From the IMG/VR virus record IMGVR_UViG_3300037067_002168, positions 24,189 to 88,188 of that record: DNA of 64,000 nt; one strand, written 5' to 3'. Shown here piece after piece: positions 1 through 64,000 of this stretch. The stretch comes from a virus (Duplodnaviria; Caudoviricetes). A model generated the notes under the pieces. That model worked only from the letters and a program-made list of their open reading frames with translations, had not been told where the DNA came from and ran no database searches. Within the stretch, counting starts at the first letter, position 1. Each line of letters begins with the position of its first letter. The translations under genes were made by a program, and so were the position numbers.

Positions 1-46
1 ATATTGGCGACAGACAGCTCAGGATATTATTCGTCATATCAATGTT

Positions 47-352
47 GTGAAAGTCAACATTTATACGAAAGAAATATCGAAGCCTGTCGTAGCTTTCTTG
101 CATATCAAGCGAGAACAGTGTGGACGAATCTCCGAAAAAAATTATGTCCCTGCTGACAGAATTATGGAAAATCCATTACTACGGCAGAACATTTTAGAAC
201 GCGCTCACGGTGATTTTTTGGCATGGATGCAACGGTACGAGAGATATTCTGAGTTCTTAGAGGAGTTTTCACCTGTCTTAGATGCGTACCAAAAAGTGTG
301 CAAGTCAATAAACCAGAAACCAAAGAAAGTCAAATCAAAGAGAATAGCATGA
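47..352 (+). CDS. hypothetical protein
   Basis: 101-aa ORF; its stop overlaps the next ATG (ATGA at 349-352), indicating translational coupling. Confidence 0.55.
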   Translation: MKVNIYTKEISKPVVAFLHIKREQCGRISEKNYVPADRIMENPLLRQNILERAHGDFLAWMQRYERYSEFLEEFSPVLDAYQKVCKSINQKPKKVKSKRIA

Positions 353-840
353 TTCGTAGAAAGTTCTTACAGTTACTGTCGTTGGCTGGAGTTACTATCC
401 CAGTAAAATTAGCCACTGGTAGCATACTACCGATGGGGCAAGTTACTACGTCCTGGAATGATCAGAATGGGTGGATACCCACTTCAAACCAATTACCAGA
501 AACAATCATACAATACGGCCCAGTTATTCGAGTTTCAAAAAGAGTGTTGTTACTACACTGGTCAGGATCGGGGTACCAACGTAAGTTTGAATACCAAAAC
601 AAAGTTACAGATCGATATTCAGTAAGTACAGGTAGACTGATTACCTATCAATATGACGACGTTACAATTGGTCTTGCAGACGTTATACCATTACTCGATT
701 ATCGAAAACCCTGGTGGCTTATAGATACAATACAGCATCCGAAGTTTACAGATAAGGATAGGTTAGTTCTCTCATCCGCCGTGCAACTAAATCTAAGCCA
801 TGTTAAATGTTGGCGGCCTTATTTTTGCCCAGAGTTATAA
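349..840 (+). CDS. DUF551-like phage protein with a twin-arginine-like N-terminus
   Basis: ATG at 349; MIRRKFLQLLSLAGV start; GWIPTSNQLPE...VKCWRP resembles the W-I-P...L-P / V-x-x-W-x-P signature of DUF551 proteins. Confidence 0.5.
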   Translation: MIRRKFLQLLSLAGVTIPVKLATGSILPMGQVTTSWNDQNGWIPTSNQLPETIIQYGPVIRVSKRVLLLHWSGSGYQRKFEYQNKVTDRYSVSTGRLITYQYDDVTIGLADVIPLLDYRKPWWLIDTIQHPKFTDKDRLVLSSAVQLNLSHVKCWRPYFCPEL

Positions 841-860
841 ATAGCCCCTGGAAAATAGTT

Positions 861-907
861 TATAATAGTAAAGTTACGTCATGATACGTTGCTTGGTTTG
901 GTAGAAT
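861..907 (+). promoter_or_regulatory. candidate sigma70-type promoter elements
   Basis: TATAAT at 861-866 and extended -10 TGgTAGAAT at 899-907, in the intergenic gap before the replication operon. Confidence 0.35.
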
Positions 908-938
908 CTTACTACTGTGTAAAACCGAGCAACTGAAA

Positions 939-1007
939 GACGGCAGGAGCGGTCCGTAGCTCGCTCCGAGGTGGGTTTGGTATCCCCCATGACCGCTCCT
1001 GTCCGTC
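939..1007 (+). ncRNA. structured 5' leader (long closing stem with internal hairpins)
   Basis: GACGGCAGGAGCGGTC (939-954) pairs with GACCGCTCCTGTCCGTC (991-1007) with one bulge; inner CTCG/CGAG and TGGG/CCCA hairpins. Confidence 0.45.
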
Positions 1008-1035
1008 TGTATTATCTAGCAAATTGGAGAGAACG

Positions 1036-2136
1036 ATGGTTATCATAAGAACGAAGAAACTCGTCAAGAAGCAAATAACGCCAGTTTGGGAAGGACCAGA
1101 GAGTACTGGTCGCAATGGCGGTGTCACCCAGTCTCTGCTAAACCGATTCATCCTATGTCGTGAGCGGTTTCGATTGTTGGTAATTGACGGGTTACAATCT
1201 GCCGATTCATTTAATCACCGGCTCGAATATGGCCAGATGTGGCATTGCTGCGAAGAGTGGTTTGCTCAAAATAAGTCTTGGCAAGATGCATTGCGTAACT
1301 ATTCCGTTGGACTGTGTCAACGCTACCAGACGCAACAAGAACAAGTTCAGCATTGGTACAACGTCTGCAAGACGCAGTTTCCGCTCTACGTCCAGTACTG
1401 GGCTAAACACAAAGATGTCGTTCAACGGACCCCGCTGCTGCAGGAAGTTTCGTTCAATGTACCCTACGAATTACCCTCCAAGCGCGTCGTTCGGCTGCGA
1501 GGTAAGTGGGATAGCGTCGATCTGATTGGCAAAGGAAAGTCCGCTGGAATCTATCTACAAGAAAATAAGACCAAAGCAGACATCAACGAGGAGCAGATCA
1601 AGCGACAGATGCAGTTTGACCTTCAGACGATGCTGTATTTGGTTGCTTTGCAGACAGAGTTGAAACAAGAGTTACGCGACGGTTTTCCAAAAGGAAACTT
1701 GGCGGGGGTCCGCTACAACGTCATTCGTCGGCCGCTGAGTGGCGGCAGGGGTAGTATAGTTCGGCACAAGGCAAAGGGATCGACGCCAGAAGAGACGCTG
1801 GAGCATTATTACGGACGATTACGAGATATAATAGAGGAATCACCGCAGGAATTCTTCATGCGTTGGAAGGTTGAGGTGACTCAGCAAGACATCACTCGGT
1901 TCAGACGTGAGTGCCTTGATCCACTGCTTGAGAGTCTTTGTGACTGGTGGGAGTTCATCTCGACGCATCTGGACGATCCGTTTGACCCTGCTAGTCACGG
2001 TATCCATTCAAGAACGCCGTTCGGCTTGTACAACGTGCTGGCAGAAAGTGGATCGACTGAAGTGGACGAGTACCTGGCGACCGGCTCTACTGTCGGTCTG
2101 CAAAAGGCAGTTACTCTGTTCAACGAATTGGAGTAA
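1036..2136 (+). CDS. PD-(D/E)XK (RecB/Cas4-like) exonuclease
   Basis: RLRGKWDSVD...LQENKTK...FDLQTMLY matches nuclease motifs II/III and the QxxxY motif; RBS GGAGAG before ATG 1036. Confidence 0.8.
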   Translation: MVIIRTKKLVKKQITPVWEGPESTGRNGGVTQSLLNRFILCRERFRLLVIDGLQSADSFNHRLEYGQMWHCCEEWFAQNKSWQDALRNYSVGLCQRYQTQQEQVQHWYNVCKTQFPLYVQYWAKHKDVVQRTPLLQEVSFNVPYELPSKRVVRLRGKWDSVDLIGKGKSAGIYLQENKTKADINEEQIKRQMQFDLQTMLYLVALQTELKQELRDGFPKGNLAGVRYNVIRRPLSGGRGSIVRHKAKGSTPEETLEHYYGRLRDIIEESPQEFFMRWKVEVTQQDITRFRRECLDPLLESLCDWWEFISTHLDDPFDPASHGIHSRTPFGLYNVLAESGSTEVDEYLATGSTVGLQKAVTLFNELE

Positions 2137-2143
2137 TCGTCTA

Positions 2144-2362
2144 ATGCCGAAATTACCTAAGAAGTTGACAAACAAATCTAACCGGGTTAAACAGACAGAC
2201 ATTCGCGTGTCGTCTAGGCAGTTGGCGGAACGGATTTACCGTTTGATAGACACCGCGTATGCTCTAGTAAAAGAACTACAAGACATCCAGGTTATCTTAC
2301 ATACTACAGGACTATGCGACTGCGGACCAGTCGTAGAAGACAAAAATGACATCCCCTTCTAA
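2144..2362 (+). CDS. hypothetical protein
   Basis: ATG at 2144 just after the upstream stop; 72 aa ending in DIPF. Confidence 0.55.
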   Translation: MPKLPKKLTNKSNRVKQTDIRVSSRQLAERIYRLIDTAYALVKELQDIQVILHTTGLCDCGPVVEDKNDIPF

Positions 2363-2768
2363 GACAAACCGGCGCAGAAAGTCCACTGTTCATAGAATAG
2401 AACGCGGGTGGGCCGGTCACTATTGTTTAGCAGATCGTTGCCTATTCCGCCGCAACACGCTACTCAAGTATCTACGAGTTGAGATTGTCGTATCAACGGT
2501 GGGATTATGTAGAATTCGCCCAGAAGACTGTACATTCAGTGTATTGGATGCTAACTACAGTATGTACGAAACACGGGCATTCCATACTGATCCCGCCGAT
2601 CAGAGATACCACGACATTGACTGTACACGAGAGATTACTTTTATCAGTCCTTGGTCTATCAAGCAAATTGATGCTGACGATCTGGCAAACCAGATGCACG
2701 AAACAGTAGTATCTGAAATAATAAAACGCCTAGAAAATGGAGAACAATTCGATGCCGACCGTGATTAA
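2346..2768 (+). CDS. hypothetical protein
   Basis: 140-aa ORF overlapping both neighbours in the operon. Confidence 0.6.
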   Translation: MTSPSKTNRRRKSTVHRIERGWAGHYCLADRCLFRRNTLLKYLRVEIVVSTVGLCRIRPEDCTFSVLDANYSMYETRAFHTDPADQRYHDIDCTREITFISPWSIKQIDADDLANQMHETVVSEIIKRLENGEQFDADRD

Positions 2769-3600
2769 GCAGAGTATGAAGAAAGCGGTAAGAAAAGGTG
2801 ACAGCGCTTGGGATCGCATCGCCCCTATCTCATTTGGAGAAGATGACGGACTGAAGATCAACATCTATGGTAGGAGCGGTACTGGAAAGACGACGCTGTG
2901 GGCAACTTTTCCCAAACCAATTCTTGCCATCGTCTGCTCCGGCGGAACTCAACCTGGTGAGCTACGGTCGATCAATACTGCCGAATATCGTAAGACGATC
3001 TCCCAAGTCGCCGTTAGATCATCCAACGAAGTAGCCGAATTAGCAGAACGGCAGCGCAGCGAAGAGAGGTATAATACAGTAGTCTTAGACCACGCCAGCG
3101 GTCTGCAAGATTTAGTTCTTAAGGAGATTCTTGGTCTTGATGAACTACCGCCGCAACTCAGTTGGGGATTAGCTTCGCAGCAGCAGTACGGGCAACTGGC
3201 GATCAAGATGAAAGAGTTGTTACGCAGTTTACTCAATCTATCTTGTAACGTGGTGATCGTCGCGCAGGAGCGAGAGTTCAACACGGAGAGTAGCAGCGAC
3301 TTATTGATGCCGTTTGTGGCGTCAGCGCTAACGCCGTCCGTGGTCGGTTGGCTCAATCCGGCTGTCGATTACATCGTTGAGACGTTCATCCGTCCCAAGT
3401 TGGTTACAAAACAGGTGAAAGTTGCTGGCAAGGTTGTGTCCCAGACGGTACGTACTAAAGAAGTTGAATACTGCGCACGAACAGCACCGCACGACATATT
3501 CACCACGAAGTTCCGAATGCCTAAAGGATACAAGGTGCCTGAATGCATCGTCGATCCTGACCATAGTAAGATTCTATCTCTCATCAATCAAGGAGGTTAG
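2752..3600 (+). CDS. AAA_24/Sak4-like recombination ATPase
   Basis: Walker A IYGRSGTGKTT, Walker B VVLDHAS, VIVAQERE; lies between an exonuclease and an SSB-like gene. Confidence 0.85.
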   Translation: MPTVIKQSMKKAVRKGDSAWDRIAPISFGEDDGLKINIYGRSGTGKTTLWATFPKPILAIVCSGGTQPGELRSINTAEYRKTISQVAVRSSNEVAELAERQRSEERYNTVVLDHASGLQDLVLKEILGLDELPPQLSWGLASQQQYGQLAIKMKELLRSLLNLSCNVVIVAQEREFNTESSSDLLMPFVASALTPSVVGWLNPAVDYIVETFIRPKLVTKQVKVAGKVVSQTVRTKEVEYCARTAPHDIFTTKFRMPKGYKVPECIVDPDHSKILSLINQGG

Positions 3601-3604
3601 CAAG

Positions 3605-3832
3605 ATGCTTGTGTTATCCCGAAAAAAGAACGAAAGTATTGTCATCAATGATGACATTACAATCATGGTTGTGGAAATCCGAGGGGACAAGGTCCGTTTA
3701 GGAATCGACGCCCCCAAGGAAATGCCAGTACATAGAAAAGAAGTTTACGACGCGATCCATCGTAGTAATCCTGCCGCTGAGAAAGTCGTAGTCGAAACTG
3801 ATGCAGAGATAGTTAGTCGCTCTGGCTATTGA
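3605..3832 (+). CDS. csrA: carbon storage regulator CsrA/RsmA (RNA-binding translational regulator)
   Basis: MLVLSRKKNESIVINDDITIMVVEIRGDKVRLGIDAPKEMPVHRKEVYDAI is a full CsrA signature. Confidence 0.97.
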   Translation: MLVLSRKKNESIVINDDITIMVVEIRGDKVRLGIDAPKEMPVHRKEVYDAIHRSNPAAEKVVVETDAEIVSRSGY

Positions 3833-3894
3833 CAAATTACTTACTTAGCAATTTTGCGTTTTTGTTTTAACCCGTTTTATAGAAGGAAAAAGTT

Positions 3895-4932
3895 ATGCCA
3901 AGGCAAACTAGCCAAAGTGGATTGGCCGCACGATTGGGCCAGAAGGGGCGTCAAGCGTACGACGCCCACAAAACCGAGGAAGCGCAGTATGGATCTGGGT
4001 CTGATTTACCAGCTGGCATCGAAGGTGGAGTAGCTCAACTTACTGAATGTAAGTTTGGTATCTACCAAACTGGTGACATGAAGGGAAAAGACTTCTTTTT
4101 AGCAGCAGGAATCGTCAAGTCTCCAACGACAATCGCCGACGGGTCGCCAGTTCGTGGTCTTCGTACCCAGATCGGTCCAGAACCACTTTGCGACACGCCG
4201 TCGCGTACTCGTAAAACCGTGATGGACCATATCGAGTGGGTTCAGAACGAGTTGAAGAAGCTGGGTGCTGACCTTGCTGACACCGACCTCGATGACTTGG
4301 AAACGATCGTCGCCGCGCTCAAGGATGAGAAACCGCACTTCCGATTTCGCACCTGGAAGGGATCGAAGGCGACGGATGGTCCGTTCAAGGGTGTCGAACC
4401 TCGCGTGCAACATGAGTGGAGAGGCGCTTGCGAGTACGTCGAGGACGAGAGCAACGAAGAAGTTATCGATGGCACGGAACCAGCCGAGGAAGTTGCTGAA
4501 GAACCCGAAGAAAAATCGGTCAAAAAGCCTACGGCAAAATCTGTTACGAAGCCGAAGTTGAAGACGGCAAAACCTGAAGAAGAGACGATTGAGTCACTCG
4601 CGGAAGCAGCCGACGGCGGAGACGAAGACGCCCAGGTGAAACTTGTCAAACTAGCCGAAGCAGCCGGAGTAGACGCTGAAGCGTGTGAGTCATGGGCGGC
4701 AGTCGTTGAGTCTATCGAGGCGGCCAACGCTCCTGAAGCCGATTCTGACGATCCTGAGAAGGAATGGAAGCCAGAGAAGGGTGATATCTATCTCTACAAA
4801 CCGGCCGGAAAGAAGAAGCCGGTTGATTGCGAAGTTGTTGCCGTGTTCGAGGGAAAGAGGACGGTGAACCTTAAGAACCTCGATGACGGAACCAGCTACA
4901 AGGCTATCGACTGGGATAGTCTGGAGCAGTAG
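3895..4932 (+). CDS. putative single-stranded DNA-binding protein with a long acidic tail
   Basis: Position after exonuclease and ATPase; beta-rich N-half and E/D/A-rich C-half. Confidence 0.55.
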   Translation: MPRQTSQSGLAARLGQKGRQAYDAHKTEEAQYGSGSDLPAGIEGGVAQLTECKFGIYQTGDMKGKDFFLAAGIVKSPTTIADGSPVRGLRTQIGPEPLCDTPSRTRKTVMDHIEWVQNELKKLGADLADTDLDDLETIVAALKDEKPHFRFRTWKGSKATDGPFKGVEPRVQHEWRGACEYVEDESNEEVIDGTEPAEEVAEEPEEKSVKKPTAKSVTKPKLKTAKPEEETIESLAEAADGGDEDAQVKLVKLAEAAGVDAEACESWAAVVESIEAANAPEADSDDPEKEWKPEKGDIYLYKPAGKKKPVDCEVVAVFEGKRTVNLKNLDDGTSYKAIDWDSLEQ

Positions 4933-5081
4933 ACTAGGTAGTCGCCGTAATACATAGCGGTAGGTAAGTACAGGCGCAGAATAAGTCCTGTAGCGGCGTA
5001 ATGTCGCGATAATTACTGAGTTACAGCGTTTCTAGCTATTGCTAATTACCATCAGAAGTAGACGGGCTTCCGATGGTTAGC

Positions 5082-5140
5082 GCCAGTTCACCAGTCGTTC
5101 TTATCTTGTCGTAGGAACGACTGGTGGCTGGCCTCTTTTT
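5082..5140 (+). terminator. intrinsic terminator-like hairpin
   Basis: CACCAGTCGTTC / GAACGACTGGTG 12-bp stem followed by CTCTTTTT. Confidence 0.55.
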
Positions 5141-5158
5141 CCACCCGTACTAGCAATC

Positions 5159-5335
5159 ATGGGTATTCGAGAACAGCGTAAGAAATTACAGCGAACGATC
5201 TTGGCAATCGTACAATGTGAAAAATCAGACTCGGCGCTTCGAGAGATAAAATTACTCAAGCAGACGATTGATAGTCAGATTGGATTATTTGAGTCGCGTC
5301 TGCTGCCTCTCGTAGATCAATTTGACGACAGTTAA
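5159..5335 (+). CDS. small hypothetical protein (58 aa; not in ORF track)
   Basis: ATG 5159 to TAA 5335, MGIREQRKKLQRTILAIVQ..., ends 11 nt before the next gene. Confidence 0.5.
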   Translation: MGIREQRKKLQRTILAIVQCEKSDSALREIKLLKQTIDSQIGLFESRLLPLVDQFDDS

Positions 5336-5346
5336 GGAAGACTGCT

Positions 5347-6690
5347 ATGAAGTTAGTTTTGATCAATCCAGCATCATCTGGCCGTGCTGGACTATCTGAT
5401 AATTACCGGTCTAAGCATCCTCCGTTGGCTCTTGCAATGCTAGCTGAGATGACGCCAGACGACTGGGAGATTGTAGTTCAGGATGAAAACTATGGGAGAG
5501 CAGAGATAGTACCAGATGCCAATTTAGTCGGTATCACATCATTTACGTCACGTGTCAACCGTGCTTATGAGTTATCTACCCAATATAGGCAGTTAGGAAT
5601 ACCGACTGTGCTGGGCGGTATTCACGCCTGGGCCAGATCAGATGAGGCGATGGCAAGGTTTACGTCTGTAGTAATCGGGGAGGCGGAATCGGTATGGTCC
5701 CAACTTTGCCAGGACGCCCGACAAGATAAGTTGCAGGCGCAGTATATCGGCCGTCCTGCATCTAGGTTTACCATACCAGACCGATCTGTGTTGAGACCAG
5801 AATACCCAGTCGATTCAATAGCAACATCACGCGGGTGCCCTGAAAACTGCTCGTTCTGCTCCGTGCATGACTTCTCCGGTAAGAAGTTTCGACGGCAACT
5901 ACTGTCTCGTGTTGAAGAGGATCTGCAGAATATCAAGAGTGACTATGTGTTCGTCGTAGACGATAATTTTCGCGGATTCAACTACCAACACCTGCTAGAC
6001 TCTATTGCAATCCTGAAGTTAATGGCTCAGGCGAAGAAAGAATATATCATCCAGTGTCCGATGCGAGTCTGCCAAGAAGACGATTTTCTTCAGGCTGCCG
6101 GCGAAGCAGGAGTTCGTATGATCTTCGTCGGGCTGGAGACAGGCGACGAGCAGGGGTTGCAGATCGTCAGCAAACGGCAGAACCTCAAATACGGATTTGA
6201 CTTCAGCCGAATACACAAGGCCGGGATTGGCGTGATCGGATCGTTCATGATCGGATTAGACACCGATACCCCACAGAAGCTGCGTGACCGGGCGAAGTTT
6301 ATGGTTGACTGTGGTATAGACAGCATCCAGGTGACGATCGTGACACCGCTACCAGGGACTAGACTGTTTAATCAATTACTAAGTGAAGGTCGGTTACTGT
6401 ACACCAATTTTCCAGAAGACTGGGGTCACTACGATATGTCTGAGTTGGTCTACCTGCCTTCTGGGTTCAGGTCATTATCTGAGTTCTATGCTGCCGCTTG
6501 CGACGTAGTGCAAGAGGTATTCAGCGACGCCGCTATCAAGATGATGGTTCGTAGAACCTATGACGTAACAAAGAGTCAGTCAGTCGCTCTATTCGCCCAG
6601 ATGCTGAACTATTCCTACAGAGAGATTATCTGGGAAGAGGCGAAGATGTGGAATAAACTTTCCTGGGATAACTATGCCAAAACTAAGTAG
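5347..6690 (+). CDS. B12-binding-domain radical SAM enzyme (class B methyltransferase-like)
   Basis: N-terminal cobalamin-binding domain (LINP...PPLAL...VGITS...VLGGIH); SRGCPENCSFC CxxxCxxC motif; FVVDDNF, FVGLET. Confidence 0.92.
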   Translation: MKLVLINPASSGRAGLSDNYRSKHPPLALAMLAEMTPDDWEIVVQDENYGRAEIVPDANLVGITSFTSRVNRAYELSTQYRQLGIPTVLGGIHAWARSDEAMARFTSVVIGEAESVWSQLCQDARQDKLQAQYIGRPASRFTIPDRSVLRPEYPVDSIATSRGCPENCSFCSVHDFSGKKFRRQLLSRVEEDLQNIKSDYVFVVDDNFRGFNYQHLLDSIAILKLMAQAKKEYIIQCPMRVCQEDDFLQAAGEAGVRMIFVGLETGDEQGLQIVSKRQNLKYGFDFSRIHKAGIGVIGSFMIGLDTDTPQKLRDRAKFMVDCGIDSIQVTIVTPLPGTRLFNQLLSEGRLLYTNFPEDWGHYDMSELVYLPSGFRSLSEFYAAACDVVQEVFSDAAIKMMVRRTYDVTKSQSVALFAQMLNYSYREIIWEEAKMWNKLSWDNYAKTK

Positions 6691-7444
6691 TATCAGGCTG
6701 AAACGCAATCGAGCGTATCAAGGCGATTGCTTAGACTTGATGAAATATATTGAACCTAAGTCAATTGATATGATCCTTTGCGATCTACCGTATGGAACAA
6801 CGGCGTGTAAGTGGGATACTATAATCCCATTTGTACCACTTTGGGAACAGTACAACCGTGTAATCAAGGATGGTGGAGCAATCGTATTGACTGCTAGTCA
6901 ACCATTTACAAGTGCATTAGTGATGAGTAACATTAAACTGTTTAGATATGAATGGATTTGGAATAAGGGCAAAGGAAGCAATCCGTTATTATCTAAAAAA
7001 CAGCCAATGAAATCCCATGAAAATATACTTGTATTTTCAAAGCGGCAAACAAAATATATCCCGCAAATGACAGTAGGCCAAAAATATGCTGTACCAAAAA
7101 CTGGCGGAAATAGGCATAATCGGATAATTGGTTCGTTTGCAGATAACCCACATTTTGTCCAAAAAACAGATCCAACAAAGCGATTTCCTGTATCAATTCA
7201 AAATTATTCAATACACTGCGGTAGTAAATTGCACCCAACACAAAAACCCGTGGCCCTCTTTGAGTATCTCATCAAGACATACACCAATAAGGGCGATCTA
7301 GTTTTGGACAACTGCGCTGGTAGTGGAACAACCGGGATAGCATGTTTGAATACCGACCGTGATTTTATTTTGATCGAAAAACTACCTGAGTACGTAGATG
7401 TAATCAACCAGCGAATCGCCGAACACCATGCCAAAACTACCTGA
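6674..7444 (+). CDS. DNA N6-adenine/N4-cytosine methyltransferase (beta class)
   Basis: Catalytic DLPY precedes SAM-binding VLDNCAGSGTT; HPTQKPVALFEYLI. Confidence 0.93.
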   Translation: MPKLSSIRLKRNRAYQGDCLDLMKYIEPKSIDMILCDLPYGTTACKWDTIIPFVPLWEQYNRVIKDGGAIVLTASQPFTSALVMSNIKLFRYEWIWNKGKGSNPLLSKKQPMKSHENILVFSKRQTKYIPQMTVGQKYAVPKTGGNRHNRIIGSFADNPHFVQKTDPTKRFPVSIQNYSIHCGSKLHPTQKPVALFEYLIKTYTNKGDLVLDNCAGSGTTGIACLNTDRDFILIEKLPEYVDVINQRIAEHHAKTT

Positions 7445-7586
7445 TAAACTTTTGCAACAACGAAGATTAAAGGAACAACAGAAACTAGTTGCAAGTGTCC
7501 TATGTATTGCTTGCGGCGGATCAGGGAAAGCGAGCAACGGTAGTCGGTGTGTTCCCTGCCGAGGAAAAGGAATCCGATGTCGCTAG
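7428..7586 (+). CDS. small DnaJ-type zinc-finger protein (52 aa; not in ORF track)
   Basis: CIACGGSG...CVPCRGKG, two CxxCxGxG repeats; overlaps both neighbours. Confidence 0.65.
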   Translation: MPKLPDKLLQQRRLKEQQKLVASVLCIACGGSGKASNGSRCVPCRGKGIRCR

Positions 7587-8176
7587 CTGACCGGCTTCGT
7601 AAGTCCATAGTTGCCAGACCGAAAGTAGAATGGGTCAGACGGCCTGAAATACTACTAAATGAAAATATCCCTCTCCCATTACACGGAATAGCACCACGAG
7701 TAGTCTTGGGGGCGAAGTGGTGGGAAGCAACACGGCAGGCTGCCTATCGAAGCACTTCATTTCACTGTGTCGCCTGTGGTATATGGAAGGGCGTAGCTGA
7801 ATATCGACAGTGGTTGGAGGGACACGAGGTCTACCAAATTGACTATCAACGTGGCAGGGCAGTCTACATAGAAACGGTTCCACTGTGTCACTTGTGCCAC
7901 AACTTTATTCATGATGGTAGACTACAAGCCTTACTAGAACAAGGTAAAATACAGCAGGCGAAGTATGCCGCTATTTTGCAGCATGGGCATCGAGTATTAA
8001 CAGCGGTAGGTTTACGCCGTCCTACTCATGCCGAGCGAGAAAATGTAATCACTGATTTGATTGTCAAAGGCGATGTGGCTTCTTGGGATAAATGGCGGTT
8101 GGTGATTGACGGAGTAGAGTACCCGCCGTTGTATCAGACGTTTGACGATTGGAAGAAAGCGTTTAAGGTTACATAA
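7577..8176 (+). CDS. HNH-like nuclease
   Basis: CVAC...LEGHEVY...VPLCHLCHNFIH motif. Confidence 0.7.
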   Translation: MSLADRLRKSIVARPKVEWVRRPEILLNENIPLPLHGIAPRVVLGAKWWEATRQAAYRSTSFHCVACGIWKGVAEYRQWLEGHEVYQIDYQRGRAVYIETVPLCHLCHNFIHDGRLQALLEQGKIQQAKYAAILQHGHRVLTAVGLRRPTHAERENVITDLIVKGDVASWDKWRLVIDGVEYPPLYQTFDDWKKAFKVT

Positions 8177-8177
8177 G

Positions 8178-10208
8178 ATGCCGAAAATCAAACGACGTAT
8201 CATCTCTATTGATACAGAGACAACAGGATTAGACTGCTATCATGGGGCTAGACCGTTCTTGGTGACTACCTGTAACCAGCGGGATGAAGTCAGCTGGTGG
8301 GAGTGGCCAGTCGATCCGCTGACTCGTAAAGTGCAAGTAATCAAATCTGACTTATTGGAGATACAGCAAGAGATTGACCGAGCGGACGAGCTGATACTAC
8401 AAAATCCAAAGTTCGATTATAAGATGCTCTATCTTTTGTTTCAAGACGCTGGTTTGGAGTTACGATGGGATTGGACGAAAGTGCGTGATACACTGTTGGC
8501 CGGGCATCTATTGGCGAGCAATCAGCCGCACGACCTAACAACGATGGGGTTGGTCTATTTGGGAATCAACATCGAACCATTGGAGGATGGCGTCAAGAAG
8601 GCAACCCAAGAGGCGCGACGGCTAGCCAAGAATGACTACCCGACTTGGCGACTGGCGAAGGTTGGCCTACCTGAGATGCCTAGTGCCAAAGAGAGCACTT
8701 GGAAATACGATATGTGGCTACCGCGAGCGATTGCCGAGACTGAAAGCTACCCAGAAAATCACGAGTGGTGGACCGTCTGCTCTGAATATGCCAACGGCGA
8801 TAGTGCTGTAACGCTCCCACTCTATCTGAGGCAGGCAGAGATATTGAAGCAGCGGGGGTTGACTCGAATCTATCAAGAACGATTGAAGTTGTTGCCTATC
8901 GTAGTTGCTATGGAAGATCGGGGCATTACAATTAGCGGCGAACGACTGGAAGAGTTGCGGGGCGATTATGAAACAGAAAGTGGCAAGGCGGGTCGAGTAT
9001 GCAGGACAATCGCTGGTGGATTAGGCTGCGACTTAGTGCTCCCAAAATCAGGTAACAACAAATCGCTGACAGACTTTGTTTTTGGACCGTTGGGTCTCAA
9101 GGCAGAAAAATCTAGCAAGAAGACGGGTAAGCCGAGTCTTGACAAGTCAGTGTTAGAGCACTGGGAGGCGACGCTGCCAGCCCATAGTAAGGCACTGACT
9201 TTTGTCAAATCGCTCAAGGGAAAACGCAAGCGTGACACCGCATTAAACTACATGGAGGGATATAGGAAGTTCTGGATTCCACTGACTGATCAACCTGATT
9301 GGTTTTGCTTGCATCCATCGTTGAATGCGACAGGTACGGATACTCTACGGTGGAGCAGTCAGAATCCAAATGAGCAGAACATCAGTAAGCAGGAGGGATT
9401 CAACCTTCGATACATGTTTGGGCCAGCATCTGGTCGTGAGTGGTGGTCTTTGGACGCAAAGAACATTGAGCTGCGATTGCCCGCTTATGAGTCGGGTGAG
9501 ACGGATATGATTGATCTATTTGAGCGGCCAGACGATCCGCCCTATTACGGCAGCAATCATCTTCTTGTGTTTGACATCTTACACCCAGACTTATTTGCCA
9601 AGTATGGCAAGGACGTAAAAAAGCTGTTTGCGTCTACTTGGTATCAGTGGACAAAAAATGGCAATTTTGCAGTAACATATGGAGCTGTAGAACAGAGCGG
9701 CACGGCTGACCGAGCATATCATGTTACTGGAGCGCAGCATATTATCAACAGTCGATTCACGAAGATCAAACAGCTCAATGAGAGGATGATTGAGTTTGCC
9801 CAGAAGAATGGTTACGTTGAGACAATGCCGGACAAGACAGTCGATCCAAAACGTGGCTATCCATTGCTGTGTTCTCGAAATAACTGGGGTAGTATCTCGC
9901 CGACGATCCCACTCAATTACCACGTCCAGGGATCAGCATGCTGGTGGATGATGAAGGCTATGATTCGTTGCCAAGCGTTATTAGACGACTACAACGCCAA
10001 TCAAAAACCAGAATACAAAGCGTATATGGTAATGCAGATTCATGATGAAGTAGTTTTTGATTTTCCATTTGTTATAAATAAGGGTAATTTGCCTATTCTT
10101 AGAAATATATCTAAATTGATGGAAAAAAGTGGCGACGATCTAGGGGTACCCACTCCTGTAAGTCTGGAATACCACCCAAATAATTGGTCAGACGGCGAAT
10201 CAGCATGA
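8178..10208 (+). CDS. polA: family A DNA polymerase (3'-5' exonuclease + polymerase)
   Basis: ExoI IDTETTGLD, ExoII NPKFD, RWSSQNPNEQNI, motif A DAKNIELR, motif B KNGNFAVTYG, motif C IHDEVVF. Confidence 0.95.
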   Translation: MPKIKRRIISIDTETTGLDCYHGARPFLVTTCNQRDEVSWWEWPVDPLTRKVQVIKSDLLEIQQEIDRADELILQNPKFDYKMLYLLFQDAGLELRWDWTKVRDTLLAGHLLASNQPHDLTTMGLVYLGINIEPLEDGVKKATQEARRLAKNDYPTWRLAKVGLPEMPSAKESTWKYDMWLPRAIAETESYPENHEWWTVCSEYANGDSAVTLPLYLRQAEILKQRGLTRIYQERLKLLPIVVAMEDRGITISGERLEELRGDYETESGKAGRVCRTIAGGLGCDLVLPKSGNNKSLTDFVFGPLGLKAEKSSKKTGKPSLDKSVLEHWEATLPAHSKALTFVKSLKGKRKRDTALNYMEGYRKFWIPLTDQPDWFCLHPSLNATGTDTLRWSSQNPNEQNISKQEGFNLRYMFGPASGREWWSLDAKNIELRLPAYESGETDMIDLFERPDDPPYYGSNHLLVFDILHPDLFAKYGKDVKKLFASTWYQWTKNGNFAVTYGAVEQSGTADRAYHVTGAQHIINSRFTKIKQLNERMIEFAQKNGYVETMPDKTVDPKRGYPLLCSRNNWGSISPTIPLNYHVQGSACWWMMKAMIRCQALLDDYNANQKPEYKAYMVMQIHDEVVFDFPFVINKGNLPILRNISKLMEKSGDDLGVPTPVSLEYHPNNWSDGESA

Positions 10209-10675
10209 AAAAAGAGCCAGCAATTACTAGGTTTTGGAGAAAAGTACGAAAAACCAAAACCTGTTGGATTTGGACCGACCACACTGGAAAAAGAGGTACC
10301 GGAATAATCTGGATTTCAGGAAAACCGATTTCTGCCCATATATTTGCTTATGAACAATTTATAGGCCCTATACCGGATGGTCTATATATTTGCCACCATT
10401 GTGATAATCCTAAGTGTGTTAATCCAAAACACCTATTTGCTGGAACTCAAAATGACAATATGCAAGACATGAAACGTAAGAAAAGGGCAAATCACCCATT
10501 AGGAGAAGCTAATGGCAGAGCCGTACTAACTGAAGCTAATGTGCGAGAAATAAGGGCGTTTTGTAAGCCCTGGTCCAAGCAGCACGGTCAAGTTATCTAT
10601 GCTAAGAAGTTCGGTGTAACTGTGACAGCTATACAAGACGTTCTCAAACGAAAGAGATGGTCTCATGTTATCTGA
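10205..10675 (+). CDS. free-standing HNH homing endonuclease
   Basis: CWIWT...ICHHCDNPKCVNPKHL...GTQNDNMQD followed by a C-terminal HTH. Confidence 0.9.
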   Translation: MKKEPAITRFWRKVRKTKTCWIWTDHTGKRGTGIIWISGKPISAHIFAYEQFIGPIPDGLYICHHCDNPKCVNPKHLFAGTQNDNMQDMKRKKRANHPLGEANGRAVLTEANVREIRAFCKPWSKQHGQVIYAKKFGVTVTAIQDVLKRKRWSHVI

Positions 10676-11510
10676 TGTATCTAGTCTATCTCCAATAGAT
10701 CGGTTGATCTACTGGATAAAGGAGCGGGAGAGTGTTCGCCTGAAGAAAGAAGCAGGAGAACCAAAACCGTGGACAGATGATCCAATCCTACAAAAATACA
10801 GATTCTGCAATGTGCGACGGATGGATGATAAAGTCAGTCAGTGGCTGTTACACAACTGGTACGAGCCGTTTCACGATCATCCGAATATGCTGATTGCATG
10901 CTGTCTGGCTAGGTTTTTTAACCTACCTTCGTCGTTAGAAGCAATTGGGTTCCCAGAAGTTTGGGATGCTGCCAAGGTTCGATCTGTCTTACGTCGATTG
11001 AAGAAGCAGGGCAAGACGATTTTCAACGCTGCTTACATGGTGCGTGGAAACGATGGAGTTGATAAGGTTGCTTGTGTAATCAACTATTCAATCCAACCGT
11101 TAGTTAAACACCCTCCAATTATTGATACGTCTAGTATGCAAAATACTTGGAAGGCACTAGAGTGTCGGCGGGGGTTTGGATCATTTATGGCTGGACAAGT
11201 TGTTGCCGATCTACGGTGGGGATTGTCGGGCAGCTGGGAAGATAAGGGTACCTGGGCTCCTATTGGTCCTGGATCAAAACGAGGAATGAATATCCTGCTT
11301 GGTAGGGAGTTGGAATCACCGATTACGCAGAGCGATTTTAACATCCAACTCAATAATCTTATGCTCGATCTGAGAATCCGTCTACTGATTAAATTGACTG
11401 GTAGGTTGGAAGCGATTGATTATCAAAATTGTCTCTGCGAGTATTCGGGATATGAGAAAGTGCTTTGGGGTAGGGGCAGGAAGAAACAATTGTATCCTGG
11501 ATTGGTGTAG
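10665..11510 (+). CDS. 5-hmdU DNA kinase helical domain / aGPT-Pplase1 family
   Basis: WIKERESVRLKKEAG..PWTDDPILQKYRFCNVRRMDD is the family signature; context of base-modification genes. Confidence 0.85.
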   Translation: MLSDVSSLSPIDRLIYWIKERESVRLKKEAGEPKPWTDDPILQKYRFCNVRRMDDKVSQWLLHNWYEPFHDHPNMLIACCLARFFNLPSSLEAIGFPEVWDAAKVRSVLRRLKKQGKTIFNAAYMVRGNDGVDKVACVINYSIQPLVKHPPIIDTSSMQNTWKALECRRGFGSFMAGQVVADLRWGLSGSWEDKGTWAPIGPGSKRGMNILLGRELESPITQSDFNIQLNNLMLDLRIRLLIKLTGRLEAIDYQNCLCEYSGYEKVLWGRGRKKQLYPGLV

Positions 11511-11511
11511 T

Positions 11512-12063
11512 ATGGCAGTTATTGGATTAGTTGGCCCACATGCAATTGGTAAAACAACTGCCTGTTATCGCTGGCTTACTAGATACCGGGGAAAGCTGGT
11601 TTGCGCTATTGCTGATAATCAGTGGGAGGCTAGATCAGCAACAGATCGAACTAGGGTCAGGAACTGGAAAGGAACAATACAAGAGAAACAGCAGTTGGTA
11701 GAGCAATGTCAATCCCGGCAGGAAGTAATTGTAATTGACTCGGTACGCACAACCAACCTAAACTACTTTCAACCGACTGATCCAGTGATTATTGTAACTT
11801 GCAGTTGGCAAGTTATGAACCAAGTTTTGCGAGACCGGTGTAAAAGAAATAATAAGAAGTTTAACGAGAAATACTGGGATCAATGGAAATTAGACTATGA
11901 ATCACATAGACGGTATTTGAATTATGCTGCCAAAAGATTATCTGCCAGCCAGTGGAAGCATTTTGTCATAGAAGATCAAGCAAGGGACTGGCTGGCTGTT
12001 GATGATTATTTTGGTTCATTGTTTAGAAGGTTGCATAATAGGATTGTGAGAAACCGTGTCTAG
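11512..12063 (+). CDS. P-loop nucleotide kinase 1 of the base-modification cluster
   Basis: IGLVGPHAIGKTT Walker A, VIVIDS, lid-like VLRDRCKR. Confidence 0.75.
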   Translation: MAVIGLVGPHAIGKTTACYRWLTRYRGKLVCAIADNQWEARSATDRTRVRNWKGTIQEKQQLVEQCQSRQEVIVIDSVRTTNLNYFQPTDPVIIVTCSWQVMNQVLRDRCKRNNKKFNEKYWDQWKLDYESHRRYLNYAAKRLSASQWKHFVIEDQARDWLAVDDYFGSLFRRLHNRIVRNRV

Positions 12064-12601
12064 TTGTATTCAAGTAAGGGGAACTAGCGGTAGTGGAAAA
12101 TCCACGGTAATGCGTCAGGTGATACACGGCTTGGGCGATTGGGTTCCTCAATTTGTAGAAAAACGTAAGCAACCGTTGTACTATCACCACGTTGATTTTG
12201 ATCTGGTTGTTTTGGGTCACTATGGATCGCCATGCGGTGGTTGTGATACAATAGGAAGTGCTCGGGCGGTTTATGAACTGATACAACAGATTGATGCTAA
12301 GGTAATCTTGTGTGAGGGACTATTGTTGAGTGAGGATACATTATGGAGCAGCCAACTCGCTAACCTTCGAGTATTGTTCTTAACTACACCGATTCAACAG
12401 TGCTTGACTTGGATTGGTGATCGACGGATAGCAGCCGGAAACGTAAAACCCCTGAATCCAAATAACACGGTAAATCGAGTAGCTACAATAGAACGTGCTA
12501 GGCAAAAGTTAGTAAAATTAGGGGTTCCGTGTCGGCGTGCTTCTGCTAAACAAGCACCAGAAATTGTTCTTAAATGGGTCAAAGAGATATGCCAAAAATA
12601 G
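12056..12601 (+). CDS. P-loop nucleotide kinase 2 (5-hmdU kinase-type)
   Basis: VRGTSGSGKST, LGHYGSPCGGCDTI, VILCEGLL, CLTWIGDRR resemble kinases of thymidine-modifying phages. Confidence 0.8.
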   Translation: MSSCIQVRGTSGSGKSTVMRQVIHGLGDWVPQFVEKRKQPLYYHHVDFDLVVLGHYGSPCGGCDTIGSARAVYELIQQIDAKVILCEGLLLSEDTLWSSQLANLRVLFLTTPIQQCLTWIGDRRIAAGNVKPLNPNNTVNRVATIERARQKLVKLGVPCRRASAKQAPEIVLKWVKEICQK

Positions 12602-13959
12602 ATAGCAAACAACTGTCTGTAGTTCAACCAAAACTTGAAGGCTATGCCTACTTTATGCAGAACGAGCCACAGAAGAATCTGGGACCAATCCATACAGAAC
12701 AAGACGAGATTTTTGGTAAGCAAGTCAAGGTTAGAGACGTTAGCATTGCAATGATGCGTAATGCCTCTACTGCCAATCGTAAACAGGTCAAGGTCTTTCT
12801 TGAGCCATTTCCACATATACGAATTGAAAAGGCTAAAGAGTTGCAGGGTTGGTACAAAGGAGCCAACGAGCGCAATCAGGTACGGCCACGACCCTGTTGG
12901 ACGGAGGCATTGTTAACTCAACCTTACGGTGGATTTTGCCCAAATTCCTGTCTGTTTTGTTATATTGATTCTGGCATGCGTGGTTATCGGGCGACGGGAT
13001 TGATGACGGTGCCTATCAATTATGGGGAGCAGATCAGACAACAACTGAAAAAGATTCGTCGCGGATCGGCCGGATACTTTACCAGCTTCCACGACCCGTT
13101 CAATCCGCTGGAGAAAATCTACCACAATAGTCAACAGGCTGCTGAAGCATTTATTGAGGTTGGGTTGCCTATTTTCTTTCTCAGCCGTCTTCGCTATCCA
13201 GATTGGGCAATTGATTTGTTGACTAGAAACAAATACAGCTATGCCCAGAAAAGTATCAATACTTCCGATGCGGACGATTGGCACAAACTATCACCGGGAG
13301 TTCCACCGCTGGCTACACAATTGGAAGATATACGCCGATTGAAATCCGCCGATGTTTACGTATCAGTACAAGTCAATCCTATAGTTCCAGGAGTAACAAG
13401 CAATCAGCAGATTGTAGAGTTGTTCAGGATGTTGGCTGAGGTAGGCGCAAATCACGTGATTGTTAAGTTCGTTGAAGCAGCTTACTCTTGGGCTCCAACA
13501 ATGATCCAAAAGATGGTAGATGCTTTTGGTGATCGTGGTAGACGATTTGGAGAATTGTTTACGCAGAACATTGGCGGCGAGAAAACGGTTGACGAAGATT
13601 ATCGTATGCGGGCCCACAAGGTGTTTACCAGTTATGCCAAACGGTATGGATTGACTTACGGCACTTGCTACGAATACCGTTGGGAGAGAAATGAAAGCGG
13701 TGGTATTGTAAACAAAACAGGCATCAGCATTGGACCTGAAGTTACGACTGGGGCACAATGCCACGGCCAACGAGTACCAATGTTTACTCGTAACAGAGCA
13801 GATGAGATATTTCGTGAAGTATCCGTTTGTCCACCATCTGGATGCCTCTATTGTTCAGAAAACAACGGCGGTACTCCCCGTTGTGGAGACGTTCTGGCAG
13901 GAGAAGCAGCAGCGCTTCGGATGGCTGATTTGAAGAAGCCGATTGGTTTACCAAAATGA
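12589..13959 (+). CDS. radical SAM enzyme (SPL-like; candidate glycyl-thymidine isomerase)
   Basis: LTQPYGGFCPNSCLFCY CxxxCxxC; YFTSFHDPF; adjacent to the amino acid:DNA transferase. Confidence 0.8.
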   Translation: MPKIDSKQLSVVQPKLEGYAYFMQNEPQKNLGPIHTEQDEIFGKQVKVRDVSIAMMRNASTANRKQVKVFLEPFPHIRIEKAKELQGWYKGANERNQVRPRPCWTEALLTQPYGGFCPNSCLFCYIDSGMRGYRATGLMTVPINYGEQIRQQLKKIRRGSAGYFTSFHDPFNPLEKIYHNSQQAAEAFIEVGLPIFFLSRLRYPDWAIDLLTRNKYSYAQKSINTSDADDWHKLSPGVPPLATQLEDIRRLKSADVYVSVQVNPIVPGVTSNQQIVELFRMLAEVGANHVIVKFVEAAYSWAPTMIQKMVDAFGDRGRRFGELFTQNIGGEKTVDEDYRMRAHKVFTSYAKRYGLTYGTCYEYRWERNESGGIVNKTGISIGPEVTTGAQCHGQRVPMFTRNRADEIFREVSVCPPSGCLYCSENNGGTPRCGDVLAGEAAALRMADLKKPIGLPK

Positions 13960-14762
13960 CTCAACAAAAAGGAAAACTGGGTGTTGTTGAGTTTGGTCGC
14001 CAGTTGATTGAGACTGGTGATTTAGACCCCTTATACATCGCCCTATGGAAGGCGAGATTACCGCATAAGAAATTGTGCCAATGGCTGGTGTGCTACTTCT
14101 GCTATTACCATGCTGGACTATCCTCCTGGGTCGTAGATCAACTGGAGCAGAACGAATGGGACATCCTAGACAAAATAGCTCGCGGAGGAACCGCCTATCC
14201 ACGCGGGTCGGAACGCCGGCACTTTCGTGGGCAGTTAGCTATCAAAGCAGTGGAGAAGCTGCGTAGCACGTTCTCCGATGGCGAGGAATTGATTAGATGG
14301 GTAGGCGACGGCGGCCCACGCGCCAACGGTGTGATGTCTCGTGTACGATCCTTGTACGGGTTCGGAGAGTGGATCAGCGGGAAAGTGCCAGACATCTGCG
14401 AACGTCTGAAGCTATTTCCTGTCAAGTTTGTTGATCGGGACATAGATTACATGTTTGATTCGCCTAAGAAGGGCGCAATCGAAGTGGCAAACAGATACGC
14501 TCCATCAGACGATCCGCTAATGTCGGCGCACCGATACCTAATCCAACAACTGTCGTCGATCAAGGCACCGCCGAGATACGAACGCGGTATCAACGTGCAG
14601 GAGACGGAGACGATTTTTTGTAAGGTTCATGCCTATTGGAATGGAACATACGAGGTAGGCAAAGATACGCGGGAGATTAGGCACGGGCTGCTTCGATATG
14701 CTAGGAGTAAGACTAGCCAGATTTTGCTTCGGACGATGCCTAGCGTGGTGGTAGGGGGCTAG
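13956..14762 (+). CDS. amino acid:DNA transferase (aGPT-Pplase2 family)
   Basis: LIETGDLDPLY, YFCYYHAG, YPRGSERRHFRG, FGEWISGKVPD, NVQETETIFCK. Confidence 0.88.
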   Translation: MTQQKGKLGVVEFGRQLIETGDLDPLYIALWKARLPHKKLCQWLVCYFCYYHAGLSSWVVDQLEQNEWDILDKIARGGTAYPRGSERRHFRGQLAIKAVEKLRSTFSDGEELIRWVGDGGPRANGVMSRVRSLYGFGEWISGKVPDICERLKLFPVKFVDRDIDYMFDSPKKGAIEVANRYAPSDDPLMSAHRYLIQQLSSIKAPPRYERGINVQETETIFCKVHAYWNGTYEVGKDTREIRHGLLRYARSKTSQILLRTMPSVVVGG

Positions 14763-14764
14763 AA

Positions 14765-15589
14765 ATGGCTATTAGGACGGGTAGGATAACCGCTGGTGGT
14801 ATGCTTAGGGAGGGAACCCCCCTAGAAGACTACCAGGAGCAATACGGTTTATGGGTAAAGCGCGAAGACAAATCGTGCGTGCCTCCTGGTCCACCGTTCT
14901 CCAAAGCGCGTGGCGTGTATGCCAGGATTGCTAGTCGTCCTGAAACAATTATCGGCGTGCTGGATACATATCATTCCCAGGGTGGGCACGCTGCTGCTAG
15001 AGCGTGTCAAATACTGGGTAAGCAGTGTTTAGATTTTTATCCAGAATACAAACACGATCCTGGATGCCGGGAACCACAACTCAGAGCAAAATCCTTGGGA
15101 GCTGAATTGATTGGTCTGCCGGCCGGTAGGTCGGCGATACTGTTTCATACAGCCAAAAAATACGCAGAAGCATGCAGAGGTTACATGCTACCGAACGCCC
15201 TAAAATTAGAAGAGTCAATTGAAGAAACGGCGAAAGAAGTGCCAGACCGCTGCTTTGATAACGTGCTGATCTCGGCAAGCAGTGGTACAATCGCCGCAGG
15301 AGTAATTCGCGGATTTTCTCGACGCAAAATATCAATCAATAGATACTTGATTCACCTTGGATATACTCGATCACATGATTCAGTGCTGCAATACCTGGCT
15401 GTGTCGTCCGGTGGCGTAACGAACTGCGTAGAAATAGTTGACGAGGGGTATCAGTACAAAGACAAAGCAAAACCGGGCGATACTCCTCCGTGGCCTTGCA
15501 ACGAATACTACGACCTGAAGGCATTTCGTTGGTGGATAGCCAATCGATCTAGGTATGACGGAAAAACTCTATTTTGGAATATAGGTTAA
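14765..15589 (+). CDS. PLP-dependent fold-type II enzyme (candidate DNA-base decarboxylase)
   Basis: WVKRED...PPFSKARG Lys motif, ISASSGTIAAG phosphate loop, YYDLKAF, TLFWNIG. Confidence 0.85.
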   Translation: MAIRTGRITAGGMLREGTPLEDYQEQYGLWVKREDKSCVPPGPPFSKARGVYARIASRPETIIGVLDTYHSQGGHAAARACQILGKQCLDFYPEYKHDPGCREPQLRAKSLGAELIGLPAGRSAILFHTAKKYAEACRGYMLPNALKLEESIEETAKEVPDRCFDNVLISASSGTIAAGVIRGFSRRKISINRYLIHLGYTRSHDSVLQYLAVSSGGVTNCVEIVDEGYQYKDKAKPGDTPPWPCNEYYDLKAFRWWIANRSRYDGKTLFWNIG

Positions 15590-15710
15590 ACAAATGAACC
15601 AAGATACTCCAGCAGTTGATATACGGTCTAATGATTTGGCCCATAACGTAGAGGCGCTATCTGATTGCTCATCAAAAATAAATCCACAATCAATAAGTAC
15701 GGCTCTATTT

Positions 15711-15745
15711 ACCAAAATAAAACCCAGGAGGATTAGTCCTGGGTT
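15711..15745 (-). terminator. intrinsic terminator of the minus-strand gene
   Basis: AACCCAGGA/TCCTGGGTT 9-bp stem (15721-15745) followed on the - strand by a T-rich tract. Confidence 0.7.
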
Positions 15746-15774
15746 GTAACTGAGTGAAATTGTCGAGGGTTGAG

Positions 15775-16359
15775 TTACAGCTTGGCAGCTGCAGTTTTGC
15801 CCTCGGCGCTGATTTCATACGTCGGTACCGTTCGGCCGCCAACATCATCTTGAGGACCAAACTTGACCAGACCTAAGCTCAGCAATGAAGGAAAGTGCTT
15901 TGCGTCGTTTGCGGCGCGAACATCGGGATCATGCGAACCAATCCATTCCACGCATCCGGCCGTGTCAACTCCGCCCTTTTCGGCGATCTGGGCGCGGGTC
16001 ATGGCTTTGCCCGCATTGGCCAAGCACTGGAGGATTTTCACCTGCGATTTGCGCAGACCGTCCTTCTTGGCTTTTTCGGCCTTAACTTCGGCCTTAGCTG
16101 CCTTCACCGACTTCACTGGCTTATCGGCCTTAACTTCGGCCTTAGCTGCCTTCACCGACTTCACTGGCTTATCGGCCTTAACTTCGGCCTTAGCTGCCTT
16201 CACCGACTTCACTGGCTTATCGGCCTTGACTGCCTTGGCCGGTTTGGCTGCCTTCACCGACTTCACTGGCTTATCGGCCTTGACTGCCTTGGCCTGTGCG
16301 TCGCTGACGGCAGGGGTGGATTCGGTACGTTCAACTGGGGCACCAATTTCGGGACACAT
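15775..16359 (-). CDS. histone H1/AlgP-like Lys-Ala repeat protein with a C-terminal winged-helix domain
   Basis: Repeats of KADKPVKSVKAAKAEV; C-terminal GLRKSQVKILQCL..AMTRAQIAEKGG..YEISAEG; RBS AGGAGAG; own promoter and terminator. Confidence 0.8.
   Translation of the reverse strand: MCPEIGAPVERTESTPAVSDAQAKAVKADKPVKSVKAAKPAKAVKADKPVKSVKAAKAEVKADKPVKSVKAAKAEVKADKPVKSVKAAKAEVKAEKAKKDGLRKSQVKILQCLANAGKAMTRAQIAEKGGVDTAGCVEWIGSHDPDVRAANDAKHFPSLLSLGLVKFGPQDDVGGRTVPTYEISAEGKTAAAKL
16076..16294. repeat. 48-bp coding tandem repeat (3 exact copies, one 54-bp variant and a partial copy)
   Basis: TCGGCCTTAACTTCGGCCTTAGCTGCCTTCACCGACTTCACTGGCTTA at 16076, 16124 and 16172. Confidence 0.95.
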
Positions 16360-16428
16360 GTTCGTTCTCTCCTGTTACCTGCGTCGGGCAGGTTTCCGGT
16401 TGACTGATTACTTTCAATCAACTCTTGC

Positions 16429-16457
16429 ATTATAAATAGTATCGGCGAATAAGTCAA
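16429..16457 (-). promoter_or_regulatory. near-consensus sigma70 promoter
   Basis: Minus strand TTGACT-17 nt-TATAAT upstream of the histone-like gene. Confidence 0.8.
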
Positions 16458-16531
16458 TAGATATTTGGGTTATTTTTACGGATTTCTCAAAATAATTGTA
16501 AGTTGTTTTCCCACACCAAGTTAGGATTACC

Positions 16532-18484
16532 ATGCACTATCACTTTCGCAATGTAAACACGGCATTCAAGGGTATTCTGGAGGCAATTGAGTATCCAAAC
16601 GCAGTTCTCCAGGGCCTCAAAACTCGATTCTGCAACAGTCGTGCTGGGTCTGTACGTATGGTTGACGAACCAGTCACAGTTACTTACGAGCGACCAGTAG
16701 AACGAGTGCTGTTTAATCCAGCCAGAGACGCAAACCCGTTCTTCCACGTTTTTGAGAGCCTTTGGATGATTGCTGGCCGTAACGATGTTAAACCGTTGGC
16801 CTACTATAACAGCAAGATTGCTGAGATAGCTAGCGACGACGGTGAAACTTTCAACGGTGCTTACGGCTATCGGTGGAGACATTCGCCGGTTGGCCACTTA
16901 GAGTATGAAGGAACTTCCATTATTGATCAACTCAAACTCATTACCAATCAACTCAAACAAAAGCCGGAGAGCCGTCGCTGTGTTTTGCAAATGTGGGGGA
17001 TTGAAAATGATCTATTAAGGATAGATGATACTAAAGATGTCTGTTGTTTAGCTGGAGAAACGAAGTTTAGATCACCAGAAGGAGATATTTGTATTTCAAG
17101 TCTTGCTAAAAACTTTCAAGATAGAAAGGGATACAAGTTTCCTGTTTACAGTGTAGATACAATTACTGGCGATCAGAGATTGTGTTGGATGACCAATGTT
17201 TGGAGAGTTGGCACAAAGCCAGTGCTCAGACTTAGATTTGATGATGGTTCTTCGATCCGGCTAACCTCGGATCATAAGGTGTTTAGAAAACATTGGCTAT
17301 ATGAGAATGGCAAGCGAACAGGATTAGGTGTTGAGGAGTGTTGTGCTGGTGACTTGAACCCTGGCGATCGGTTACTAGCTGAAATGTCCAAAACAGCTAA
17401 GTACCGTTCTTTAGGGGGAGGCTATCGCACGTTTAGGAGAAATCTGTTTGTTGGAACAGAGCATAGAAATATGGTGTATGAACACCGAGAATATGTGGCT
17501 TTAGCCCTGGGACTGGTTTCCCATAAAGATGGATATTCAATTCATCACATAGATGGTAATAAGCAAAATAACTGTCTGGTTAATCTCTGTCAAATAGAGA
17601 CTGGAAAGCATCTAGCAATAGGTAAGTGCGGAGTAGCTAATCCATACTACAAACGATCTAAAGAATCTAAGACCCAGTTTCAACAATCTGGCCTAGCTGC
17701 TATTCAGGAATTGAGGAGACAGTTGCCTAATGAGTTGAGAAAAGCTCTATTCACTAAGTCGGCTTGCCGGTCTGTAGAGCAACAAGTTATAGTCGAAGAA
17801 TACCGCAGTTCAAAGAGTAACCATAAAATCACGGCCATTGAAGATGGTGGTGTTATGCCTGTTTACGATTTCACTGTTCCTGGCAGACATAATGCTGTTC
17901 TCGACAATGGTGTGGTAGTCCATAATTGCAATACTCATGCCTACTTTGCTTTGCGCGACGGGCGTTTAGACATGACTGTCTGCAACAGATCGAATGATCT
18001 AATTTGGGGAATGTTGGGAGCCAATGCAGTTCACTTCAGTTTTCTAATTGAATATCTAGCTGCTTGTATTGGAGTTGAAGTAGGTGTCTACAATCAATTC
18101 ACCAACAACCTACACGCCTATACCGATCGGTGGGAACCAGATAAGTGGTTGGCTGACTATCGAGAAGGCGAAAGTCAATCAGATAAGTGGTATGCCGATG
18201 GAAATTATCATCACGTTCCGCTGGTTAAGAATCCAGAGACTTTCGATAAGGAATGTGCTGCGTTTGTAGACAGTTGGCAAGGCACTTGGACAGAGCCGTT
18301 CTTGGCTAGTGTGGCAGCGCCGATGTGTAGGGCGTTTGATCTACACAAACTACGGCGATACAGCGAAGCGATTGCTGTTGCAGATTCTATCGCTGACGAT
18401 GCTTGGCGAATTGCTAGCCATGCCTGGATCGAACGTCGCCAACAGAATTGGGAGAAGCGTGATGCATCCACCAGTACTGACTAA
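16532..18484 (+). CDS. thymidylate-synthase-family dUMP hydroxymethylase (intein-containing)
   Basis: RDANPFFHVFESLW, GAYGYRWRH, SRRCVLQMW, spliced KDVC-CNTH, RSNDLIWG..GANAVHF (Asn indicates dUMP specificity); hydroxymethylase function inferred from context. Confidence 0.85.
   Translation: MHYHFRNVNTAFKGILEAIEYPNAVLQGLKTRFCNSRAGSVRMVDEPVTVTYERPVERVLFNPARDANPFFHVFESLWMIAGRNDVKPLAYYNSKIAEIASDDGETFNGAYGYRWRHSPVGHLEYEGTSIIDQLKLITNQLKQKPESRRCVLQMWGIENDLLRIDDTKDVCCLAGETKFRSPEGDICISSLAKNFQDRKGYKFPVYSVDTITGDQRLCWMTNVWRVGTKPVLRLRFDDGSSIRLTSDHKVFRKHWLYENGKRTGLGVEECCAGDLNPGDRLLAEMSKTAKYRSLGGGYRTFRRNLFVGTEHRNMVYEHREYVALALGLVSHKDGYSIHHIDGNKQNNCLVNLCQIETGKHLAIGKCGVANPYYKRSKESKTQFQQSGLAAIQELRRQLPNELRKALFTKSACRSVEQQVIVEEYRSSKSNHKITAIEDGGVMPVYDFTVPGRHNAVLDNGVVVHNCNTHAYFALRDGRLDMTVCNRSNDLIWGMLGANAVHFSFLIEYLAACIGVEVGVYNQFTNNLHAYTDRWEPDKWLADYREGESQSDKWYADGNYHHVPLVKNPETFDKECAAFVDSWQGTWTEPFLASVAAPMCRAFDLHKLRRYSEAIAVADSIADDAWRIASHAWIERRQQNWEKRDASTSTD
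17045..17926 (+). mobile_element. 294-aa intein with an HNH homing endonuclease
   Basis: N-terminal CLAGETK, block B LTSDHKVF, internal IHHIDGNKQNN..NL, C-terminal VYDFTV...VVHN followed by +1 Cys. Confidence 0.95.
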
Positions 18485-19031
18485 GAAGGACTTCGTTGTT
18501 CGATACCAGGCTAGTGAGTTCGGCAATCATTCGCCAACATGGAATAACTGGCAAGAATGGTTGGATGACGACGGGCGTAGGTTTGGTGATCTATTTCACA
18601 TTCGTAATCGGGTTGCTGGCGGTAAAACGTGGTACAATGTGCCCTATTATCTACTGGGTACTCAGTGGGAAGAATCTTGTAGAAATTGCGGCAGTTCTCT
18701 ACTGTATATTTCCGCGATGGCTCCACACCAATATAATCTCATTCAGGGTGAAGTACAACGTGGGATTTTTGGGCTCGATCTATATTACAGTCTTATAGTT
18801 GGAAAACCAATGAGAGAGGCTCTTGCCGAAGATGCCAGGAGTGTTTCAGGACTACAAGCGAAGGTTATAATAGACTATTTCCTGTGTCCCAATAGCTGTG
18901 AATGGATGAAAGTGCTACTGGATAGATATCAAGAACCGTCTCATGTAGTAGAGTTTACCACTCTTTCTGTAGAATGGGGCACTTTACCTGGATATAACAC
19001 ATTATTTTGGGAAGTAAGAGGTGGATATTGA
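18462..19031 (+). CDS. hypothetical protein coupled to the hydroxymethylase
   Basis: ATG 18462 overlaps the upstream gene end; globular 189 aa ending HVVEFT...FWEVRGGY. Confidence 0.7.
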   Translation: MHPPVLTKKDFVVRYQASEFGNHSPTWNNWQEWLDDDGRRFGDLFHIRNRVAGGKTWYNVPYYLLGTQWEESCRNCGSSLLYISAMAPHQYNLIQGEVQRGIFGLDLYYSLIVGKPMREALAEDARSVSGLQAKVIIDYFLCPNSCEWMKVLLDRYQEPSHVVEFTTLSVEWGTLPGYNTLFWEVRGGY

Positions 19032-19555
19032 CTATTCTTCTATCAGAAAAATACAAACGAAGATTTGAGTCTAAGTACATTCAGATGGGAGAAGACGATT
19101 GTTGGGAATGGATAGCATGTAAGTATCCATCTGGGTATGGGTGTTTTTCTGGCTCAGAACACTATGCCCATAGGGTGTCCTATTGTCTCTATATTGGTAG
19201 TATACCAAAAGGTGTATGTGTTCTTCACCATTGTGATAACCCATCTTGTGTTAATCCAAACCACCTATTCTTAGGACTTCAAGCAGATAATGTGAGGGAT
19301 ATGTTGCAAAAGAATAGGAGGGGAGATACAAGGGTTTATGGAAACCGGAATGGTGCCCGTATTCACCCAGAAATCAGACAGGGTGAGAATAATGGGAGTT
19401 CAGTTTTGACTGAATTAAGTGTAGTAGAAATTAGAAAGTTGTATACGAGAGATAGATATCATCACAGTAATATAAGGCAGTTATCTACGCGATTTGGCGT
19501 TTCTAGATCAACTATTAAGTCAATTGTAGCTAGCAAATCTTGGAAACATATCTAG
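19007..19555 (+). CDS. free-standing HNH homing endonuclease
   Basis: DCWEW...YAHRVSY...VLHHCDNPSCVNPNHL...DNVRDM; start codon uncertain. Confidence 0.9.
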   Translation: MGSKRWILTILLSEKYKRRFESKYIQMGEDDCWEWIACKYPSGYGCFSGSEHYAHRVSYCLYIGSIPKGVCVLHHCDNPSCVNPNHLFLGLQADNVRDMLQKNRRGDTRVYGNRNGARIHPEIRQGENNGSSVLTELSVVEIRKLYTRDRYHHSNIRQLSTRFGVSRSTIKSIVASKSWKHI

Positions 19556-19567
19556 GAGACAATAACG

Positions 19568-20089
19568 ATGCAAGATTATGTTCACCAATCGTTTGAACGG
19601 TGCGGTCAACTCTGGAACAGAACAGACATCCTACTCAAGATAGCAGAAGAACTGGGAGAGTTGGTGCAATCCTTTCGCAAGAAAGACAGTGATAGTCATA
19701 GACACGAGTTTGGCGATCTAGTGTTTTCTGTATTTGCTTTAGCCGAGCGTGAGGGATTTAACATCAACGATCAACTGTGTGCTGCCGTTGTTCGTTTCGA
19801 GAAACATTGTAGTTGTCTAGTTAGTAATCGAATCAAAGAGCAAGACAGGGATAGGATCAACGCCGGTGGATATTGCGAAACGAATGCTTTTGGCGATACG
19901 AGGGATGGACTTACGCCCACTTCTAGGATGATGTATGATTTACGAGAAGCGCGAGATTTACCTGAATTGACTGACGATTATCCTTACCGATGTATAGACT
20001 GCAATAGACAACCAACCCATAAAACCAATGGTCTAAGAGTTTGTCCAGATTGTATGGCTGTTCATAAACCAAAAATTATCCATAAATGA
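19568..20089 (+). CDS. MazG-like dNTP pyrophosphohydrolase with a C-terminal Zn-ribbon extension
   Basis: KIAEELGELVQ...HEFGDLVF acidic motifs; CIDC...CPDC tail. Confidence 0.8.
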   Translation: MQDYVHQSFERCGQLWNRTDILLKIAEELGELVQSFRKKDSDSHRHEFGDLVFSVFALAEREGFNINDQLCAAVVRFEKHCSCLVSNRIKEQDRDRINAGGYCETNAFGDTRDGLTPTSRMMYDLREARDLPELTDDYPYRCIDCNRQPTHKTNGLRVCPDCMAVHKPKIIHK

Positions 20090-20105
20090 ATCATAGAGAT
20101 ACGTA

Positions 20106-22346
20106 ATGCCAAAAATCAACAAAGAGCTACCAGAAAAATTACGTCCCTACGCCTTTCTAGGGCTGGACATAGTCTATCGTCCTGGAGAGAAGGACGTGAT
20201 GTGCGATTGTCCGTGGTGCGGTCGAGAGCAGAAGTTTGGTATCAACGCGGATACTGGTCAGTGGCGATGTTTTGTCTGTGGCGAAGGATCGGCGAAGGGT
20301 GGTGGCAATGTCGCTACGTTTTTGACGAAACTGTGGGAGATCAGTGATCGAACTACCAAGGACTATTCATGGATAATGGCCAGCAGAAGATTACTGTCTG
20401 CTGATACCCTAAGTTATTGGGGTACCATCCAATCTTGTGTTACTGGAGATTGGATCGTGCCTGGCTACGGCGTGGATGGTAAGATTCACCAACTCTACAA
20501 GTGCCTGTCTGTCAATGATAAATTACGTCTGCTACCGACGCCAACATTGGGACATCAATTGCATGGCGTCTACGACCAGCGTAAGTCCATCGTCTATCTA
20601 TGCGAAGGCCCCTGGGACGGTATGGCACTATGGGAGATGCTAGGTCGGGCGAAACCGACAGATAGTAGTGGGCTGGTCGCGACGGCCAGTGCTGATCGTA
20701 GTCTGCTGGCCTCTGCCTGCGTCCTGGCAGTGCCAGGGTGCAACGTATTCTTTGAGTCCTGGATGCCACTGTTTGCTGACAAGATCGTCCGGCTGATGTA
20801 CGATAGTGACCACCCAAGAAAGCATCCGCAGACGGGTAACATGACGCCTCCAACAGGTCTGACGGCTATGCAGAGAGTGGCAAGGATACTGGCGTCAGCG
20901 ACGACACCGCCGAAGTCGATCGAGTATCTTCGCTGGGGTGATCTTGGCTATGATCCAGACAAGCCTAGCGGTTATGACGTCAGAGACTATTTGACAGAAG
21001 GTAGATCAGTCTCTGACCGGGTAACAAGACTCGACGGGCTACTGAGCCGTCTCTCGCAAGTACCAGATGATTGGGTCGGAAAAGACCCAGATGGAAAGAC
21101 GGCGGCAAATCCTAAGCAACTGACTTGCCTATCCTGCTCCTCCTATACTAAATTGACGACAGCCTGGCGTAAGGCGCTGCGGTGGACTGATGGGTTAGAC
21201 CACGCTCTAGCCGTCATGCTCGCCTCGATCGCGTCGGTCAAGATATTAGGTGACCCCTTGTGGATTAAGGTGGTTTCTCCAGCGGCATCTGGCAAGAGCA
21301 CGCTTGCTGAAGCTGTGAGTGTTGCTAAAAAATACATAGTTGCGAAGAGTACGATTCGGGGGTTTCATTCTGGATTCAAGGAAGACGGGTCAGAGGGAGA
21401 GGATAATAGCCTACTGTCGCAGTTATTTGACAAGACTTTGATCATTAAAGACGGCGACACACTATTGCAAAGCCCGAATCTATCGCAGATATTGTCTGAG
21501 GCGAGAGACATCTACGACGGTACGTCAAGGACGAGCTACCGAAATAAGATGAGTAAGGACTACGAGGGCATAAGACTGACGATCATCCTGTGCGGGACTA
21601 GTTCATTGCGCGCCTTAGATTCGTCAGAGTTGGGCGAGCGGTTCTTGGACTGCGTGATCATGGACGCCATCGACGACGAGTTAGAGGATGAGATACTGTG
21701 GCGAGTGGCGAATCGGGCGGATCGATGTATGTCGATGGCAACGAACGGTGACGCTGAAAGTCAGTATGAGGCCGAGATGACGGCCGCCATGCGTATGACA
21801 GGCGGCTATGTAAACTGGCTGAGAGAGAACGCCGCTGAAGTTTTGGGTGGTATTATTATGCCCAGCGCCGCCAAGCGGCAATGTACGCGGTTCGGTAAGT
21901 TCGTAGCTCACATGCGCGCCAGGCCCAGTCTTCGCCAGGAGGAAGTGGCTGAACGGGAGTTCGCATCACGTTTAGTCAGCCAACTTACTAGGCTGGCTAA
22001 ATGTCTGGCTCTGGTGTTGAACCGGCCTACTGTAGATGATACAGTCATGTCTCGTGTTCGTCGTATAGCACTGGATACGAGTCGTGGGCAGACGTTATCT
22101 ATCGTGAGTCACCTATATGATTGCCCAGAGGGGCTAGAAAGCAGTAGCGTATCATTACTAACAGGCCGATCCGACGATAAGACGAAACCACTGTTACGAT
22201 TCTTACGGGCCATAGGAGCTATCGAATTATTTAACCCAGAATCATCGGGCGGGTTAAAACGTCGCCCGCGCTGGCGACTATCACCGAAGATGTATAAATT
22301 ATACACAGACACAGTAGTTATCAGCGATGTTAAAGATAACTCTTAA
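20106..22346 (+). CDS. DNA primase-helicase (Zn finger + TOPRIM + AAA/MCM-like ATPase)
   Basis: CPWC...CFVC, YLCEGPWDG, MYDSD, SPAASGKSTL, IIKDGDT, ELGERFL. Confidence 0.9.
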   Translation: MPKINKELPEKLRPYAFLGLDIVYRPGEKDVMCDCPWCGREQKFGINADTGQWRCFVCGEGSAKGGGNVATFLTKLWEISDRTTKDYSWIMASRRLLSADTLSYWGTIQSCVTGDWIVPGYGVDGKIHQLYKCLSVNDKLRLLPTPTLGHQLHGVYDQRKSIVYLCEGPWDGMALWEMLGRAKPTDSSGLVATASADRSLLASACVLAVPGCNVFFESWMPLFADKIVRLMYDSDHPRKHPQTGNMTPPTGLTAMQRVARILASATTPPKSIEYLRWGDLGYDPDKPSGYDVRDYLTEGRSVSDRVTRLDGLLSRLSQVPDDWVGKDPDGKTAANPKQLTCLSCSSYTKLTTAWRKALRWTDGLDHALAVMLASIASVKILGDPLWIKVVSPAASGKSTLAEAVSVAKKYIVAKSTIRGFHSGFKEDGSEGEDNSLLSQLFDKTLIIKDGDTLLQSPNLSQILSEARDIYDGTSRTSYRNKMSKDYEGIRLTIILCGTSSLRALDSSELGERFLDCVIMDAIDDELEDEILWRVANRADRCMSMATNGDAESQYEAEMTAAMRMTGGYVNWLRENAAEVLGGIIMPSAAKRQCTRFGKFVAHMRARPSLRQEEVAEREFASRLVSQLTRLAKCLALVLNRPTVDDTVMSRVRRIALDTSRGQTLSIVSHLYDCPEGLESSSVSLLTGRSDDKTKPLLRFLRAIGAIELFNPESSGGLKRRPRWRLSPKMYKLYTDTVVISDVKDNS

Positions 22347-22363
22347 ATCGAAGGACCAAAGCA

Positions 22364-23206
22364 ATGACCAAGCCAATTATCGAGCGAGCTAAACAAGTGT
22401 TTCAGGATTCTTACGGCGAAGGTCATTGGATCGATGTCGCTGTTGCATGTCTCGACGCTGCCCACCTACTCAACGATCCTGTACCAATGCTCACGGCGGA
22501 AGAGGTGCGAGAGATAGCGGCAAAGGCGCTACATGATGGTGGAGAATATATGATTGCAAATGCAATGAGGGCGGGAGATCGAAGCTTTGGAGCTACCTAT
22601 ATAGCCGTCAATGCTCTAGTCGGCCACATTCAGCGTGGAGGCTTGACAGAGGAACAAACAAAAGAGATTAAGAAACTGAATGTATTGAAAGAGGAAATCA
22701 AGTCACTCAAGGGGCAGTTAGCAGATATTGGCGTTGAAAAATATGGTTTGGAGTTGTTACAAACTTCATTTAATTGGGGCCACACGCGCCTTTGTGCAAT
22801 CAATGCAATACACCATGAATCTCAATGTACTTGTGGCAGAAGTATTATCGGACGTTTGATTGTTGCAGAAAATGCAGTCAAGAAGATGAAAACAGAAAAT
22901 GAGTTGTTTCACAAAAATGCTAAGGATAGAAACGGCCTAACTCCAGAACAAACGAAAGACTTGGAGCGGTGGGAGTTTGTGAATCATCTTCAATGGTACA
23001 ATAAAGTCGTAAGAGGTTATCGTTATCGTTGTGTAGATGTTCCTATCGATGGGAAACTTGGCGGCAATTTTGCATTCGCTGTTGATGCCGCTATCACTGA
23101 ATCGAAGAAGCCGAAGCCGATTACGCCAGAGCAAGCCAAGGCGGCTATCGACAGTGGCGACAAAGAGATTGTTAGGAAGTGGATTGAACAGGAGAAGAAG
23201 CAATGA
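22364..23206 (+). CDS. hypothetical protein
   Basis: 280-aa ORF, first of an overlapping accessory run. Confidence 0.7.
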   Translation: MTKPIIERAKQVFQDSYGEGHWIDVAVACLDAAHLLNDPVPMLTAEEVREIAAKALHDGGEYMIANAMRAGDRSFGATYIAVNALVGHIQRGGLTEEQTKEIKKLNVLKEEIKSLKGQLADIGVEKYGLELLQTSFNWGHTRLCAINAIHHESQCTCGRSIIGRLIVAENAVKKMKTENELFHKNAKDRNGLTPEQTKDLERWEFVNHLQWYNKVVRGYRYRCVDVPIDGKLGGNFAFAVDAAITESKKPKPITPEQAKAAIDSGDKEIVRKWIEQEKKQ

Positions 23207-23703
23207 AAACCGTTACTAAAAAAACTCGGTACAAGACAGAAGATGGCATGACGTTCGATAACCAAGAATCTGCGAAACGGCACGAGGAGTTTGCCTTGGC
23301 GATCAAGGATTATGAGAACGCCAAACACACGCTTGGAAAAATTCTTGCAGAACGATGCAAAACGGCTGATGGCAAAACATTTTCTTTTGGTTTATGGCAT
23401 AAATACTACTGGATCACTCCTGGATATTTCGCGTTGCCGCGAATCCTGGAGTGCGAGTTCTGGGGTACAAACTGGTCGTGGGACAGTAGCCACGACATTG
23501 ACGACATACGCGAAACCGATCCGGCAATTTGCCTGTTATTCTACCAGGACTGCAACGGACAAAAAATGGATCATGGGCAGCATATCTTGATTTCCGAACT
23601 GTATGCCGGCCGCGCCGCTGCGGATGCCGCCTTGAAAACGGCCCAGAAACAATGGCTTAACGAGAGAGCAAAAGAGGTTGAGGGAAAGGAAGGTGCGGAA
23701 TGA
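23203..23703 (+). CDS. hypothetical protein
   Basis: ATGA-coupled; RBS GGAG. Confidence 0.7.
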   Translation: MKTVTKKTRYKTEDGMTFDNQESAKRHEEFALAIKDYENAKHTLGKILAERCKTADGKTFSFGLWHKYYWITPGYFALPRILECEFWGTNWSWDSSHDIDDIRETDPAICLLFYQDCNGQKMDHGQHILISELYAGRAAADAALKTAQKQWLNERAKEVEGKEGAE

Positions 23704-23915
23704 GCTGTTGCGATAATAGCGGTCTGATATTTCCAACCGGTTGTTCGACGCGCAAGGAAGGCATATCACTTCGGGATTGGTTTGCAGGAATGGCCATGCA
23801 GGGAATTCTTGCATCATATTACCCATACAATCGCGGCAGTCCTCTTATAGGAAGAGAATCTTACGCGATTGCCGACGCGATGCTGGACAGCAGAAAAAAG
23901 GGCACCACACAATGA
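23700..23915 (+). CDS. small phage protein (RDWFAGMAMQG motif)
   Basis: LRDWFAGMAMQGIL...YAIADAML is a recurrent phage small-protein motif. Confidence 0.7.
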   Translation: MSCCDNSGLIFPTGCSTRKEGISLRDWFAGMAMQGILASYYPYNRGSPLIGRESYAIADAMLDSRKKGTTQ

Positions 23916-24304
23916 CGCACTCAGAGCGATGTGGACGCGAAGGAACACGCGACGTGATATTTGTGTTTCAGGTTCGCAATCGACAGATCATTAAAGAGCC
24001 GGATGGACGCGAATACGACGGCGAAGGATGGAGCCGCGTGTTCGATGATGACGAGCCAGAGGATTTGGATGCGGGTTATCTTTCCTTTGATGAGTTATAT
24101 GAGATTGATAACGAGTGCATTGTTGACACATGGGATACGGAGTCCGTATGGCTTGATCGTGAAGAAGCTGAGACGTTTGGTGAATGCAACTCACACAACT
24201 ACGGCGCAAAAAATAAAGATTGGCAAGTTTACGGAGTTCCTGCGAACGGGCAGCTTGCAAGGATACTTCAATCGCAAGACGCACAAAAGGATACCACACC
24301 ATGA
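23912..24304 (+). CDS. hypothetical protein
   Basis: ATGA-coupled acidic 130-aa ORF. Confidence 0.65.
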   Translation: MTHSERCGREGTRDVIFVFQVRNRQIIKEPDGREYDGEGWSRVFDDDEPEDLDAGYLSFDELYEIDNECIVDTWDTESVWLDREEAETFGECNSHNYGAKNKDWQVYGVPANGQLARILQSQDAQKDTTP

Positions 24305-24684
24305 CCCTAAAGCCAACTCCACCAGTAGTCGGGAAAATATGCGAGTACATTGACAGCGTGTTCAGCCTACAGCACACAAGGCCGGAAGATGCTACAGAAA
24401 TCGCAGATCTAATTGCCGAACATGACGCGGCGAAGGATGCGGAGATTGAACGGATGCGAGTGGAACTGGCCGAAGCCAATACGATTATCGACAAATTTCC
24501 AAAGACGGCGGATGGAGTGGTAGTCGCGCCCGGCGATGAAGTATGGGATGCTGATGCTGATCGGTGGCTGATTGTTGCGGACTTTGGCCTATGCTGCATT
24601 GCAGATGGCGAGGCGGTGTCGTGTGAAATAATTGACAGCCATTCAACCCGCGAAGCCAGCGAGAAGACAAAGGACGGTGCGTGA
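24301..24684 (+). CDS. hypothetical protein
   Basis: ATGA-coupled; PKTADGVVVAPGDEVW. Confidence 0.65.
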   Translation: MTLKPTPPVVGKICEYIDSVFSLQHTRPEDATEIADLIAEHDAAKDAEIERMRVELAEANTIIDKFPKTADGVVVAPGDEVWDADADRWLIVADFGLCCIADGEAVSCEIIDSHSTREASEKTKDGA

Positions 24685-24968
24685 TGAACACGAAACAAGA
24701 GATATGGCATGTTGGTTACAATGGACCAAGGTCTGTCCAATTTATTGAACTGTTTCCTCAGCCAAACGTGAAAGACAGAGCCGTGATTCTATTTCACGGT
24801 GTTCCCGAGGTTGTAGACGCTGCTGATTTGCACGAATCGAGAGCAGCTTGTTACCGTGAGGCAGGAAATAGGAAGCAGGCAATTGCATTCCAGGCCATGC
24901 AACAGGCGACTGAATGGTTTGCGAGTGCTGACAAGGTGGAGTCAGAAGAAGCAAAGGAAGGGGAGTAA
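24681..24968 (+). CDS. hypothetical protein
   Basis: Coupled ORF, 95 aa. Confidence 0.6.
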   Translation: MMNTKQEIWHVGYNGPRSVQFIELFPQPNVKDRAVILFHGVPEVVDAADLHESRAACYREAGNRKQAIAFQAMQQATEWFASADKVESEEAKEGE

Positions 24969-25259
24969 ATGATGGGAAAACGCGGAGAATTAACACGGCG
25001 TATCGAGGATCTGTCAAAAAGTCTTCTTGGCTACGAGATGGGGCTAACTGAGTTTCGATTGATGCCCTACATTTTGTACGTGATGGTCAACGAGCAGAGG
25101 ATCGATCCGAACAAGATCAATGCGGACGAACGCGATATTTTAGCTCGGTGGCGGCAGGCCGGGTATATCGAGGGCGGCGCAAGCGGCCTCAATATCACCG
25201 AGAACTTTTGGAACATTCTGTGCAAGATTGTTTTCGCTGGGTATGTCGATATTGCCTAA
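24969..25259 (+). CDS. hypothetical protein
   Basis: RBS GGAG, 96 aa. Confidence 0.65.
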   Translation: MMGKRGELTRRIEDLSKSLLGYEMGLTEFRLMPYILYVMVNEQRIDPNKINADERDILARWRQAGYIEGGASGLNITENFWNILCKIVFAGYVDIA

Positions 25260-25340
25260 TCGTAAAAATTGATCAATCTAGGGATGCAAAAATACTGTAG
25301 TTAGCCGCTGAGTTTATTAAAGCGTGGATGGAGTGATACA

Positions 25341-25517
25341 ATGAATCATGAGCGACTGATTTCAGAATTGAAACAACTGGTTCGTGATCCTGCGGATGGC
25401 CACTTGTACGGCGGTATAAAAAACAATAAGTATCCGTCGCGTTGGATGCCGGCGGTTTTAGTGCGAAAACAAACGATCCGCGCAATCTTGAAAGAATTAA
25501 GCGAGTGCAAGAAATAA
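25341..25517 (+). CDS. small hypothetical protein (58 aa; not in ORF track)
   Basis: GGAG-spaced ATG 25341, MNHERLISELKQLV... Confidence 0.45.
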   Translation: MNHERLISELKQLVRDPADGHLYGGIKNNKYPSRWMPAVLVRKQTIRAILKELSECKK

Positions 25518-25852
25518 TCGCCTCTATCCAGCGCGGATGTTACGCTTCTAAGGAGTTGCTGGACGCTGTCGAATTGGCTATAGACAGCAAAATGCCATTA
25601 GAATTACTAGATAGACTATTATTGGAAAAAGAGTCGATCAGAATTATCGGTTACGACCCAACTGGTGAACTACTCGGGGAGGATTATTGGAGAGACGCTG
25701 CCGGTGAACCGCGGGGATTAGACTGGCCCACACCCAAAGAGAAGGATCGACGTGGAAATAATAAGTCTATCCGCGAAGAATACAGAAGAGTCATTCCGAC
25801 AGTCGTAACTGATAGGCACCTGGGTAAATTAACAATAATGGATGCAGAGTAA
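25442..25852 (+). CDS. hypothetical protein (true start possibly ATG 25592)
   Basis: ORF track; overlaps the small ORF upstream. Confidence 0.4.
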   Translation: MDAGGFSAKTNDPRNLERIKRVQEIIASIQRGCYASKELLDAVELAIDSKMPLELLDRLLLEKESIRIIGYDPTGELLGEDYWRDAAGEPRGLDWPTPKEKDRRGNNKSIREEYRRVIPTVVTDRHLGKLTIMDAE

Positions 25853-25854
25853 CA

Positions 25855-26031
25855 ATGCCTAAGAAAGGAAGACGGTGTTGGGGAATCGACTTAAGTGAGA
25901 AGTATTTGAAGGATAACGCGGTGCCTAGAATCGAGGGAGCATTATCAGTTAGGCCGGCGTTATCTAGATTGATTCCCAACCGTAAGACAGAGCGTATTAG
26001 ATTGGGTAATAGGTTACTGAGTTCAAAATAA
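25855..26031 (+). pseudogene. C-terminal remnant of a DNA methyltransferase
   Basis: GRRCWGIDLSEKYL..AVPRI matches the GRxxIGIE/D...Y...RI tail of beta-class MTases; catalytic motifs absent. Confidence 0.5.
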
Positions 26032-26215
26032 AATTGATTTTGGCTTCTTACTATATACTACTACGTAGTATTACGTAAGTAGACCCTGCCGATTACATTA
26101 TAATAATCAAAACTTGCGTCGTAAGTAACCGGCGTTAGGTAAAATCGTAAGGGTTTACGGGCATGGGTATAATGGCAGTATAGTTTAATAATCTTGTAAT
26201 AGTCAGGAGATAACC

Positions 26216-27121
26216 ATGAATGTTGGGATCATAGGTCAGGGATTTGTTGGCACCGCCGTTCGAGAAGGTCTACGCAAACATCATACAATTCTTACTTATG
26301 ATAAAAAACACTTGGACCATATTGACTATTTTGCCGGCGATTTAGGACGGTCGCAGCCGTCGTCGTCTCCGGTCAGTCAATTATGCGTCGATTGCGCTGT
26401 AATCTTTATCTGCTTGCCGACTCCGATGGGTATGGACGGCTCCTGTGATACAAGTATCGTTGAGTCCACCATCGCTCTGATTTACGATGCGCGTCGGAAT
26501 CGGCAAAGTGAATCAGTTGGGTTATGCTATTCTCCGACGATCATCATCAAGTCAACAGTACCGCCAGGAACGACGAAGGAATTGATGGGTAAGTATCCTG
26601 GAACTAAAATCTGTTTCAACCCGGAGTTTCTCACGGAAAGAGATCCAGTCGGTGATTTTCAACGACAGAATCGGATCGTCATTGGTGTAGAAGACCGGGG
26701 GACTGCGACGGCAGTGTCTCTGATGTACCGAGAGGCATTTCCAGGAGTTGAGCAGTGCGTCGTCGATTCTACTACGGCAGAATTAGTCAAGTATTTTACC
26801 AACGTCGCCCTGGCCGTCCGCGTATCGTTGGCAAATGAGTTTTATCAGATTGCTCAAAAGTTAGATTTAGACTATGGGCAGGTCCAGAAAATTGCTAATT
26901 TAGATCCTCGATTAGGCGGCAGTCATTGGCAGGTGCCTGGGTTAGACGGTAAGATGGGATTTAGTGGGAGCTGCTTTCCTAAGGATTTGAATGGATTGAT
27001 CACATTCGCTGAGTCGATCGGAGTATCCTGCCCTACGATGCTTGGCGCTTGGCAGACAAACTTAAACGTGCGACCAGAGCGAGACTGGGAACAATTGGTT
27101 GGCCGTGCTGTCATAGGATAA
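26216..27121 (+). CDS. UDP-glucose/GDP-mannose dehydrogenase family protein (lacks C-terminal domain)
   Basis: IIGQGFVG, ICLPTP, IIKSTVPPGTT, FNPEFLTE, ELVKY..N, GFSGSCFPKD with catalytic Cys. Confidence 0.93.
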   Translation: MNVGIIGQGFVGTAVREGLRKHHTILTYDKKHLDHIDYFAGDLGRSQPSSSPVSQLCVDCAVIFICLPTPMGMDGSCDTSIVESTIALIYDARRNRQSESVGLCYSPTIIIKSTVPPGTTKELMGKYPGTKICFNPEFLTERDPVGDFQRQNRIVIGVEDRGTATAVSLMYREAFPGVEQCVVDSTTAELVKYFTNVALAVRVSLANEFYQIAQKLDLDYGQVQKIANLDPRLGGSHWQVPGLDGKMGFSGSCFPKDLNGLITFAESIGVSCPTMLGAWQTNLNVRPERDWEQLVGRAVIG

Positions 27122-27170
27122 CATCGGTATAATACTTAGTTGTGCGTCTTATCAGTAGAAAGGAAACATC

Positions 27171-27443
27171 ATGCAAATCGAGTACGTAAAGTTGAGATCG
27201 GGCGATGAACTGATCGGTGGCATTCAGGAAGATAGTCCGAACGCATTGTCAAATCCCTGGCGTATGCTACTGACGCCTAATGGTTACGTGCCTTGCCCTA
27301 TACCAGTTAAGGAGATTACTCTGGATGGATCGGAAATTGTCTGGCGAGGCGAGGTTGATGCTGACCTAGCCGACGTATATCGAACTAAGAATGGGCTACT
27401 GTCAGTCCAAACTCCCAGACTATCTATACCGCGTCCATGCTAA
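27171..27443 (+). CDS. hypothetical protein (Sm-like beta protein)
   Basis: VKLRSGDELIG start; RBS AAGGA. Confidence 0.6.
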   Translation: MQIEYVKLRSGDELIGGIQEDSPNALSNPWRMLLTPNGYVPCPIPVKEITLDGSEIVWRGEVDADLADVYRTKNGLLSVQTPRLSIPRPC

Positions 27444-27499
27444 GCAGTTGACCAACCGCGTGGTACTGGATTATCGACGTAATAATAGCGAGGTATACT

Positions 27500-27835
27500 G
27501 TGGTCAATAAGGACTTGGATCTGCTGCAAGAGTCGGTGGACGAGTGCCCTGTACAACGCCGTATGGTTCAGATGCTGCTAGATGGGCTGCCGCACCGTCG
27601 GGAAGAGTTACACGGGTGCTTGGCAGACAGACTGGGCCCACTGTCAAACATCAAGTCTAACATCAGCAAGATTCGTAAGCAGGCGCACATCTTTGGGTTG
27701 GACATCGTATGCGTACTATTCCAGCGTACCGTGTGGTATCGTCTCGTTCGCGCGATAAACGATCAACGCGATCGTGAATCGGATGTCGGCAGATGCTCAT
27801 CTTCTGCGTCAGTAATTTTTGATTCTGGCCGGTGA
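27500..27835 (+). CDS. putative winged-helix protein
   Basis: LLDGLPHRREEL...NIKSNISKIRKQ...YRL. Confidence 0.5.
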   Translation: MVNKDLDLLQESVDECPVQRRMVQMLLDGLPHRREELHGCLADRLGPLSNIKSNISKIRKQAHIFGLDIVCVLFQRTVWYRLVRAINDQRDRESDVGRCSSSASVIFDSGR

Positions 27836-27935
27836 AAAATCAGATTTCAAACGTCAAAAATTGCGCCTATTTTATAACCCCGAGTAAGGCAGTTCAGTAT
27901 CAGGTCAGTCGCCGCCTGTTTGCCATGATAATAAA

Positions 27936-28340
27936 ATGATCCCGCTATGCAAGATTACACAGATTCAAGATATGCTAAACGCTGGAATCTCATATAGAAA
28001 AATTACCGTGATGGCTGGTGTGTCGAGAGGAACCATCAGCCGTGTGGCCAATGGCGAGATTACCAATAGGAGACGTAGGAAAACTGACTCTAATTTTAGC
28101 AGGTATGTAGATAGTTCACCACGACTGCTACCCAAAAGGATTTGTCCAACATGCGGAATAGTTGGATACCATCCTTGCGTTGCTTGCAGAGCAATAGATG
28201 GTGATAACTCTGAAAAGCGTATTGCTAGATTAGAAGCAGATCAGGTAAATACGGCTGATCTGGATCTGAAGTTGGATGAGCAAGAAACCAATAACCTACG
28301 ACTTTTAGTTGCCAATCCAAATATCTTAGATGCTGAATAA
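27936..28340 (+). CDS. HTH protein with CxxC motifs
   Basis: GISYRKITVMAGVSRGTISRVA; CPTCG...CVAC. Confidence 0.7.
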   Translation: MIPLCKITQIQDMLNAGISYRKITVMAGVSRGTISRVANGEITNRRRRKTDSNFSRYVDSSPRLLPKRICPTCGIVGYHPCVACRAIDGDNSEKRIARLEADQVNTADLDLKLDEQETNNLRLLVANPNILDAE

Positions 28341-28358
28341 ACAATTGTAAAAACCCAA

Positions 28359-28396
28359 ATTGTAGATTGTAGATTGTAGATTGTAGATTGTAGATT
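28359..28396. repeat. (ATTGTAG)5 heptamer tandem repeat
   Basis: Five exact copies at 28359-28393 in the intergenic gap before the small terminase. Confidence 0.95.
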
Positions 28397-28417
28397 TAAT
28401 TATCATATCGGATTATA

Positions 28418-29152
28418 ATGAGTAATGATGGACATCAGAATAAGATGACGTTACGTAAGCGGGAACAGGCAATCGCTACCAGTAAACGTCGCAAGGCGAT
28501 CTGGCAGATGTGGTTGCAGGGAGTACGCAGTCAGTGCGAGATGGCGGCTAGACTAGGCATCAGTCAACCTGCCGTATGTAATCATCTAAAGGCAATACAG
28601 CGGCAATTGAAGGAAGAGGATGTCAAGGGGTATCGCAATAAACAATTGCGGCGTATCAATCAGTTTGAGATGGCTGCCAAAGAAGCATTTGACGCTTGGC
28701 AGAAGAGCAAGGAGAGCGTAGAACAGATACAGACTGAGTATGTTCGCAAGGATTGCCCTCTATGCAAGCAGAGAGAAAAAGAAGAGGCGTCAGCTAAGAA
28801 GTCAGTGAAAAGAGTATCGATGAAAAAAGAGAAACCCTGTGAAGTTTGCAACGGAAACGGGTACATAATGCAGGAGAACATCATACGTAGAGTGACAGGC
28901 AAGGCAGGCGACGCGGCGTTAATTCAACAGTACTGGTTTTGTATGCGTGAAGCGGCTAAACTTGAGGGATTGTATGAGCGAAATAAACGGCCGATACCTC
29001 CTGGGCAGGAGACGCACCTACATGCCCATGTACACGGTGATATGGACTGGAGTAAAGTTCCGGCTGATCAACTGCTACAATTGAAGCAGGCATACTCCAA
29101 TGCAGAAGAAGCGAGCAAGACGGCGATCGACGTTGAGTCAAAGCCAGAGTGA
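28418..29152 (+). CDS. terS: terminase small subunit (putative)
   Basis: N-terminal HTH (SQCEMAARLGISQPAVCNHL), AAKLEGLY motif, position upstream of TerL. Confidence 0.7.
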   Translation: MSNDGHQNKMTLRKREQAIATSKRRKAIWQMWLQGVRSQCEMAARLGISQPAVCNHLKAIQRQLKEEDVKGYRNKQLRRINQFEMAAKEAFDAWQKSKESVEQIQTEYVRKDCPLCKQREKEEASAKKSVKRVSMKKEKPCEVCNGNGYIMQENIIRRVTGKAGDAALIQQYWFCMREAAKLEGLYERNKRPIPPGQETHLHAHVHGDMDWSKVPADQLLQLKQAYSNAEEASKTAIDVESKPE

Positions 29153-29340
29153 TAGATACTATGGAATACCCATTAGAGATAGAGATGTTGGGGTTAGGTA
29201 TGTACCGACGACGGTTGATCGACTGCGTATTCTTTCGCGGTTGGTCTACATTAAAGTGCGCCAGGGAGATTGGTGCTGATCCAAACCAAGTGTTACTAGA
29301 CTTTAACGAGGCTACTCGCAAAAACGAGGAGGAACGATAA
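29149..29340 (+). CDS. small HTH-like protein
   Basis: GWSTLKCAREIGAD; coupled to neighbours. Confidence 0.5.
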   Translation: MIDTMEYPLEIEMLGLGMYRRRLIDCVFFRGWSTLKCAREIGADPNQVLLDFNEATRKNEEER

Positions 29341-29534
29341 TGTTGCAAGTTATTTGCACTGTGTTCTATGCAGATACGGGTGAATTTTGCAAGCGGGTAA
29401 TTGACTGGGATGATCCAGAGCAGCGTAGGAAGTTTGCTCGTAGGGCAAACCAAGCAATTCGAGACGGTGGAAAGGTCACAACAGAACGGTTTGATGCGAG
29501 GCAGGATGTCAATCAGGATGTCAATTTTGAGTAA
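29340..29534 (+). CDS. hypothetical protein
   Basis: RBS GGAGG, 64 aa. Confidence 0.55.
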   Translation: MLQVICTVFYADTGEFCKRVIDWDDPEQRRKFARRANQAIRDGGKVTTERFDARQDVNQDVNFE

Positions 29535-31137
29535 GCAAAAATTACCATCTAAACCTTCTACGCTACCTCCCTCATCTACGGTGGACGCAGAGTATCGGCG
29601 ACGCAGCAAGGATGATCCATTGCTGTTCGCTCGCGGGTTGATAATCCCTAGCGCCTCTGGTCCCAAGCTATTCGAGAGTTGCATCGCGCCGTTCCAACGA
29701 GAGTGTTTCGACCTGCTAGCCGAATCGCTGTTGGCAGTACGCGACGGTAAGCTACCGCAGAGGAGAAGGTACTGGATCGAGCGAACGAAGAAGGCGTCGA
29801 AGGATGCCGACATGGCCATCTGCATCGTGTGGTTGATGGCCTTTGCTAGTAAGCCAACACTGGTTCAGGTGTCTGCGGCGAATCAGCAGCAGGCAGGTAT
29901 CATCAAGCGGCGCGCCGCTGCATTACTACACTACAATCCTTGGCTAAACGACTTAGTGACTATCCAACTCAATCGTATATTCAGTAAGGACACCAGGCTG
30001 GGCGAGACAGTCATCGAGGCGACTGGCAGCTCAGGAGCTAAACAGGGTGACATCCCCGATCTGCTATTGTTGAATGAGCTGGTTCACGTCGATCGCTGGG
30101 GCGTGAATGAGACACACATGAATAACGCCGACGGAGTTCCTCGTGGCGTCGTCATCATCTGTACCAACGCCGGTATCAAGAATAGCAAGGCGTGGCGCTG
30201 GAGACAGAATGCCCTGAATAATCCAGATCGGTGGACCGTCCATCTGTGGAAGGATCTGGCCCCCTGGAACAGCCCCGAAGACATGGAGGATGCCAGGCGC
30301 AGAGACCCGGTGGGGTCTGAGTTCGCTAGACTCTGGAAGGGGCAGTGGGTGAGCGGGTCAGGCGACGCCGTGTCTGAGGTGATGATAGACAAGTGCTTCA
30401 GGTTAGAGGGGCCATTAAAGGGGCCAGAGCATGGCTGGGAGTACGTGGCGGGCGTAGACTTGGGTATATCCCACGATCACTCCGGCGTTACCCTAGTGGG
30501 CGTAGACCGTCTTAATCAGCGTATAAAAGTCGGGTGGATCAGGGGGTTTGAGCCGTCTATACCGAACGATCAGAATAAGCTGGAGGTGGATTTAGACAAA
30601 GTTGAGTCCACCTGCCTAAATCTAACAAATAGGTTTCATGTTCGTTGGTTCGGCTACGATCCGGCAGCCGGTGGTAGCTTCATGGCGCAACGGTTACGCA
30701 AACAAAATGTACCGATGCGCGAAATGTCTTTCTCCAGCCCAACAAACTTGAGCGCTATGGCTCTGGCGTTTGTTCAGACAGTCGGAGCCGGCAAGCTGGA
30801 GTGCTACGAAGATGACGACGGAAGGTTGAGAAGGGATTTTGGCAAGTTCTCCATCGTACCTAGGATACCCGGCGGATACAAGTTGGAGGCTCCTAGCGAC
30901 GAGTGGGGTCATGCCGACGTTGGTACCGCGCTGGTCATATGTCTACCTGAGGCAGTCAGCATGCTGGGAGGTAATCTGGCCTTTTCTTCTGGGGATGTCC
31001 TATTCGAGGAGACTAAGGAATTGACTGATAAGGAATTGTCTCAGATGCCGAAAGAACTACAAGACATCTGTGATGTTTATCAGAAACCAACTGCGAGTCA
31101 ACGATTCGATGGTTTAGACGACCCAGACAACTGGTAA
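29518..31137 (+). CDS. terL: terminase large subunit
   Basis: APFQRE Q-motif, ICTNAG coupling motif, EFARLWKGQW, nuclease GVDLGISHD, GYDPAAG, HADVGTAL; start uncertain (29506/29518). Confidence 0.9.
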   Translation: MSILSKQKLPSKPSTLPPSSTVDAEYRRRSKDDPLLFARGLIIPSASGPKLFESCIAPFQRECFDLLAESLLAVRDGKLPQRRRYWIERTKKASKDADMAICIVWLMAFASKPTLVQVSAANQQQAGIIKRRAAALLHYNPWLNDLVTIQLNRIFSKDTRLGETVIEATGSSGAKQGDIPDLLLLNELVHVDRWGVNETHMNNADGVPRGVVIICTNAGIKNSKAWRWRQNALNNPDRWTVHLWKDLAPWNSPEDMEDARRRDPVGSEFARLWKGQWVSGSGDAVSEVMIDKCFRLEGPLKGPEHGWEYVAGVDLGISHDHSGVTLVGVDRLNQRIKVGWIRGFEPSIPNDQNKLEVDLDKVESTCLNLTNRFHVRWFGYDPAAGGSFMAQRLRKQNVPMREMSFSSPTNLSAMALAFVQTVGAGKLECYEDDDGRLRRDFGKFSIVPRIPGGYKLEAPSDEWGHADVGTALVICLPEAVSMLGGNLAFSSGDVLFEETKELTDKELSQMPKELQDICDVYQKPTASQRFDGLDDPDNW

Positions 31138-31251
31138 CTGCCAGAACCGTCTGACGATTAAACTCTAATGGGTTTATGCCTAATGATACTGCGTTGCTGA
31201 TTTTGAGAATAGACTATAGTGTTCTTCGGGAACGGTATATCCAGGAAGATC

Positions 31252-31818
31252 ATGAAACTACTCCTTCAGAAACCAATCCCTGGCGGTCCTCCGATTGAGC
31301 GTATCATCGCGCAAGTCTGCGGTCCCTACTGTCATGCAGAAGTACTGTTTGAGAGCGATGGTAGGATGTTTTCTTCTGGAGTGCCTGACGGAGTTCGATT
31401 CACGTCAGCCAAAGATACATTCGACGAGCTGGCTAACCATGCTGGCTATTGGGACATCATACAGCTACCGTGGACTGAGACGCACGAAGTTACCGTCTGG
31501 TGTGAATCACTAGTCGGTGCTGGATACGACTATGTTGGTGCGTTTTCTTCTGGATTTGGGTTAGCTCGCCAACATTTTGACAAGTGGTTCTGTTCGGAAG
31601 TCAGCGCTGAAGTCATCAGTCGAGTGAGTGGGCTAGTCATACCAAAACTACTCTGTCCTACCGATCTGGGTATTTGGATCAACGACATTCTGGACGGGGT
31701 TTCAGACGTAGAAGCTATTGCACGACGACAAATAGCGGCTCTGACTAGGTTCCATGGTAGCGAGATAGAAGATTACGGCGATTTACTACAGATTATTCAA
31801 GGGCGATTGACAATTTAA
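31252..31818 (+). CDS. permuted papain-like (YiiX/YaeF, C92-type) amidase/peptidase
   Basis: YCHAEV (His), GAGYDYVG, KWFCSEV (Cys): permuted NlpC/P60 order. Confidence 0.8.
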   Translation: MKLLLQKPIPGGPPIERIIAQVCGPYCHAEVLFESDGRMFSSGVPDGVRFTSAKDTFDELANHAGYWDIIQLPWTETHEVTVWCESLVGAGYDYVGAFSSGFGLARQHFDKWFCSEVSAEVISRVSGLVIPKLLCPTDLGIWINDILDGVSDVEAIARRQIAALTRFHGSEIEDYGDLLQIIQGRLTI

Positions 31819-31851
31819 CTTTGAACAAATTTATGGAATCGGGAGACAGTG

Positions 31852-31962
31852 ATGAACTTAATACCAGACATACTACGTATTACGTTTGTATGGCTGATAT
31901 TTGGTACTATAACAGCCGCCGCAATTGTTTTAGTTAAACTAGCGATCTATGTTGGTTTGTGA
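31852..31962 (+). CDS. 36-aa hydrophobic peptide (not in ORF track)
   Basis: MNLIPDILRITFVWLIFGTITAAAIVLVKLAIYVGL; RBS GGGAG. Confidence 0.45.
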   Translation: MNLIPDILRITFVWLIFGTITAAAIVLVKLAIYVGL

Positions 31963-31988
31963 TTACCCATTACCCTAGGAGGTGTCTT

Positions 31989-32273
31989 GTGAGTAAAGTT
32001 ACTGATGCTGCAAAGGTGGTTACTAAACCACTGGCAAAGTTGGTCGGCCCCAGTCAATGCAAGGCCGCACGCGATTTGATCATCTTGTCTGTCAAAGGTC
32101 CGGTCGGCGCTGGCGGTCTTGGATGGCAGTCGGTTGAAGACTTCAAGTCTGCCGTAGCTGACAACCGACGGTTCAAGAAGATTGATCCTGATACGATGGC
32201 CTTGATCATGGAGATGGTGCTAGCCATTATGGAAGCGATGATGGAGAACAAGAGCAAGAATGCAACGGCGTAG
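31989..32273 (+). CDS. hypothetical protein
   Basis: RBS GGAGG then GTG 31989. Confidence 0.6.
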   Translation: MSKVTDAAKVVTKPLAKLVGPSQCKAARDLIILSVKGPVGAGGLGWQSVEDFKSAVADNRRFKKIDPDTMALIMEMVLAIMEAMMENKSKNATA

Positions 32274-32414
32274 TTGCATTGTTTAAGACGGCTCTTGTTG
32301 TTCAGTGAAGCAACGGCAGTTTGGACCAGGCCCACACACGATTAGTACCTGTACGTCTACTGCCGTTGCTTCTTTTTGTATGCTTGTACAATTTGTAAGA
32401 TTGAGGAGCAAAGA

Positions 32415-32780
32415 ATGAATCGGTTAGTAATTTTGGTCATCGCGTTTATTCTGTTGATTACGTCGTCTGTATTCGCCCAGGGTCGTCGTCCTTCGGTCGT
32501 CGTGTCCGTCAATCCAACCGTCGTACAATCCGGTGAACCCGCCGCGTTGCGCTGGGAGTCATCTAATGCTACATCGGTAACTGTAGGCACTAACGGTCGA
32601 TTCTACACGTATAGAGACCCGTTGCGAGTACCATTGACTGGCTCGATGATCGTCAAACCGACACTGACGACGACTTATTACGTCATCGCCAGAAAACGTC
32701 TGGCTGACTTGAATGACAATGGACGATCTGACGGCATTCGTCGATCAACTCGTGCGTCTGTTACAGTACAAGTTAAGTAG
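32415..32780 (+). CDS. secreted Ig-like domain protein
   Basis: Signal peptide MNRLVILVIAFILLITSSVFA; beta-sandwich pattern; RBS GAGGAG. Confidence 0.7.
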   Translation: MNRLVILVIAFILLITSSVFAQGRRPSVVVSVNPTVVQSGEPAALRWESSNATSVTVGTNGRFYTYRDPLRVPLTGSMIVKPTLTTTYYVIARKRLADLNDNGRSDGIRRSTRASVTVQVK

Positions 32781-32843
32781 CTAATAAACAGACTTGCTAT
32801 CTACTGGTAATTGTAAGTTACATTTAACCACAGGAGACTTGAA

Positions 32844-34526
32844 ATGAGACGGTTGATTGCACTTAGCATTACGGCAGTTTTGCTGCTTTCTATCGGGATG
32901 GGAGCTGCTCCCCGATGGCCCTGGAGCGTAAAAGGTACTCTGACGGTCGATCCACCTTCGATCAAATTGGGAGAGAAATCTGTACTGACCTGGGATTGCA
33001 GTAAGGCGGCAAGGTCAGTAGATTTAGACGGGGAAGAAGTGGCCCTTTCTGGCTCCAGGGAGGTGACTCCGACTGAGACTACCAATTACACTCTTACGAT
33101 TCGAGGTAAGCGTCTATCTATGGCTACAATGGCTACGGTGACGGTAATAGACGGTGTTCCTGATCCTGTACCGCCAGAACCTAGTCCCGATCCTCAGCCA
33201 GATCCAGAACCGCCGGCACCTACTCCCACACCTGATCCTGTTGATGGATTTTCTCTGTCGGCCGTCGGATTCGGTTCTGCCTTTGACGTAGATAGCACTC
33301 TCAGCGCGGCAGCTCGTGACAAAGACATTGGTGAGTTGCTTAGAAGTCAGAATGGTACTTGGCTCGTTCTTACGGATGAAGTGATGGCCGTATCGCATCC
33401 CAAGGTGTTCGATGACTGGGTTACTCTATTTAACGCCAGCGGTAAGAAGAAACCTGCCGTACTATTCCATGATCAAGGCAAGGTACTCAGTATTGAGGAA
33501 GTGGCTGGTAAGACAAAGTTAGACATCTTAAATCTGGCCAAGTCAGTAATTCCAGTATCCAAAGATTGTGTGACGATCCACGGTAGAATCTACCGATTGG
33601 GATTGAAGCCAGAACCGTTGAATGCTGAAAAATCGGCACTCAGTGTGACTAAGATACTCAATCCAATCGGCGAAAAAGAATGCCCGTTTGTCGATCTGTC
33701 ATCTCAGGTACGATTCATCAAAGATCAAGTCAGTGGTACCTGCGTCTTAAACTCTTTCGCCGGTGCTTGTGAAGCGGCAGTATATACGGCTTACGGCGCA
33801 GAAAATTGCCGAGAGTTTTCCCCCAGTTTCCTTGCTAATCTAACGGATGGTTGGAATGGCACTTGGGGATCTGAAGCGGCGAAGATGGTTCAAAAGTATG
33901 GTAATCTGTTCATGGATGAGATGGGCCCATCGCAGACGCGGTATCCTAGTAATTGGAAGAATATTGCTGAAAAGAATCAGGTATTAGCCCTCTATGGTCC
34001 ACCAGATAGCAACCCGCCAGGATATATCCGAGCTGCGTTGAACCGAGGGTATATCGTCTGCGCTGGTATCGCCGTCGGATCTGGATTCGACGTAGACTCT
34101 TCTGGATTCATAGGTACTTGGGGTATGGGCCGATCGATCAACCATGAGATTCGCGTGGTAGGCTACAACCCAGAAAATGGCCGATACAAGATAGCCAACT
34201 CTTGGGGAATCGATTGGGGTAACAAGGGATTTGCCTGGCTCGACGGTAAGTTCTTCAGCGAAGATACGGACCTTTGGGTCATCGTAGCTATAGAAGCTAA
34301 TCCTGGCTACAAGTTTTACGCTCCATTGAATCCTTCTGCAACTCAATCGAAGCAAGTTCTACAAGTGCCAGTTGAGGCAGTGATCAAGGCAAGTAAGGAG
34401 TTAAACCTATCTTCAAATGCGCCTATTGTAGCGCCGCGTAAGAATAATAATATGACTCGTAAGACTGGCACCAATTGCGCAAGTGGCAGTTGTTCTATAA
34501 AAAGTAAGCCCCGTAAGATTCGATAG
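32844..34526 (+). CDS. secreted papain-family (C1A-like) cysteine peptidase with Ig-like domain and Pro linker
   Basis: Signal peptide; IKDQVSGTCVLNS (Gln, Cys), INHEIRVVGY (His), IANSWGIDWGNKGFAWL (Asn). Confidence 0.9.
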   Translation: MRRLIALSITAVLLLSIGMGAAPRWPWSVKGTLTVDPPSIKLGEKSVLTWDCSKAARSVDLDGEEVALSGSREVTPTETTNYTLTIRGKRLSMATMATVTVIDGVPDPVPPEPSPDPQPDPEPPAPTPTPDPVDGFSLSAVGFGSAFDVDSTLSAAARDKDIGELLRSQNGTWLVLTDEVMAVSHPKVFDDWVTLFNASGKKKPAVLFHDQGKVLSIEEVAGKTKLDILNLAKSVIPVSKDCVTIHGRIYRLGLKPEPLNAEKSALSVTKILNPIGEKECPFVDLSSQVRFIKDQVSGTCVLNSFAGACEAAVYTAYGAENCREFSPSFLANLTDGWNGTWGSEAAKMVQKYGNLFMDEMGPSQTRYPSNWKNIAEKNQVLALYGPPDSNPPGYIRAALNRGYIVCAGIAVGSGFDVDSSGFIGTWGMGRSINHEIRVVGYNPENGRYKIANSWGIDWGNKGFAWLDGKFFSEDTDLWVIVAIEANPGYKFYAPLNPSATQSKQVLQVPVEAVIKASKELNLSSNAPIVAPRKNNNMTRKTGTNCASGSCSIKSKPRKIR

Positions 34527-34596
34527 GTAACAACTGAGTTGCTTATGGTAATTAACTAGTTTAGTAAAGATAGTAAAACCCGGTGAGAAGCAGCAT

Positions 34597-34993
34597 GGCT
34601 GAAAAAGAAAATGAATCTAAATTAGTTAGTAATGGTTATCCGCCAGAATGCCCTTGGTGGTTGAAGATGGCTATCTGGAGTCTACAGAAGTTTGGGATTG
34701 CTACAGTTATCTTGCTTATTGGCGGTTGGTGGACAGCGACGCGGATTGCCGACCCATTGGTACAGCAGTATACGACAAATATCGAGCTTCAAGGGCAGGT
34801 GTCTAAGCAGCAAGCAGAAACTCTAGCTAGTCTTGATAGGGTTTTACGTGAACGATCAAGTCTATTCGTGCAAATGGCTATCGAACATCGCGCGATGCTA
34901 GATTCAATGGAACAGGCAAAAAATGAACACCGTATGATGTTAGATAATCACATTAAAATTATGGAAAAGTTATCGAAAGGGTCAGGAGGATAA
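34597..34993 (+). CDS. holin-like or membrane coiled-coil protein
   Basis: Hydrophobic FGIATVILLIGGWW segment followed by a coiled coil; lysis-type position; start 34583 or 34597. Confidence 0.5.
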
Positions 34994-34996
34994 CCC

Positions 34997-37900
34997 ATGA
35001 CCCAACTTGTCCCCGACGGCTGCTGGAATTGGATCAACGAACCCATTGCCATCTATTCGGCGGCAATGAATAGCTGGTTCATGGGCTGGATTGACTCGAC
35101 GGGTCGGGTGTTCATCGGCCAGTATTCGCCGAGCAGTCAGGCGTGGCATGTCGCCAGTCTATATAACGGCGGCCTCTTGGAATACGACGACCACGACGAT
35201 CCGGCCGTACTGCCGTTGTTCTCGGGAAAAGTATTGGCCGCCTACAGCCAACATGCCGGTTACTCCTACTGTCAGACGACGACGAGCGTCAACTCGATCT
35301 CTGCATGGGGGCCGATCGTCGTAATGAACAACACGGCCGGCAACGGGGACAGCTACTGGCAATTAGGCCAGACCCACGACACAAACAACACGATTTGGGC
35401 TGTCTCTCGGCGTACAACAGTGGCGGATGGTCTGCGGTGGATGCTTCGCACTTCGACGGACGATGGCGCAACGTGGACAACGCCGTTTGCCTTGTACAAA
35501 TCGGAGGAATTTCCATACCTCAAGCAAATACAAACAGGCAACCGCTTTGACTTCGTAGTCAGTAACGACCACCCAAAGCATGTTCTCACCACGAACAATC
35601 TGTACCACTTCTATCAGATTGTGAAGGCCGACGGGAGCGGATTCGCCATCTACGACTCGGCGGGAACGCAGATTGGGACATATACCAGTGCGGGCGTGAA
35701 GCTCGCAGGAGCCGATCTGCCGTTGACGCCGGCGGCATTAGGCGCAGCGTCGATCGTGTGGGACGACGGGAATAGTTGGATGTGGGACATCCTGCCAGTA
35801 AATGGCGTGTTGACGATTGCGTTCACAACATACGTTGACGTGACGGACCCGCTAGATACCCATTCTTTTCATCGAGCACAACTGATTAACGGCGTTTGGA
35901 ATACAGAGTTGATTCACGATGGGGCCACCGATTACGTGCCGAATTGGTTGTCGCCTGACCCTGATACGCTTTGCCCCGAATATACGCCGGGATTCTGTTT
36001 GGACCCAAACGTTACTGACCGCGTTTATCTGGCCCGAAAGCACGCCGTTGACGACGCACGTCTTGAGCAGTGGGATAAGGTTGATGGTACGTGGGCAATG
36101 ACTGCCGACATCAGCGGGACGACGGGCGTTCTCAATGCGAGACCTTATGCCGTTCGAGGACTCTCGCCCACGCAGATTGTCTGGTGGGCTGGAAGCTATC
36201 CCTACTACAACAGCTACGACACTGCAATATACACGATGCGGACAACGCCGTTATTGCCAACCACCAAGCCGGCAATCGTGGATTTTCAGCGATCACTTAC
36301 ACCGCATGGTGCAAAGCTGATTGTTCCGCTAACCGAAGGGTCGGGGACAACGATTGGCGAAGCTACTCGGGCATACCAACCAGTGATGGTCGGGGAGCTG
36401 ACGTGGGCAGATGGTGCGATAGGAAAAGAGTTGTCGGGGTGGAGCACGTCGAAATATATCACGATGGACGATGCGGCCGTGGACTTCAATGCCGCCGCGT
36501 ACCCGAAATGGATTTATTTCCTCTACCACAACACGTCCACGGCGGCGCAGGCGTATCCTGTTTCAATTGGTCGCTCGACAACATCGACGCCCACGATAGC
36601 AATCGGCGTCAACGTGCCCAGTGCGGGCCACGCTTACTTCATTGCTCGGGACGACGCGGGCAACGCCATGACTTTGGATGCCACCATTGCCACGCTGAAC
36701 GACGGGAATCTGCATTCACTGATGCTCTTGCTGACCTCCGCCAGTCGCATGGACGCCTATTTTGATGGCAAGTTTGTCGGATTCGAAAATGCCCCGACAA
36801 TCGGGACGACCACGATTAACCAAGGCACTATCGGAGCGCATCGCAGGGACACTGTGGCATACCCGTGCTTGGGCTCGATTGGTTTCGTTGCACTCGGCTG
36901 GGGTGCGATTACAAATCCGGCCGTGCTGCACCACGACGTCATCAGCGGTCAGGTGGCCTGCTTGCGAAAGCCCGCGATTGTCTCGCCCGTTGCGGCTGTC
37001 GGGGACGTGAAGAGCGGCGTGGATCGTGGTGACGGCAGTCTCGGAACGTATCCGACAACTGAAACGAGTCAGGCCGCACAGCTTGCTACCGATCAAGCGG
37101 CCGTAACTGCCGCGTCCGACCATATCGACGGCGACACAACAATCATTGGCGTGGAGGGAACTGGCATGACCACGGATACACTGCGGACCGCGTTGGGGCT
37201 GACGGGTGACGAAAGCGTTTCGACGCTAACCAGGCAAGACTTCCAGGGCGTAAAAGGAACAATCTGGCACGTCTCTACCGCTGGCAACGACTCCAATGAC
37301 GGCCTATCGTGGGCAACGGCCAAGCTGACGCCCAAGACGGTTATCGAGGCAGCCGCGGCAGGCGACTTGGTTCTATGCGATGGACATTTCACGGTCGGGT
37401 CCAATTCGATCAACACGCCGGACGGCGTTTCGGTTCGCGGGTCAGGGCGCAGTACCACAACATTCACGTTTACGCGAGCCGACTCCGACCCTGCGGCGTT
37501 TCGGTCGCCAAGCAACGGGCGGCTATCCGACTTCCGCACGGTCCTGACAGGAACAACCGGCTACGCATTCGGCGGCATTGTATCCCGAGGGCAGTCTATT
37601 TTCACGAACAGCACACTCGAAAAAGTGAGCCATAGCGGCGGCAATACGGTAATCATGCTATGGGTGAACGGTGGAAGTATAACCGTCCGCAATCTTGACG
37701 TATCTGGATGTCTTTCGGGTTTTGCGAGCGACGTACTCGGGACCACGATGCAGATTTCCGATTCGCAATTCAATGTGACCTCAAGCCTTTCCCAGGTGCG
37801 TGGAACCCTGTACCTGTCGAATTGCGAATGCACGGCCGTTTCCGCTGCCTCTGCCGACATTCGCGGCCTCAGCGGCTCTAACGGCTCGACCATTCGCGCT

Positions 37901-39187
37901 AATAATTGTCGCATTCGCACCAAGACAGCGGCGGGCAATAGTGCTTACGACGTCTACAACGAGGGCACAGCCACGATCGTCTTGGACGGTTGCGACTACG
38001 ACCGGACCAAGACTTATGGCACGTACACGGATGTAGGACGTGTTGCCACCAACGCAAGCGGCAAAGCGACTGCCACACTCGATTGGTCGGCCGACGTGAC
38101 CAACAAGCCGACGATCGGAACCAGCACCCTCGTTTTACAGGATATTCCCGACGCCCTGAAACTCGCCCCGTCGGCCGGAGACCCGGCAACCGGAAGCCTC
38201 AACAAGCATGTTAACGACATTCTCGCCGACACCAACGAGCTGCAAACCAATCAGGGCAACTGGTTGACGGCAACTGGATTTGCAACGCCAACCAACATTA
38301 CGGCTGGAACCATTACGACGGTCACGAATCTGACCAACGCTCCCACGGTAGGCGACCTGACAGATACGATGAAAACCAGCGTAGCAACAGCCGTTGATGC
38401 CTCGACCTTTGCCGGAAAGTTCGCCGGCGTCACGCTCTTTGTAAAATTGATTCGCGGTTTGTTCCGTAAAGACGCAATGGACGCAACGGCCAAGAGTGAA
38501 GTGAATCTTGGTGGTGGCACATTCAATGAAGCAACGGACAGCATGGAGGCAATCCGCGATCGAGGTGACGTAGCCTATTTGACTGCCACTGGGTTTGCAA
38601 CGCCTACAAACATTACGGCCGGGACTATTACTACTGTAACGAATCTGACTAATGCCCCGACAACCGGGGATTTGACGGATACAATGAAAATGAGCGTTAC
38701 AACGGCTGTGGATGCTTCAACACTCGCAGGAAAGTTTGCCGGTATTACACTGGTTGCTAAATGGCTACGTGGGTTGTTTCGTAAAGACGTGATGGATTCA
38801 ACTGCAAAGACTGAGATCAATATCGGTGGTGGAACATTTAATGAGACGACGGATAGCAACGAGGCGATGCGGGACAGGGGCGATGCAGCCTATCTGACCG
38901 CTACCGGATTCTCGACGTTCAATCCGGCGACACAAGAAGTAACGCCTACTGCCGCAAGCAAAACAGGCTATTCCCTCTCTTCTTCTGGTCTGGACGACAT
39001 CGCTGACGTAGAACCCACTGCAAAACCGACTAATTTCATCGGTTGGGTACGCTGGTTGATCCAACGGCACCGAAGGGCAAGCATGACTTCTACTGCGCTG
39101 ATAGTAAAGAGTGAATCTGGAGAAACAATCACGACGCAATCCCTCAGTGACGATGGTACTACGCAGGAGGTAGGACCGCCAGTATGA
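34997..39187 (+). CDS. 1396-aa putative receptor-binding/depolymerase protein (BNR-like propeller + LamG-like + beta-helix + repeats)
   Basis: HDDP and STDDGATWT Asp-box; LNDGNLHSL..YFDG LamG-like; WHVSTAGNDSNDGLSWATAK..AGDLV pectin-lyase-type start; C-terminal repeats. Confidence 0.7.
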   Translation: MTQLVPDGCWNWINEPIAIYSAAMNSWFMGWIDSTGRVFIGQYSPSSQAWHVASLYNGGLLEYDDHDDPAVLPLFSGKVLAAYSQHAGYSYCQTTTSVNSISAWGPIVVMNNTAGNGDSYWQLGQTHDTNNTIWAVSRRTTVADGLRWMLRTSTDDGATWTTPFALYKSEEFPYLKQIQTGNRFDFVVSNDHPKHVLTTNNLYHFYQIVKADGSGFAIYDSAGTQIGTYTSAGVKLAGADLPLTPAALGAASIVWDDGNSWMWDILPVNGVLTIAFTTYVDVTDPLDTHSFHRAQLINGVWNTELIHDGATDYVPNWLSPDPDTLCPEYTPGFCLDPNVTDRVYLARKHAVDDARLEQWDKVDGTWAMTADISGTTGVLNARPYAVRGLSPTQIVWWAGSYPYYNSYDTAIYTMRTTPLLPTTKPAIVDFQRSLTPHGAKLIVPLTEGSGTTIGEATRAYQPVMVGELTWADGAIGKELSGWSTSKYITMDDAAVDFNAAAYPKWIYFLYHNTSTAAQAYPVSIGRSTTSTPTIAIGVNVPSAGHAYFIARDDAGNAMTLDATIATLNDGNLHSLMLLLTSASRMDAYFDGKFVGFENAPTIGTTTINQGTIGAHRRDTVAYPCLGSIGFVALGWGAITNPAVLHHDVISGQVACLRKPAIVSPVAAVGDVKSGVDRGDGSLGTYPTTETSQAAQLATDQAAVTAASDHIDGDTTIIGVEGTGMTTDTLRTALGLTGDESVSTLTRQDFQGVKGTIWHVSTAGNDSNDGLSWATAKLTPKTVIEAAAAGDLVLCDGHFTVGSNSINTPDGVSVRGSGRSTTTFTFTRADSDPAAFRSPSNGRLSDFRTVLTGTTGYAFGGIVSRGQSIFTNSTLEKVSHSGGNTVIMLWVNGGSITVRNLDVSGCLSGFASDVLGTTMQISDSQFNVTSSLSQVRGTLYLSNCECTAVSAASADIRGLSGSNGSTIRANNCRIRTKTAAGNSAYDVYNEGTATIVLDGCDYDRTKTYGTYTDVGRVATNASGKATATLDWSADVTNKPTIGTSTLVLQDIPDALKLAPSAGDPATGSLNKHVNDILADTNELQTNQGNWLTATGFATPTNITAGTITTVTNLTNAPTVGDLTDTMKTSVATAVDASTFAGKFAGVTLFVKLIRGLFRKDAMDATAKSEVNLGGGTFNEATDSMEAIRDRGDVAYLTATGFATPTNITAGTITTVTNLTNAPTTGDLTDTMKMSVTTAVDASTLAGKFAGITLVAKWLRGLFRKDVMDSTAKTEINIGGGTFNETTDSNEAMRDRGDAAYLTATGFSTFNPATQEVTPTAASKTGYSLSSSGLDDIADVEPTAKPTNFIGWVRWLIQRHRRASMTSTALIVKSESGETITTQSLSDDGTTQEVGPPV
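38264..38911 (+). repeat. 315-bp (105-aa) diverged tandem duplication
   Basis: LTATGF starts at 38264, 38579 and 38894; the protein copies are highly similar while the DNA differs largely at third codon positions. Confidence 0.9.
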
Positions 39188-39408
39188 GACTATTCGGAGA
39201 AGTAACCGGCGAAATTAGCTATCGTGACGCTGCGATGTGGTTGTATCCGCCGTTTGACCCGACGTTTAGAAAAATCAGGTATCCTTCCAGTAAAATAGCG
39301 GTAAAAGTTGGACCTGCTGACGCTTCTGTATCTACAGCGGAGTTTACAAAAACGGTATCCAGCGGATTATCTGGTGTGGTATCAGTACCAGTTGTTGATT
39401 GGAATTAA
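39184..39408 (+). CDS. hypothetical protein
   Basis: ATGA-coupled, 74 aa. Confidence 0.55.
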   Translation: MRLFGEVTGEISYRDAAMWLYPPFDPTFRKIRYPSSKIAVKVGPADASVSTAEFTKTVSSGLSGVVSVPVVDWN

Positions 39409-39409
39409 C

Positions 39410-39745
39410 ATGGCCTTGATCCTAGCATATAAGAACCGTAGACTGGCCAGGGACATCACGATTTTAGATGCCGACGGAATCACGATAACTCCCGGATCGA
39501 CTGACCGAGTGCGTATAAGTATTGGTAGGGAAGGTGAGACTGCACTATTGACCGTAGACAGTCAATCTCCTACGGCAAACGGTAGCAGTTTGACAAAGGG
39601 TGCGGCAAACCGTCTTATCTTAGACGCAGATGATCTAGGATTTACTCCAGGTACCTACACGATGCTCGTAGATTACTACGATGCAGACGACGGGCCAGAG
39701 TGGAAAACCGTATCCCGTCAATGCTTTGTGCTGGAGAATACTTGA
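39410..39745 (+). CDS. hypothetical virion protein (BppU-like beta sandwich)
   Basis: ITILDADG...TPGTYTMLVDY pattern. Confidence 0.55.
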   Translation: MALILAYKNRRLARDITILDADGITITPGSTDRVRISIGREGETALLTVDSQSPTANGSSLTKGAANRLILDADDLGFTPGTYTMLVDYYDADDGPEWKTVSRQCFVLENT

Positions 39746-40536
39746 TGAATACTATAGTAAGTATCTCAGAATTGCTGCTTGAACTTGGTTTGTCTTCTTC
39801 AGTTACAGACGAGGAACGGGCAATAGCGCAAACTGCGTTAGTTAGATCAGCAGCAGCCGTTCGCCAGTATCTTGGCTATGATCCAGTCTACGGAGAACAC
39901 ACGGAGTATTATCCAAAACAGCAAGCCAATACACAGGATAGCGAAGGAGTCTGGGAGGCAGACGGTAACTCTGCCGTCCTCAGGCAAACTGTAGAAGGAG
40001 CTACGGGGCAATTACAACTCCAGAGTCTGCCAGTACGCAGCGTAACTAGCTTGCGAATTGACTACGATGGAAGGTCTGGAGCAAAATCTGGGTCATTCAG
40101 CGAAGAGACAGAAAAAGTTGAGGGGGAGGATTATTGGCCTAACTACGATAAGACGGATAGTGACGGCGATAGAGTCTGCAGCGATGGAGTGGTGATGAGC
40201 GTAGGAGCGTGGCCTAATTCTCCTGGAACGATTCAAATTACTTACTATGCCGGATATACGCAAGAAGAATTGCACGGGCAAGACACAAGTATCGACGCTT
40301 CTCCAATACAAGAGGCCGTACTTTATGAAGCAGTTCGTCGAGTACGCCGTCACTATTCTCTCAGAAAAAGTACGCGGACTGGATTTGTGGCTGGCGCGAT
40401 TACCAGTGAAAGTCTCGGTGATTACTCCTACAGTGCAGACGGCGCTTCTGCGGCGCAATTGGATCGCGGGGGCAGTCTGACGCCAGAGACGAAAGAGAAG
40501 TTATCTCCCTTTCTTAACTACGGATTCATGATGTAA
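39745..40536 (+). CDS. head-tail connector/adaptor protein
   Basis: ITYYAGY..PIQEAVL...TSESLGDYSYS...LSPF. Confidence 0.8.
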   Translation: MNTIVSISELLLELGLSSSVTDEERAIAQTALVRSAAAVRQYLGYDPVYGEHTEYYPKQQANTQDSEGVWEADGNSAVLRQTVEGATGQLQLQSLPVRSVTSLRIDYDGRSGAKSGSFSEETEKVEGEDYWPNYDKTDSDGDRVCSDGVVMSVGAWPNSPGTIQITYYAGYTQEELHGQDTSIDASPIQEAVLYEAVRRVRRHYSLRKSTRTGFVAGAITSESLGDYSYSADGASAAQLDRGGSLTPETKEKLSPFLNYGFMM

Positions 40537-40544
40537 TTACGCCG

Positions 40545-40880
40545 ATGCTATTAGATAACCTACCACATCTAGCCACCGCTAAGAAGAGAACGAGAACCCG
40601 CGATTCGATGCTGGGTTCTAAAGATAGCTATACGACGGTATTTACGAATCGAGCGTGCTGGAGACAGCCTGCGAGTGACTCTGAAAAAACTAGATACCAG
40701 CAACGAGACATCACGGTCAGTCATAAAGTCTACTTCGCAGAAGATCCCGTGATAAACGAATCCCACGTTCTTTACATCGAAGGTAATTTACATTCAGTTC
40801 GCAGCGTAGCACACCCAGACAAGAGCGTTGGATTGGGTATTATCTACAGAGTTATGGTGAATCTGGAGGAGAACGTATGA
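40545..40880 (+). CDS. head-closure (stopper) protein
   Basis: Follows the adaptor; HKVYF...SHVLYIEG beta pattern. Confidence 0.65.
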   Translation: MLLDNLPHLATAKKRTRTRDSMLGSKDSYTTVFTNRACWRQPASDSEKTRYQQRDITVSHKVYFAEDPVINESHVLYIEGNLHSVRSVAHPDKSVGLGIIYRVMVNLEENV

Positions 40881-41236
40881 GAGTCATCTGCGATACGATG
40901 GATGGATTTATTACTAATCTTAACAACCAGATAGAAGATGGCGGATTGTCTCTGGTTAGAAACGCAGTGCATTTTAGCCTAACCCGGCGTGGATTAGACA
41001 CACAAGATTTACACAGAGCAATAAAGATACAGATCGTCGTACACGCCTCGGCGATTATCAACATCGACGACGGCCAGTTTTTGCTTGACTACGGAGAAGA
41101 TTGCGGGATTGACTATTGCGATGGTACGAATGAAAAGTCGGGTAGTAGTAAGGCACAAGAACTGAGAAGCCAGTTAGAAACATTTTGTATTCAGTCAAAT
41201 ATCCGTATGTTGCCTGGCGTAGTAGACGCTAGTTGA
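40877..41236 (+). CDS. hypothetical protein
   Basis: RBS GGAGGAG. Confidence 0.65.
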   Translation: MRVICDTMDGFITNLNNQIEDGGLSLVRNAVHFSLTRRGLDTQDLHRAIKIQIVVHASAIINIDDGQFLLDYGEDCGIDYCDGTNEKSGSSKAQELRSQLETFCIQSNIRMLPGVVDAS

Positions 41237-41297
41237 CTGCCGGAATAGAGAGCGATAATAGACCGTATCCCCACCCCAATAACTCAGGAGAACGATA

Positions 41298-41654
41298 ATG
41301 AGCATAGGTAGTGAAAGAAAAGTAGTGGAGATGATGTCAGAAGCTGGCGCACGTCATGCGGCAGAAAAAGCGATAACTGGTATCAGCGGACGATGGCTAT
41401 CTGCTGTCTGGCAAGTGTCAGACGATGGTGTCGTGACTCTATGCAGTCGAGTGACGTGGAAGTTTCCGAACGACGCCGCAGAAGTATGCGCCAAACAACT
41501 CTTAGAAGATTTGACGGTCAAACCTAGATTGCCTCTACCAGATCCGTTACCGAGAGTGGCATTGCCGCTTTCCGATACTGGCGATCTATTGGGTTTCAAA
41601 AATAGTAACGGCAATCACCAAGAAGACGCTGAATTTACTATGGAGGACAAATAG
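41298..41654 (+). CDS. hypothetical protein
   Basis: RBS AGGAG. Confidence 0.65.
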   Translation: MSIGSERKVVEMMSEAGARHAAEKAITGISGRWLSAVWQVSDDGVVTLCSRVTWKFPNDAAEVCAKQLLEDLTVKPRLPLPDPLPRVALPLSDTGDLLGFKNSNGNHQEDAEFTMEDK

Positions 41655-42031
41655 TGTTAAAAGTTTGGATCCTCCGAATCAAGAATCATTTCTGCATACG
41701 CCAACGAACTACGGCTCAAAGACAGGTAGAACGGTGGATGGTAGATAGCCAACAACTGCTCGAACAGTTAAACCAGGCTATTTTGAAACTGGGCGATTTT
41801 TCTCGTCGTCTATCTACGATTACAGATGACTATCAGAAGCGGATCAGTGAGGCCGATCAGTTGGTACGCCAACACGATACAGTACTGGAATCGTTGCGCA
41901 GTGAAAATACCGTCCTGGGAATCGAAGTGACGGCCCTTACGGCTGCTAACCAGCTGGTGTTGGAAAGATACAGGGCTGATACTGCCATACAGACTGCACG
42001 TCAGGTAGCTTTGCGAACGAAGGAGGATTAG
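41654..42031 (+). CDS. coiled-coil hypothetical protein
   Basis: Heptad pattern; coupled to neighbours. Confidence 0.6.
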   Translation: MLKVWILRIKNHFCIRQRTTAQRQVERWMVDSQQLLEQLNQAILKLGDFSRRLSTITDDYQKRISEADQLVRQHDTVLESLRSENTVLGIEVTALTAANQLVLERYRADTAIQTARQVALRTKED

Positions 42032-42032
42032 G

Positions 42033-44204
42033 ATGAGTTCTGTGCTGACCAAGGCTATTGATCAGGGTAATGCCTGTATCGCCCAGACGATGATCCACGC
42101 CCAGCAGATGAAAGATGCTGGAACGTTAATATCTTCCCTGTCGCCGGGTATAGCAGGTGAGTCGATGTTTGGTGGTTATAAGTCACAGCAACGCAACAAA
42201 GAAAATTATGGGGCATTCCATGGTTGGCTCTATTCTGCGATCAATGCTTTAGCTTCCGAATCAGCCGGGCAACCAGCTACTCTCGCCAGAATCGAGAGTA
42301 GCAAGACTACTCAGAAGAAGCGGGGGCCGTCGGGTAAGAAGTCTATCGCCCTGCTACCAAAGCATGTCAGAGCCAAGGCGGCACAGCAGGAGCTGGACGT
42401 TCTGATTGACCACCCCCTGATCAAGTCCCTAGAGCAGCCCAATCCAATTCAGGCGCGTTGGCAGTTCGTCTACAGTTTTGTGGCGAGCCTGAATCTGACG
42501 GGTTGGGCCTACGTCGTCTTTGACGTAGATAAGGACGGCAACTTAGAGATGTACTCTTTACCCAGTACGTGGGTGCGGCCAGACCATAAGAATGGGCCAT
42601 TCTCCAGGTTCTATGTGTCTGACCCGAAAGATTCAAGTGCCAGTGTTAAAGAACCGTTGACTAGAGATAACGTGGCGTTTGCCTACCTGCCAGATCCAGG
42701 TAATCCGCTGTCTGCTATCGCCCCAGTGACTAGCCAGATGCCAGCCGTGCGTATTGACAGATTCATCCAGTCATCTCAAGAGCAGCACTTTCGTCGTGGT
42801 ATATTTCCGAGCGTCGTGGTGACGATCGGTAAGGATCCACATCCAGACGTGCCTGGAGGAATACGCCCAAGATTATCAGGCGCTCAGCGGCGTCAGGTTC
42901 ACGCCGCTATTAACAAGGCAATGGGCGGTATCGCTAACTACGGCAGCCCAGCAATCGTTGATGGATTGATCGAGAACATTGCCCGATTCTCCAACACAGA
43001 GAACGAGATGGGATGGAGCCGTAGTGAGGACAAGATACGCACCAGAATCCTCAGCGCCTTTGGCGTTCATCCGTACATACTTGGCGAGCCGGTCAGCGTT
43101 GGCGGATATGCCCAAGCCGCCAAGATCGAGGAACGATTCTGCAAGCGGGTCAACACGTTTCTTGAGATGCTCAGTTTGCTCGTAACGAAGGTCGTTCAAA
43201 GTACGGAAGGCCAAGAAGATTTACAGGTATGGTGGGAGGAGGCCAAACCCCACGATCCCAGTCTACGATGGCAGGGAGTTCAGTTTGCCCGTACCAATGG
43301 TGACATCAGTCAGAATGAGCTACGTGCTGAACTTGGCTATCCGCCGGACGAAGATAGCAACCAAGCCAACCTCAGCGGTAGCGGTGCTGCTCAGGTAGTC
43401 CAACTGCTGGCTCAGGTTGGGGCAGGGGCAATAACGAACGACCAGGCGAAGGCGACGATGGTGGCAATGGGCCTCAGCGACGATCAGGCTACCGCTATCG
43501 CCGGTCAACCGTCCAAAGAGGCTACAGTCCAGCAGGCGACAGAGGCCGTCAACAAGGCGATTGCCGAGTTAAAGCGGCCGATCAGCTTCGACGTCGGCAG
43601 TGTGGCAGACGCCCTCGTCACAAAATTCAACCCGTCCCAGCCTCGCGACAGAGACGGGCAATTCGCAAGCGGCGGTGGTTCGAGCAGCCCAAGTTCTTCT
43701 GGTTCGTCTGGTCCGTCTGGTCCGTCTGGTCCGTCTAATGCCGCTTCAACCGCGCAGTGGGAGCGACGTCGGGACCGCGAAGAGGGTACTCAAAAAGAAG
43801 CCGATAGGGAAGTTGTCAAGGCGGACAAGGCCGTGGCAAAAGCGAAGTCTGCCTTAGAATCTGCTCGGCAAAAACTGGAAGTATTCAACGAAGTTCGTGA
43901 TGAAGTTCGGCAGCGAATGGCCGCTAACGTAGAAAAGTTACTGGCCCCAGTCCAGTCGAAAATCTCCTCACTGTCTCAAGAATTAAGTGCAAGTCAGAAG
44001 CGGATGGCCGACTTGAAGGCCCAGTTGAAGGAGATCAAGGAGCGTCAAGCTGCCAGACGTAAGAAGAGTGCTGATGATCTGGGTGAACAGTTTGACGCCG
44101 CGTTAGATCAACTGCGATCTAGCATCGCAATCCTTACTTCTATCGCCGATCGTGCCGAAGATATTACAACCGAAATTCAATCAATTATTTCTACGATTGA
44201 CTGA
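42033..44204 (+). CDS. portal protein (HK97-like) with C-terminal cargo extension
   Basis: SLNLTGWAY, MYSLPSTWV, HFRRGIFPS, RILSAFGVHPYILG, ISQNELRAELGYPP. Confidence 0.9.
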   Translation: MSSVLTKAIDQGNACIAQTMIHAQQMKDAGTLISSLSPGIAGESMFGGYKSQQRNKENYGAFHGWLYSAINALASESAGQPATLARIESSKTTQKKRGPSGKKSIALLPKHVRAKAAQQELDVLIDHPLIKSLEQPNPIQARWQFVYSFVASLNLTGWAYVVFDVDKDGNLEMYSLPSTWVRPDHKNGPFSRFYVSDPKDSSASVKEPLTRDNVAFAYLPDPGNPLSAIAPVTSQMPAVRIDRFIQSSQEQHFRRGIFPSVVVTIGKDPHPDVPGGIRPRLSGAQRRQVHAAINKAMGGIANYGSPAIVDGLIENIARFSNTENEMGWSRSEDKIRTRILSAFGVHPYILGEPVSVGGYAQAAKIEERFCKRVNTFLEMLSLLVTKVVQSTEGQEDLQVWWEEAKPHDPSLRWQGVQFARTNGDISQNELRAELGYPPDEDSNQANLSGSGAAQVVQLLAQVGAGAITNDQAKATMVAMGLSDDQATAIAGQPSKEATVQQATEAVNKAIAELKRPISFDVGSVADALVTKFNPSQPRDRDGQFASGGGSSSPSSSGSSGPSGPSGPSNAASTAQWERRRDREEGTQKEADREVVKADKAVAKAKSALESARQKLEVFNEVRDEVRQRMAANVEKLLAPVQSKISSLSQELSASQKRMADLKAQLKEIKERQAARRKKSADDLGEQFDAALDQLRSSIAILTSIADRAEDITTEIQSIISTID

Positions 44205-44205
44205 C

Positions 44206-47121
44206 ATGCCTTACCTAGACAACGTAAAGCGGTTGATCGATTTGACCTCGGAAGCGCTGCTTCTCAAACGTCAGCAGTTGGTCAGCCGTGCGCGTCGATT
44301 GGCTATCCATCGTCTACACGCCAAGCAGGCGTTGGCTACTCAGGAGGACATAAAGAATGCCTTGATCCCAGTATTCAAGAGCCAAGTCAAGGAGATGATT
44401 AGACAGCTCAATAAAGTAAAATCGACCAAGTCAGTAAAGCAAAAACTGCTACTCAACCAAGACAAGGCAACCCAACAACTCATTGATCGGCTGCTTCCTG
44501 TCTTGGCAGTGCGTATGGCCGAGGCAGCGAGGAACCAGCTGATCCAGTTGGGAGTTACCGTCAGTCAAACAAAAAGATTCAATCCGCAGCAGGCAAGAGA
44601 CGACTATGGCAGATTTGGAACAGGCAGTGGTAGTCTAAGTATAGCAAAACTATCTAAAGCAAAACAGGCAGTACAAGATTATACTGAGGACCATTTTCAG
44701 CGAATTAACGAGGGATTACGCAACGGTACGATTGATGATTCTGATAGAATCGTTAATGGGGTTGACGCGTATCTAGCTTCTCAACCGCTGAGAATCGGAG
44801 TGACTATTAGGTCATTTACAGCAACGCAAGATAGGTTTGAATCTATTTTAAGCCAGATTCGTAATGGTGAAATAACGGACAAGGCATATACATCTACAAG
44901 AATATCGCCTACAATTTCAGAACGGATGGCATTTAAGCAGAAAGATGCGCCTACTGGCTATGTAGTTTTACGAATAAATGGAAAAACCGGCGTTGATATT
45001 TCATCCCTATCAAAAAATCCAGCCGAAGGTGAAGTGCTGTTTCCGCGTAACACGCGATTCAGAGTTGACAAGTTTATTGAGACTAAGGGCGGCGGGTTAC
45101 TGGCAGAACTCACCGAGATTACCGATCTAAAAAAACGATTCAGTCTAATACAAACAAAAGAATCTACAGCTACGCGATGGTTGGAAGACAATCGGGCAGA
45201 CTTAACCGATCTATTAGACGACGCTAGCTTGTGGATCGACGGTGACTTGCCTTATCAGATACTGACGGAACTACCTCCGTCGATGAAGCGGAGGATCGTC
45301 CAGGAGCTGCGTACGTCGTTCAGCCAGGACTACTGGCAGGACATCGCTAAGACGACGATGGGAGACGCCAATCGAATCCTGGAGGATGGGCTGAAAAACG
45401 GTCTGTCGATTCGGGAGATGGCCGATCGGATGCAAGAATCGCTGGGTGGCGACGACTATGCCATGCGGAGAGCCACCAACATCGCTCGCACGGAGTCGGG
45501 CAACGCACTGAATGGTGCGCGTAAGATGGTGGCAGACGACCTACGAGAGTTCTTGCCGCCGGAGGTGTCGTCAGCAATCCAGACTCAATGGCTCAGCGTA
45601 CTCGGTACGACGACGCGGCTTACCCACGCTGCCCTAGATGGAGTACCTGCTGACAGAGATGGGCTATGGAACCTATCAGGCTATCGAATCCCCTGGCCAG
45701 GACACTACAGTTTACCGCCGGAGGAACGATGCGAGTGTCAGTGTTCCTTGATACAGGTATTTGGATTACAAAACACCGATTCACAACAACTGCTGCAAGA
45801 CTACTACGCTCGTCAGTATACTGAAGAAACATCTACTGGCAATCTACAAACTAAGTACTCTCCAGATCAACCCCGCGACAGTGACGGTAGGTTTGGTGTG
45901 GGTAGCAACATCCACTTATCGCCAGACACGGGGGGAGGGACTGGCGGTAGAGAAACAGAAAGTAATGATGGCTGTTCGAGACTAACTGGAAATCTTACCC
46001 CAACTCTACCCGACTCTATAATTGCTAAACAAGCGCAGTTATTTGGATTGAAGAGGGCGTTTGCAGCGTCCGAAATAGAAGAAAGTCAGATGGGTCTACC
46101 ACTGACAGACAGACTAAGGGCGGTTCAGTTAGTACTAAATGGCGATGTTCCTCCAATACAGCTAACAAAACAAGCGTATCAGATTCCTGAAATGCTGGGT
46201 ATAGGGGATTATGATCAATCCAGAAGTATTTTAGATAAAATGACTTCTGAAGAAGTTTACGAGTTAGTCGATAAGCGCGGATTTATCAAACATGATGGGG
46301 AAGGAAAGGGGAAGGGAGATTGGCCAGTACGACTTGAAAACTTACCAAAAGAAATGTCTGATGCACAGAAAGATGAATTGATTGGTATTCTTCCAAAAAT
46401 GATCAAGGATTACGACGGAGTAAAACTCGAATCATTTTTTATAAACTACAAACATACCGATTTTACGGTTGAGCAATTGACGCGGTTGTCTGACGGGCTT
46501 GAAAAAATAAATAGCGGGAAGCCATTAAAAACTCGGATAGATAGCGAGTCAGGAAAAAAAGAGTTAGATTTTCGTTCTTCTGTAGATAGGCATAGAGTAA
46601 GGCTATGGGGTTACACGCAGAATTACGAGTCATTTCGATCTGGCCTAGCAGAAGATTGGGCGATAATTGGTGGCTCTTCTGCGCAGCAAATAATGCGAAG
46701 TCTTGCTTCTAACTTAGATCAGAATAGATTAAAAAATCTGTGGTCTGATTCAGGGGAGAAAACACCATTTAATCCAGATAGGGGTTTAGTCAATTGCAAG
46801 AAACTACAAGAAGAGACTCAGCAGTTTTATAAGAAGAAATTGGCTAAGAAAGAAGAAATCACTGTGTATCGGGGGATTGGTAAATTAGCAGGTTCGTATA
46901 TTCCTGGTTCTGTCGAATCTTGGACAACCCAGAAGTCAACAACGAGTAGTTTTAGTGGAAAGGATGGTAAGGTAATTACGGCAAAAGTATCTTACAGTTG
47001 TATTTTATTTTCCTGGGAGTCATTTAAGGACAATCCTGGATGGCCAGCAGAGAAACATTTAAGGGGAAAAAAGGAGTTCGCTGTTTTAGGTGGCGCATTA
47101 AACAATCTGGCAGTAGACTAA
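44206..47121 (+). CDS. MuF/SPP1 gp7-like head morphogenesis protein carrying two ADP-ribosyltransferase-like domains
   Basis: MuF core RATNIARTES..QWLSVLGTTTRLTHAALDG..IPWPG..ERCECQC; ART1 Y..INEGLR..YTST..EGEVLFPR; ART2-like VYRG..SWT..KEFAV. Confidence 0.88.
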   Translation: MPYLDNVKRLIDLTSEALLLKRQQLVSRARRLAIHRLHAKQALATQEDIKNALIPVFKSQVKEMIRQLNKVKSTKSVKQKLLLNQDKATQQLIDRLLPVLAVRMAEAARNQLIQLGVTVSQTKRFNPQQARDDYGRFGTGSGSLSIAKLSKAKQAVQDYTEDHFQRINEGLRNGTIDDSDRIVNGVDAYLASQPLRIGVTIRSFTATQDRFESILSQIRNGEITDKAYTSTRISPTISERMAFKQKDAPTGYVVLRINGKTGVDISSLSKNPAEGEVLFPRNTRFRVDKFIETKGGGLLAELTEITDLKKRFSLIQTKESTATRWLEDNRADLTDLLDDASLWIDGDLPYQILTELPPSMKRRIVQELRTSFSQDYWQDIAKTTMGDANRILEDGLKNGLSIREMADRMQESLGGDDYAMRRATNIARTESGNALNGARKMVADDLREFLPPEVSSAIQTQWLSVLGTTTRLTHAALDGVPADRDGLWNLSGYRIPWPGHYSLPPEERCECQCSLIQVFGLQNTDSQQLLQDYYARQYTEETSTGNLQTKYSPDQPRDSDGRFGVGSNIHLSPDTGGGTGGRETESNDGCSRLTGNLTPTLPDSIIAKQAQLFGLKRAFAASEIEESQMGLPLTDRLRAVQLVLNGDVPPIQLTKQAYQIPEMLGIGDYDQSRSILDKMTSEEVYELVDKRGFIKHDGEGKGKGDWPVRLENLPKEMSDAQKDELIGILPKMIKDYDGVKLESFFINYKHTDFTVEQLTRLSDGLEKINSGKPLKTRIDSESGKKELDFRSSVDRHRVRLWGYTQNYESFRSGLAEDWAIIGGSSAQQIMRSLASNLDQNRLKNLWSDSGEKTPFNPDRGLVNCKKLQEETQQFYKKKLAKKEEITVYRGIGKLAGSYIPGSVESWTTQKSTTSSFSGKDGKVITAKVSYSCILFSWESFKDNPGWPAEKHLRGKKEFAVLGGALNNLAVD

Positions 47122-47144
47122 GGGATAATGTGAAGAGATAGAAA

Positions 47145-47381
47145 ATGACAAAACCAATTTTCATTGAAGTAAATCCAACTCAGAATCAGTTAATAGATGC
47201 CGAAGAGCAGTATAAAAAGTGGTCTACACTATTTCATAACGAGAAAAGCCAAACGTCTAGTATGACCACCAGTACAAAGAATAGAACGGAGAACGACAAT
47301 GAGCAATGTAAATCACCGGCAATTCACCGAGGTACTATTACCAAGCAACCCAGACGAGATATGCCTAGCAGAGAAGGTTGA
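47145..47381 (+). CDS. small hypothetical protein
   Basis: ORF directly after MuF; overlaps the next ORF by 83 nt. Confidence 0.35.
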   Translation: MTKPIFIEVNPTQNQLIDAEEQYKKWSTLFHNEKSQTSSMTTSTKNRTENDNEQCKSPAIHRGTITKQPRRDMPSREG

Positions 47382-47622
47382 GGAGAACTACCTAGAACTG
47401 TCGGCGGCTTATCAGCGCATTAGAGGCGAGATACTAGTATTCCCTCGGTACATCGACAGAGACGTGATGCGCTGGCGTCAGATGCGGGTGCGACACAAGT
47501 CAGGCGACTATCGGCATACCGAGTCTGAGCTGAAGGCGGTCAAAGCTGTAGCGCAGTGGACCGTGGACGTCAATATGGTGATACGAAATCAAAAACAGGT
47601 CGTAGTTACCTGGAAGGATTGA
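47299..47622 (+). CDS. hypothetical protein
   Basis: RBS GGAG. Confidence 0.65.
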   Translation: MSNVNHRQFTEVLLPSNPDEICLAEKVEENYLELSAAYQRIRGEILVFPRYIDRDVMRWRQMRVRHKSGDYRHTESELKAVKAVAQWTVDVNMVIRNQKQVVVTWKD

Positions 47623-47625
47623 ACC

Positions 47626-47808
47626 ATGTCTATTTGGTCTATCTGTTTTTGGGTGGTATCGAGTCTAACCCTATTCACGCTGGGATTTTTCTCTGGTGCT
47701 ATGTTTGGACTTTCTTCAGAGAGATCACGACAGGAATGGCGAGATAACCAACGCCGTAAGTGGATACAATCCCTGGTCGATTATGGCCGACAAACTAGAA
47801 ACAACTGA
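47626..47808 (+). CDS. small membrane protein
   Basis: N-terminal hydrophobic helix and basic tail. Confidence 0.55.
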   Translation: MSIWSICFWVVSSLTLFTLGFFSGAMFGLSSERSRQEWRDNQRRKWIQSLVDYGRQTRNN

Positions 47809-47814
47809 AGTATT

Positions 47815-48042
47815 ATGGCTGTGAAACAGAGACTCGCTGACGTTCAATGCCACCGGTTAAAGATGGAACCAGGAGATCGAGTCATCGTCAAGAGCTTCCA
47901 TCGGTTGGACCCAGAGCAGCAGAAGAAGATACGCCAGTCGATTCAACGGTGGGCGGGCGTTGAAGTTGAAGTGCTGATCTATAGTACGCAAGATATGGAA
48001 CTAACAATCGAGAAACAAGAGGATTGGAGACTGCTACTGTGA
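47815..48042 (+). CDS. hypothetical protein
   Basis: 75 aa, in operon. Confidence 0.6.
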   Translation: MAVKQRLADVQCHRLKMEPGDRVIVKSFHRLDPEQQKKIRQSIQRWAGVEVEVLIYSTQDMELTIEKQEDWRLLL

Positions 48043-48287
48043 GTAACCATAAAGAGAACGGGTATCGAGAAGCGTTAAAAGACGACGTTTCTTTAGCGTT
48101 ATTTCTTCGGCGTATGGGTGACTTTGACCGCGCCTTCTGCAAAGCCATGAATGAGGGATTGGATTACACTCTGAAGATTGAAGTGCATGGTAACAGCGGA
48201 AGATTGATTCATTGCCGCGTATCTGACGATAGTTTTGATAGACCCGGGGTCATGCAGTTACCTAGCTGTAAACTGCCCAAAGATTGA
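48039..48287 (+). CDS. hypothetical protein
   Basis: GTGA-coupled start. Confidence 0.55.
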   Translation: MSNHKENGYREALKDDVSLALFLRRMGDFDRAFCKAMNEGLDYTLKIEVHGNSGRLIHCRVSDDSFDRPGVMQLPSCKLPKD

Positions 48288-48418
48288 TACGATAAACCCC
48301 TAGAGTAATTACATAACTCCCTAAAGATTTTACAACCCAATTACCTAACCCAATCTGTATCCTATAGACTATAGTGTATCCGAGCGGTTAATCGGAAGTT
48401 ATCTAGGCGTCGGACAAG

Positions 48419-48481
48419 AGCTGCGATACTTCTCAGTCAGTTGGTGGTCGACTGATTTTGAGTTAGTATTGCAGCTTTTTT
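48419..48481 (+). terminator. long hairpin with T-tract in the leader of the head operon
   Basis: AGCTGCGATACT / AGTATTGCAGCT outer stem, inner CTCA/TGAG and CAGTC/GACTG, then a T-run. Confidence 0.6.
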
Positions 48482-48494
48482 ATTGGAGTAAGAC

Positions 48495-49262
48495 ATGTCC
48501 AAGAACGTCGTGTTCGGTTTGGGTCAAGCGGTAGGATTGGCTTCGCGCCTGTTGACCATCACTCGTATGATGCGAGCAGGTGACGATACAGAACCGTCTG
48601 CGACTGTATCTGACACGTTGGCTGGTACGGCCGAATCATCTACCCAATCACTATCTGACAACGTCATCTATCAGGCCAAACTAGTAGATACTAAGAGTAC
48701 TGGTGAGGTTAGCACGCCAGCCATCCTTAATTTCCACACTGGATCGTTGCAGTTTCCTGGCCCTCGGTCAGAAGATCGACTCTGCATCCTGTCGATGGAG
48801 GATGAGTCGAGTTCTAGCTCTAGCACCAGTTCTAGCCTGAGTTCTAGCTCGTCGAGTAGCCTGAGCTCCAGTTCTGCCAGCAGCGTGAGCAGCATCAGTT
48901 CTGCTAGTAGCTCATCCAGTTCAACAAGTTCTACCAGTTCTGTCAGTTCCGAGAGTTCGTCTAGCTCCAGTTCTGCCAGCTCTGAGAGTTCTAGCTCTGA
49001 GAGCAGTGTGAGCAGTGTGTCGAGCCAGAGCACGAGCAGCTCTAGCAGTTCTAGTTCCTCTAGCATCTCAACCAGTTCCGAGAGTTCGTCCAGCTCCAGC
49101 GCCTCTAGCAACAGTTCGTCCAGTTCTGTGTCTAGCAGCAGTTGGAGCAGTAACAGTTCTAGCAACTCAAGTTCCAGCAGCTCTAGTAGTTCCAGCATCT
49201 CGACCAGTTCCAATAGTTCTAGCTCCAGCAGTGCCAGTTCTAGCAGCTGGAGCAGCCCGTAA
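48495..49262 (+). CDS. poly-serine protein 1 (104-aa domain + 151-aa Ser tract)
   Basis: RBS GGAG; tract 48807-49259 uses mixed Ser codons with no stop. Confidence 0.8.
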   Translation: MSKNVVFGLGQAVGLASRLLTITRMMRAGDDTEPSATVSDTLAGTAESSTQSLSDNVIYQAKLVDTKSTGEVSTPAILNFHTGSLQFPGPRSEDRLCILSMEDESSSSSSTSSSLSSSSSSSLSSSSASSVSSISSASSSSSSTSSTSSVSSESSSSSSSASSESSSSESSVSSVSSQSTSSSSSSSSSSISTSSESSSSSSASSNSSSSSVSSSSWSSNSSSNSSSSSSSSSSISTSSNSSSSSSASSSSWSSP

Positions 49263-49313
49263 GCGGTTGGTTTAGGGCGATTATCAATTAAAGTTTAAGC
49301 AGGAGTTGATCGA

Positions 49314-49604
49314 ATGTCTATCCAGAAAGAGTTGCCGGCGAATCAGTTGAACAACTTTGTTCGTATGCTGTTTCGCGCCGATACAGAGCGAGTCATGGTG
49401 CTAAGGAATGCTACGTTCCTCGCTCTACGGCGGTTGGGCGTCAAGCGAGATCAGTCGAAGGCGGTCAGCAAGATACCTGACGGGACTGACCAGATCGACC
49501 TTGGATCGGCCATTACGTGGATGGACGGTATTGTTCCCGAAGATACTGTTGCTGTATCTCAGATTGTCGTTTTGGACGCCACGGCTGTATTCCGTACTTC
49601 TTAG
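49314..49604 (+). CDS. hypothetical protein
   Basis: RBS AGGAG. Confidence 0.65.
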   Translation: MSIQKELPANQLNNFVRMLFRADTERVMVLRNATFLALRRLGVKRDQSKAVSKIPDGTDQIDLGSAITWMDGIVPEDTVAVSQIVVLDATAVFRTS

Positions 49605-49612
49605 GAGTCATA

Positions 49613-51718
49613 ATGGATCAGTTGCTTAGATCGATTCAGCAGCGAAGTCAGAAGCAGACGGAGTTCGCTTACGGTATATTGACTGCAGATAAATACGTCG
49701 CCACTCTGGGCGAGTACGTTGGTCCAGAGGGTTGCCGCCGTATCACAGGTAACAGCCGTACTGGGTTCCACGACCTGCTACGTAAGGCGTCCAACACGCT
49801 TGTCTACAGTAACCCAGAGATGCTGATGGAGCAGATCACTGGCGACAAGCGAATGGCAGGTTTCAAACTGAAGATGGAGCTACCGAAGAACACGCTGATG
49901 TCTTTCCGTCACGTGCTTACCTCCTCGATGGAGGATCGTGACGGCGATACGCTACATAGCGACGGCGCTACGATCGATCCCAAGATGCTGCTGCTCTGGC
50001 AGCACGTTCATACCCAGCCGATCGGCAAATACCTAGTCACGATTGACCAGAGCACTAAGCGGTTGGTTGTTGAATCTTGCATCGTGGATGTCAATAAACT
50101 GTGTCACGACGCAGCCGTGATGGTTGACAACGACATGGGCCGATTCAGTCATGGATTCCGCGCCTTGGAGTTTACGGAGACGAAGGCCCGTGATCCAGGT
50201 CGTCAGCATGGTTTTGACGTGACGAAGTTTGAGATCATGGAAGAGTCGTTGGTCAGCGTGCCAGCTAACATTGACGCGCGGACGGAGGAAGTCATCCTGT
50301 CGCTAGTTGAAGGTCACAAGCTGACCAGCCCGCTGATGAAGTGCGTTGGCCGCGGCATTCGCGATCGTCGTAACGTGTCGGTGCCCGGCATCAGTATCAA
50401 GTACCGCGAGACGAAGGGCGACGAGACGAAAGAGTTAGAGTGTCATTCGCTGTCTGACCTAAAGACGGCCGCTGAGTCAGGTTTAATTGGAGGTATCAAA
50501 GATGAGAACGAGTCAAGAGATCGAGCAGAAGCGGGAGCAGGAGCAGAAGTCAAGTCCAGTACACCAGAAGAAGCCGATGTCGATCCAAACCAAATCGACG
50601 ATAAAAAGGCAAGTGCCGACGAGGAAGTGACCTGCCCTGATTGCGACTGGTCTGGTCCGATGCCCAAAGACGGTAAGTGTCCCGAATGCGGTGCCAGCAT
50701 CGTGATCGAGAAAAAGCCAGTCAACGATCAGAAGATGGTTGGTAATGGATCGTTCGCAGGTTCTTGGGAAGACACGCGAGACAAGCTCGCGGTGACTGCC
50801 AAGACCTATCTGCAGAGCAAGGGACTACCGACACCGGGAGACAATGACGGATGCGTCAGCATCGATGCAATGTTTGACGACTACGCCGTGGTGTCTGCCT
50901 ACTGGTGGAACATTTCTACCAACAACGCTCTCTACGAGATCGACTGGGAAGAGGCAGACGGTACTCCGGTGTGGTCTGGCGATCCTCGAAAGGTCGATCG
51001 AGTCATTACGTTGGAGCAAGTTGAAAAATCTAAATCATTCAACGATCAGAAGCTAGGTCGAGTGCTCAGTAAGTCGAATGAGCAGCATATCAAGGACGCG
51101 ATGGACTGCCATAAGGAAGTATTCAGTTTGGGTAGCGACCATGCTAGCCGAAGTTGTCGAGCATTGATCAAAGAGGCACACGGTCATCTTGATACCGTTG
51201 TCAAGTCGATCGGCGAGATGCCACCTGAGGAGACTGACGCAGGGCAGATTACCGTCAAGGACGCGATGGCCACTTTCATCGTCTGCGCTACGCCGGAGCA
51301 GCGGAAGCAGATGGTTGATACCCTAAAAGCAATTGATCAAGTTACTATCCAAGACAAAACAGTCGCCGATTATCTTAATCTGAAGGGAGAAGGCCCAGGT
51401 CATCCATTCCGTGGTAATCAGTTTAGCGGCGGTAGGCAGGCTAGCAAAGATTCAAATAAGGCTAAGAAAGCGTCAACCGTGGCTAACGCGGCAACGGCAA
51501 AAGCTAATAAAGACCCGTCAAGACAAAATCACCAGCAAGCGGCTTTTTTACATCGAGAGGCTAAGAGATCTCACGAACGTGCAGACGATTCAAATGAGCG
51601 CATAGGTAATTATCAAGAAGCTAAGGCCCATCAAGCTGCCGCTGAACAGCATGGTAAGCAACTAAAGATTCACGAAGACGCAGCGAACCGATTATCAGGA
51701 AGTAGCTTTTTTGAATGA
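49613..51718 (+). CDS. prohead maturation protease (HK97-type) with long C-terminal extension
   Basis: DRDGD, LLWQH..PIGK, FSHGF, EIMEESLVSVPAN; CPDC..CPECG; KLGRVLSKSN. Confidence 0.9.
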   Translation: MDQLLRSIQQRSQKQTEFAYGILTADKYVATLGEYVGPEGCRRITGNSRTGFHDLLRKASNTLVYSNPEMLMEQITGDKRMAGFKLKMELPKNTLMSFRHVLTSSMEDRDGDTLHSDGATIDPKMLLLWQHVHTQPIGKYLVTIDQSTKRLVVESCIVDVNKLCHDAAVMVDNDMGRFSHGFRALEFTETKARDPGRQHGFDVTKFEIMEESLVSVPANIDARTEEVILSLVEGHKLTSPLMKCVGRGIRDRRNVSVPGISIKYRETKGDETKELECHSLSDLKTAAESGLIGGIKDENESRDRAEAGAGAEVKSSTPEEADVDPNQIDDKKASADEEVTCPDCDWSGPMPKDGKCPECGASIVIEKKPVNDQKMVGNGSFAGSWEDTRDKLAVTAKTYLQSKGLPTPGDNDGCVSIDAMFDDYAVVSAYWWNISTNNALYEIDWEEADGTPVWSGDPRKVDRVITLEQVEKSKSFNDQKLGRVLSKSNEQHIKDAMDCHKEVFSLGSDHASRSCRALIKEAHGHLDTVVKSIGEMPPEETDAGQITVKDAMATFIVCATPEQRKQMVDTLKAIDQVTIQDKTVADYLNLKGEGPGHPFRGNQFSGGRQASKDSNKAKKASTVANAATAKANKDPSRQNHQQAAFLHREAKRSHERADDSNERIGNYQEAKAHQAAAEQHGKQLKIHEDAANRLSGSSFFE

Positions 51719-51798
51719 TCTGATAAAACAAAATAAGACGCATCACGGCGGTCGTGGTGGTCTAGTGTTGGATGTGTTCCGTTTATAAAGGTGATCTG

Positions 51799-53430
51799 AT
51801 GATCAAACTTACGGAAATGCTGAAGAAAGAACTCACGGAAGTTCTTGGCTTTGAGGCCAAGACTGACGAAGAGTTCACGAAGGCCGCCGGTGAGGCGTTT
51901 GCGACTGGCAAACTGTCGGCGGAACGGTATCTGGAGTTGTGTAAGGATGCTCAGACTGACGAGGCGAACGTGTTCGACAAAAAGTTGAACCAGATCGCCG
52001 ACTCGCTTGGTAAGTTGGCTGACTGTTTGACGAAGCAGGCGACTGCTGAAGTCAAAGAAGTCAAGACTGAAGTTGTAAAACTTGATGGCGAGAAGAAGAC
52101 CGAAGTTGCCGGCGAAAAAGCAGTCAGTAACCTGTCTCGCTTGGTAACGGCTATTGGAATAGCCGTCGGCGAGACCAAGGATGTCGAAGTTCGCGTCAAG
52201 GAGGCCGTGGAGTGCTACGACAGTTCCACGAAGGCTGCCGTCTATCCGATGATGACGAAGGCTGGTAAACAGCATTCGATGGCTGGACGGCCGATGATGA
52301 GCTTTACGGAGCAGGGTCGGGCGATCGACGAGCCCAGCCAGCGAAGCAAGGCAGTCGCCGGTGCCTGGGCCAAGTTTTTATGCGCTACGGCGTGGAAGGG
52401 TGGAAGCCGCACCTTTGGCTTCCAGTCGCTGAGCGACCATGATAAGTCGCTGATCTACCACGCGCTGGAGAACATGGAATGGTCCGGCGCATCGGACGGT
52501 GGAAATGAGGCCGACATCAAGCGGCGTCGATTGCTTCCGCACGAGCAGAAAGCCCTGATCGACGACTCGACCAGCGGCGGTCTGGAAGCCGCCCCAATCG
52601 TGTTCGATGATCAGGTTATCATGGCTCCTTTGCTCTATGGCGAGTTGTTCCCGTTGGTCACGACTCGACCGTTGACTCGTGGTCGCCGGGTGGAAGGCAT
52701 CTCGGTAGGCCAAGTCGCGGGCGGCTGGGGTGGTGTGGACGACACGGCCGTCACGCTGTTCAACACGGCGAGCTACGTCAGTGCGTTCAACACGACGATC
52801 TATCGTTGGGAAGGTGCAATCCGAATCGGGTTGGACTTCCTCAGCGACACGCCGATTGACTTCGGCCAGATCGTGACTCAACAGTACGGTGAAGCGTTGC
52901 TCAACGACTTGGACGATGCCATCGCCACGGGCAACGGCACGACCGGGCCGGAAGGCGTGATGACTAAGTCGGGCACGACCAGCGTCGCCTGGGGTGGGGC
53001 AACGTCAATCGGCAACTACGAGTCGATGTTGACTGGTATCGCCAAGGCTGAACTGCGACCGAACGTGATGTCCAGTGTGGTATTCGGCGGTACTCAGACC
53101 AGTTACTACCGAGCCAAGGCGATTCCGATCGGTGCTACCGATAATCGCCGGCTGTTCGGTGAAGGCGGTATGGGTACACAGGGCTACCAGAACTGGAGCC
53201 TGATGGGTTATCCCTTCAAGATCAACACCAGCATGGCAAATACGCAGGTGTTCTTCGCCATATTGGCCAAGTACCGTATGTATTTGCGAGAAGGGTTGAC
53301 CATTCGCACTTCCAAGGAAGGCGACACGCTGTTAAGAAGCAACGAGTTGCTCATGGTCGCAATGGCCCGCTACGGTGGACAGTTGGAACGAGGCGCTTGC
53401 GCCACGGTAACTAGCACGGCTCCTGTGTAA
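51799..53430 (+). CDS. major capsid protein (HK97 fold, long N-terminal scaffold domain)
   Basis: KALIDDSTSGGLEAAP, DDAIATGNGTTGPEGV, LMGYPFKIN, AMARYGG. Confidence 0.9.
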   Translation: MIKLTEMLKKELTEVLGFEAKTDEEFTKAAGEAFATGKLSAERYLELCKDAQTDEANVFDKKLNQIADSLGKLADCLTKQATAEVKEVKTEVVKLDGEKKTEVAGEKAVSNLSRLVTAIGIAVGETKDVEVRVKEAVECYDSSTKAAVYPMMTKAGKQHSMAGRPMMSFTEQGRAIDEPSQRSKAVAGAWAKFLCATAWKGGSRTFGFQSLSDHDKSLIYHALENMEWSGASDGGNEADIKRRRLLPHEQKALIDDSTSGGLEAAPIVFDDQVIMAPLLYGELFPLVTTRPLTRGRRVEGISVGQVAGGWGGVDDTAVTLFNTASYVSAFNTTIYRWEGAIRIGLDFLSDTPIDFGQIVTQQYGEALLNDLDDAIATGNGTTGPEGVMTKSGTTSVAWGGATSIGNYESMLTGIAKAELRPNVMSSVVFGGTQTSYYRAKAIPIGATDNRRLFGEGGMGTQGYQNWSLMGYPFKINTSMANTQVFFAILAKYRMYLREGLTIRTSKEGDTLLRSNELLMVAMARYGGQLERGACATVTSTAPV

Positions 53431-53455
53431 TCGCGCCTGGGGTGGTGTGTGAAAG

Positions 53456-53498
53456 CCCCAGCGCCGGTTCCCGTTCTCCCGGCGCTGGGGTACTTTTA
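53456..53498 (+). terminator. intrinsic terminator after the capsid gene
   Basis: Perfect 12-bp stem CCCCAGCGCCGG / CCGGCGCTGGGG followed by TACTTTT. Confidence 0.75.
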
Positions 53499-53542
53499 AT
53501 CAAGAACGGACGTAACCCCAAACTCAAAAAGAGAGAACGAAC

Positions 53543-54166
53543 ATGGCAAACGCCACGATGGAAAAACCAGAACGTACTGAGCAGATGATCCAGATCCAAC
53601 CGTTTACGGTGGAGGCCGATCACCACCGCAACTGCGATCTATTACTGCAGGCGATCCCCGGTTGCAAACTACGTAGTGCAGTAAATGCTAGCCGAACCGT
53701 GACTGACGCGAAGACAGGCGAGCCGCGTATTCCACAGGATCAGTCGGCCTACCTGGGTCAGCTGCCTCCGATCCCAGGTATGCAGATCACAGTCGATCCA
53801 GTGAAGTTGACTTACGAGGTTAAAGACCCACTCCACACGGACAAGGAGTTCTGCAGCCGCCTCAAGTCTGCTCTCAATCATATCGAGAACAACGCCTTCA
53901 AGATCAGCGGTGAATTGCGCGGCATCGCCCCGCAGCGAGGCACGTTGGACGTACATCGGATGAAGACGTTGGTACGAGAGATCAGTTGGATTGTTGAGTC
54001 AGGCGACGCGAAGGTAGTCAAGGGCGCTTTGCCTACTGCTGCAGAAATCGAGAAGATGCAAGGTAACTTCCTGCTGAATCCAGGCAGTACCGTACCGAAC
54101 AGTCAACCGCGATTCGAGAGGGATTTTCCCCAGTGGGTTGAAAAACTCCAAGCGATGGGTGGATAA
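53543..54166 (+). CDS. hypothetical virion-module protein
   Basis: 207-aa ORF after the capsid gene. Confidence 0.7.
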   Translation: MANATMEKPERTEQMIQIQPFTVEADHHRNCDLLLQAIPGCKLRSAVNASRTVTDAKTGEPRIPQDQSAYLGQLPPIPGMQITVDPVKLTYEVKDPLHTDKEFCSRLKSALNHIENNAFKISGELRGIAPQRGTLDVHRMKTLVREISWIVESGDAKVVKGALPTAAEIEKMQGNFLLNPGSTVPNSQPRFERDFPQWVEKLQAMGG

Positions 54167-54172
54167 CCGACG

Positions 54173-54634
54173 ATGGCTGGAATCTCACAAGCTACTGCAA
54201 ACGCTTACGCTCGTCGCGTCGTGCGAGCTGACACGGACCTTGCGAGATTCCAGTGGTTCATCCGTGAAGTCAGCGACAAGGTGTCGATGACGATGGAACA
54301 ACGAGTACGTATGGCGACGGCATATTTACTCAGCAAGGTAGTCAAGAACATCAGCGTGCCTGTCGTCAAGGCGACTCGTGTATCTACCAGAAAAGTCTAC
54401 GTCATAGAGAGAAGTAAACCAGGCGAGTTTCCGCGAGCAGACACGACTCAACTACTGAAAACGACTTTCAGTGACGTGAAGAAGCTGACTGCGGCAGTCA
54501 CCGAAGGATACGTTGGAACTACTCTCGACTACGGGTTGATACTGGAGACGAAGATGAATAGAAAGTTCTTGACTAGAACACTGCAAGAAGAGCAGGGTAC
54601 TATCCAGAGAATGCTTACGGGTCCGATCAAGTAA
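54173..54634 (+). CDS. HK97 gp10-like neck protein
   Basis: SKPGEFPRADT..YVGTTLDYGLILET..RKFL. Confidence 0.75.
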   Translation: MAGISQATANAYARRVVRADTDLARFQWFIREVSDKVSMTMEQRVRMATAYLLSKVVKNISVPVVKATRVSTRKVYVIERSKPGEFPRADTTQLLKTTFSDVKKLTAAVTEGYVGTTLDYGLILETKMNRKFLTRTLQEEQGTIQRMLTGPIK

Positions 54635-55134
54635 TGAGCATAGGCGCCGCTGATCTGATGTCTAGTTTGGCTACTGCTTGGGGTAGTAGCGGATTAGACG
54701 CTACGTTCAAGGCGTTATGGACTGATCCTACTGATACAGATTATGCAGTACTCAGCGACGCAGAGGCGGCACCTGATCAGCCGTTCCCCTACTGTGTAGC
54801 TGAATTCAGTAAGAGCGACACGAAGGAGCGAATGTCAGGTCATGGGATGACGAAGTGGGAGACACGCGACACGATGCTGACTTTGAACATACACGCGACG
54901 GAGATCGACGGCGATTCAAGATCAGCCAAGCAGATCGCGGCGAGTTTAGCTGAGAGCGTGATGGAGCAATTTGGTGGGCATCCTACCGTCTCACCGCGAT
55001 CTTCCTTGACCCTAGCGAATGGTGGAGTTGTACTTACCCAGTATCAGACAGACTACGGCGTTCGGACAGACGACGTGATGTACCAATGGATTATCTCTTA
55101 TCTGGTGCGCGCTGACGTACCGATAGCAATCTAG
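54634..55134 (+). CDS. tail terminator protein
   Basis: DQPFPYCV...LTLNIHA; position before the tail tube. Confidence 0.7.
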   Translation: MSIGAADLMSSLATAWGSSGLDATFKALWTDPTDTDYAVLSDAEAAPDQPFPYCVAEFSKSDTKERMSGHGMTKWETRDTMLTLNIHATEIDGDSRSAKQIAASLAESVMEQFGGHPTVSPRSSLTLANGGVVLTQYQTDYGVRTDDVMYQWIISYLVRADVPIAI

Positions 55135-55147
55135 GGAGAAGACGGTT

Positions 55148-56110
55148 ATGGCTACACGCTCGATGAGTAATCCAAAGATCAATCTTAAACTGTCTGGTAC
55201 GATCACCAATGCCCTGTCTGACGGCAGTAGCAGCTCTGTTACGCACCCCTACCTGAACTACTCGGTCAGTCTAACCGATGGAGTCAACGCCAGCCAGGCG
55301 AATCGCGGATGGCAATCAAAGAACCGAACGATCTTGTCTGGCGAGCAGGAGACGATTGACCTCTACGACTTCAACGGAGTAGACATCGGTGCTGGCGAGG
55401 GTCGTGACGGTGTTGGACAGATCATAACTCTCGAAGAGATCGTGGCGATTGCCATCACCAATGAGAATGCCGTAGCTGACGCGGGGCAACTTGAGATAAC
55501 TCCGGCTGACAGTGAGGGTTGGACACCAATCGGTAGTCATACAGCAGCGAACGGCGGCGCTTTGAAGGGGCAGGGGTCGCTGATCAAGATTCAGCTTGCC
55601 ACGGACGCCTTTGACGTTGGAGAAGTGAGTCACCGAATTACGTTTCGTGCCTACGGCGGCGACGTTGCTTATTCTCTATACCTACTGGGCCGCCATGATG
55701 ACGATGAGTCTAGCTCTAGCAGTTCTAGCGTGTCTACCAGCAGCCAGTCGTCCAGCTCTCAGAGCAGTCTGTCTAGCAGCGGATCATCTAGTTCTAGCAG
55801 CAGTAGTAGCCTGAGTAGTTCTAGCAGCACGTCGAGTGTCAGCAGCGCGTCGAGCAATAGTTCATCCAGCAGTAGCGTCTCAACAAGCAGCATCTCAACT
55901 AGCTCTAGCAGCATTTCTACCAGCTCAGTTAGCTCTGCTAGTTCTGAGAGTAGTTCTAGCAGTTCTTCCAGTAGCAACTCCTCTAGCAGCAGTTCTACCA
56001 GCAGCAGTTCTACCAGTAGTGCTAGCTCGACTAGCAGTGCATCGAGCATTTCTACGAGCAGCAGTTCGTCCAGTCATAGTAGTTCTAGTCTGTCTTCAGA
56101 AAGCACGTAA
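55148..56110 (+). CDS. poly-serine protein 2 (187-aa beta domain + 133-aa Ser tract)
   Basis: Tract 55709-56107; in the tail operon. Confidence 0.85.
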   Translation: MATRSMSNPKINLKLSGTITNALSDGSSSSVTHPYLNYSVSLTDGVNASQANRGWQSKNRTILSGEQETIDLYDFNGVDIGAGEGRDGVGQIITLEEIVAIAITNENAVADAGQLEITPADSEGWTPIGSHTAANGGALKGQGSLIKIQLATDAFDVGEVSHRITFRAYGGDVAYSLYLLGRHDDDESSSSSSSVSTSSQSSSSQSSLSSSGSSSSSSSSSLSSSSSTSSVSSASSNSSSSSSVSTSSISTSSSSISTSSVSSASSESSSSSSSSSNSSSSSSTSSSSTSSASSTSSASSISTSSSSSSHSSSSLSSEST

Positions 56111-56142
56111 CCGTCAAACTGTTTGGATAGGAGTCATTAATT

Positions 56143-56589
56143 ATGAGTTCAGAAAACACGCGCACTGGGCGTAACGGCAAATTCGTTGTTGACACCTCTC
56201 TCGTAGCCCGCACGACGCAGTGGGCCGTCAGCCAGAAGTTGGCTAGCACGGCTGAGTGGGGTGACTCCGATAGCGGTGGGTACACCAACCGTGCCGCCGG
56301 CCGTAAGGATGCTACGTTCACGGCAGAAGGTAAGTACCAGTCGGATGATGAGATTTACGATCTATTCCAGCCAGGCGACATCTGCATCGGAGTATTGTGG
56401 CTTAGTTACGTCGCCTCGCCGTCAGAATCACTCTATTGGGACTTCCCACGGGCATTGAACAGTGACTTCAACCTGACAGTCAACATCGACACAGAAGAAG
56501 TCGTCGGGTGGACGAGCTCGTGGGGCGCTGACGGACTATTCTACTACCCAGGACAATCTGGCGCAACTTCACGAAGTATGCCGAGCTAA
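56143..56589 (+). CDS. major tail tube protein
   Basis: 148-aa beta protein before the chaperones; KDATFTAEG, VVGWTSSWGADG. Confidence 0.75.
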   Translation: MSSENTRTGRNGKFVVDTSLVARTTQWAVSQKLASTAEWGDSDSGGYTNRAAGRKDATFTAEGKYQSDDEIYDLFQPGDICIGVLWLSYVASPSESLYWDFPRALNSDFNLTVNIDTEEVVGWTSSWGADGLFYYPGQSGATSRSMPS

Positions 56590-56625
56590 CGACTGACTTG
56601 GTTATACGAGAATTGTAATAGAACG

Positions 56626-56850
56626 ATGATTCAACCAAACGAGATAAACACGATAACGCGGGTCGAGCATCATCTGCTTGCCTCGTGCCCGTGTCAAGAT
56701 TGTACATTAGAGCGCGAACGTAGGAAAACCAGGGCACCCGCCAACACTCACGTCAAACGACTCTCCGTCGAAACAGCCTATCTTCTGGGCTTCATTACCC
56801 GTCTGAGTCCTGGTGGTTCTTTCGCTCGCAGTTTATCAGTTAAACACTAG
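56626..56850 (+). CDS. hypothetical protein
   Basis: 74 aa with CPCQDC. Confidence 0.45.
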   Translation: MIQPNEINTITRVEHHLLASCPCQDCTLERERRKTRAPANTHVKRLSVETAYLLGFITRLSPGGSFARSLSVKH

Positions 56851-56944
56851 GAGTAACTAACTTAAAACACTAACGTAGGCCCCTAGCCGCCTGCGTAGAG
56901 CGTCTACAATGGCTAGGCGGGTAAAAACACACGGGAGAATTAGC

Positions 56945-57592
56945 ATGGCGGACGACGTTGCGAGAGCGGTAGGCGCTGGTAGCCCGGCATTCACGGTGAA
57001 CATCGGCGGTAGGGAATGTACCCCCCGCCCATTAGGTATTCGAGAACTGACGGAGGTAGAACGAGACTGTCTGGAACGGTATAAGCGCAGTTATCTTGAG
57101 ACCTTCAGCAAGAATCTGGACCTCGTGCCAGAAGATCGGCGCGATGCACTGCTGGAGAAGAAGATGGACGAGGTTGCCCGATGGGACATCGACAGTCTAC
57201 CGACGAAGATGGCCTACTCCTCGAAGGGCATCATCCTAAGCGATTCTTTGCGTATCTGGCTAGCCGAGCATTGGGCCATCACGGAAGACCAAAAGGTTGA
57301 CGACATTCGACTTTGTCGGCTGGCGGCTGCTTCTATGGACCAAGAGTCGTTGTCTCCTGAAGAGTACAAAAGGATGACTGGCAGTAAGCCGCCCCAGTAC
57401 CGGGTGCCCTACGTTCACTGGTGGATCACAGGCAACTATGATGGCATGATAACCTTGATCTGGATCTGCTTTAGTGCAAACGGAGTCACTCGTGAGCAGA
57501 TCGTTGATTCGGTTGGTAAGGACGCTAAGACACTGAATGAAACGGCACGCGAAGTTGAAAAACTCAGTGCGCCGCAGTCGGGAAATGGGTAG
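56945..57592 (+). CDS. tail assembly chaperone (gpG-like)
   Basis: Between tail tube and tape measure; ends at a slippery site. Confidence 0.8.
   Translation: MADDVARAVGAGSPAFTVNIGGRECTPRPLGIRELTEVERDCLERYKRSYLETFSKNLDLVPEDRRDALLEKKMDEVARWDIDSLPTKMAYSSKGIILSDSLRIWLAEHWAITEDQKVDDIRLCRLAAASMDQESLSPEEYKRMTGSKPPQYRVPYVHWWITGNYDGMITLIWICFSANGVTREQIVDSVGKDAKTLNETAREVEKLSAPQSGNG
57580..57586 (+). other. -1 programmed frameshift site G GGA AAT
   Basis: XXXYYYZ heptamer in the correct phase; the -1 frame is open into the 57631-58020 ORF. Confidence 0.85.
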
Positions 57593-58020
57593 GGCTTGCC
57601 TCGACAGGGCGAAACGACGACAAGCCAGGTGTGGAAGAAGAATCGCCACGGGGTGGATTACTGTACGGAATCGGATGCTGGCACATACGTGTGCTCTGCG
57701 ATAATCCGAACGACGGCGGAGCCGGATTCACCCCAGAAGAAGTTGGTCGGATGACCCTGGATCAGGTGATGATGCGTATGACTGACCGATCGATACTTCT
57801 GAATCGCACGGAACGTACACATCCAGATAACCTGGTAGCCAGAGCTGACCCTCAGAGACAGATGCGGGGCATCGACGGTGATGGAAAACCAATCAAGGCC
57901 CGTATCGCTGGTAAGTCCAAGGCGAGGCAGTTGATGGAGGCTGCGGCGGCCCGTAAGAAATTAGAGGCGGACAAGCAGCCACCAAAGTTATCTCCCAGAG
58001 AACAGAAATTGTTGAAATGA
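57580..58020 (+). CDS. gpGT-like frameshift extension of the tail chaperone
   Basis: Stop-free -1 frame from 57580 to 58020. Confidence 0.75.
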   Translation, partial: GKWVGLASTGRNDDKPGVEEESPRGGLLYGIGCWHIRVLCDNPNDGGAGFTPEEVGRMTLDQVMMRMTDRSILLNRTERTHPDNLVARADPQRQMRGIDGDGKPIKARIAGKSKARQLMEAAAARKKLEADKQPPKLSPREQKLLK

Positions 58021-58053
58021 CATAGTTGATCTACGCTAAAGTTGCGGAGGTGC

Positions 58054-60180
58054 ATGATTGGCATCGAACTAGCACGAGCGATGGTGACTGTAAGGGGAGA
58101 TGTCAGCCGTCTCCCCTCCGACCTGAATGCAGCGCGCCCAGGCGTGGAGTCAGCGATGGGCAGCATGCTGGCGTCTGTGACTAGCCTGCGTGGGGCTATC
58201 ATGGGATTAGCTGGAGCAGGTGCCGCGTTAGGGGCGCTGCGCAAGGCAGGTCAATTTGAGCAGACGACGATCGCGTTCGACACGATGCTGGGCAGCGCTC
58301 AGGAGACGAAGAAGACGCTGTCGGCGCTGACCGAGTTCGCCGCTAAGACGCCGTTCGAGATGCCCGAGATTCTGCAGGCTGCCAGGGGTCTGATCCAGTT
58401 CGGCGAACGCGGCGACGATCTGATGCAGACGCTCAACATGCTAGGCAACGCTGCCTCTGGGACAAGCACTGATTTTGGCATGATCGCCATGATCTTCAAC
58501 CAGATTCGCGGTGTGGGAAAACTACTGACCCAAGACTTCCGGCAGCTATCGACTCGCGGCGTGATGAGCCTGGCAGACATCGCAAAATACTACGGAGTAA
58601 CGACCGAGGCAGCTCAGAAGATGCTGAGTCAGGGTCAGATTAGCTTTGAGGACCTGCGTAAGATACTCGCCAGTCTCAGCGGCGAAGGGGGCCGATTTGC
58701 CAACTTGATGGAGAAGCAGTCTCAGTCTCTTTTGGGTCTATGGTCTACTCTTAAAGATGCTATGGGTATTACGGCTAGGACGATCGGTGAAGTTCTTGTA
58801 CCGACTGCGAAAGACCTAGTTGCAGTAACGATCCAGGGGGTCGAGGTAGTACGCAATTTTGTCACTGAGCATAAGTACCTAGTTGAGGCTGTGACAAAGG
58901 TCGCTGAAGCCTACGTTGCGCTGAAGATAGCAATATGGGGAGCACAAACTGCTACAAAGGCATATCTAGCCCTGAAGACTGTCGGCGTAGCCACTGGGGT
59001 TATTAGCGGAGCAGCCGCCGGGGGAGCAGCGACCGTAGGTGGAGCGGCAATAGCTGGCGCGGCAACAACCGGGGCAGCGGCTGGTACTACGGCGGGTATC
59101 GGTCTAACTGCGGCTACCGGTATCGGGGCTGTCGCGGTAGGCATTGCAGCGGTTAGCTATGAGATATATGACCTTTGGAAAAGTAGCAGGCAGCTAGAAG
59201 ATGAGATAGCAAAAAGCGCTCAACTTGACGTAGAAATCGCCAAGGTGATTGCAAAAGAAAAAGAGCAGGCCAACGCCGTAAGTGAGAAACAGCAGGCAAT
59301 TTTAGACGAAGAGATAGCCAAGAAAAAGAAGATAACTGATCTGAGCGCACAAGTTTGGGCCGCCAATAAAAACAACAAGATGCAGGAGGATATATGGGAC
59401 ATCGTGCATAATTGGGGTTTAGTCGGTGACGAATTGAATCGAGTGATTGGACTACGCCGTGAGTTACAATTTGTCGAGGATCAGAAACCAATCAATAATC
59501 TTGCCTTTGAGGTTCAGGCGTTAGCCGAACAGTGGTCTGAGGCAAGAAAAGAGTTAGAGAAATACAAACGGGAACATCCAAACGCTGGTGTGCCCCAGGT
59601 TAGGGAGTTTGGGCGAGTTATTGCAGAGAAGGGCCAAGAAGAGGCGGCAAAGTCGATCCGCGAGCAACGTAACGAATTGTACATGCTAGAAGAGCAGTAC
59701 ACAGAGGTAGATAAGGCAGTCGAGCAGTGGGCTAGGCAACACGAAGGTGCTACAGAGCAGCAGATAGCTGATGTACGGGCAATCAAGCAAGAAGAAGCCG
59801 ATCTGAAAGAGTTTGACAAGAAGCAAGAGGAGATAAAAAGTCGAGCAAAGCAACGAACGGAGGCGACTCAGACGCCGCAAGAAAAGTACGTTGAGGAGTT
59901 GAATAAGATCAAGGAAGAACTTCAGGGTGGATTTATCTCTCCAGAAGTAGCCGAACGATCTACCAAAGAAGCGGCAAAGCAGCGACGCGAGGGGATGAAC
60001 AAGGATCGAGTAACTGGGGCAATTGGTATTGTAGACTACGGCAAGCAGATACAGAACATGATCTTGAAGGGCGGTCCAGAAGCGGTACAAGAAAAACAGT
60101 TAGGACAGCTGACGATGATCGAGAAAGACATGAAAGCCCTGCTCGAAGAGACGAAGAAAAAGCTGGGGGTATTGAAATGA
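58054..60180 (+). CDS. tape measure protein
   Basis: FEQTTIAFDTMLGS..FAAKTPFEM tape-measure domain, Ala/Gly-rich stretch and coiled coil. Confidence 0.92.
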   Translation: MIGIELARAMVTVRGDVSRLPSDLNAARPGVESAMGSMLASVTSLRGAIMGLAGAGAALGALRKAGQFEQTTIAFDTMLGSAQETKKTLSALTEFAAKTPFEMPEILQAARGLIQFGERGDDLMQTLNMLGNAASGTSTDFGMIAMIFNQIRGVGKLLTQDFRQLSTRGVMSLADIAKYYGVTTEAAQKMLSQGQISFEDLRKILASLSGEGGRFANLMEKQSQSLLGLWSTLKDAMGITARTIGEVLVPTAKDLVAVTIQGVEVVRNFVTEHKYLVEAVTKVAEAYVALKIAIWGAQTATKAYLALKTVGVATGVISGAAAGGAATVGGAAIAGAATTGAAAGTTAGIGLTAATGIGAVAVGIAAVSYEIYDLWKSSRQLEDEIAKSAQLDVEIAKVIAKEKEQANAVSEKQQAILDEEIAKKKKITDLSAQVWAANKNNKMQEDIWDIVHNWGLVGDELNRVIGLRRELQFVEDQKPINNLAFEVQALAEQWSEARKELEKYKREHPNAGVPQVREFGRVIAEKGQEEAAKSIREQRNELYMLEEQYTEVDKAVEQWARQHEGATEQQIADVRAIKQEEADLKEFDKKQEEIKSRAKQRTEATQTPQEKYVEELNKIKEELQGGFISPEVAERSTKEAAKQRREGMNKDRVTGAIGIVDYGKQIQNMILKGGPEAVQEKQLGQLTMIEKDMKALLEETKKKLGVLK

Positions 60181-61157
60181 GCATCTACGTCGATCCTAAC
60201 ACCTGGTCTCTCAAAACGGCGGGTGGGATACCCTATTGTCGCAAGGAGGGATACCCCAAGGGAAAAGTCGGTCAAGACTTGTCTCTCACGGAAGAGATTA
60301 TCATACGGGAATCTGATCTGGCGGCGTTTGTCTCTGAGGCGAACCCGACCGTATCATTTACCGGCAGTAGCTTTACAGTCACGCCAGGACGATGCTGCCC
60401 AGGATTTTCAAATACGACGGTTCAGGAAATTGAATTTTCTCCGTTTGAGCCAAACAAAGTATGGATGGTTGAACGAACAGATCCAGAATATACAAACTGG
60501 AGCCCAGTAGCAGACAACAAATACTGCCACTTTCTTAATCTAACCATCTCCTACAAGAGTTTGACAGGCGGCGACGGGTCAGGGCAGACAGTAGAAGACT
60601 ACTTAGAGCTGTCGGCAGAGTCGGGTGGCGAGTTTTTACAGATGTCGTCTGCTACCGGGGCAAAGTTCGTAGCGTCTATTGCCCACGTGGATCCAGCAGG
60701 AGGAACGGTAGAAGTAAACGCTCAAGAAACCCCTTACGACATGAGTACGCTGCCATCGGCAAAGTTCGTACCTACGACGGAATGGACAGTCACTTTTCCG
60801 AAGTTTCCCTATAATCAGTTACCCAACTTGATGACGAACTATCGCCAGAAACTAGGTACAGTAAATAGCACGTATATGCCGTTGTTAGGTAATGCTCCGA
60901 CGGGTACGATCTTGTTTACTAGTTTATCGGCCAGAGCAACATTCCAGTATGGTCCTGACGGGTGGACGCAGATGGCAACCGTATCACTGAAGTTCTCAGA
61001 AAAGTGCATCACGGCTTACATGGATCAATCGTTGTCTCTGGGTCAATACAAGGGGCATAACTACTTCTTCCGACCTGAGACGAACACGTTTGACCTGCTA
61101 CTGATCAATGGATCTGAGGTGTATGGTTCTAGCAATCTGTCGAGTTTGTATTCTTGA
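60177..61157 (+). CDS. distal tail/baseplate protein (putative)
   Basis: ATGA-coupled to the tape measure gene. Confidence 0.6.
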   Translation: MSIYVDPNTWSLKTAGGIPYCRKEGYPKGKVGQDLSLTEEIIIRESDLAAFVSEANPTVSFTGSSFTVTPGRCCPGFSNTTVQEIEFSPFEPNKVWMVERTDPEYTNWSPVADNKYCHFLNLTISYKSLTGGDGSGQTVEDYLELSAESGGEFLQMSSATGAKFVASIAHVDPAGGTVEVNAQETPYDMSTLPSAKFVPTTEWTVTFPKFPYNQLPNLMTNYRQKLGTVNSTYMPLLGNAPTGTILFTSLSARATFQYGPDGWTQMATVSLKFSEKCITAYMDQSLSLGQYKGHNYFFRPETNTFDLLLINGSEVYGSSNLSSLYS

Positions 61158-61176
61158 TTAAAATCAGATTGCTTAC

Positions 61177-61194
61177 TATATATATATATATATA
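61177..61194. repeat. (TA)9 microsatellite
   Basis: Direct reading of the intergenic sequence. Confidence 0.95.
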
Positions 61195-61322
61195 CAAACA
61201 GACTACCCCAACTTAATTATAATCTATTTTAGGTTTGGGTAGAATGGCACCGACATAAGAGGTAGTCGAAAGTTTCGACCGACGTTTTTACTATAGAGCT
61301 AAGTAATTAACTGAGACGACCG

Positions 61323-62324
61323 ATGGCAGACCTAGTAGATAAAAAACCCGGAGACGACCTTTATGCCGAGGAGGTCAGTCGGGTATTTCGAGGCACCAAG
61401 GTCGTTGAAGGATTATTTGCCAGCGGTGGAACTGGATCGAACGTCGGTGGTAAGATTCATGCGACGCAGAATCGACCCTATCAACTTCAGATCATCGAGA
61501 TCGTGGAACAAGTTGAATACCAAGGCGATCCAGTACCAGACCTCTACTTAGGCGTCTTACGTTTTTATAAGGCAGGCACCACGGTACTCAACGACGACTG
61601 GGTATCGGCCGATCCAGAAGGTACTATAAAATGGCTTGTGGATACCCTAGGAACAGACGCCAAAGTCAGCGTCGGTGACAGACTATCTGCCTGGTGGCAC
61701 CCAATACGTGCCGCGTTTATTCCAGTAAGCAAATCTCCCACCGTCTTTGAGCTGAAGACTTCTCTTTCCCCCACTACGAACACGGCTGACGCCTGGCCTG
61801 TTAATTGGGACAGGGACACGGAGGAGTGGGCGACGGATTACAACGCTTCGACGTTCACGGTGGAAGATTCCACAAAGAGCATCCGTGCGTTGGGCAAGGA
61901 CGATACGGGCTCGGCGGCCGGTGCTTGCGGCTGGGGCATGATGGGGGCCAGCGGGAATGTGCTGATCGCGGAAGTGCAGCGGCAGGCCAAAATGTGTATG
62001 GCTTCGGCTAAGGGTGTGTCTTCAGGATTGGTGGATGCAGTGTCGGCTATGGATGATGGGCAGGTTCCAAAACTGTCAGAGGATGATGACCTTGCTGTTG
62101 AAAACCCTCTTGGTTGGTATGTCAAAGACGATGCTACCTGCGTTATCTCTCAAAACGGCGACGATTGGATTATTCTGGCGGTTGGTGTTGAATCGCAAGC
62201 AGTCGAAACCGCTGAGCGTGTAAATGGCGTCGATCTACAGCACAAGACCCGTACTTTACGTGCCAATATGGTAAGTGATGAATCCGGGTGGGAAACATGG
62301 CACACCGGCGGCAGTTGCGAATAA
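61323..62324 (+). CDS. putative tail protein
   Basis: 333-aa ORF in the tail-tip region. Confidence 0.6.
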   Translation: MADLVDKKPGDDLYAEEVSRVFRGTKVVEGLFASGGTGSNVGGKIHATQNRPYQLQIIEIVEQVEYQGDPVPDLYLGVLRFYKAGTTVLNDDWVSADPEGTIKWLVDTLGTDAKVSVGDRLSAWWHPIRAAFIPVSKSPTVFELKTSLSPTTNTADAWPVNWDRDTEEWATDYNASTFTVEDSTKSIRALGKDDTGSAAGACGWGMMGASGNVLIAEVQRQAKMCMASAKGVSSGLVDAVSAMDDGQVPKLSEDDDLAVENPLGWYVKDDATCVISQNGDDWIILAVGVESQAVETAERVNGVDLQHKTRTLRANMVSDESGWETWHTGGSCE

Positions 62325-63019
62325 TGTTCAAACGCAAGTACAAAACACGAAAGTCTGGGCTACTCGTAAAGGAGGATAAACCTGTCCTTGCTGGTTGCGA
62401 ACCATGCGGCACGCGAACCAACAGGCCGTGGTGGTGCAACATCTTTACTCCGTTGACGCGGGAGGCTGTACAGTTCCACAATGGCAAGATTCTTTTCAAG
62501 GATGGAAAGATTGCGATGGACCCAAACTGCTGCTGTAGTAGTTCGAGTAGTTCGAGTAGTTCGAGCGGTTCGAGCGGTTCGAGCGGTTCGAGTTTGAGCG
62601 GATCCCCGGCAATTACATGTTCATTTTGTGATGGTGAAGTACAAAGCAGTTACTTAATAGAGTTTTACGGCATTGAAAATCCGTATCCTTGCTCCACTTG
62701 TGGCAATGCTTTGAATGATCTGGCGATCAGGATTTATCAAACATCTGGCTGTAGTTGGAGTGGAGAATCAGCGATAAGTTGTGTGGATGCCAAATTCTGC
62801 CAAGCAGCATTAGGAGTTGTGGTCAATTTGACGTTGGATTCTGGCTATCCTAGTAGTCTTGGACGTATGCTTTTTTCTTTGGGTATTATAGCAGTTGGTG
62901 CAACCGGAGAAGGGATTTTTGAACTGATACCAATCCACGAATGTTCGGAAATAATTGGCACTTTCAATAACAACAATCATGGCGACTATTTACAAAACGG
63001 AACATTTACTATTTCGTAA
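62324..63019 (+). CDS. Cys-rich protein with a Ser/Gly linker
   Basis: [21 protein letters not shown] encoded by 9-bp repeats at 62537-62590. Confidence 0.65.
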
Positions 63020-64000
63020 AATATCTGGGATCAAACAACCAAATGGCTTGTTTTATGCTAAATGTCCGCAGTGCGGATTCGTCGAAATATGCCACAAACC
63101 ATTTGCCTCTCACCGATGTCACAAAAACGCAGAACCAACAAGTGAAGTAAAACCAAACGATTCGTTTTGTACTTTTAGTGTTGGCGACCACCTCCACGCC
63201 CTCATTCGCAAATACTTCGGAGAGTCGGCATCGCTATCGTGCGGGTGTGAATCGAAGATCGCGGAAATGAATGCCCTTGGTCCTGTCGGAGTGCGGGAGC
63301 GGATCGACGAATATGTGGGAGTGCTTGCCGAAAGTGCGAACAAACAAAACTGGTTTGCAGAACCGGTCGATGGAAAGAAGCGGTTGCGCTGGTGGAAGTT
63401 TTTCAGTGGGCTACCCGGCCGCGACATAGCCATCAAACAGCTCATTCTCCATGCCTGCCGCCTGACAGAAAAAGACATCGTGAAAAATCTCGCCGAGACA
63501 TTCGACCGCGTGGTGGTTGTGAACCTCAAACGGCGAGCCGACAGGCTTGAATCATTCCAAGATGAGTTGAAAGCCAAGGGATGGCCGTTCAAAATGCCGG
63601 AAGTATTCGAGGCCATCGACGGCGACCGGCTGCCGCTGCCTGAAAAATGGGACCAAGGGGGCGGGGCGTTCGGATGTTTGCAATCGCATCGGCAGATACT
63701 TGAACGTGCAATCATGGATGGTATTGACCGACTACTGGTGCTTGAGGACGATATGGTCCTGGCCGACGACTTCACAAAAGAGATAACGGACTTCCTTCTG
63801 AAAGTCCCCGGCAGTTGGGACGGCCTGATGATCGGCGGTCAACACTCCGGCGGCATCGAGCCCGACCGCGTTCGGCCAGGCGTCGTCCGCTGCCTCAATA
63901 CCCAGCGGACACACGCCTACGCCGTTTGTGGCGGGTACATGCAGGCACTCTACAAGCTATGGACCGAACACACCAACGCCCCCTATGGCCATGCCGATTG
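62979..64000 (+). CDS. Cys-rich domain fused to a GT25 glycosyltransferase (runs off the window; absent from ORF track)
   Basis: Open frame from ATG 62979; [44 protein letters not shown] are GT25 motifs. Confidence 0.88.

Follow-up and report, generated by a model that had tools for sequence, protein, structure and literature searches.

Gene content of the locus

Positions 10665 to 20089 of the window (the whole 64,000-nucleotide stretch of DNA that was analysed) hold a block of genes resembling the thymidine-hypermodification genes of phage M6, flanked by replication genes (Table 1). Every component named by the sequence-only reading was found there on the plus strand, using Pfam, phrog and PDB matches and tblastn to M6. 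Its 215-aa P-loop ORF is present, but the true start is at 11512. The intein, the minus-strand winged-helix (wHTH) gene, the methyltransferase-like stub, the ATP-grasp fold of the 189-aa protein and the uncultured clade had gone unmentioned.

Orthologues were identified by tblastn for all six M6 genes (gp51, gp52, gp53, gp54, gp55 and gp58), at 27–53% identity and E values of 3e-12 to 1e-160. MazG and a second P-loop protein are additionally encoded. None of the eight enzyme ORFs of the module is truncated, and the residues checked in them are intact. Pfam matches lie above the cut-off for HMUDK_hel, ADDT, the thymidylate-synthase (TS) family enzyme and MazG, the first two being among those that the sequence-only reading had proposed to check by HMM.

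Table 1. Features of the module and its flanks (positions in the window)
Feature	Position	Strand	Evidence or remark
B12-binding radical SAM gene	5347-6690		4 kb upstream of module; coupled to DNA methyltransferase
Family A DNA polymerase (polA) with 3'-5' exonuclease, upstream flank	8142..10208	+	PF00476 E 5e-36
Free-standing HNH homing endonuclease, between polA and HMUDK_hel	10184..10675	+	HNH_3 E 6e-13
HMUDK_hel (aGPT-Pplase clade of M6 gp55), helical partner of DNA kinase	10665..11510	+	PF18723 143 bits, E 1e-41
Extra P-loop protein, NMP or nucleoside kinase fold	11512..12063	+	AAA_18 30 bits, dNK weak
5-hmdU DNA kinase (5-HMUDK), M6 gp54 orthologue	12056..12601	+	phrog_800 (family of gp54) E 7e-16
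Radical SAM N-alpha-GlyT to C-alpha-GlyT isomerase, M6 gp53 orthologue	12574..13959	+	phrog_9252 E 8e-168
Amino acid:DNA transferase (ADDT, aGPT-Pplase2), orthologue of M6 gp51 and PaMx11 gp46	13956..14762	+	PF18724 33 bits
Fold-type II PLP enzyme, orthologue of M6 gp52 C-alpha-GlyT decarboxylase	14765..15589	+	phrog_7093 E 4e-58
Stub, about 35 conserved codons	15594..15749	+	47–56% identical to N-termini of L020, L021 and L049 proteins
Winged-helix DNA-binding protein, lysine-rich 16-aa repeat N-terminus	15775..16359	-	Kept in clade loci, E down to 1e-37
48-bp repeat (x4.4), within wHTH gene	16068-16285		
TS-family enzyme, predicted dUMP hydroxymethylase, M6 gp58 orthologue, intein-containing precursor	16532..18484	+	PF00303 in two halves; phrog_5131 E 6e-94
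Class 1 intein, 294 aa, HNH endonuclease domain	17045..17926	+	Intein_splicing E 2e-11, HNH_3
ATP-grasp-fold protein, 189 aa	18462..19031	+	AF2 pLDDT 93.5; Foldseek and VIA-align
Second free-standing HNH homing endonuclease	19007..19555	+	HNH_3 E 7e-10
MazG-type all-alpha NTP pyrophosphohydrolase	19568..20089	+	PF03819 27 bits, above cut-off
Primase-like replication protein, downstream flank across clade	20106..22346	+	phrog_47 weak, E 7e-7

Predicted core modification enzymes

HMUDK_hel is 28% identical to M6 gp55 (E 1e-32), which is dispensable in vitro (PMC8989533). The DNA kinase adjoins HMUDK_hel in most clade loci and is 27–28% identical to gp54 (E 3e-12), with its Walker A sequence GTSGSGKS aligned to GCNGSGKT. 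Identity is highest for the radical SAM enzyme (53% to gp53 across 95% of its length, E 1e-160), which retains CPNSCLFC (CX3CX2C) and a C-terminal Cys cluster and whose Pfam match is under the cut-off. ADDT matches PDB 8Z2M at E 1e-40 and is 35% identical to M6 gp51; in the alignment it keeps Cys247, Glu243 and Thr244 together with the glycine-binding residues Trp146, Lys150 and Asp24, and it is predicted to be a glycine transferase. The PLP enzyme (45% identity to M6 gp52, 53% to Pam3 gp43) keeps the FSK lysine, counterpart of K36 in M6.

Predicted hydroxymethylase and intein

The TS-family gene encodes 650 aa because an intein of 294 aa lies inside it. The intein splits the enzyme at its catalytic Cys (boundaries KDVC/CLAGET ... 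VVVHN/CNTHAYF; block B TSDH), with this residue serving as the +1 Cys of the intein, and the alignment to the M6 enzyme picks up again exactly at Cys466. The canonical splicing residues (Cys1, TxxH, HN, +1 Cys) are all kept, and an intein 48% identical occupies the same site in the related contigs L013–L015.

The enzyme is 40–44% identical to M6 gp58 and has the catalytic Cys. Among PDB sequences, MilA, a CMP hydroxymethylase, comes closest to it; the uracil-type Asn pointed out by the sequence-only reading indeed aligns to the Asp of this cytosine-specific enzyme. The cultured-phage matches listed include phages with known or predicted hmdU (M6/YuA-like, Bordetella, SP10, SPO1-like and ViI-like). 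No second TS-family gene or ThyX was found across the record. We predict a dUMP hydroxymethylase; note that sequence cannot separate hydroxymethylase from methylase activity.

Additional genes

The Atlas model of the extra P-loop protein superimposes on guanylate kinase, AAA_18 and Ploopntkinase3 clusters (TM 0.63–0.69). Only 17 homologues occur among 5.8 billion proteins, with no match in clade loci or cultured phages, and the protein is specific to this phage within the clade. It is a candidate 5-hmdUMP kinase.

The gene for the 189-aa protein begins 5' of the hydroxymethylase stop, giving a 23-nt overlap. Its best matches in Foldseek and VIA-align come from ATP-grasp enzymes (Z up to 8.8), and no PDB chain showed sequence similarity to it in a profile search. 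The family is large and unannotated: 432 homologues at 50–63% identity carry no Pfam assignment, and the profile matches 1474 cluster representatives. A TS-like match is present in 47 of 56 related loci, and the ATP-grasp-fold gene lies directly 3' of the TS-like gene in all 19 relatives with gene order listed, and in the majority of the related contigs covered. The ATP-binding core of the ATP-grasp superfamily (Ddl, RimK/LysX, synapsin, ITPK, PPDK nucleotide-binding domain) matches the fold; unlike these enzymes, the protein has no N-terminal domain and is just 189 aa long. ATP-grasp enzymes carry E-x-N in the last strand, whereas E-V-R is seen by eye here. The protein may act on the deoxynucleotide pool, a 5-hmdUMP kinase being one candidate role.

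MazG matches E. coli MazG (3CRA) at E 2e-5, contains the EELGE...EFGDL motif, and matches NCBIfam PRK09562 at 2e-9, far under the cut-off of that model. It may clear dTTP and dUTP.

The stub is the remnant of a methyltransferase-like gene of ~185 aa found 3' of the PLP gene in relatives. DIRYGLGGWA occurs in all three such proteins compared (L020, L021 and L049), and that of L021 has a weak FtsJ match (E 0.003); a member of this gene family also occurs in L038, though without a match to the stub. The wHTH gene is the sole minus-strand ORF of the module kept in relatives (46–57% identity in seven of eight matching clade loci, 36% in L007). Its L021 orthologue has weak EarA, MarR and PadR matches, and the product is probably a regulator or DNA-coating protein. 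A 190-aa plus-strand ORF at 15863-16435 was rejected as a shadow of this gene, whose conservation exceeds that of plus-strand shadow ORFs. The two free-standing HNH genes are paralogues (38% identity); in several relatives (e.g., L007, L027 and L028) HMUDK_hel begins within about 80 bp 3' of polA.

Clade and known systems

The phage is part of a clade without cultured members, in which the flanks are fixed and the tailoring cassettes swappable. PolA is 46–63% identical in clade relatives, where its gene lies directly 5' of HMUDK_hel, and at most 25% identical to any cultured-phage protein; the primase-like protein is 30–65% identical in most clade loci, its gene lying downstream of the ATP-grasp-like gene where gene order is listed. 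The phage backbone differs from that of every cultured phage. At least 10 related IMG/VR contigs share this cassette and its gene order, with identities of 33–69%, and the gene set is therefore under selection. At the same locus, L025 and L029 carry ADDT plus an FAD oxidoreductase, and L025 also a GNAT.

The 5-NedU cluster of M6 and other Yuavirus phages (gp51–gp55, gp58; PMC5889632, PMC8989533) comprises the same six families, with the same predicted product. The residues of M6 that were checked in the kinase, the transferase, the radical SAM enzyme and the PLP enzyme are kept here, and in both phages the module adjoins a DNA polymerase. The two differ in identity (just 27–53%), backbone (unrelated) and gene order, which is permuted here to gp55-(extra P-loop)-gp54-gp53-gp51-gp52 ... 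gp58. MazG stands in place of the M6 HD hydrolase gp59, a gp56/Nmad5 homologue is lacking, and the hydroxymethylase intein, extra P-loop protein and ATP-grasp-fold protein are added. Pseudanabaena cyanophage Pam3 (gp43, gp46, gp47, gp49, gp50, gp52) has the same six families at 25–53% identity, so the cassette already spans distant hosts; Pam3 differs in that its replication module, which includes Nmad5 and a 5'-deoxynucleotidase, resembles that of M6. The PaMx11-type 5-AcNmdU cluster (gp46 ADDT, gp47 FAD lyase, gp48 acetyltransferase, gp49 kinase) shares the kinase and glycine-transferring ADDT, but has the FAD lyase and acetyltransferase where radical SAM and PLP genes occur here. M6-like clusters in IMG/VR contigs were published by Lee et al. 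2021 (Fig. 2, sequences 2-5; PMC8989533); these uncultured viral contigs likewise carry 5-HMUDK, aGPT-Pplase2, radical SAM, PLP and, nearby, dUMP hydroxymethylase.

Proposed pathway and alternatives

The segment is probably a working thymidine-hypermodification module of the M6 type, lying within the replication operon of a tailed, uncultured phage of 88 kb, and 5-NedU, as in M6, is the most likely end product. The TS-like precursor would splice out its intein and convert dUMP to 5-hydroxymethyl-dUMP, which a phage kinase (candidates being the extra P-loop and ATP-grasp-fold proteins) would take to the diphosphate and host enzymes to the triphosphate. MazG would remove competing dTTP and dUTP, and PolA would presumably incorporate 5-hmdUTP. 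After replication, the P-loop DNA kinase, probably with HMUDK_hel, would phosphorylate 5-hmdU in DNA; ADDT would put glycine in place of the phosphate, the radical SAM enzyme would move it from N-link to C-link, and the PLP enzyme would decarboxylate it to 5-(2-aminoethyl)-deoxyuridine. These last steps were shown for the M6 orthologues; the functions of the M6 enzymes are published and biochemically established, four having been reconstituted (PMC8989533).

Counted against this reading were the low identities of kinase and HMUDK_hel to M6 (27–28%), the Radical_SAM and PALP Pfam scores under the cut-off, the conjectural nature of the roles given to MazG, the extra P-loop protein and the ATP-grasp-fold protein, and the B12-dependent radical SAM gene upstream, which could add a step. 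An M6-like pathway with a different final base, made by further tailoring of 5-NedU or an intermediate or by an ADDT using an amino acid other than glycine, is conceivable but unlikely. The extra step could be C- or N-methylation by the B12 enzyme, whose gene, coupled to a DNA methyltransferase, is absent in the records of five relatives; this enzyme nevertheless lies outside the module and adjoins an adenine-type methyltransferase. Relatives carry the methyltransferase-like gene and a 326-aa unknown 3' of the PLP gene, but the former is truncated here. Although ADDT is just 35% identical to characterised enzymes, it keeps the glycine-contacting residues of PaMx11 gp46, and the best-conserved genes, radical SAM (53%) and PLP (45%), encode partners that need a glycyl adduct. 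The variant base that the sequence-only reading drew from the extra genes is weakly supported: HMUDK_hel is standard in M6, MazG fits T exclusion, the extra P-loop protein resembles a nucleotide kinase, and the methyltransferase-like gene, the sole gene of tailoring type in relatives, is the truncated one.

A decaying module, in which the intein-split hydroxymethylase or another member is inactive and the DNA contains T or plain 5-hmdU, is improbable. The stub, three HNH elements inserted in the module and the missing NT5C deoxynucleotidase of relatives suggest decay, but the enzyme ORFs are intact, the intein keeps its splicing residues at a site shared with L013–L015, and the nucleotidase role is replaceable by MazG. 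Least probable is an ordinary thymidylate synthase, with the kinase and transferase genes acting on a substrate other than DNA-borne 5-hmdU. The Pfam Thymidylat_synt match and uracil-type Asn are common to true thymidylate synthases; against this, the enzyme is closest, among the matches listed, to those of M6, SP10, SPO1-like and ViI-like phages and is nearer in sequence to the hydroxymethylase structure than to any ThyA. A search, run without a positive control, found no TET/JBP oxidase as another route to hmdU.

Implications

The core of the sequence-only reading, conversion of 5-hmdU to a 5-NedU-like base, is supported, as far as sequence can tell, by orthologues of the four reconstituted M6 enzymes with their checked residues kept. 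A complete replacement of T is not expected, M6 replacing only about 30% (PMC5889632). This kind of anti-restriction system, of the M6 type, is already known, and the present genome is a further example with a few unreported extras. If the M6-type reading is true, a positively charged base would shield part of the thymine positions from host nucleases.

Gene content of the module

The sequence-only reading had proposed a thymidine-hypermodification block at 10665-20089, and every component that it listed was found there by Pfam, PHROGs and direct comparison with Pseudomonas phage M6, the reference for 5-NedU synthesis. Orthologues were paired by tblastn against the annotated M6 region, and residues were checked in alignments with the proteins of M6 and of the Pseudanabaena cyanophage Pam3, which is matched by the same six window genes. 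The profile comparisons proposed for the HMUDK_hel and amino acid:DNA transferase (ADDT) families were run, and both proteins matched.

Features of the module and its surroundings (window positions; percentages are amino acid identities)
Feature	Position	Strand	Evidence or remark
B12-binding radical SAM gene	5347-6690		coupled pair with methyltransferase gene spans 5347-7444
HNH_3 homing endonuclease gene	10184-10675		free-standing
HMUDK_hel	10665-11510	+	PF18723, E 1e-41; 28% to M6 gp55
Extra P-loop protein	11512-12063	+	11512 is the real start
P-loop DNA kinase	12056-12601	+	phrog_800 (PHROG of M6 gp54), 7e-16; 27-28% to gp54, E 3e-12
Radical SAM	12574-13959	+	SPL-like; 53% to M6 gp53, E 1e-160
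ADDT	13956-14762	+	PF18724 above cut-off; 35% to M6 gp51; PDB 8Z2M, E 1e-40
PLP enzyme	14765-15589	+	45% to M6 gp52; Pfam PALP just under cut-off
51-aa ORF	15594-15749		truncated gene
Winged-helix gene	15775-16359	-	
Repeat in winged-helix gene	16068-16285		48-bp unit, 4.4 copies
190-aa ORF	15863-16435	+	rejected as a gene
TS-like enzyme	16532-18484	+	40-44% to M6 gp58
Intein in TS-like gene	17045-17926		residues 172-465; Intein_splicing, E 2e-11; HNH_3
189-aa protein	18462-19031	+	overlaps stop of TS-like gene by 23 nt
HNH_3 homing endonuclease gene	19007-19555		free-standing
MazG	19568-20089	+	all-alpha NTP pyrophosphohydrolase type; PF03819 above cut-off
UDP-glucose/GDP-mannose dehydrogenase homologue	26216-27121		301 aa (short)

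Aligned with the M6 and Pam3 proteins, the Walker A motif of the DNA kinase (GTSGSGKS) is intact. The radical SAM enzyme reads CPNSCLFC at its CX3CX2C motif and keeps the C-terminal Cys residues proposed to form a second cluster. The Schiff-base lysine of the PLP enzyme (FSK) aligns to M6 K36. In MazG, the metal motif EExxE ... ExxD takes the form EELGE ... EFGDL, as seen in an alignment to the E. coli protein. In the ADDT, QETETIFCK contains both the nucleophilic Cys and the Glu-Thr pair of the metal site, and GEWISGK and GDLDP align to the glycine-binding Trp, Lys and Asp in the structure of PaMx11 gp46 (PMC11472151). Because these three residues are kept, the window enzyme fits glycine as the transferred amino acid.

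Reconstitution has shown what four of the M6 enzymes do: gp54 is the DNA kinase, gp51 then transfers glycine, gp53 isomerises the glycyl group from an N- to a C-linkage, and gp52 finally decarboxylates it to give 5-NedU (PMC8989533). Unlike M6, the window phage has no homologue of gp56/Nmad5 or of the HD hydrolase gp59 in its whole record. Homologues of the NT5C nucleotidase and of a 326-aa protein from the related IMG/VR locus L007 were also looked for in the record and were not found.

With six M6 orthologues present and the residues that were checked kept, the hypermodification reading is backed as far as sequence reaches, and the module is most readily taken as a putative M6-type 5-NedU pathway, a new example of an already known system. 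A complete replacement of T is not to be expected, since M6 itself replaces only part of its T, about 30% (PMC5889632). M6-like clusters in IMG/VR contigs were published in 2021 (Lee et al. 2021, PMC8989533). What can be reported in addition is an intein at a catalytic cysteine, a partner family with an ATP-grasp fold, the stub of a probable methyltransferase gene and a clade that swaps cassettes.

The TS-like enzyme and its intein

Besides the TS-like gene, the record has no gene of the TS family, and searches of it for ThyX, dCMP deaminase and TET/JBP found none (the TET search was run without a positive control). By sequence, its nearest solved relative is the CMP hydroxymethylase MilA and not a ThyA. 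The catalytic Cys is present, and in the alignment to MilA the window protein carries Asn at the position of the Asp of that cytosine-specific enzyme, which bears out the uracil-specifying Asn noted earlier. Matches among cultured phages include M6/YuA, Bordetella, SP10, SPO1-like and ViI-like phages, all known or predicted makers of hmdU. The enzyme is a putative dUMP hydroxymethylase; hydroxymethylation and methylation are not told apart by sequence.

The gene is interrupted by a class 1 intein that contains an HNH domain. Its boundaries are KDVC/CLAGET and VVVHN/CNTHAYF (the slash marks the junction), and Cys1, block B TSDH, the C-terminal His-Asn and the +1 Cys are all present. Note that the +1 Cys is also the catalytic Cys of the enzyme: M6 reads PCN at this point, and the alignment to M6 resumes exactly at Cys466. 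Loci L013-L015 have an intein at the identical site (48% identity; L013 8548-9420), and L022 (578-1573) has a different one, located ∼34 residues downstream (29% identity). The putative dUMP hydroxymethylase of this clade is thus host to inteins at two sites.

The 189-aa protein

The gene that follows is translationally coupled to the TS-like gene and encodes a 189-aa protein with 432 homologues at 50-63% identity, none of which carries a Pfam domain, and its family profile matches at least 1474 cluster representatives. The protein is without a match in Pfam, NCBIfam, PHROGs, the ESM Atlas and the PDB (phmmer), the family profile likewise matches no PDB sequence, and the cultured-phage collection contains no family member. 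An AlphaFold model built from the family alignment reached a pLDDT of 93.5. The Foldseek PDB matches listed for this model (E from 6e-5) are all ATP-grasp-fold proteins, as are 50 of the 50 entries listed by VIA-align from 48,161 chains (Z up to 8.8, which is moderate), and Foldseek against viral models likewise leads to ATP-grasp proteins with a TM of ∼0.5. The model is therefore consistent with the ATP-grasp fold of the nucleotide-binding core, an assignment of only moderate strength because of these Z and TM values. K8, E97, E164, E184 and R186 are invariant in the family; the position of the E-x-N strand appears, when read by eye, as E-V-R.

A TS-like match turned up in 47 of the 56 related loci from IMG/VR, and the 189-aa gene lies directly 3' of the TS-like gene in each of the 19 loci for which gene order was printed. 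This link is absent from distant family members, which adjoin or are fused with HD-type 5'-deoxynucleotidase-like or DUF4406 proteins, as judged from weak matches and one motif read by eye. That motif, the HD-like HDAHEAYTGD, is in the N-terminal domain of the fusion protein P0215. Fusion protein P0263 begins with DUF4406, a nucleoside-deoxyribosyltransferase-like domain; at 22.5 bits this match is weak, and it is the only Pfam match among the fusion partners. Both fusions hint at dNMP metabolism.

Nucleotide kinase step and identity of the product

It is possible, although we regard it as doubtful, that the 189-aa protein is an unrecognised enzyme of the modified-deoxynucleotide pool, perhaps a non-P-loop 5-hmdUMP kinase. 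If so, it would link the putative hydroxymethylase to the polymerase, a step to which no gene is assigned in the clade members examined. The other candidate for a nucleotide kinase is the extra P-loop protein, whose predicted structure is NMP-kinase-like. It has only 17 homologues, and none was found in the clade loci or in cultured phages. ViI and SP10 likewise have a second kinase (PMC5889632).

That the product is anything other than plain 5-NedU seems to us improbable. The little weight that we leave for another product is due mainly to the B12-binding radical SAM gene upstream of the module, which is translationally coupled to a gene for a CcrM-like N6/N4 (adenine-type) DNA methyltransferase. 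The best NCBIfam matches of this protein, HpnJ and HpnR, are far below cut-offs, and the gene is missing from the records of five relatives, one of them complete. Plain 5-NedU is the product that we favor.

Other genes in and near the module

The 51-aa ORF after the PLP gene corresponds to the first ∼35 codons of a gene of ∼185 aa, which stands in full after the PLP gene in L020, L021, L038 and L049. Because it encodes a DIRYGLGGWA motif and has a weak FtsJ match, the full gene probably specifies a methyltransferase, and these four relatives may make a methylated derivative of 5-NedU.

The 190-aa plus-strand ORF was rejected as a gene, the overlapping minus-strand frame being better conserved. 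This frame encodes a winged-helix protein whose lysine-rich tail derives from the 48-bp repeat, each copy of which contributes 16 aa. Among the minus-strand ORFs of the module it alone is conserved in relatives, and across the clade it sits between the cassette and the TS-like gene. The lysine-rich repeat is reminiscent of histone H1.

The two free-standing HNH_3 genes, paralogues with 38% identity, bracket the module; with the intein, there are three HNH elements in 10 kb. Beyond the module, the dehydrogenase homologue stands at the head of the late region.

Virus and host

The source is an IMG/VR virus record of 88,188 bp, rated complete by CheckV, of which the window covers bases 24189-88188. 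Nearly all genes of the window are on the plus strand. Portal, MuF-like head, major capsid and tape-measure proteins are all encoded in the window and therefore identify a tailed phage. No match to the block was obtained with megablast against 50,697 phage records, nor to the portal protein with tblastn against the same collection, and PolA shares no more than 25% identity with that of any cultured phage. The backbone is therefore new, and the host is not readable from relatives.

Assigning a host through MAGs was also tried and was rejected, as scanning genome contigs with the ATP-grasp family found only phage contigs binned into MAGs (Dehalococcoidia, Armatimonadota). One contig of the clade, JBAZEO010000006.1 (73,771 bp; L063/L064), is the same as IMGVR_UViG_3300037067_001795 and was deposited inside a Dehalococcoidia MAG, where its placement is probably a binning artefact. 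It has matches to the ATP-grasp-fold gene near both ends.

Exchangeable cassettes in related loci

Related loci share a fixed order of PolA, HMUDK_hel, DNA kinase, a variable cassette, the winged-helix gene, the TS-like gene, the ATP-grasp-fold gene and a primase-like gene. The cassette is the M6-type radical SAM-ADDT-PLP set in L007, L008, L016, L020, L021, L028, L035, L038, L044 and L049, with 33-69% identity to the window. At the same position, ADDT and FAD oxidoreductase occur in L029 and, together with GNAT, in L025 (3906-6909), whose set is of the PaMx11 type. In L018 (3915-6521) the position is taken by a TET-associated-glycosyltransferase (TAGT)-like protein, a SPASM radical SAM protein and one unknown gene, and in L013 (4929-6864) by a Mom-family protein and an unknown protein of 391 aa. 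Some relatives have an NT5C deoxynucleotidase gene ahead of the TS-like gene; the window has MazG and no NT5C, and L008 likewise has MazG. The same combinatorial pattern has been described for metagenomic contigs (Lee et al. 2021, PMC8989533).

For the window phage, the reading as a 5-NedU pathway means that its DNA is probably resistant in part to restriction enzymes and may give an unusual sequencing signal at T positions. The same reading would extend the characterised 5-NedU pathway from Yuavirus-like siphoviruses to a widespread clade of uncultured phages unrelated to them. With interchangeable cassettes between two constant flanks, this clade offers a natural collection in which new DNA bases can be sought, and the constant flank genes (ATP-grasp-fold, winged-helix and HMUDK_hel) are candidates for general steps still missing from the scheme of hmdU-based DNA modification.
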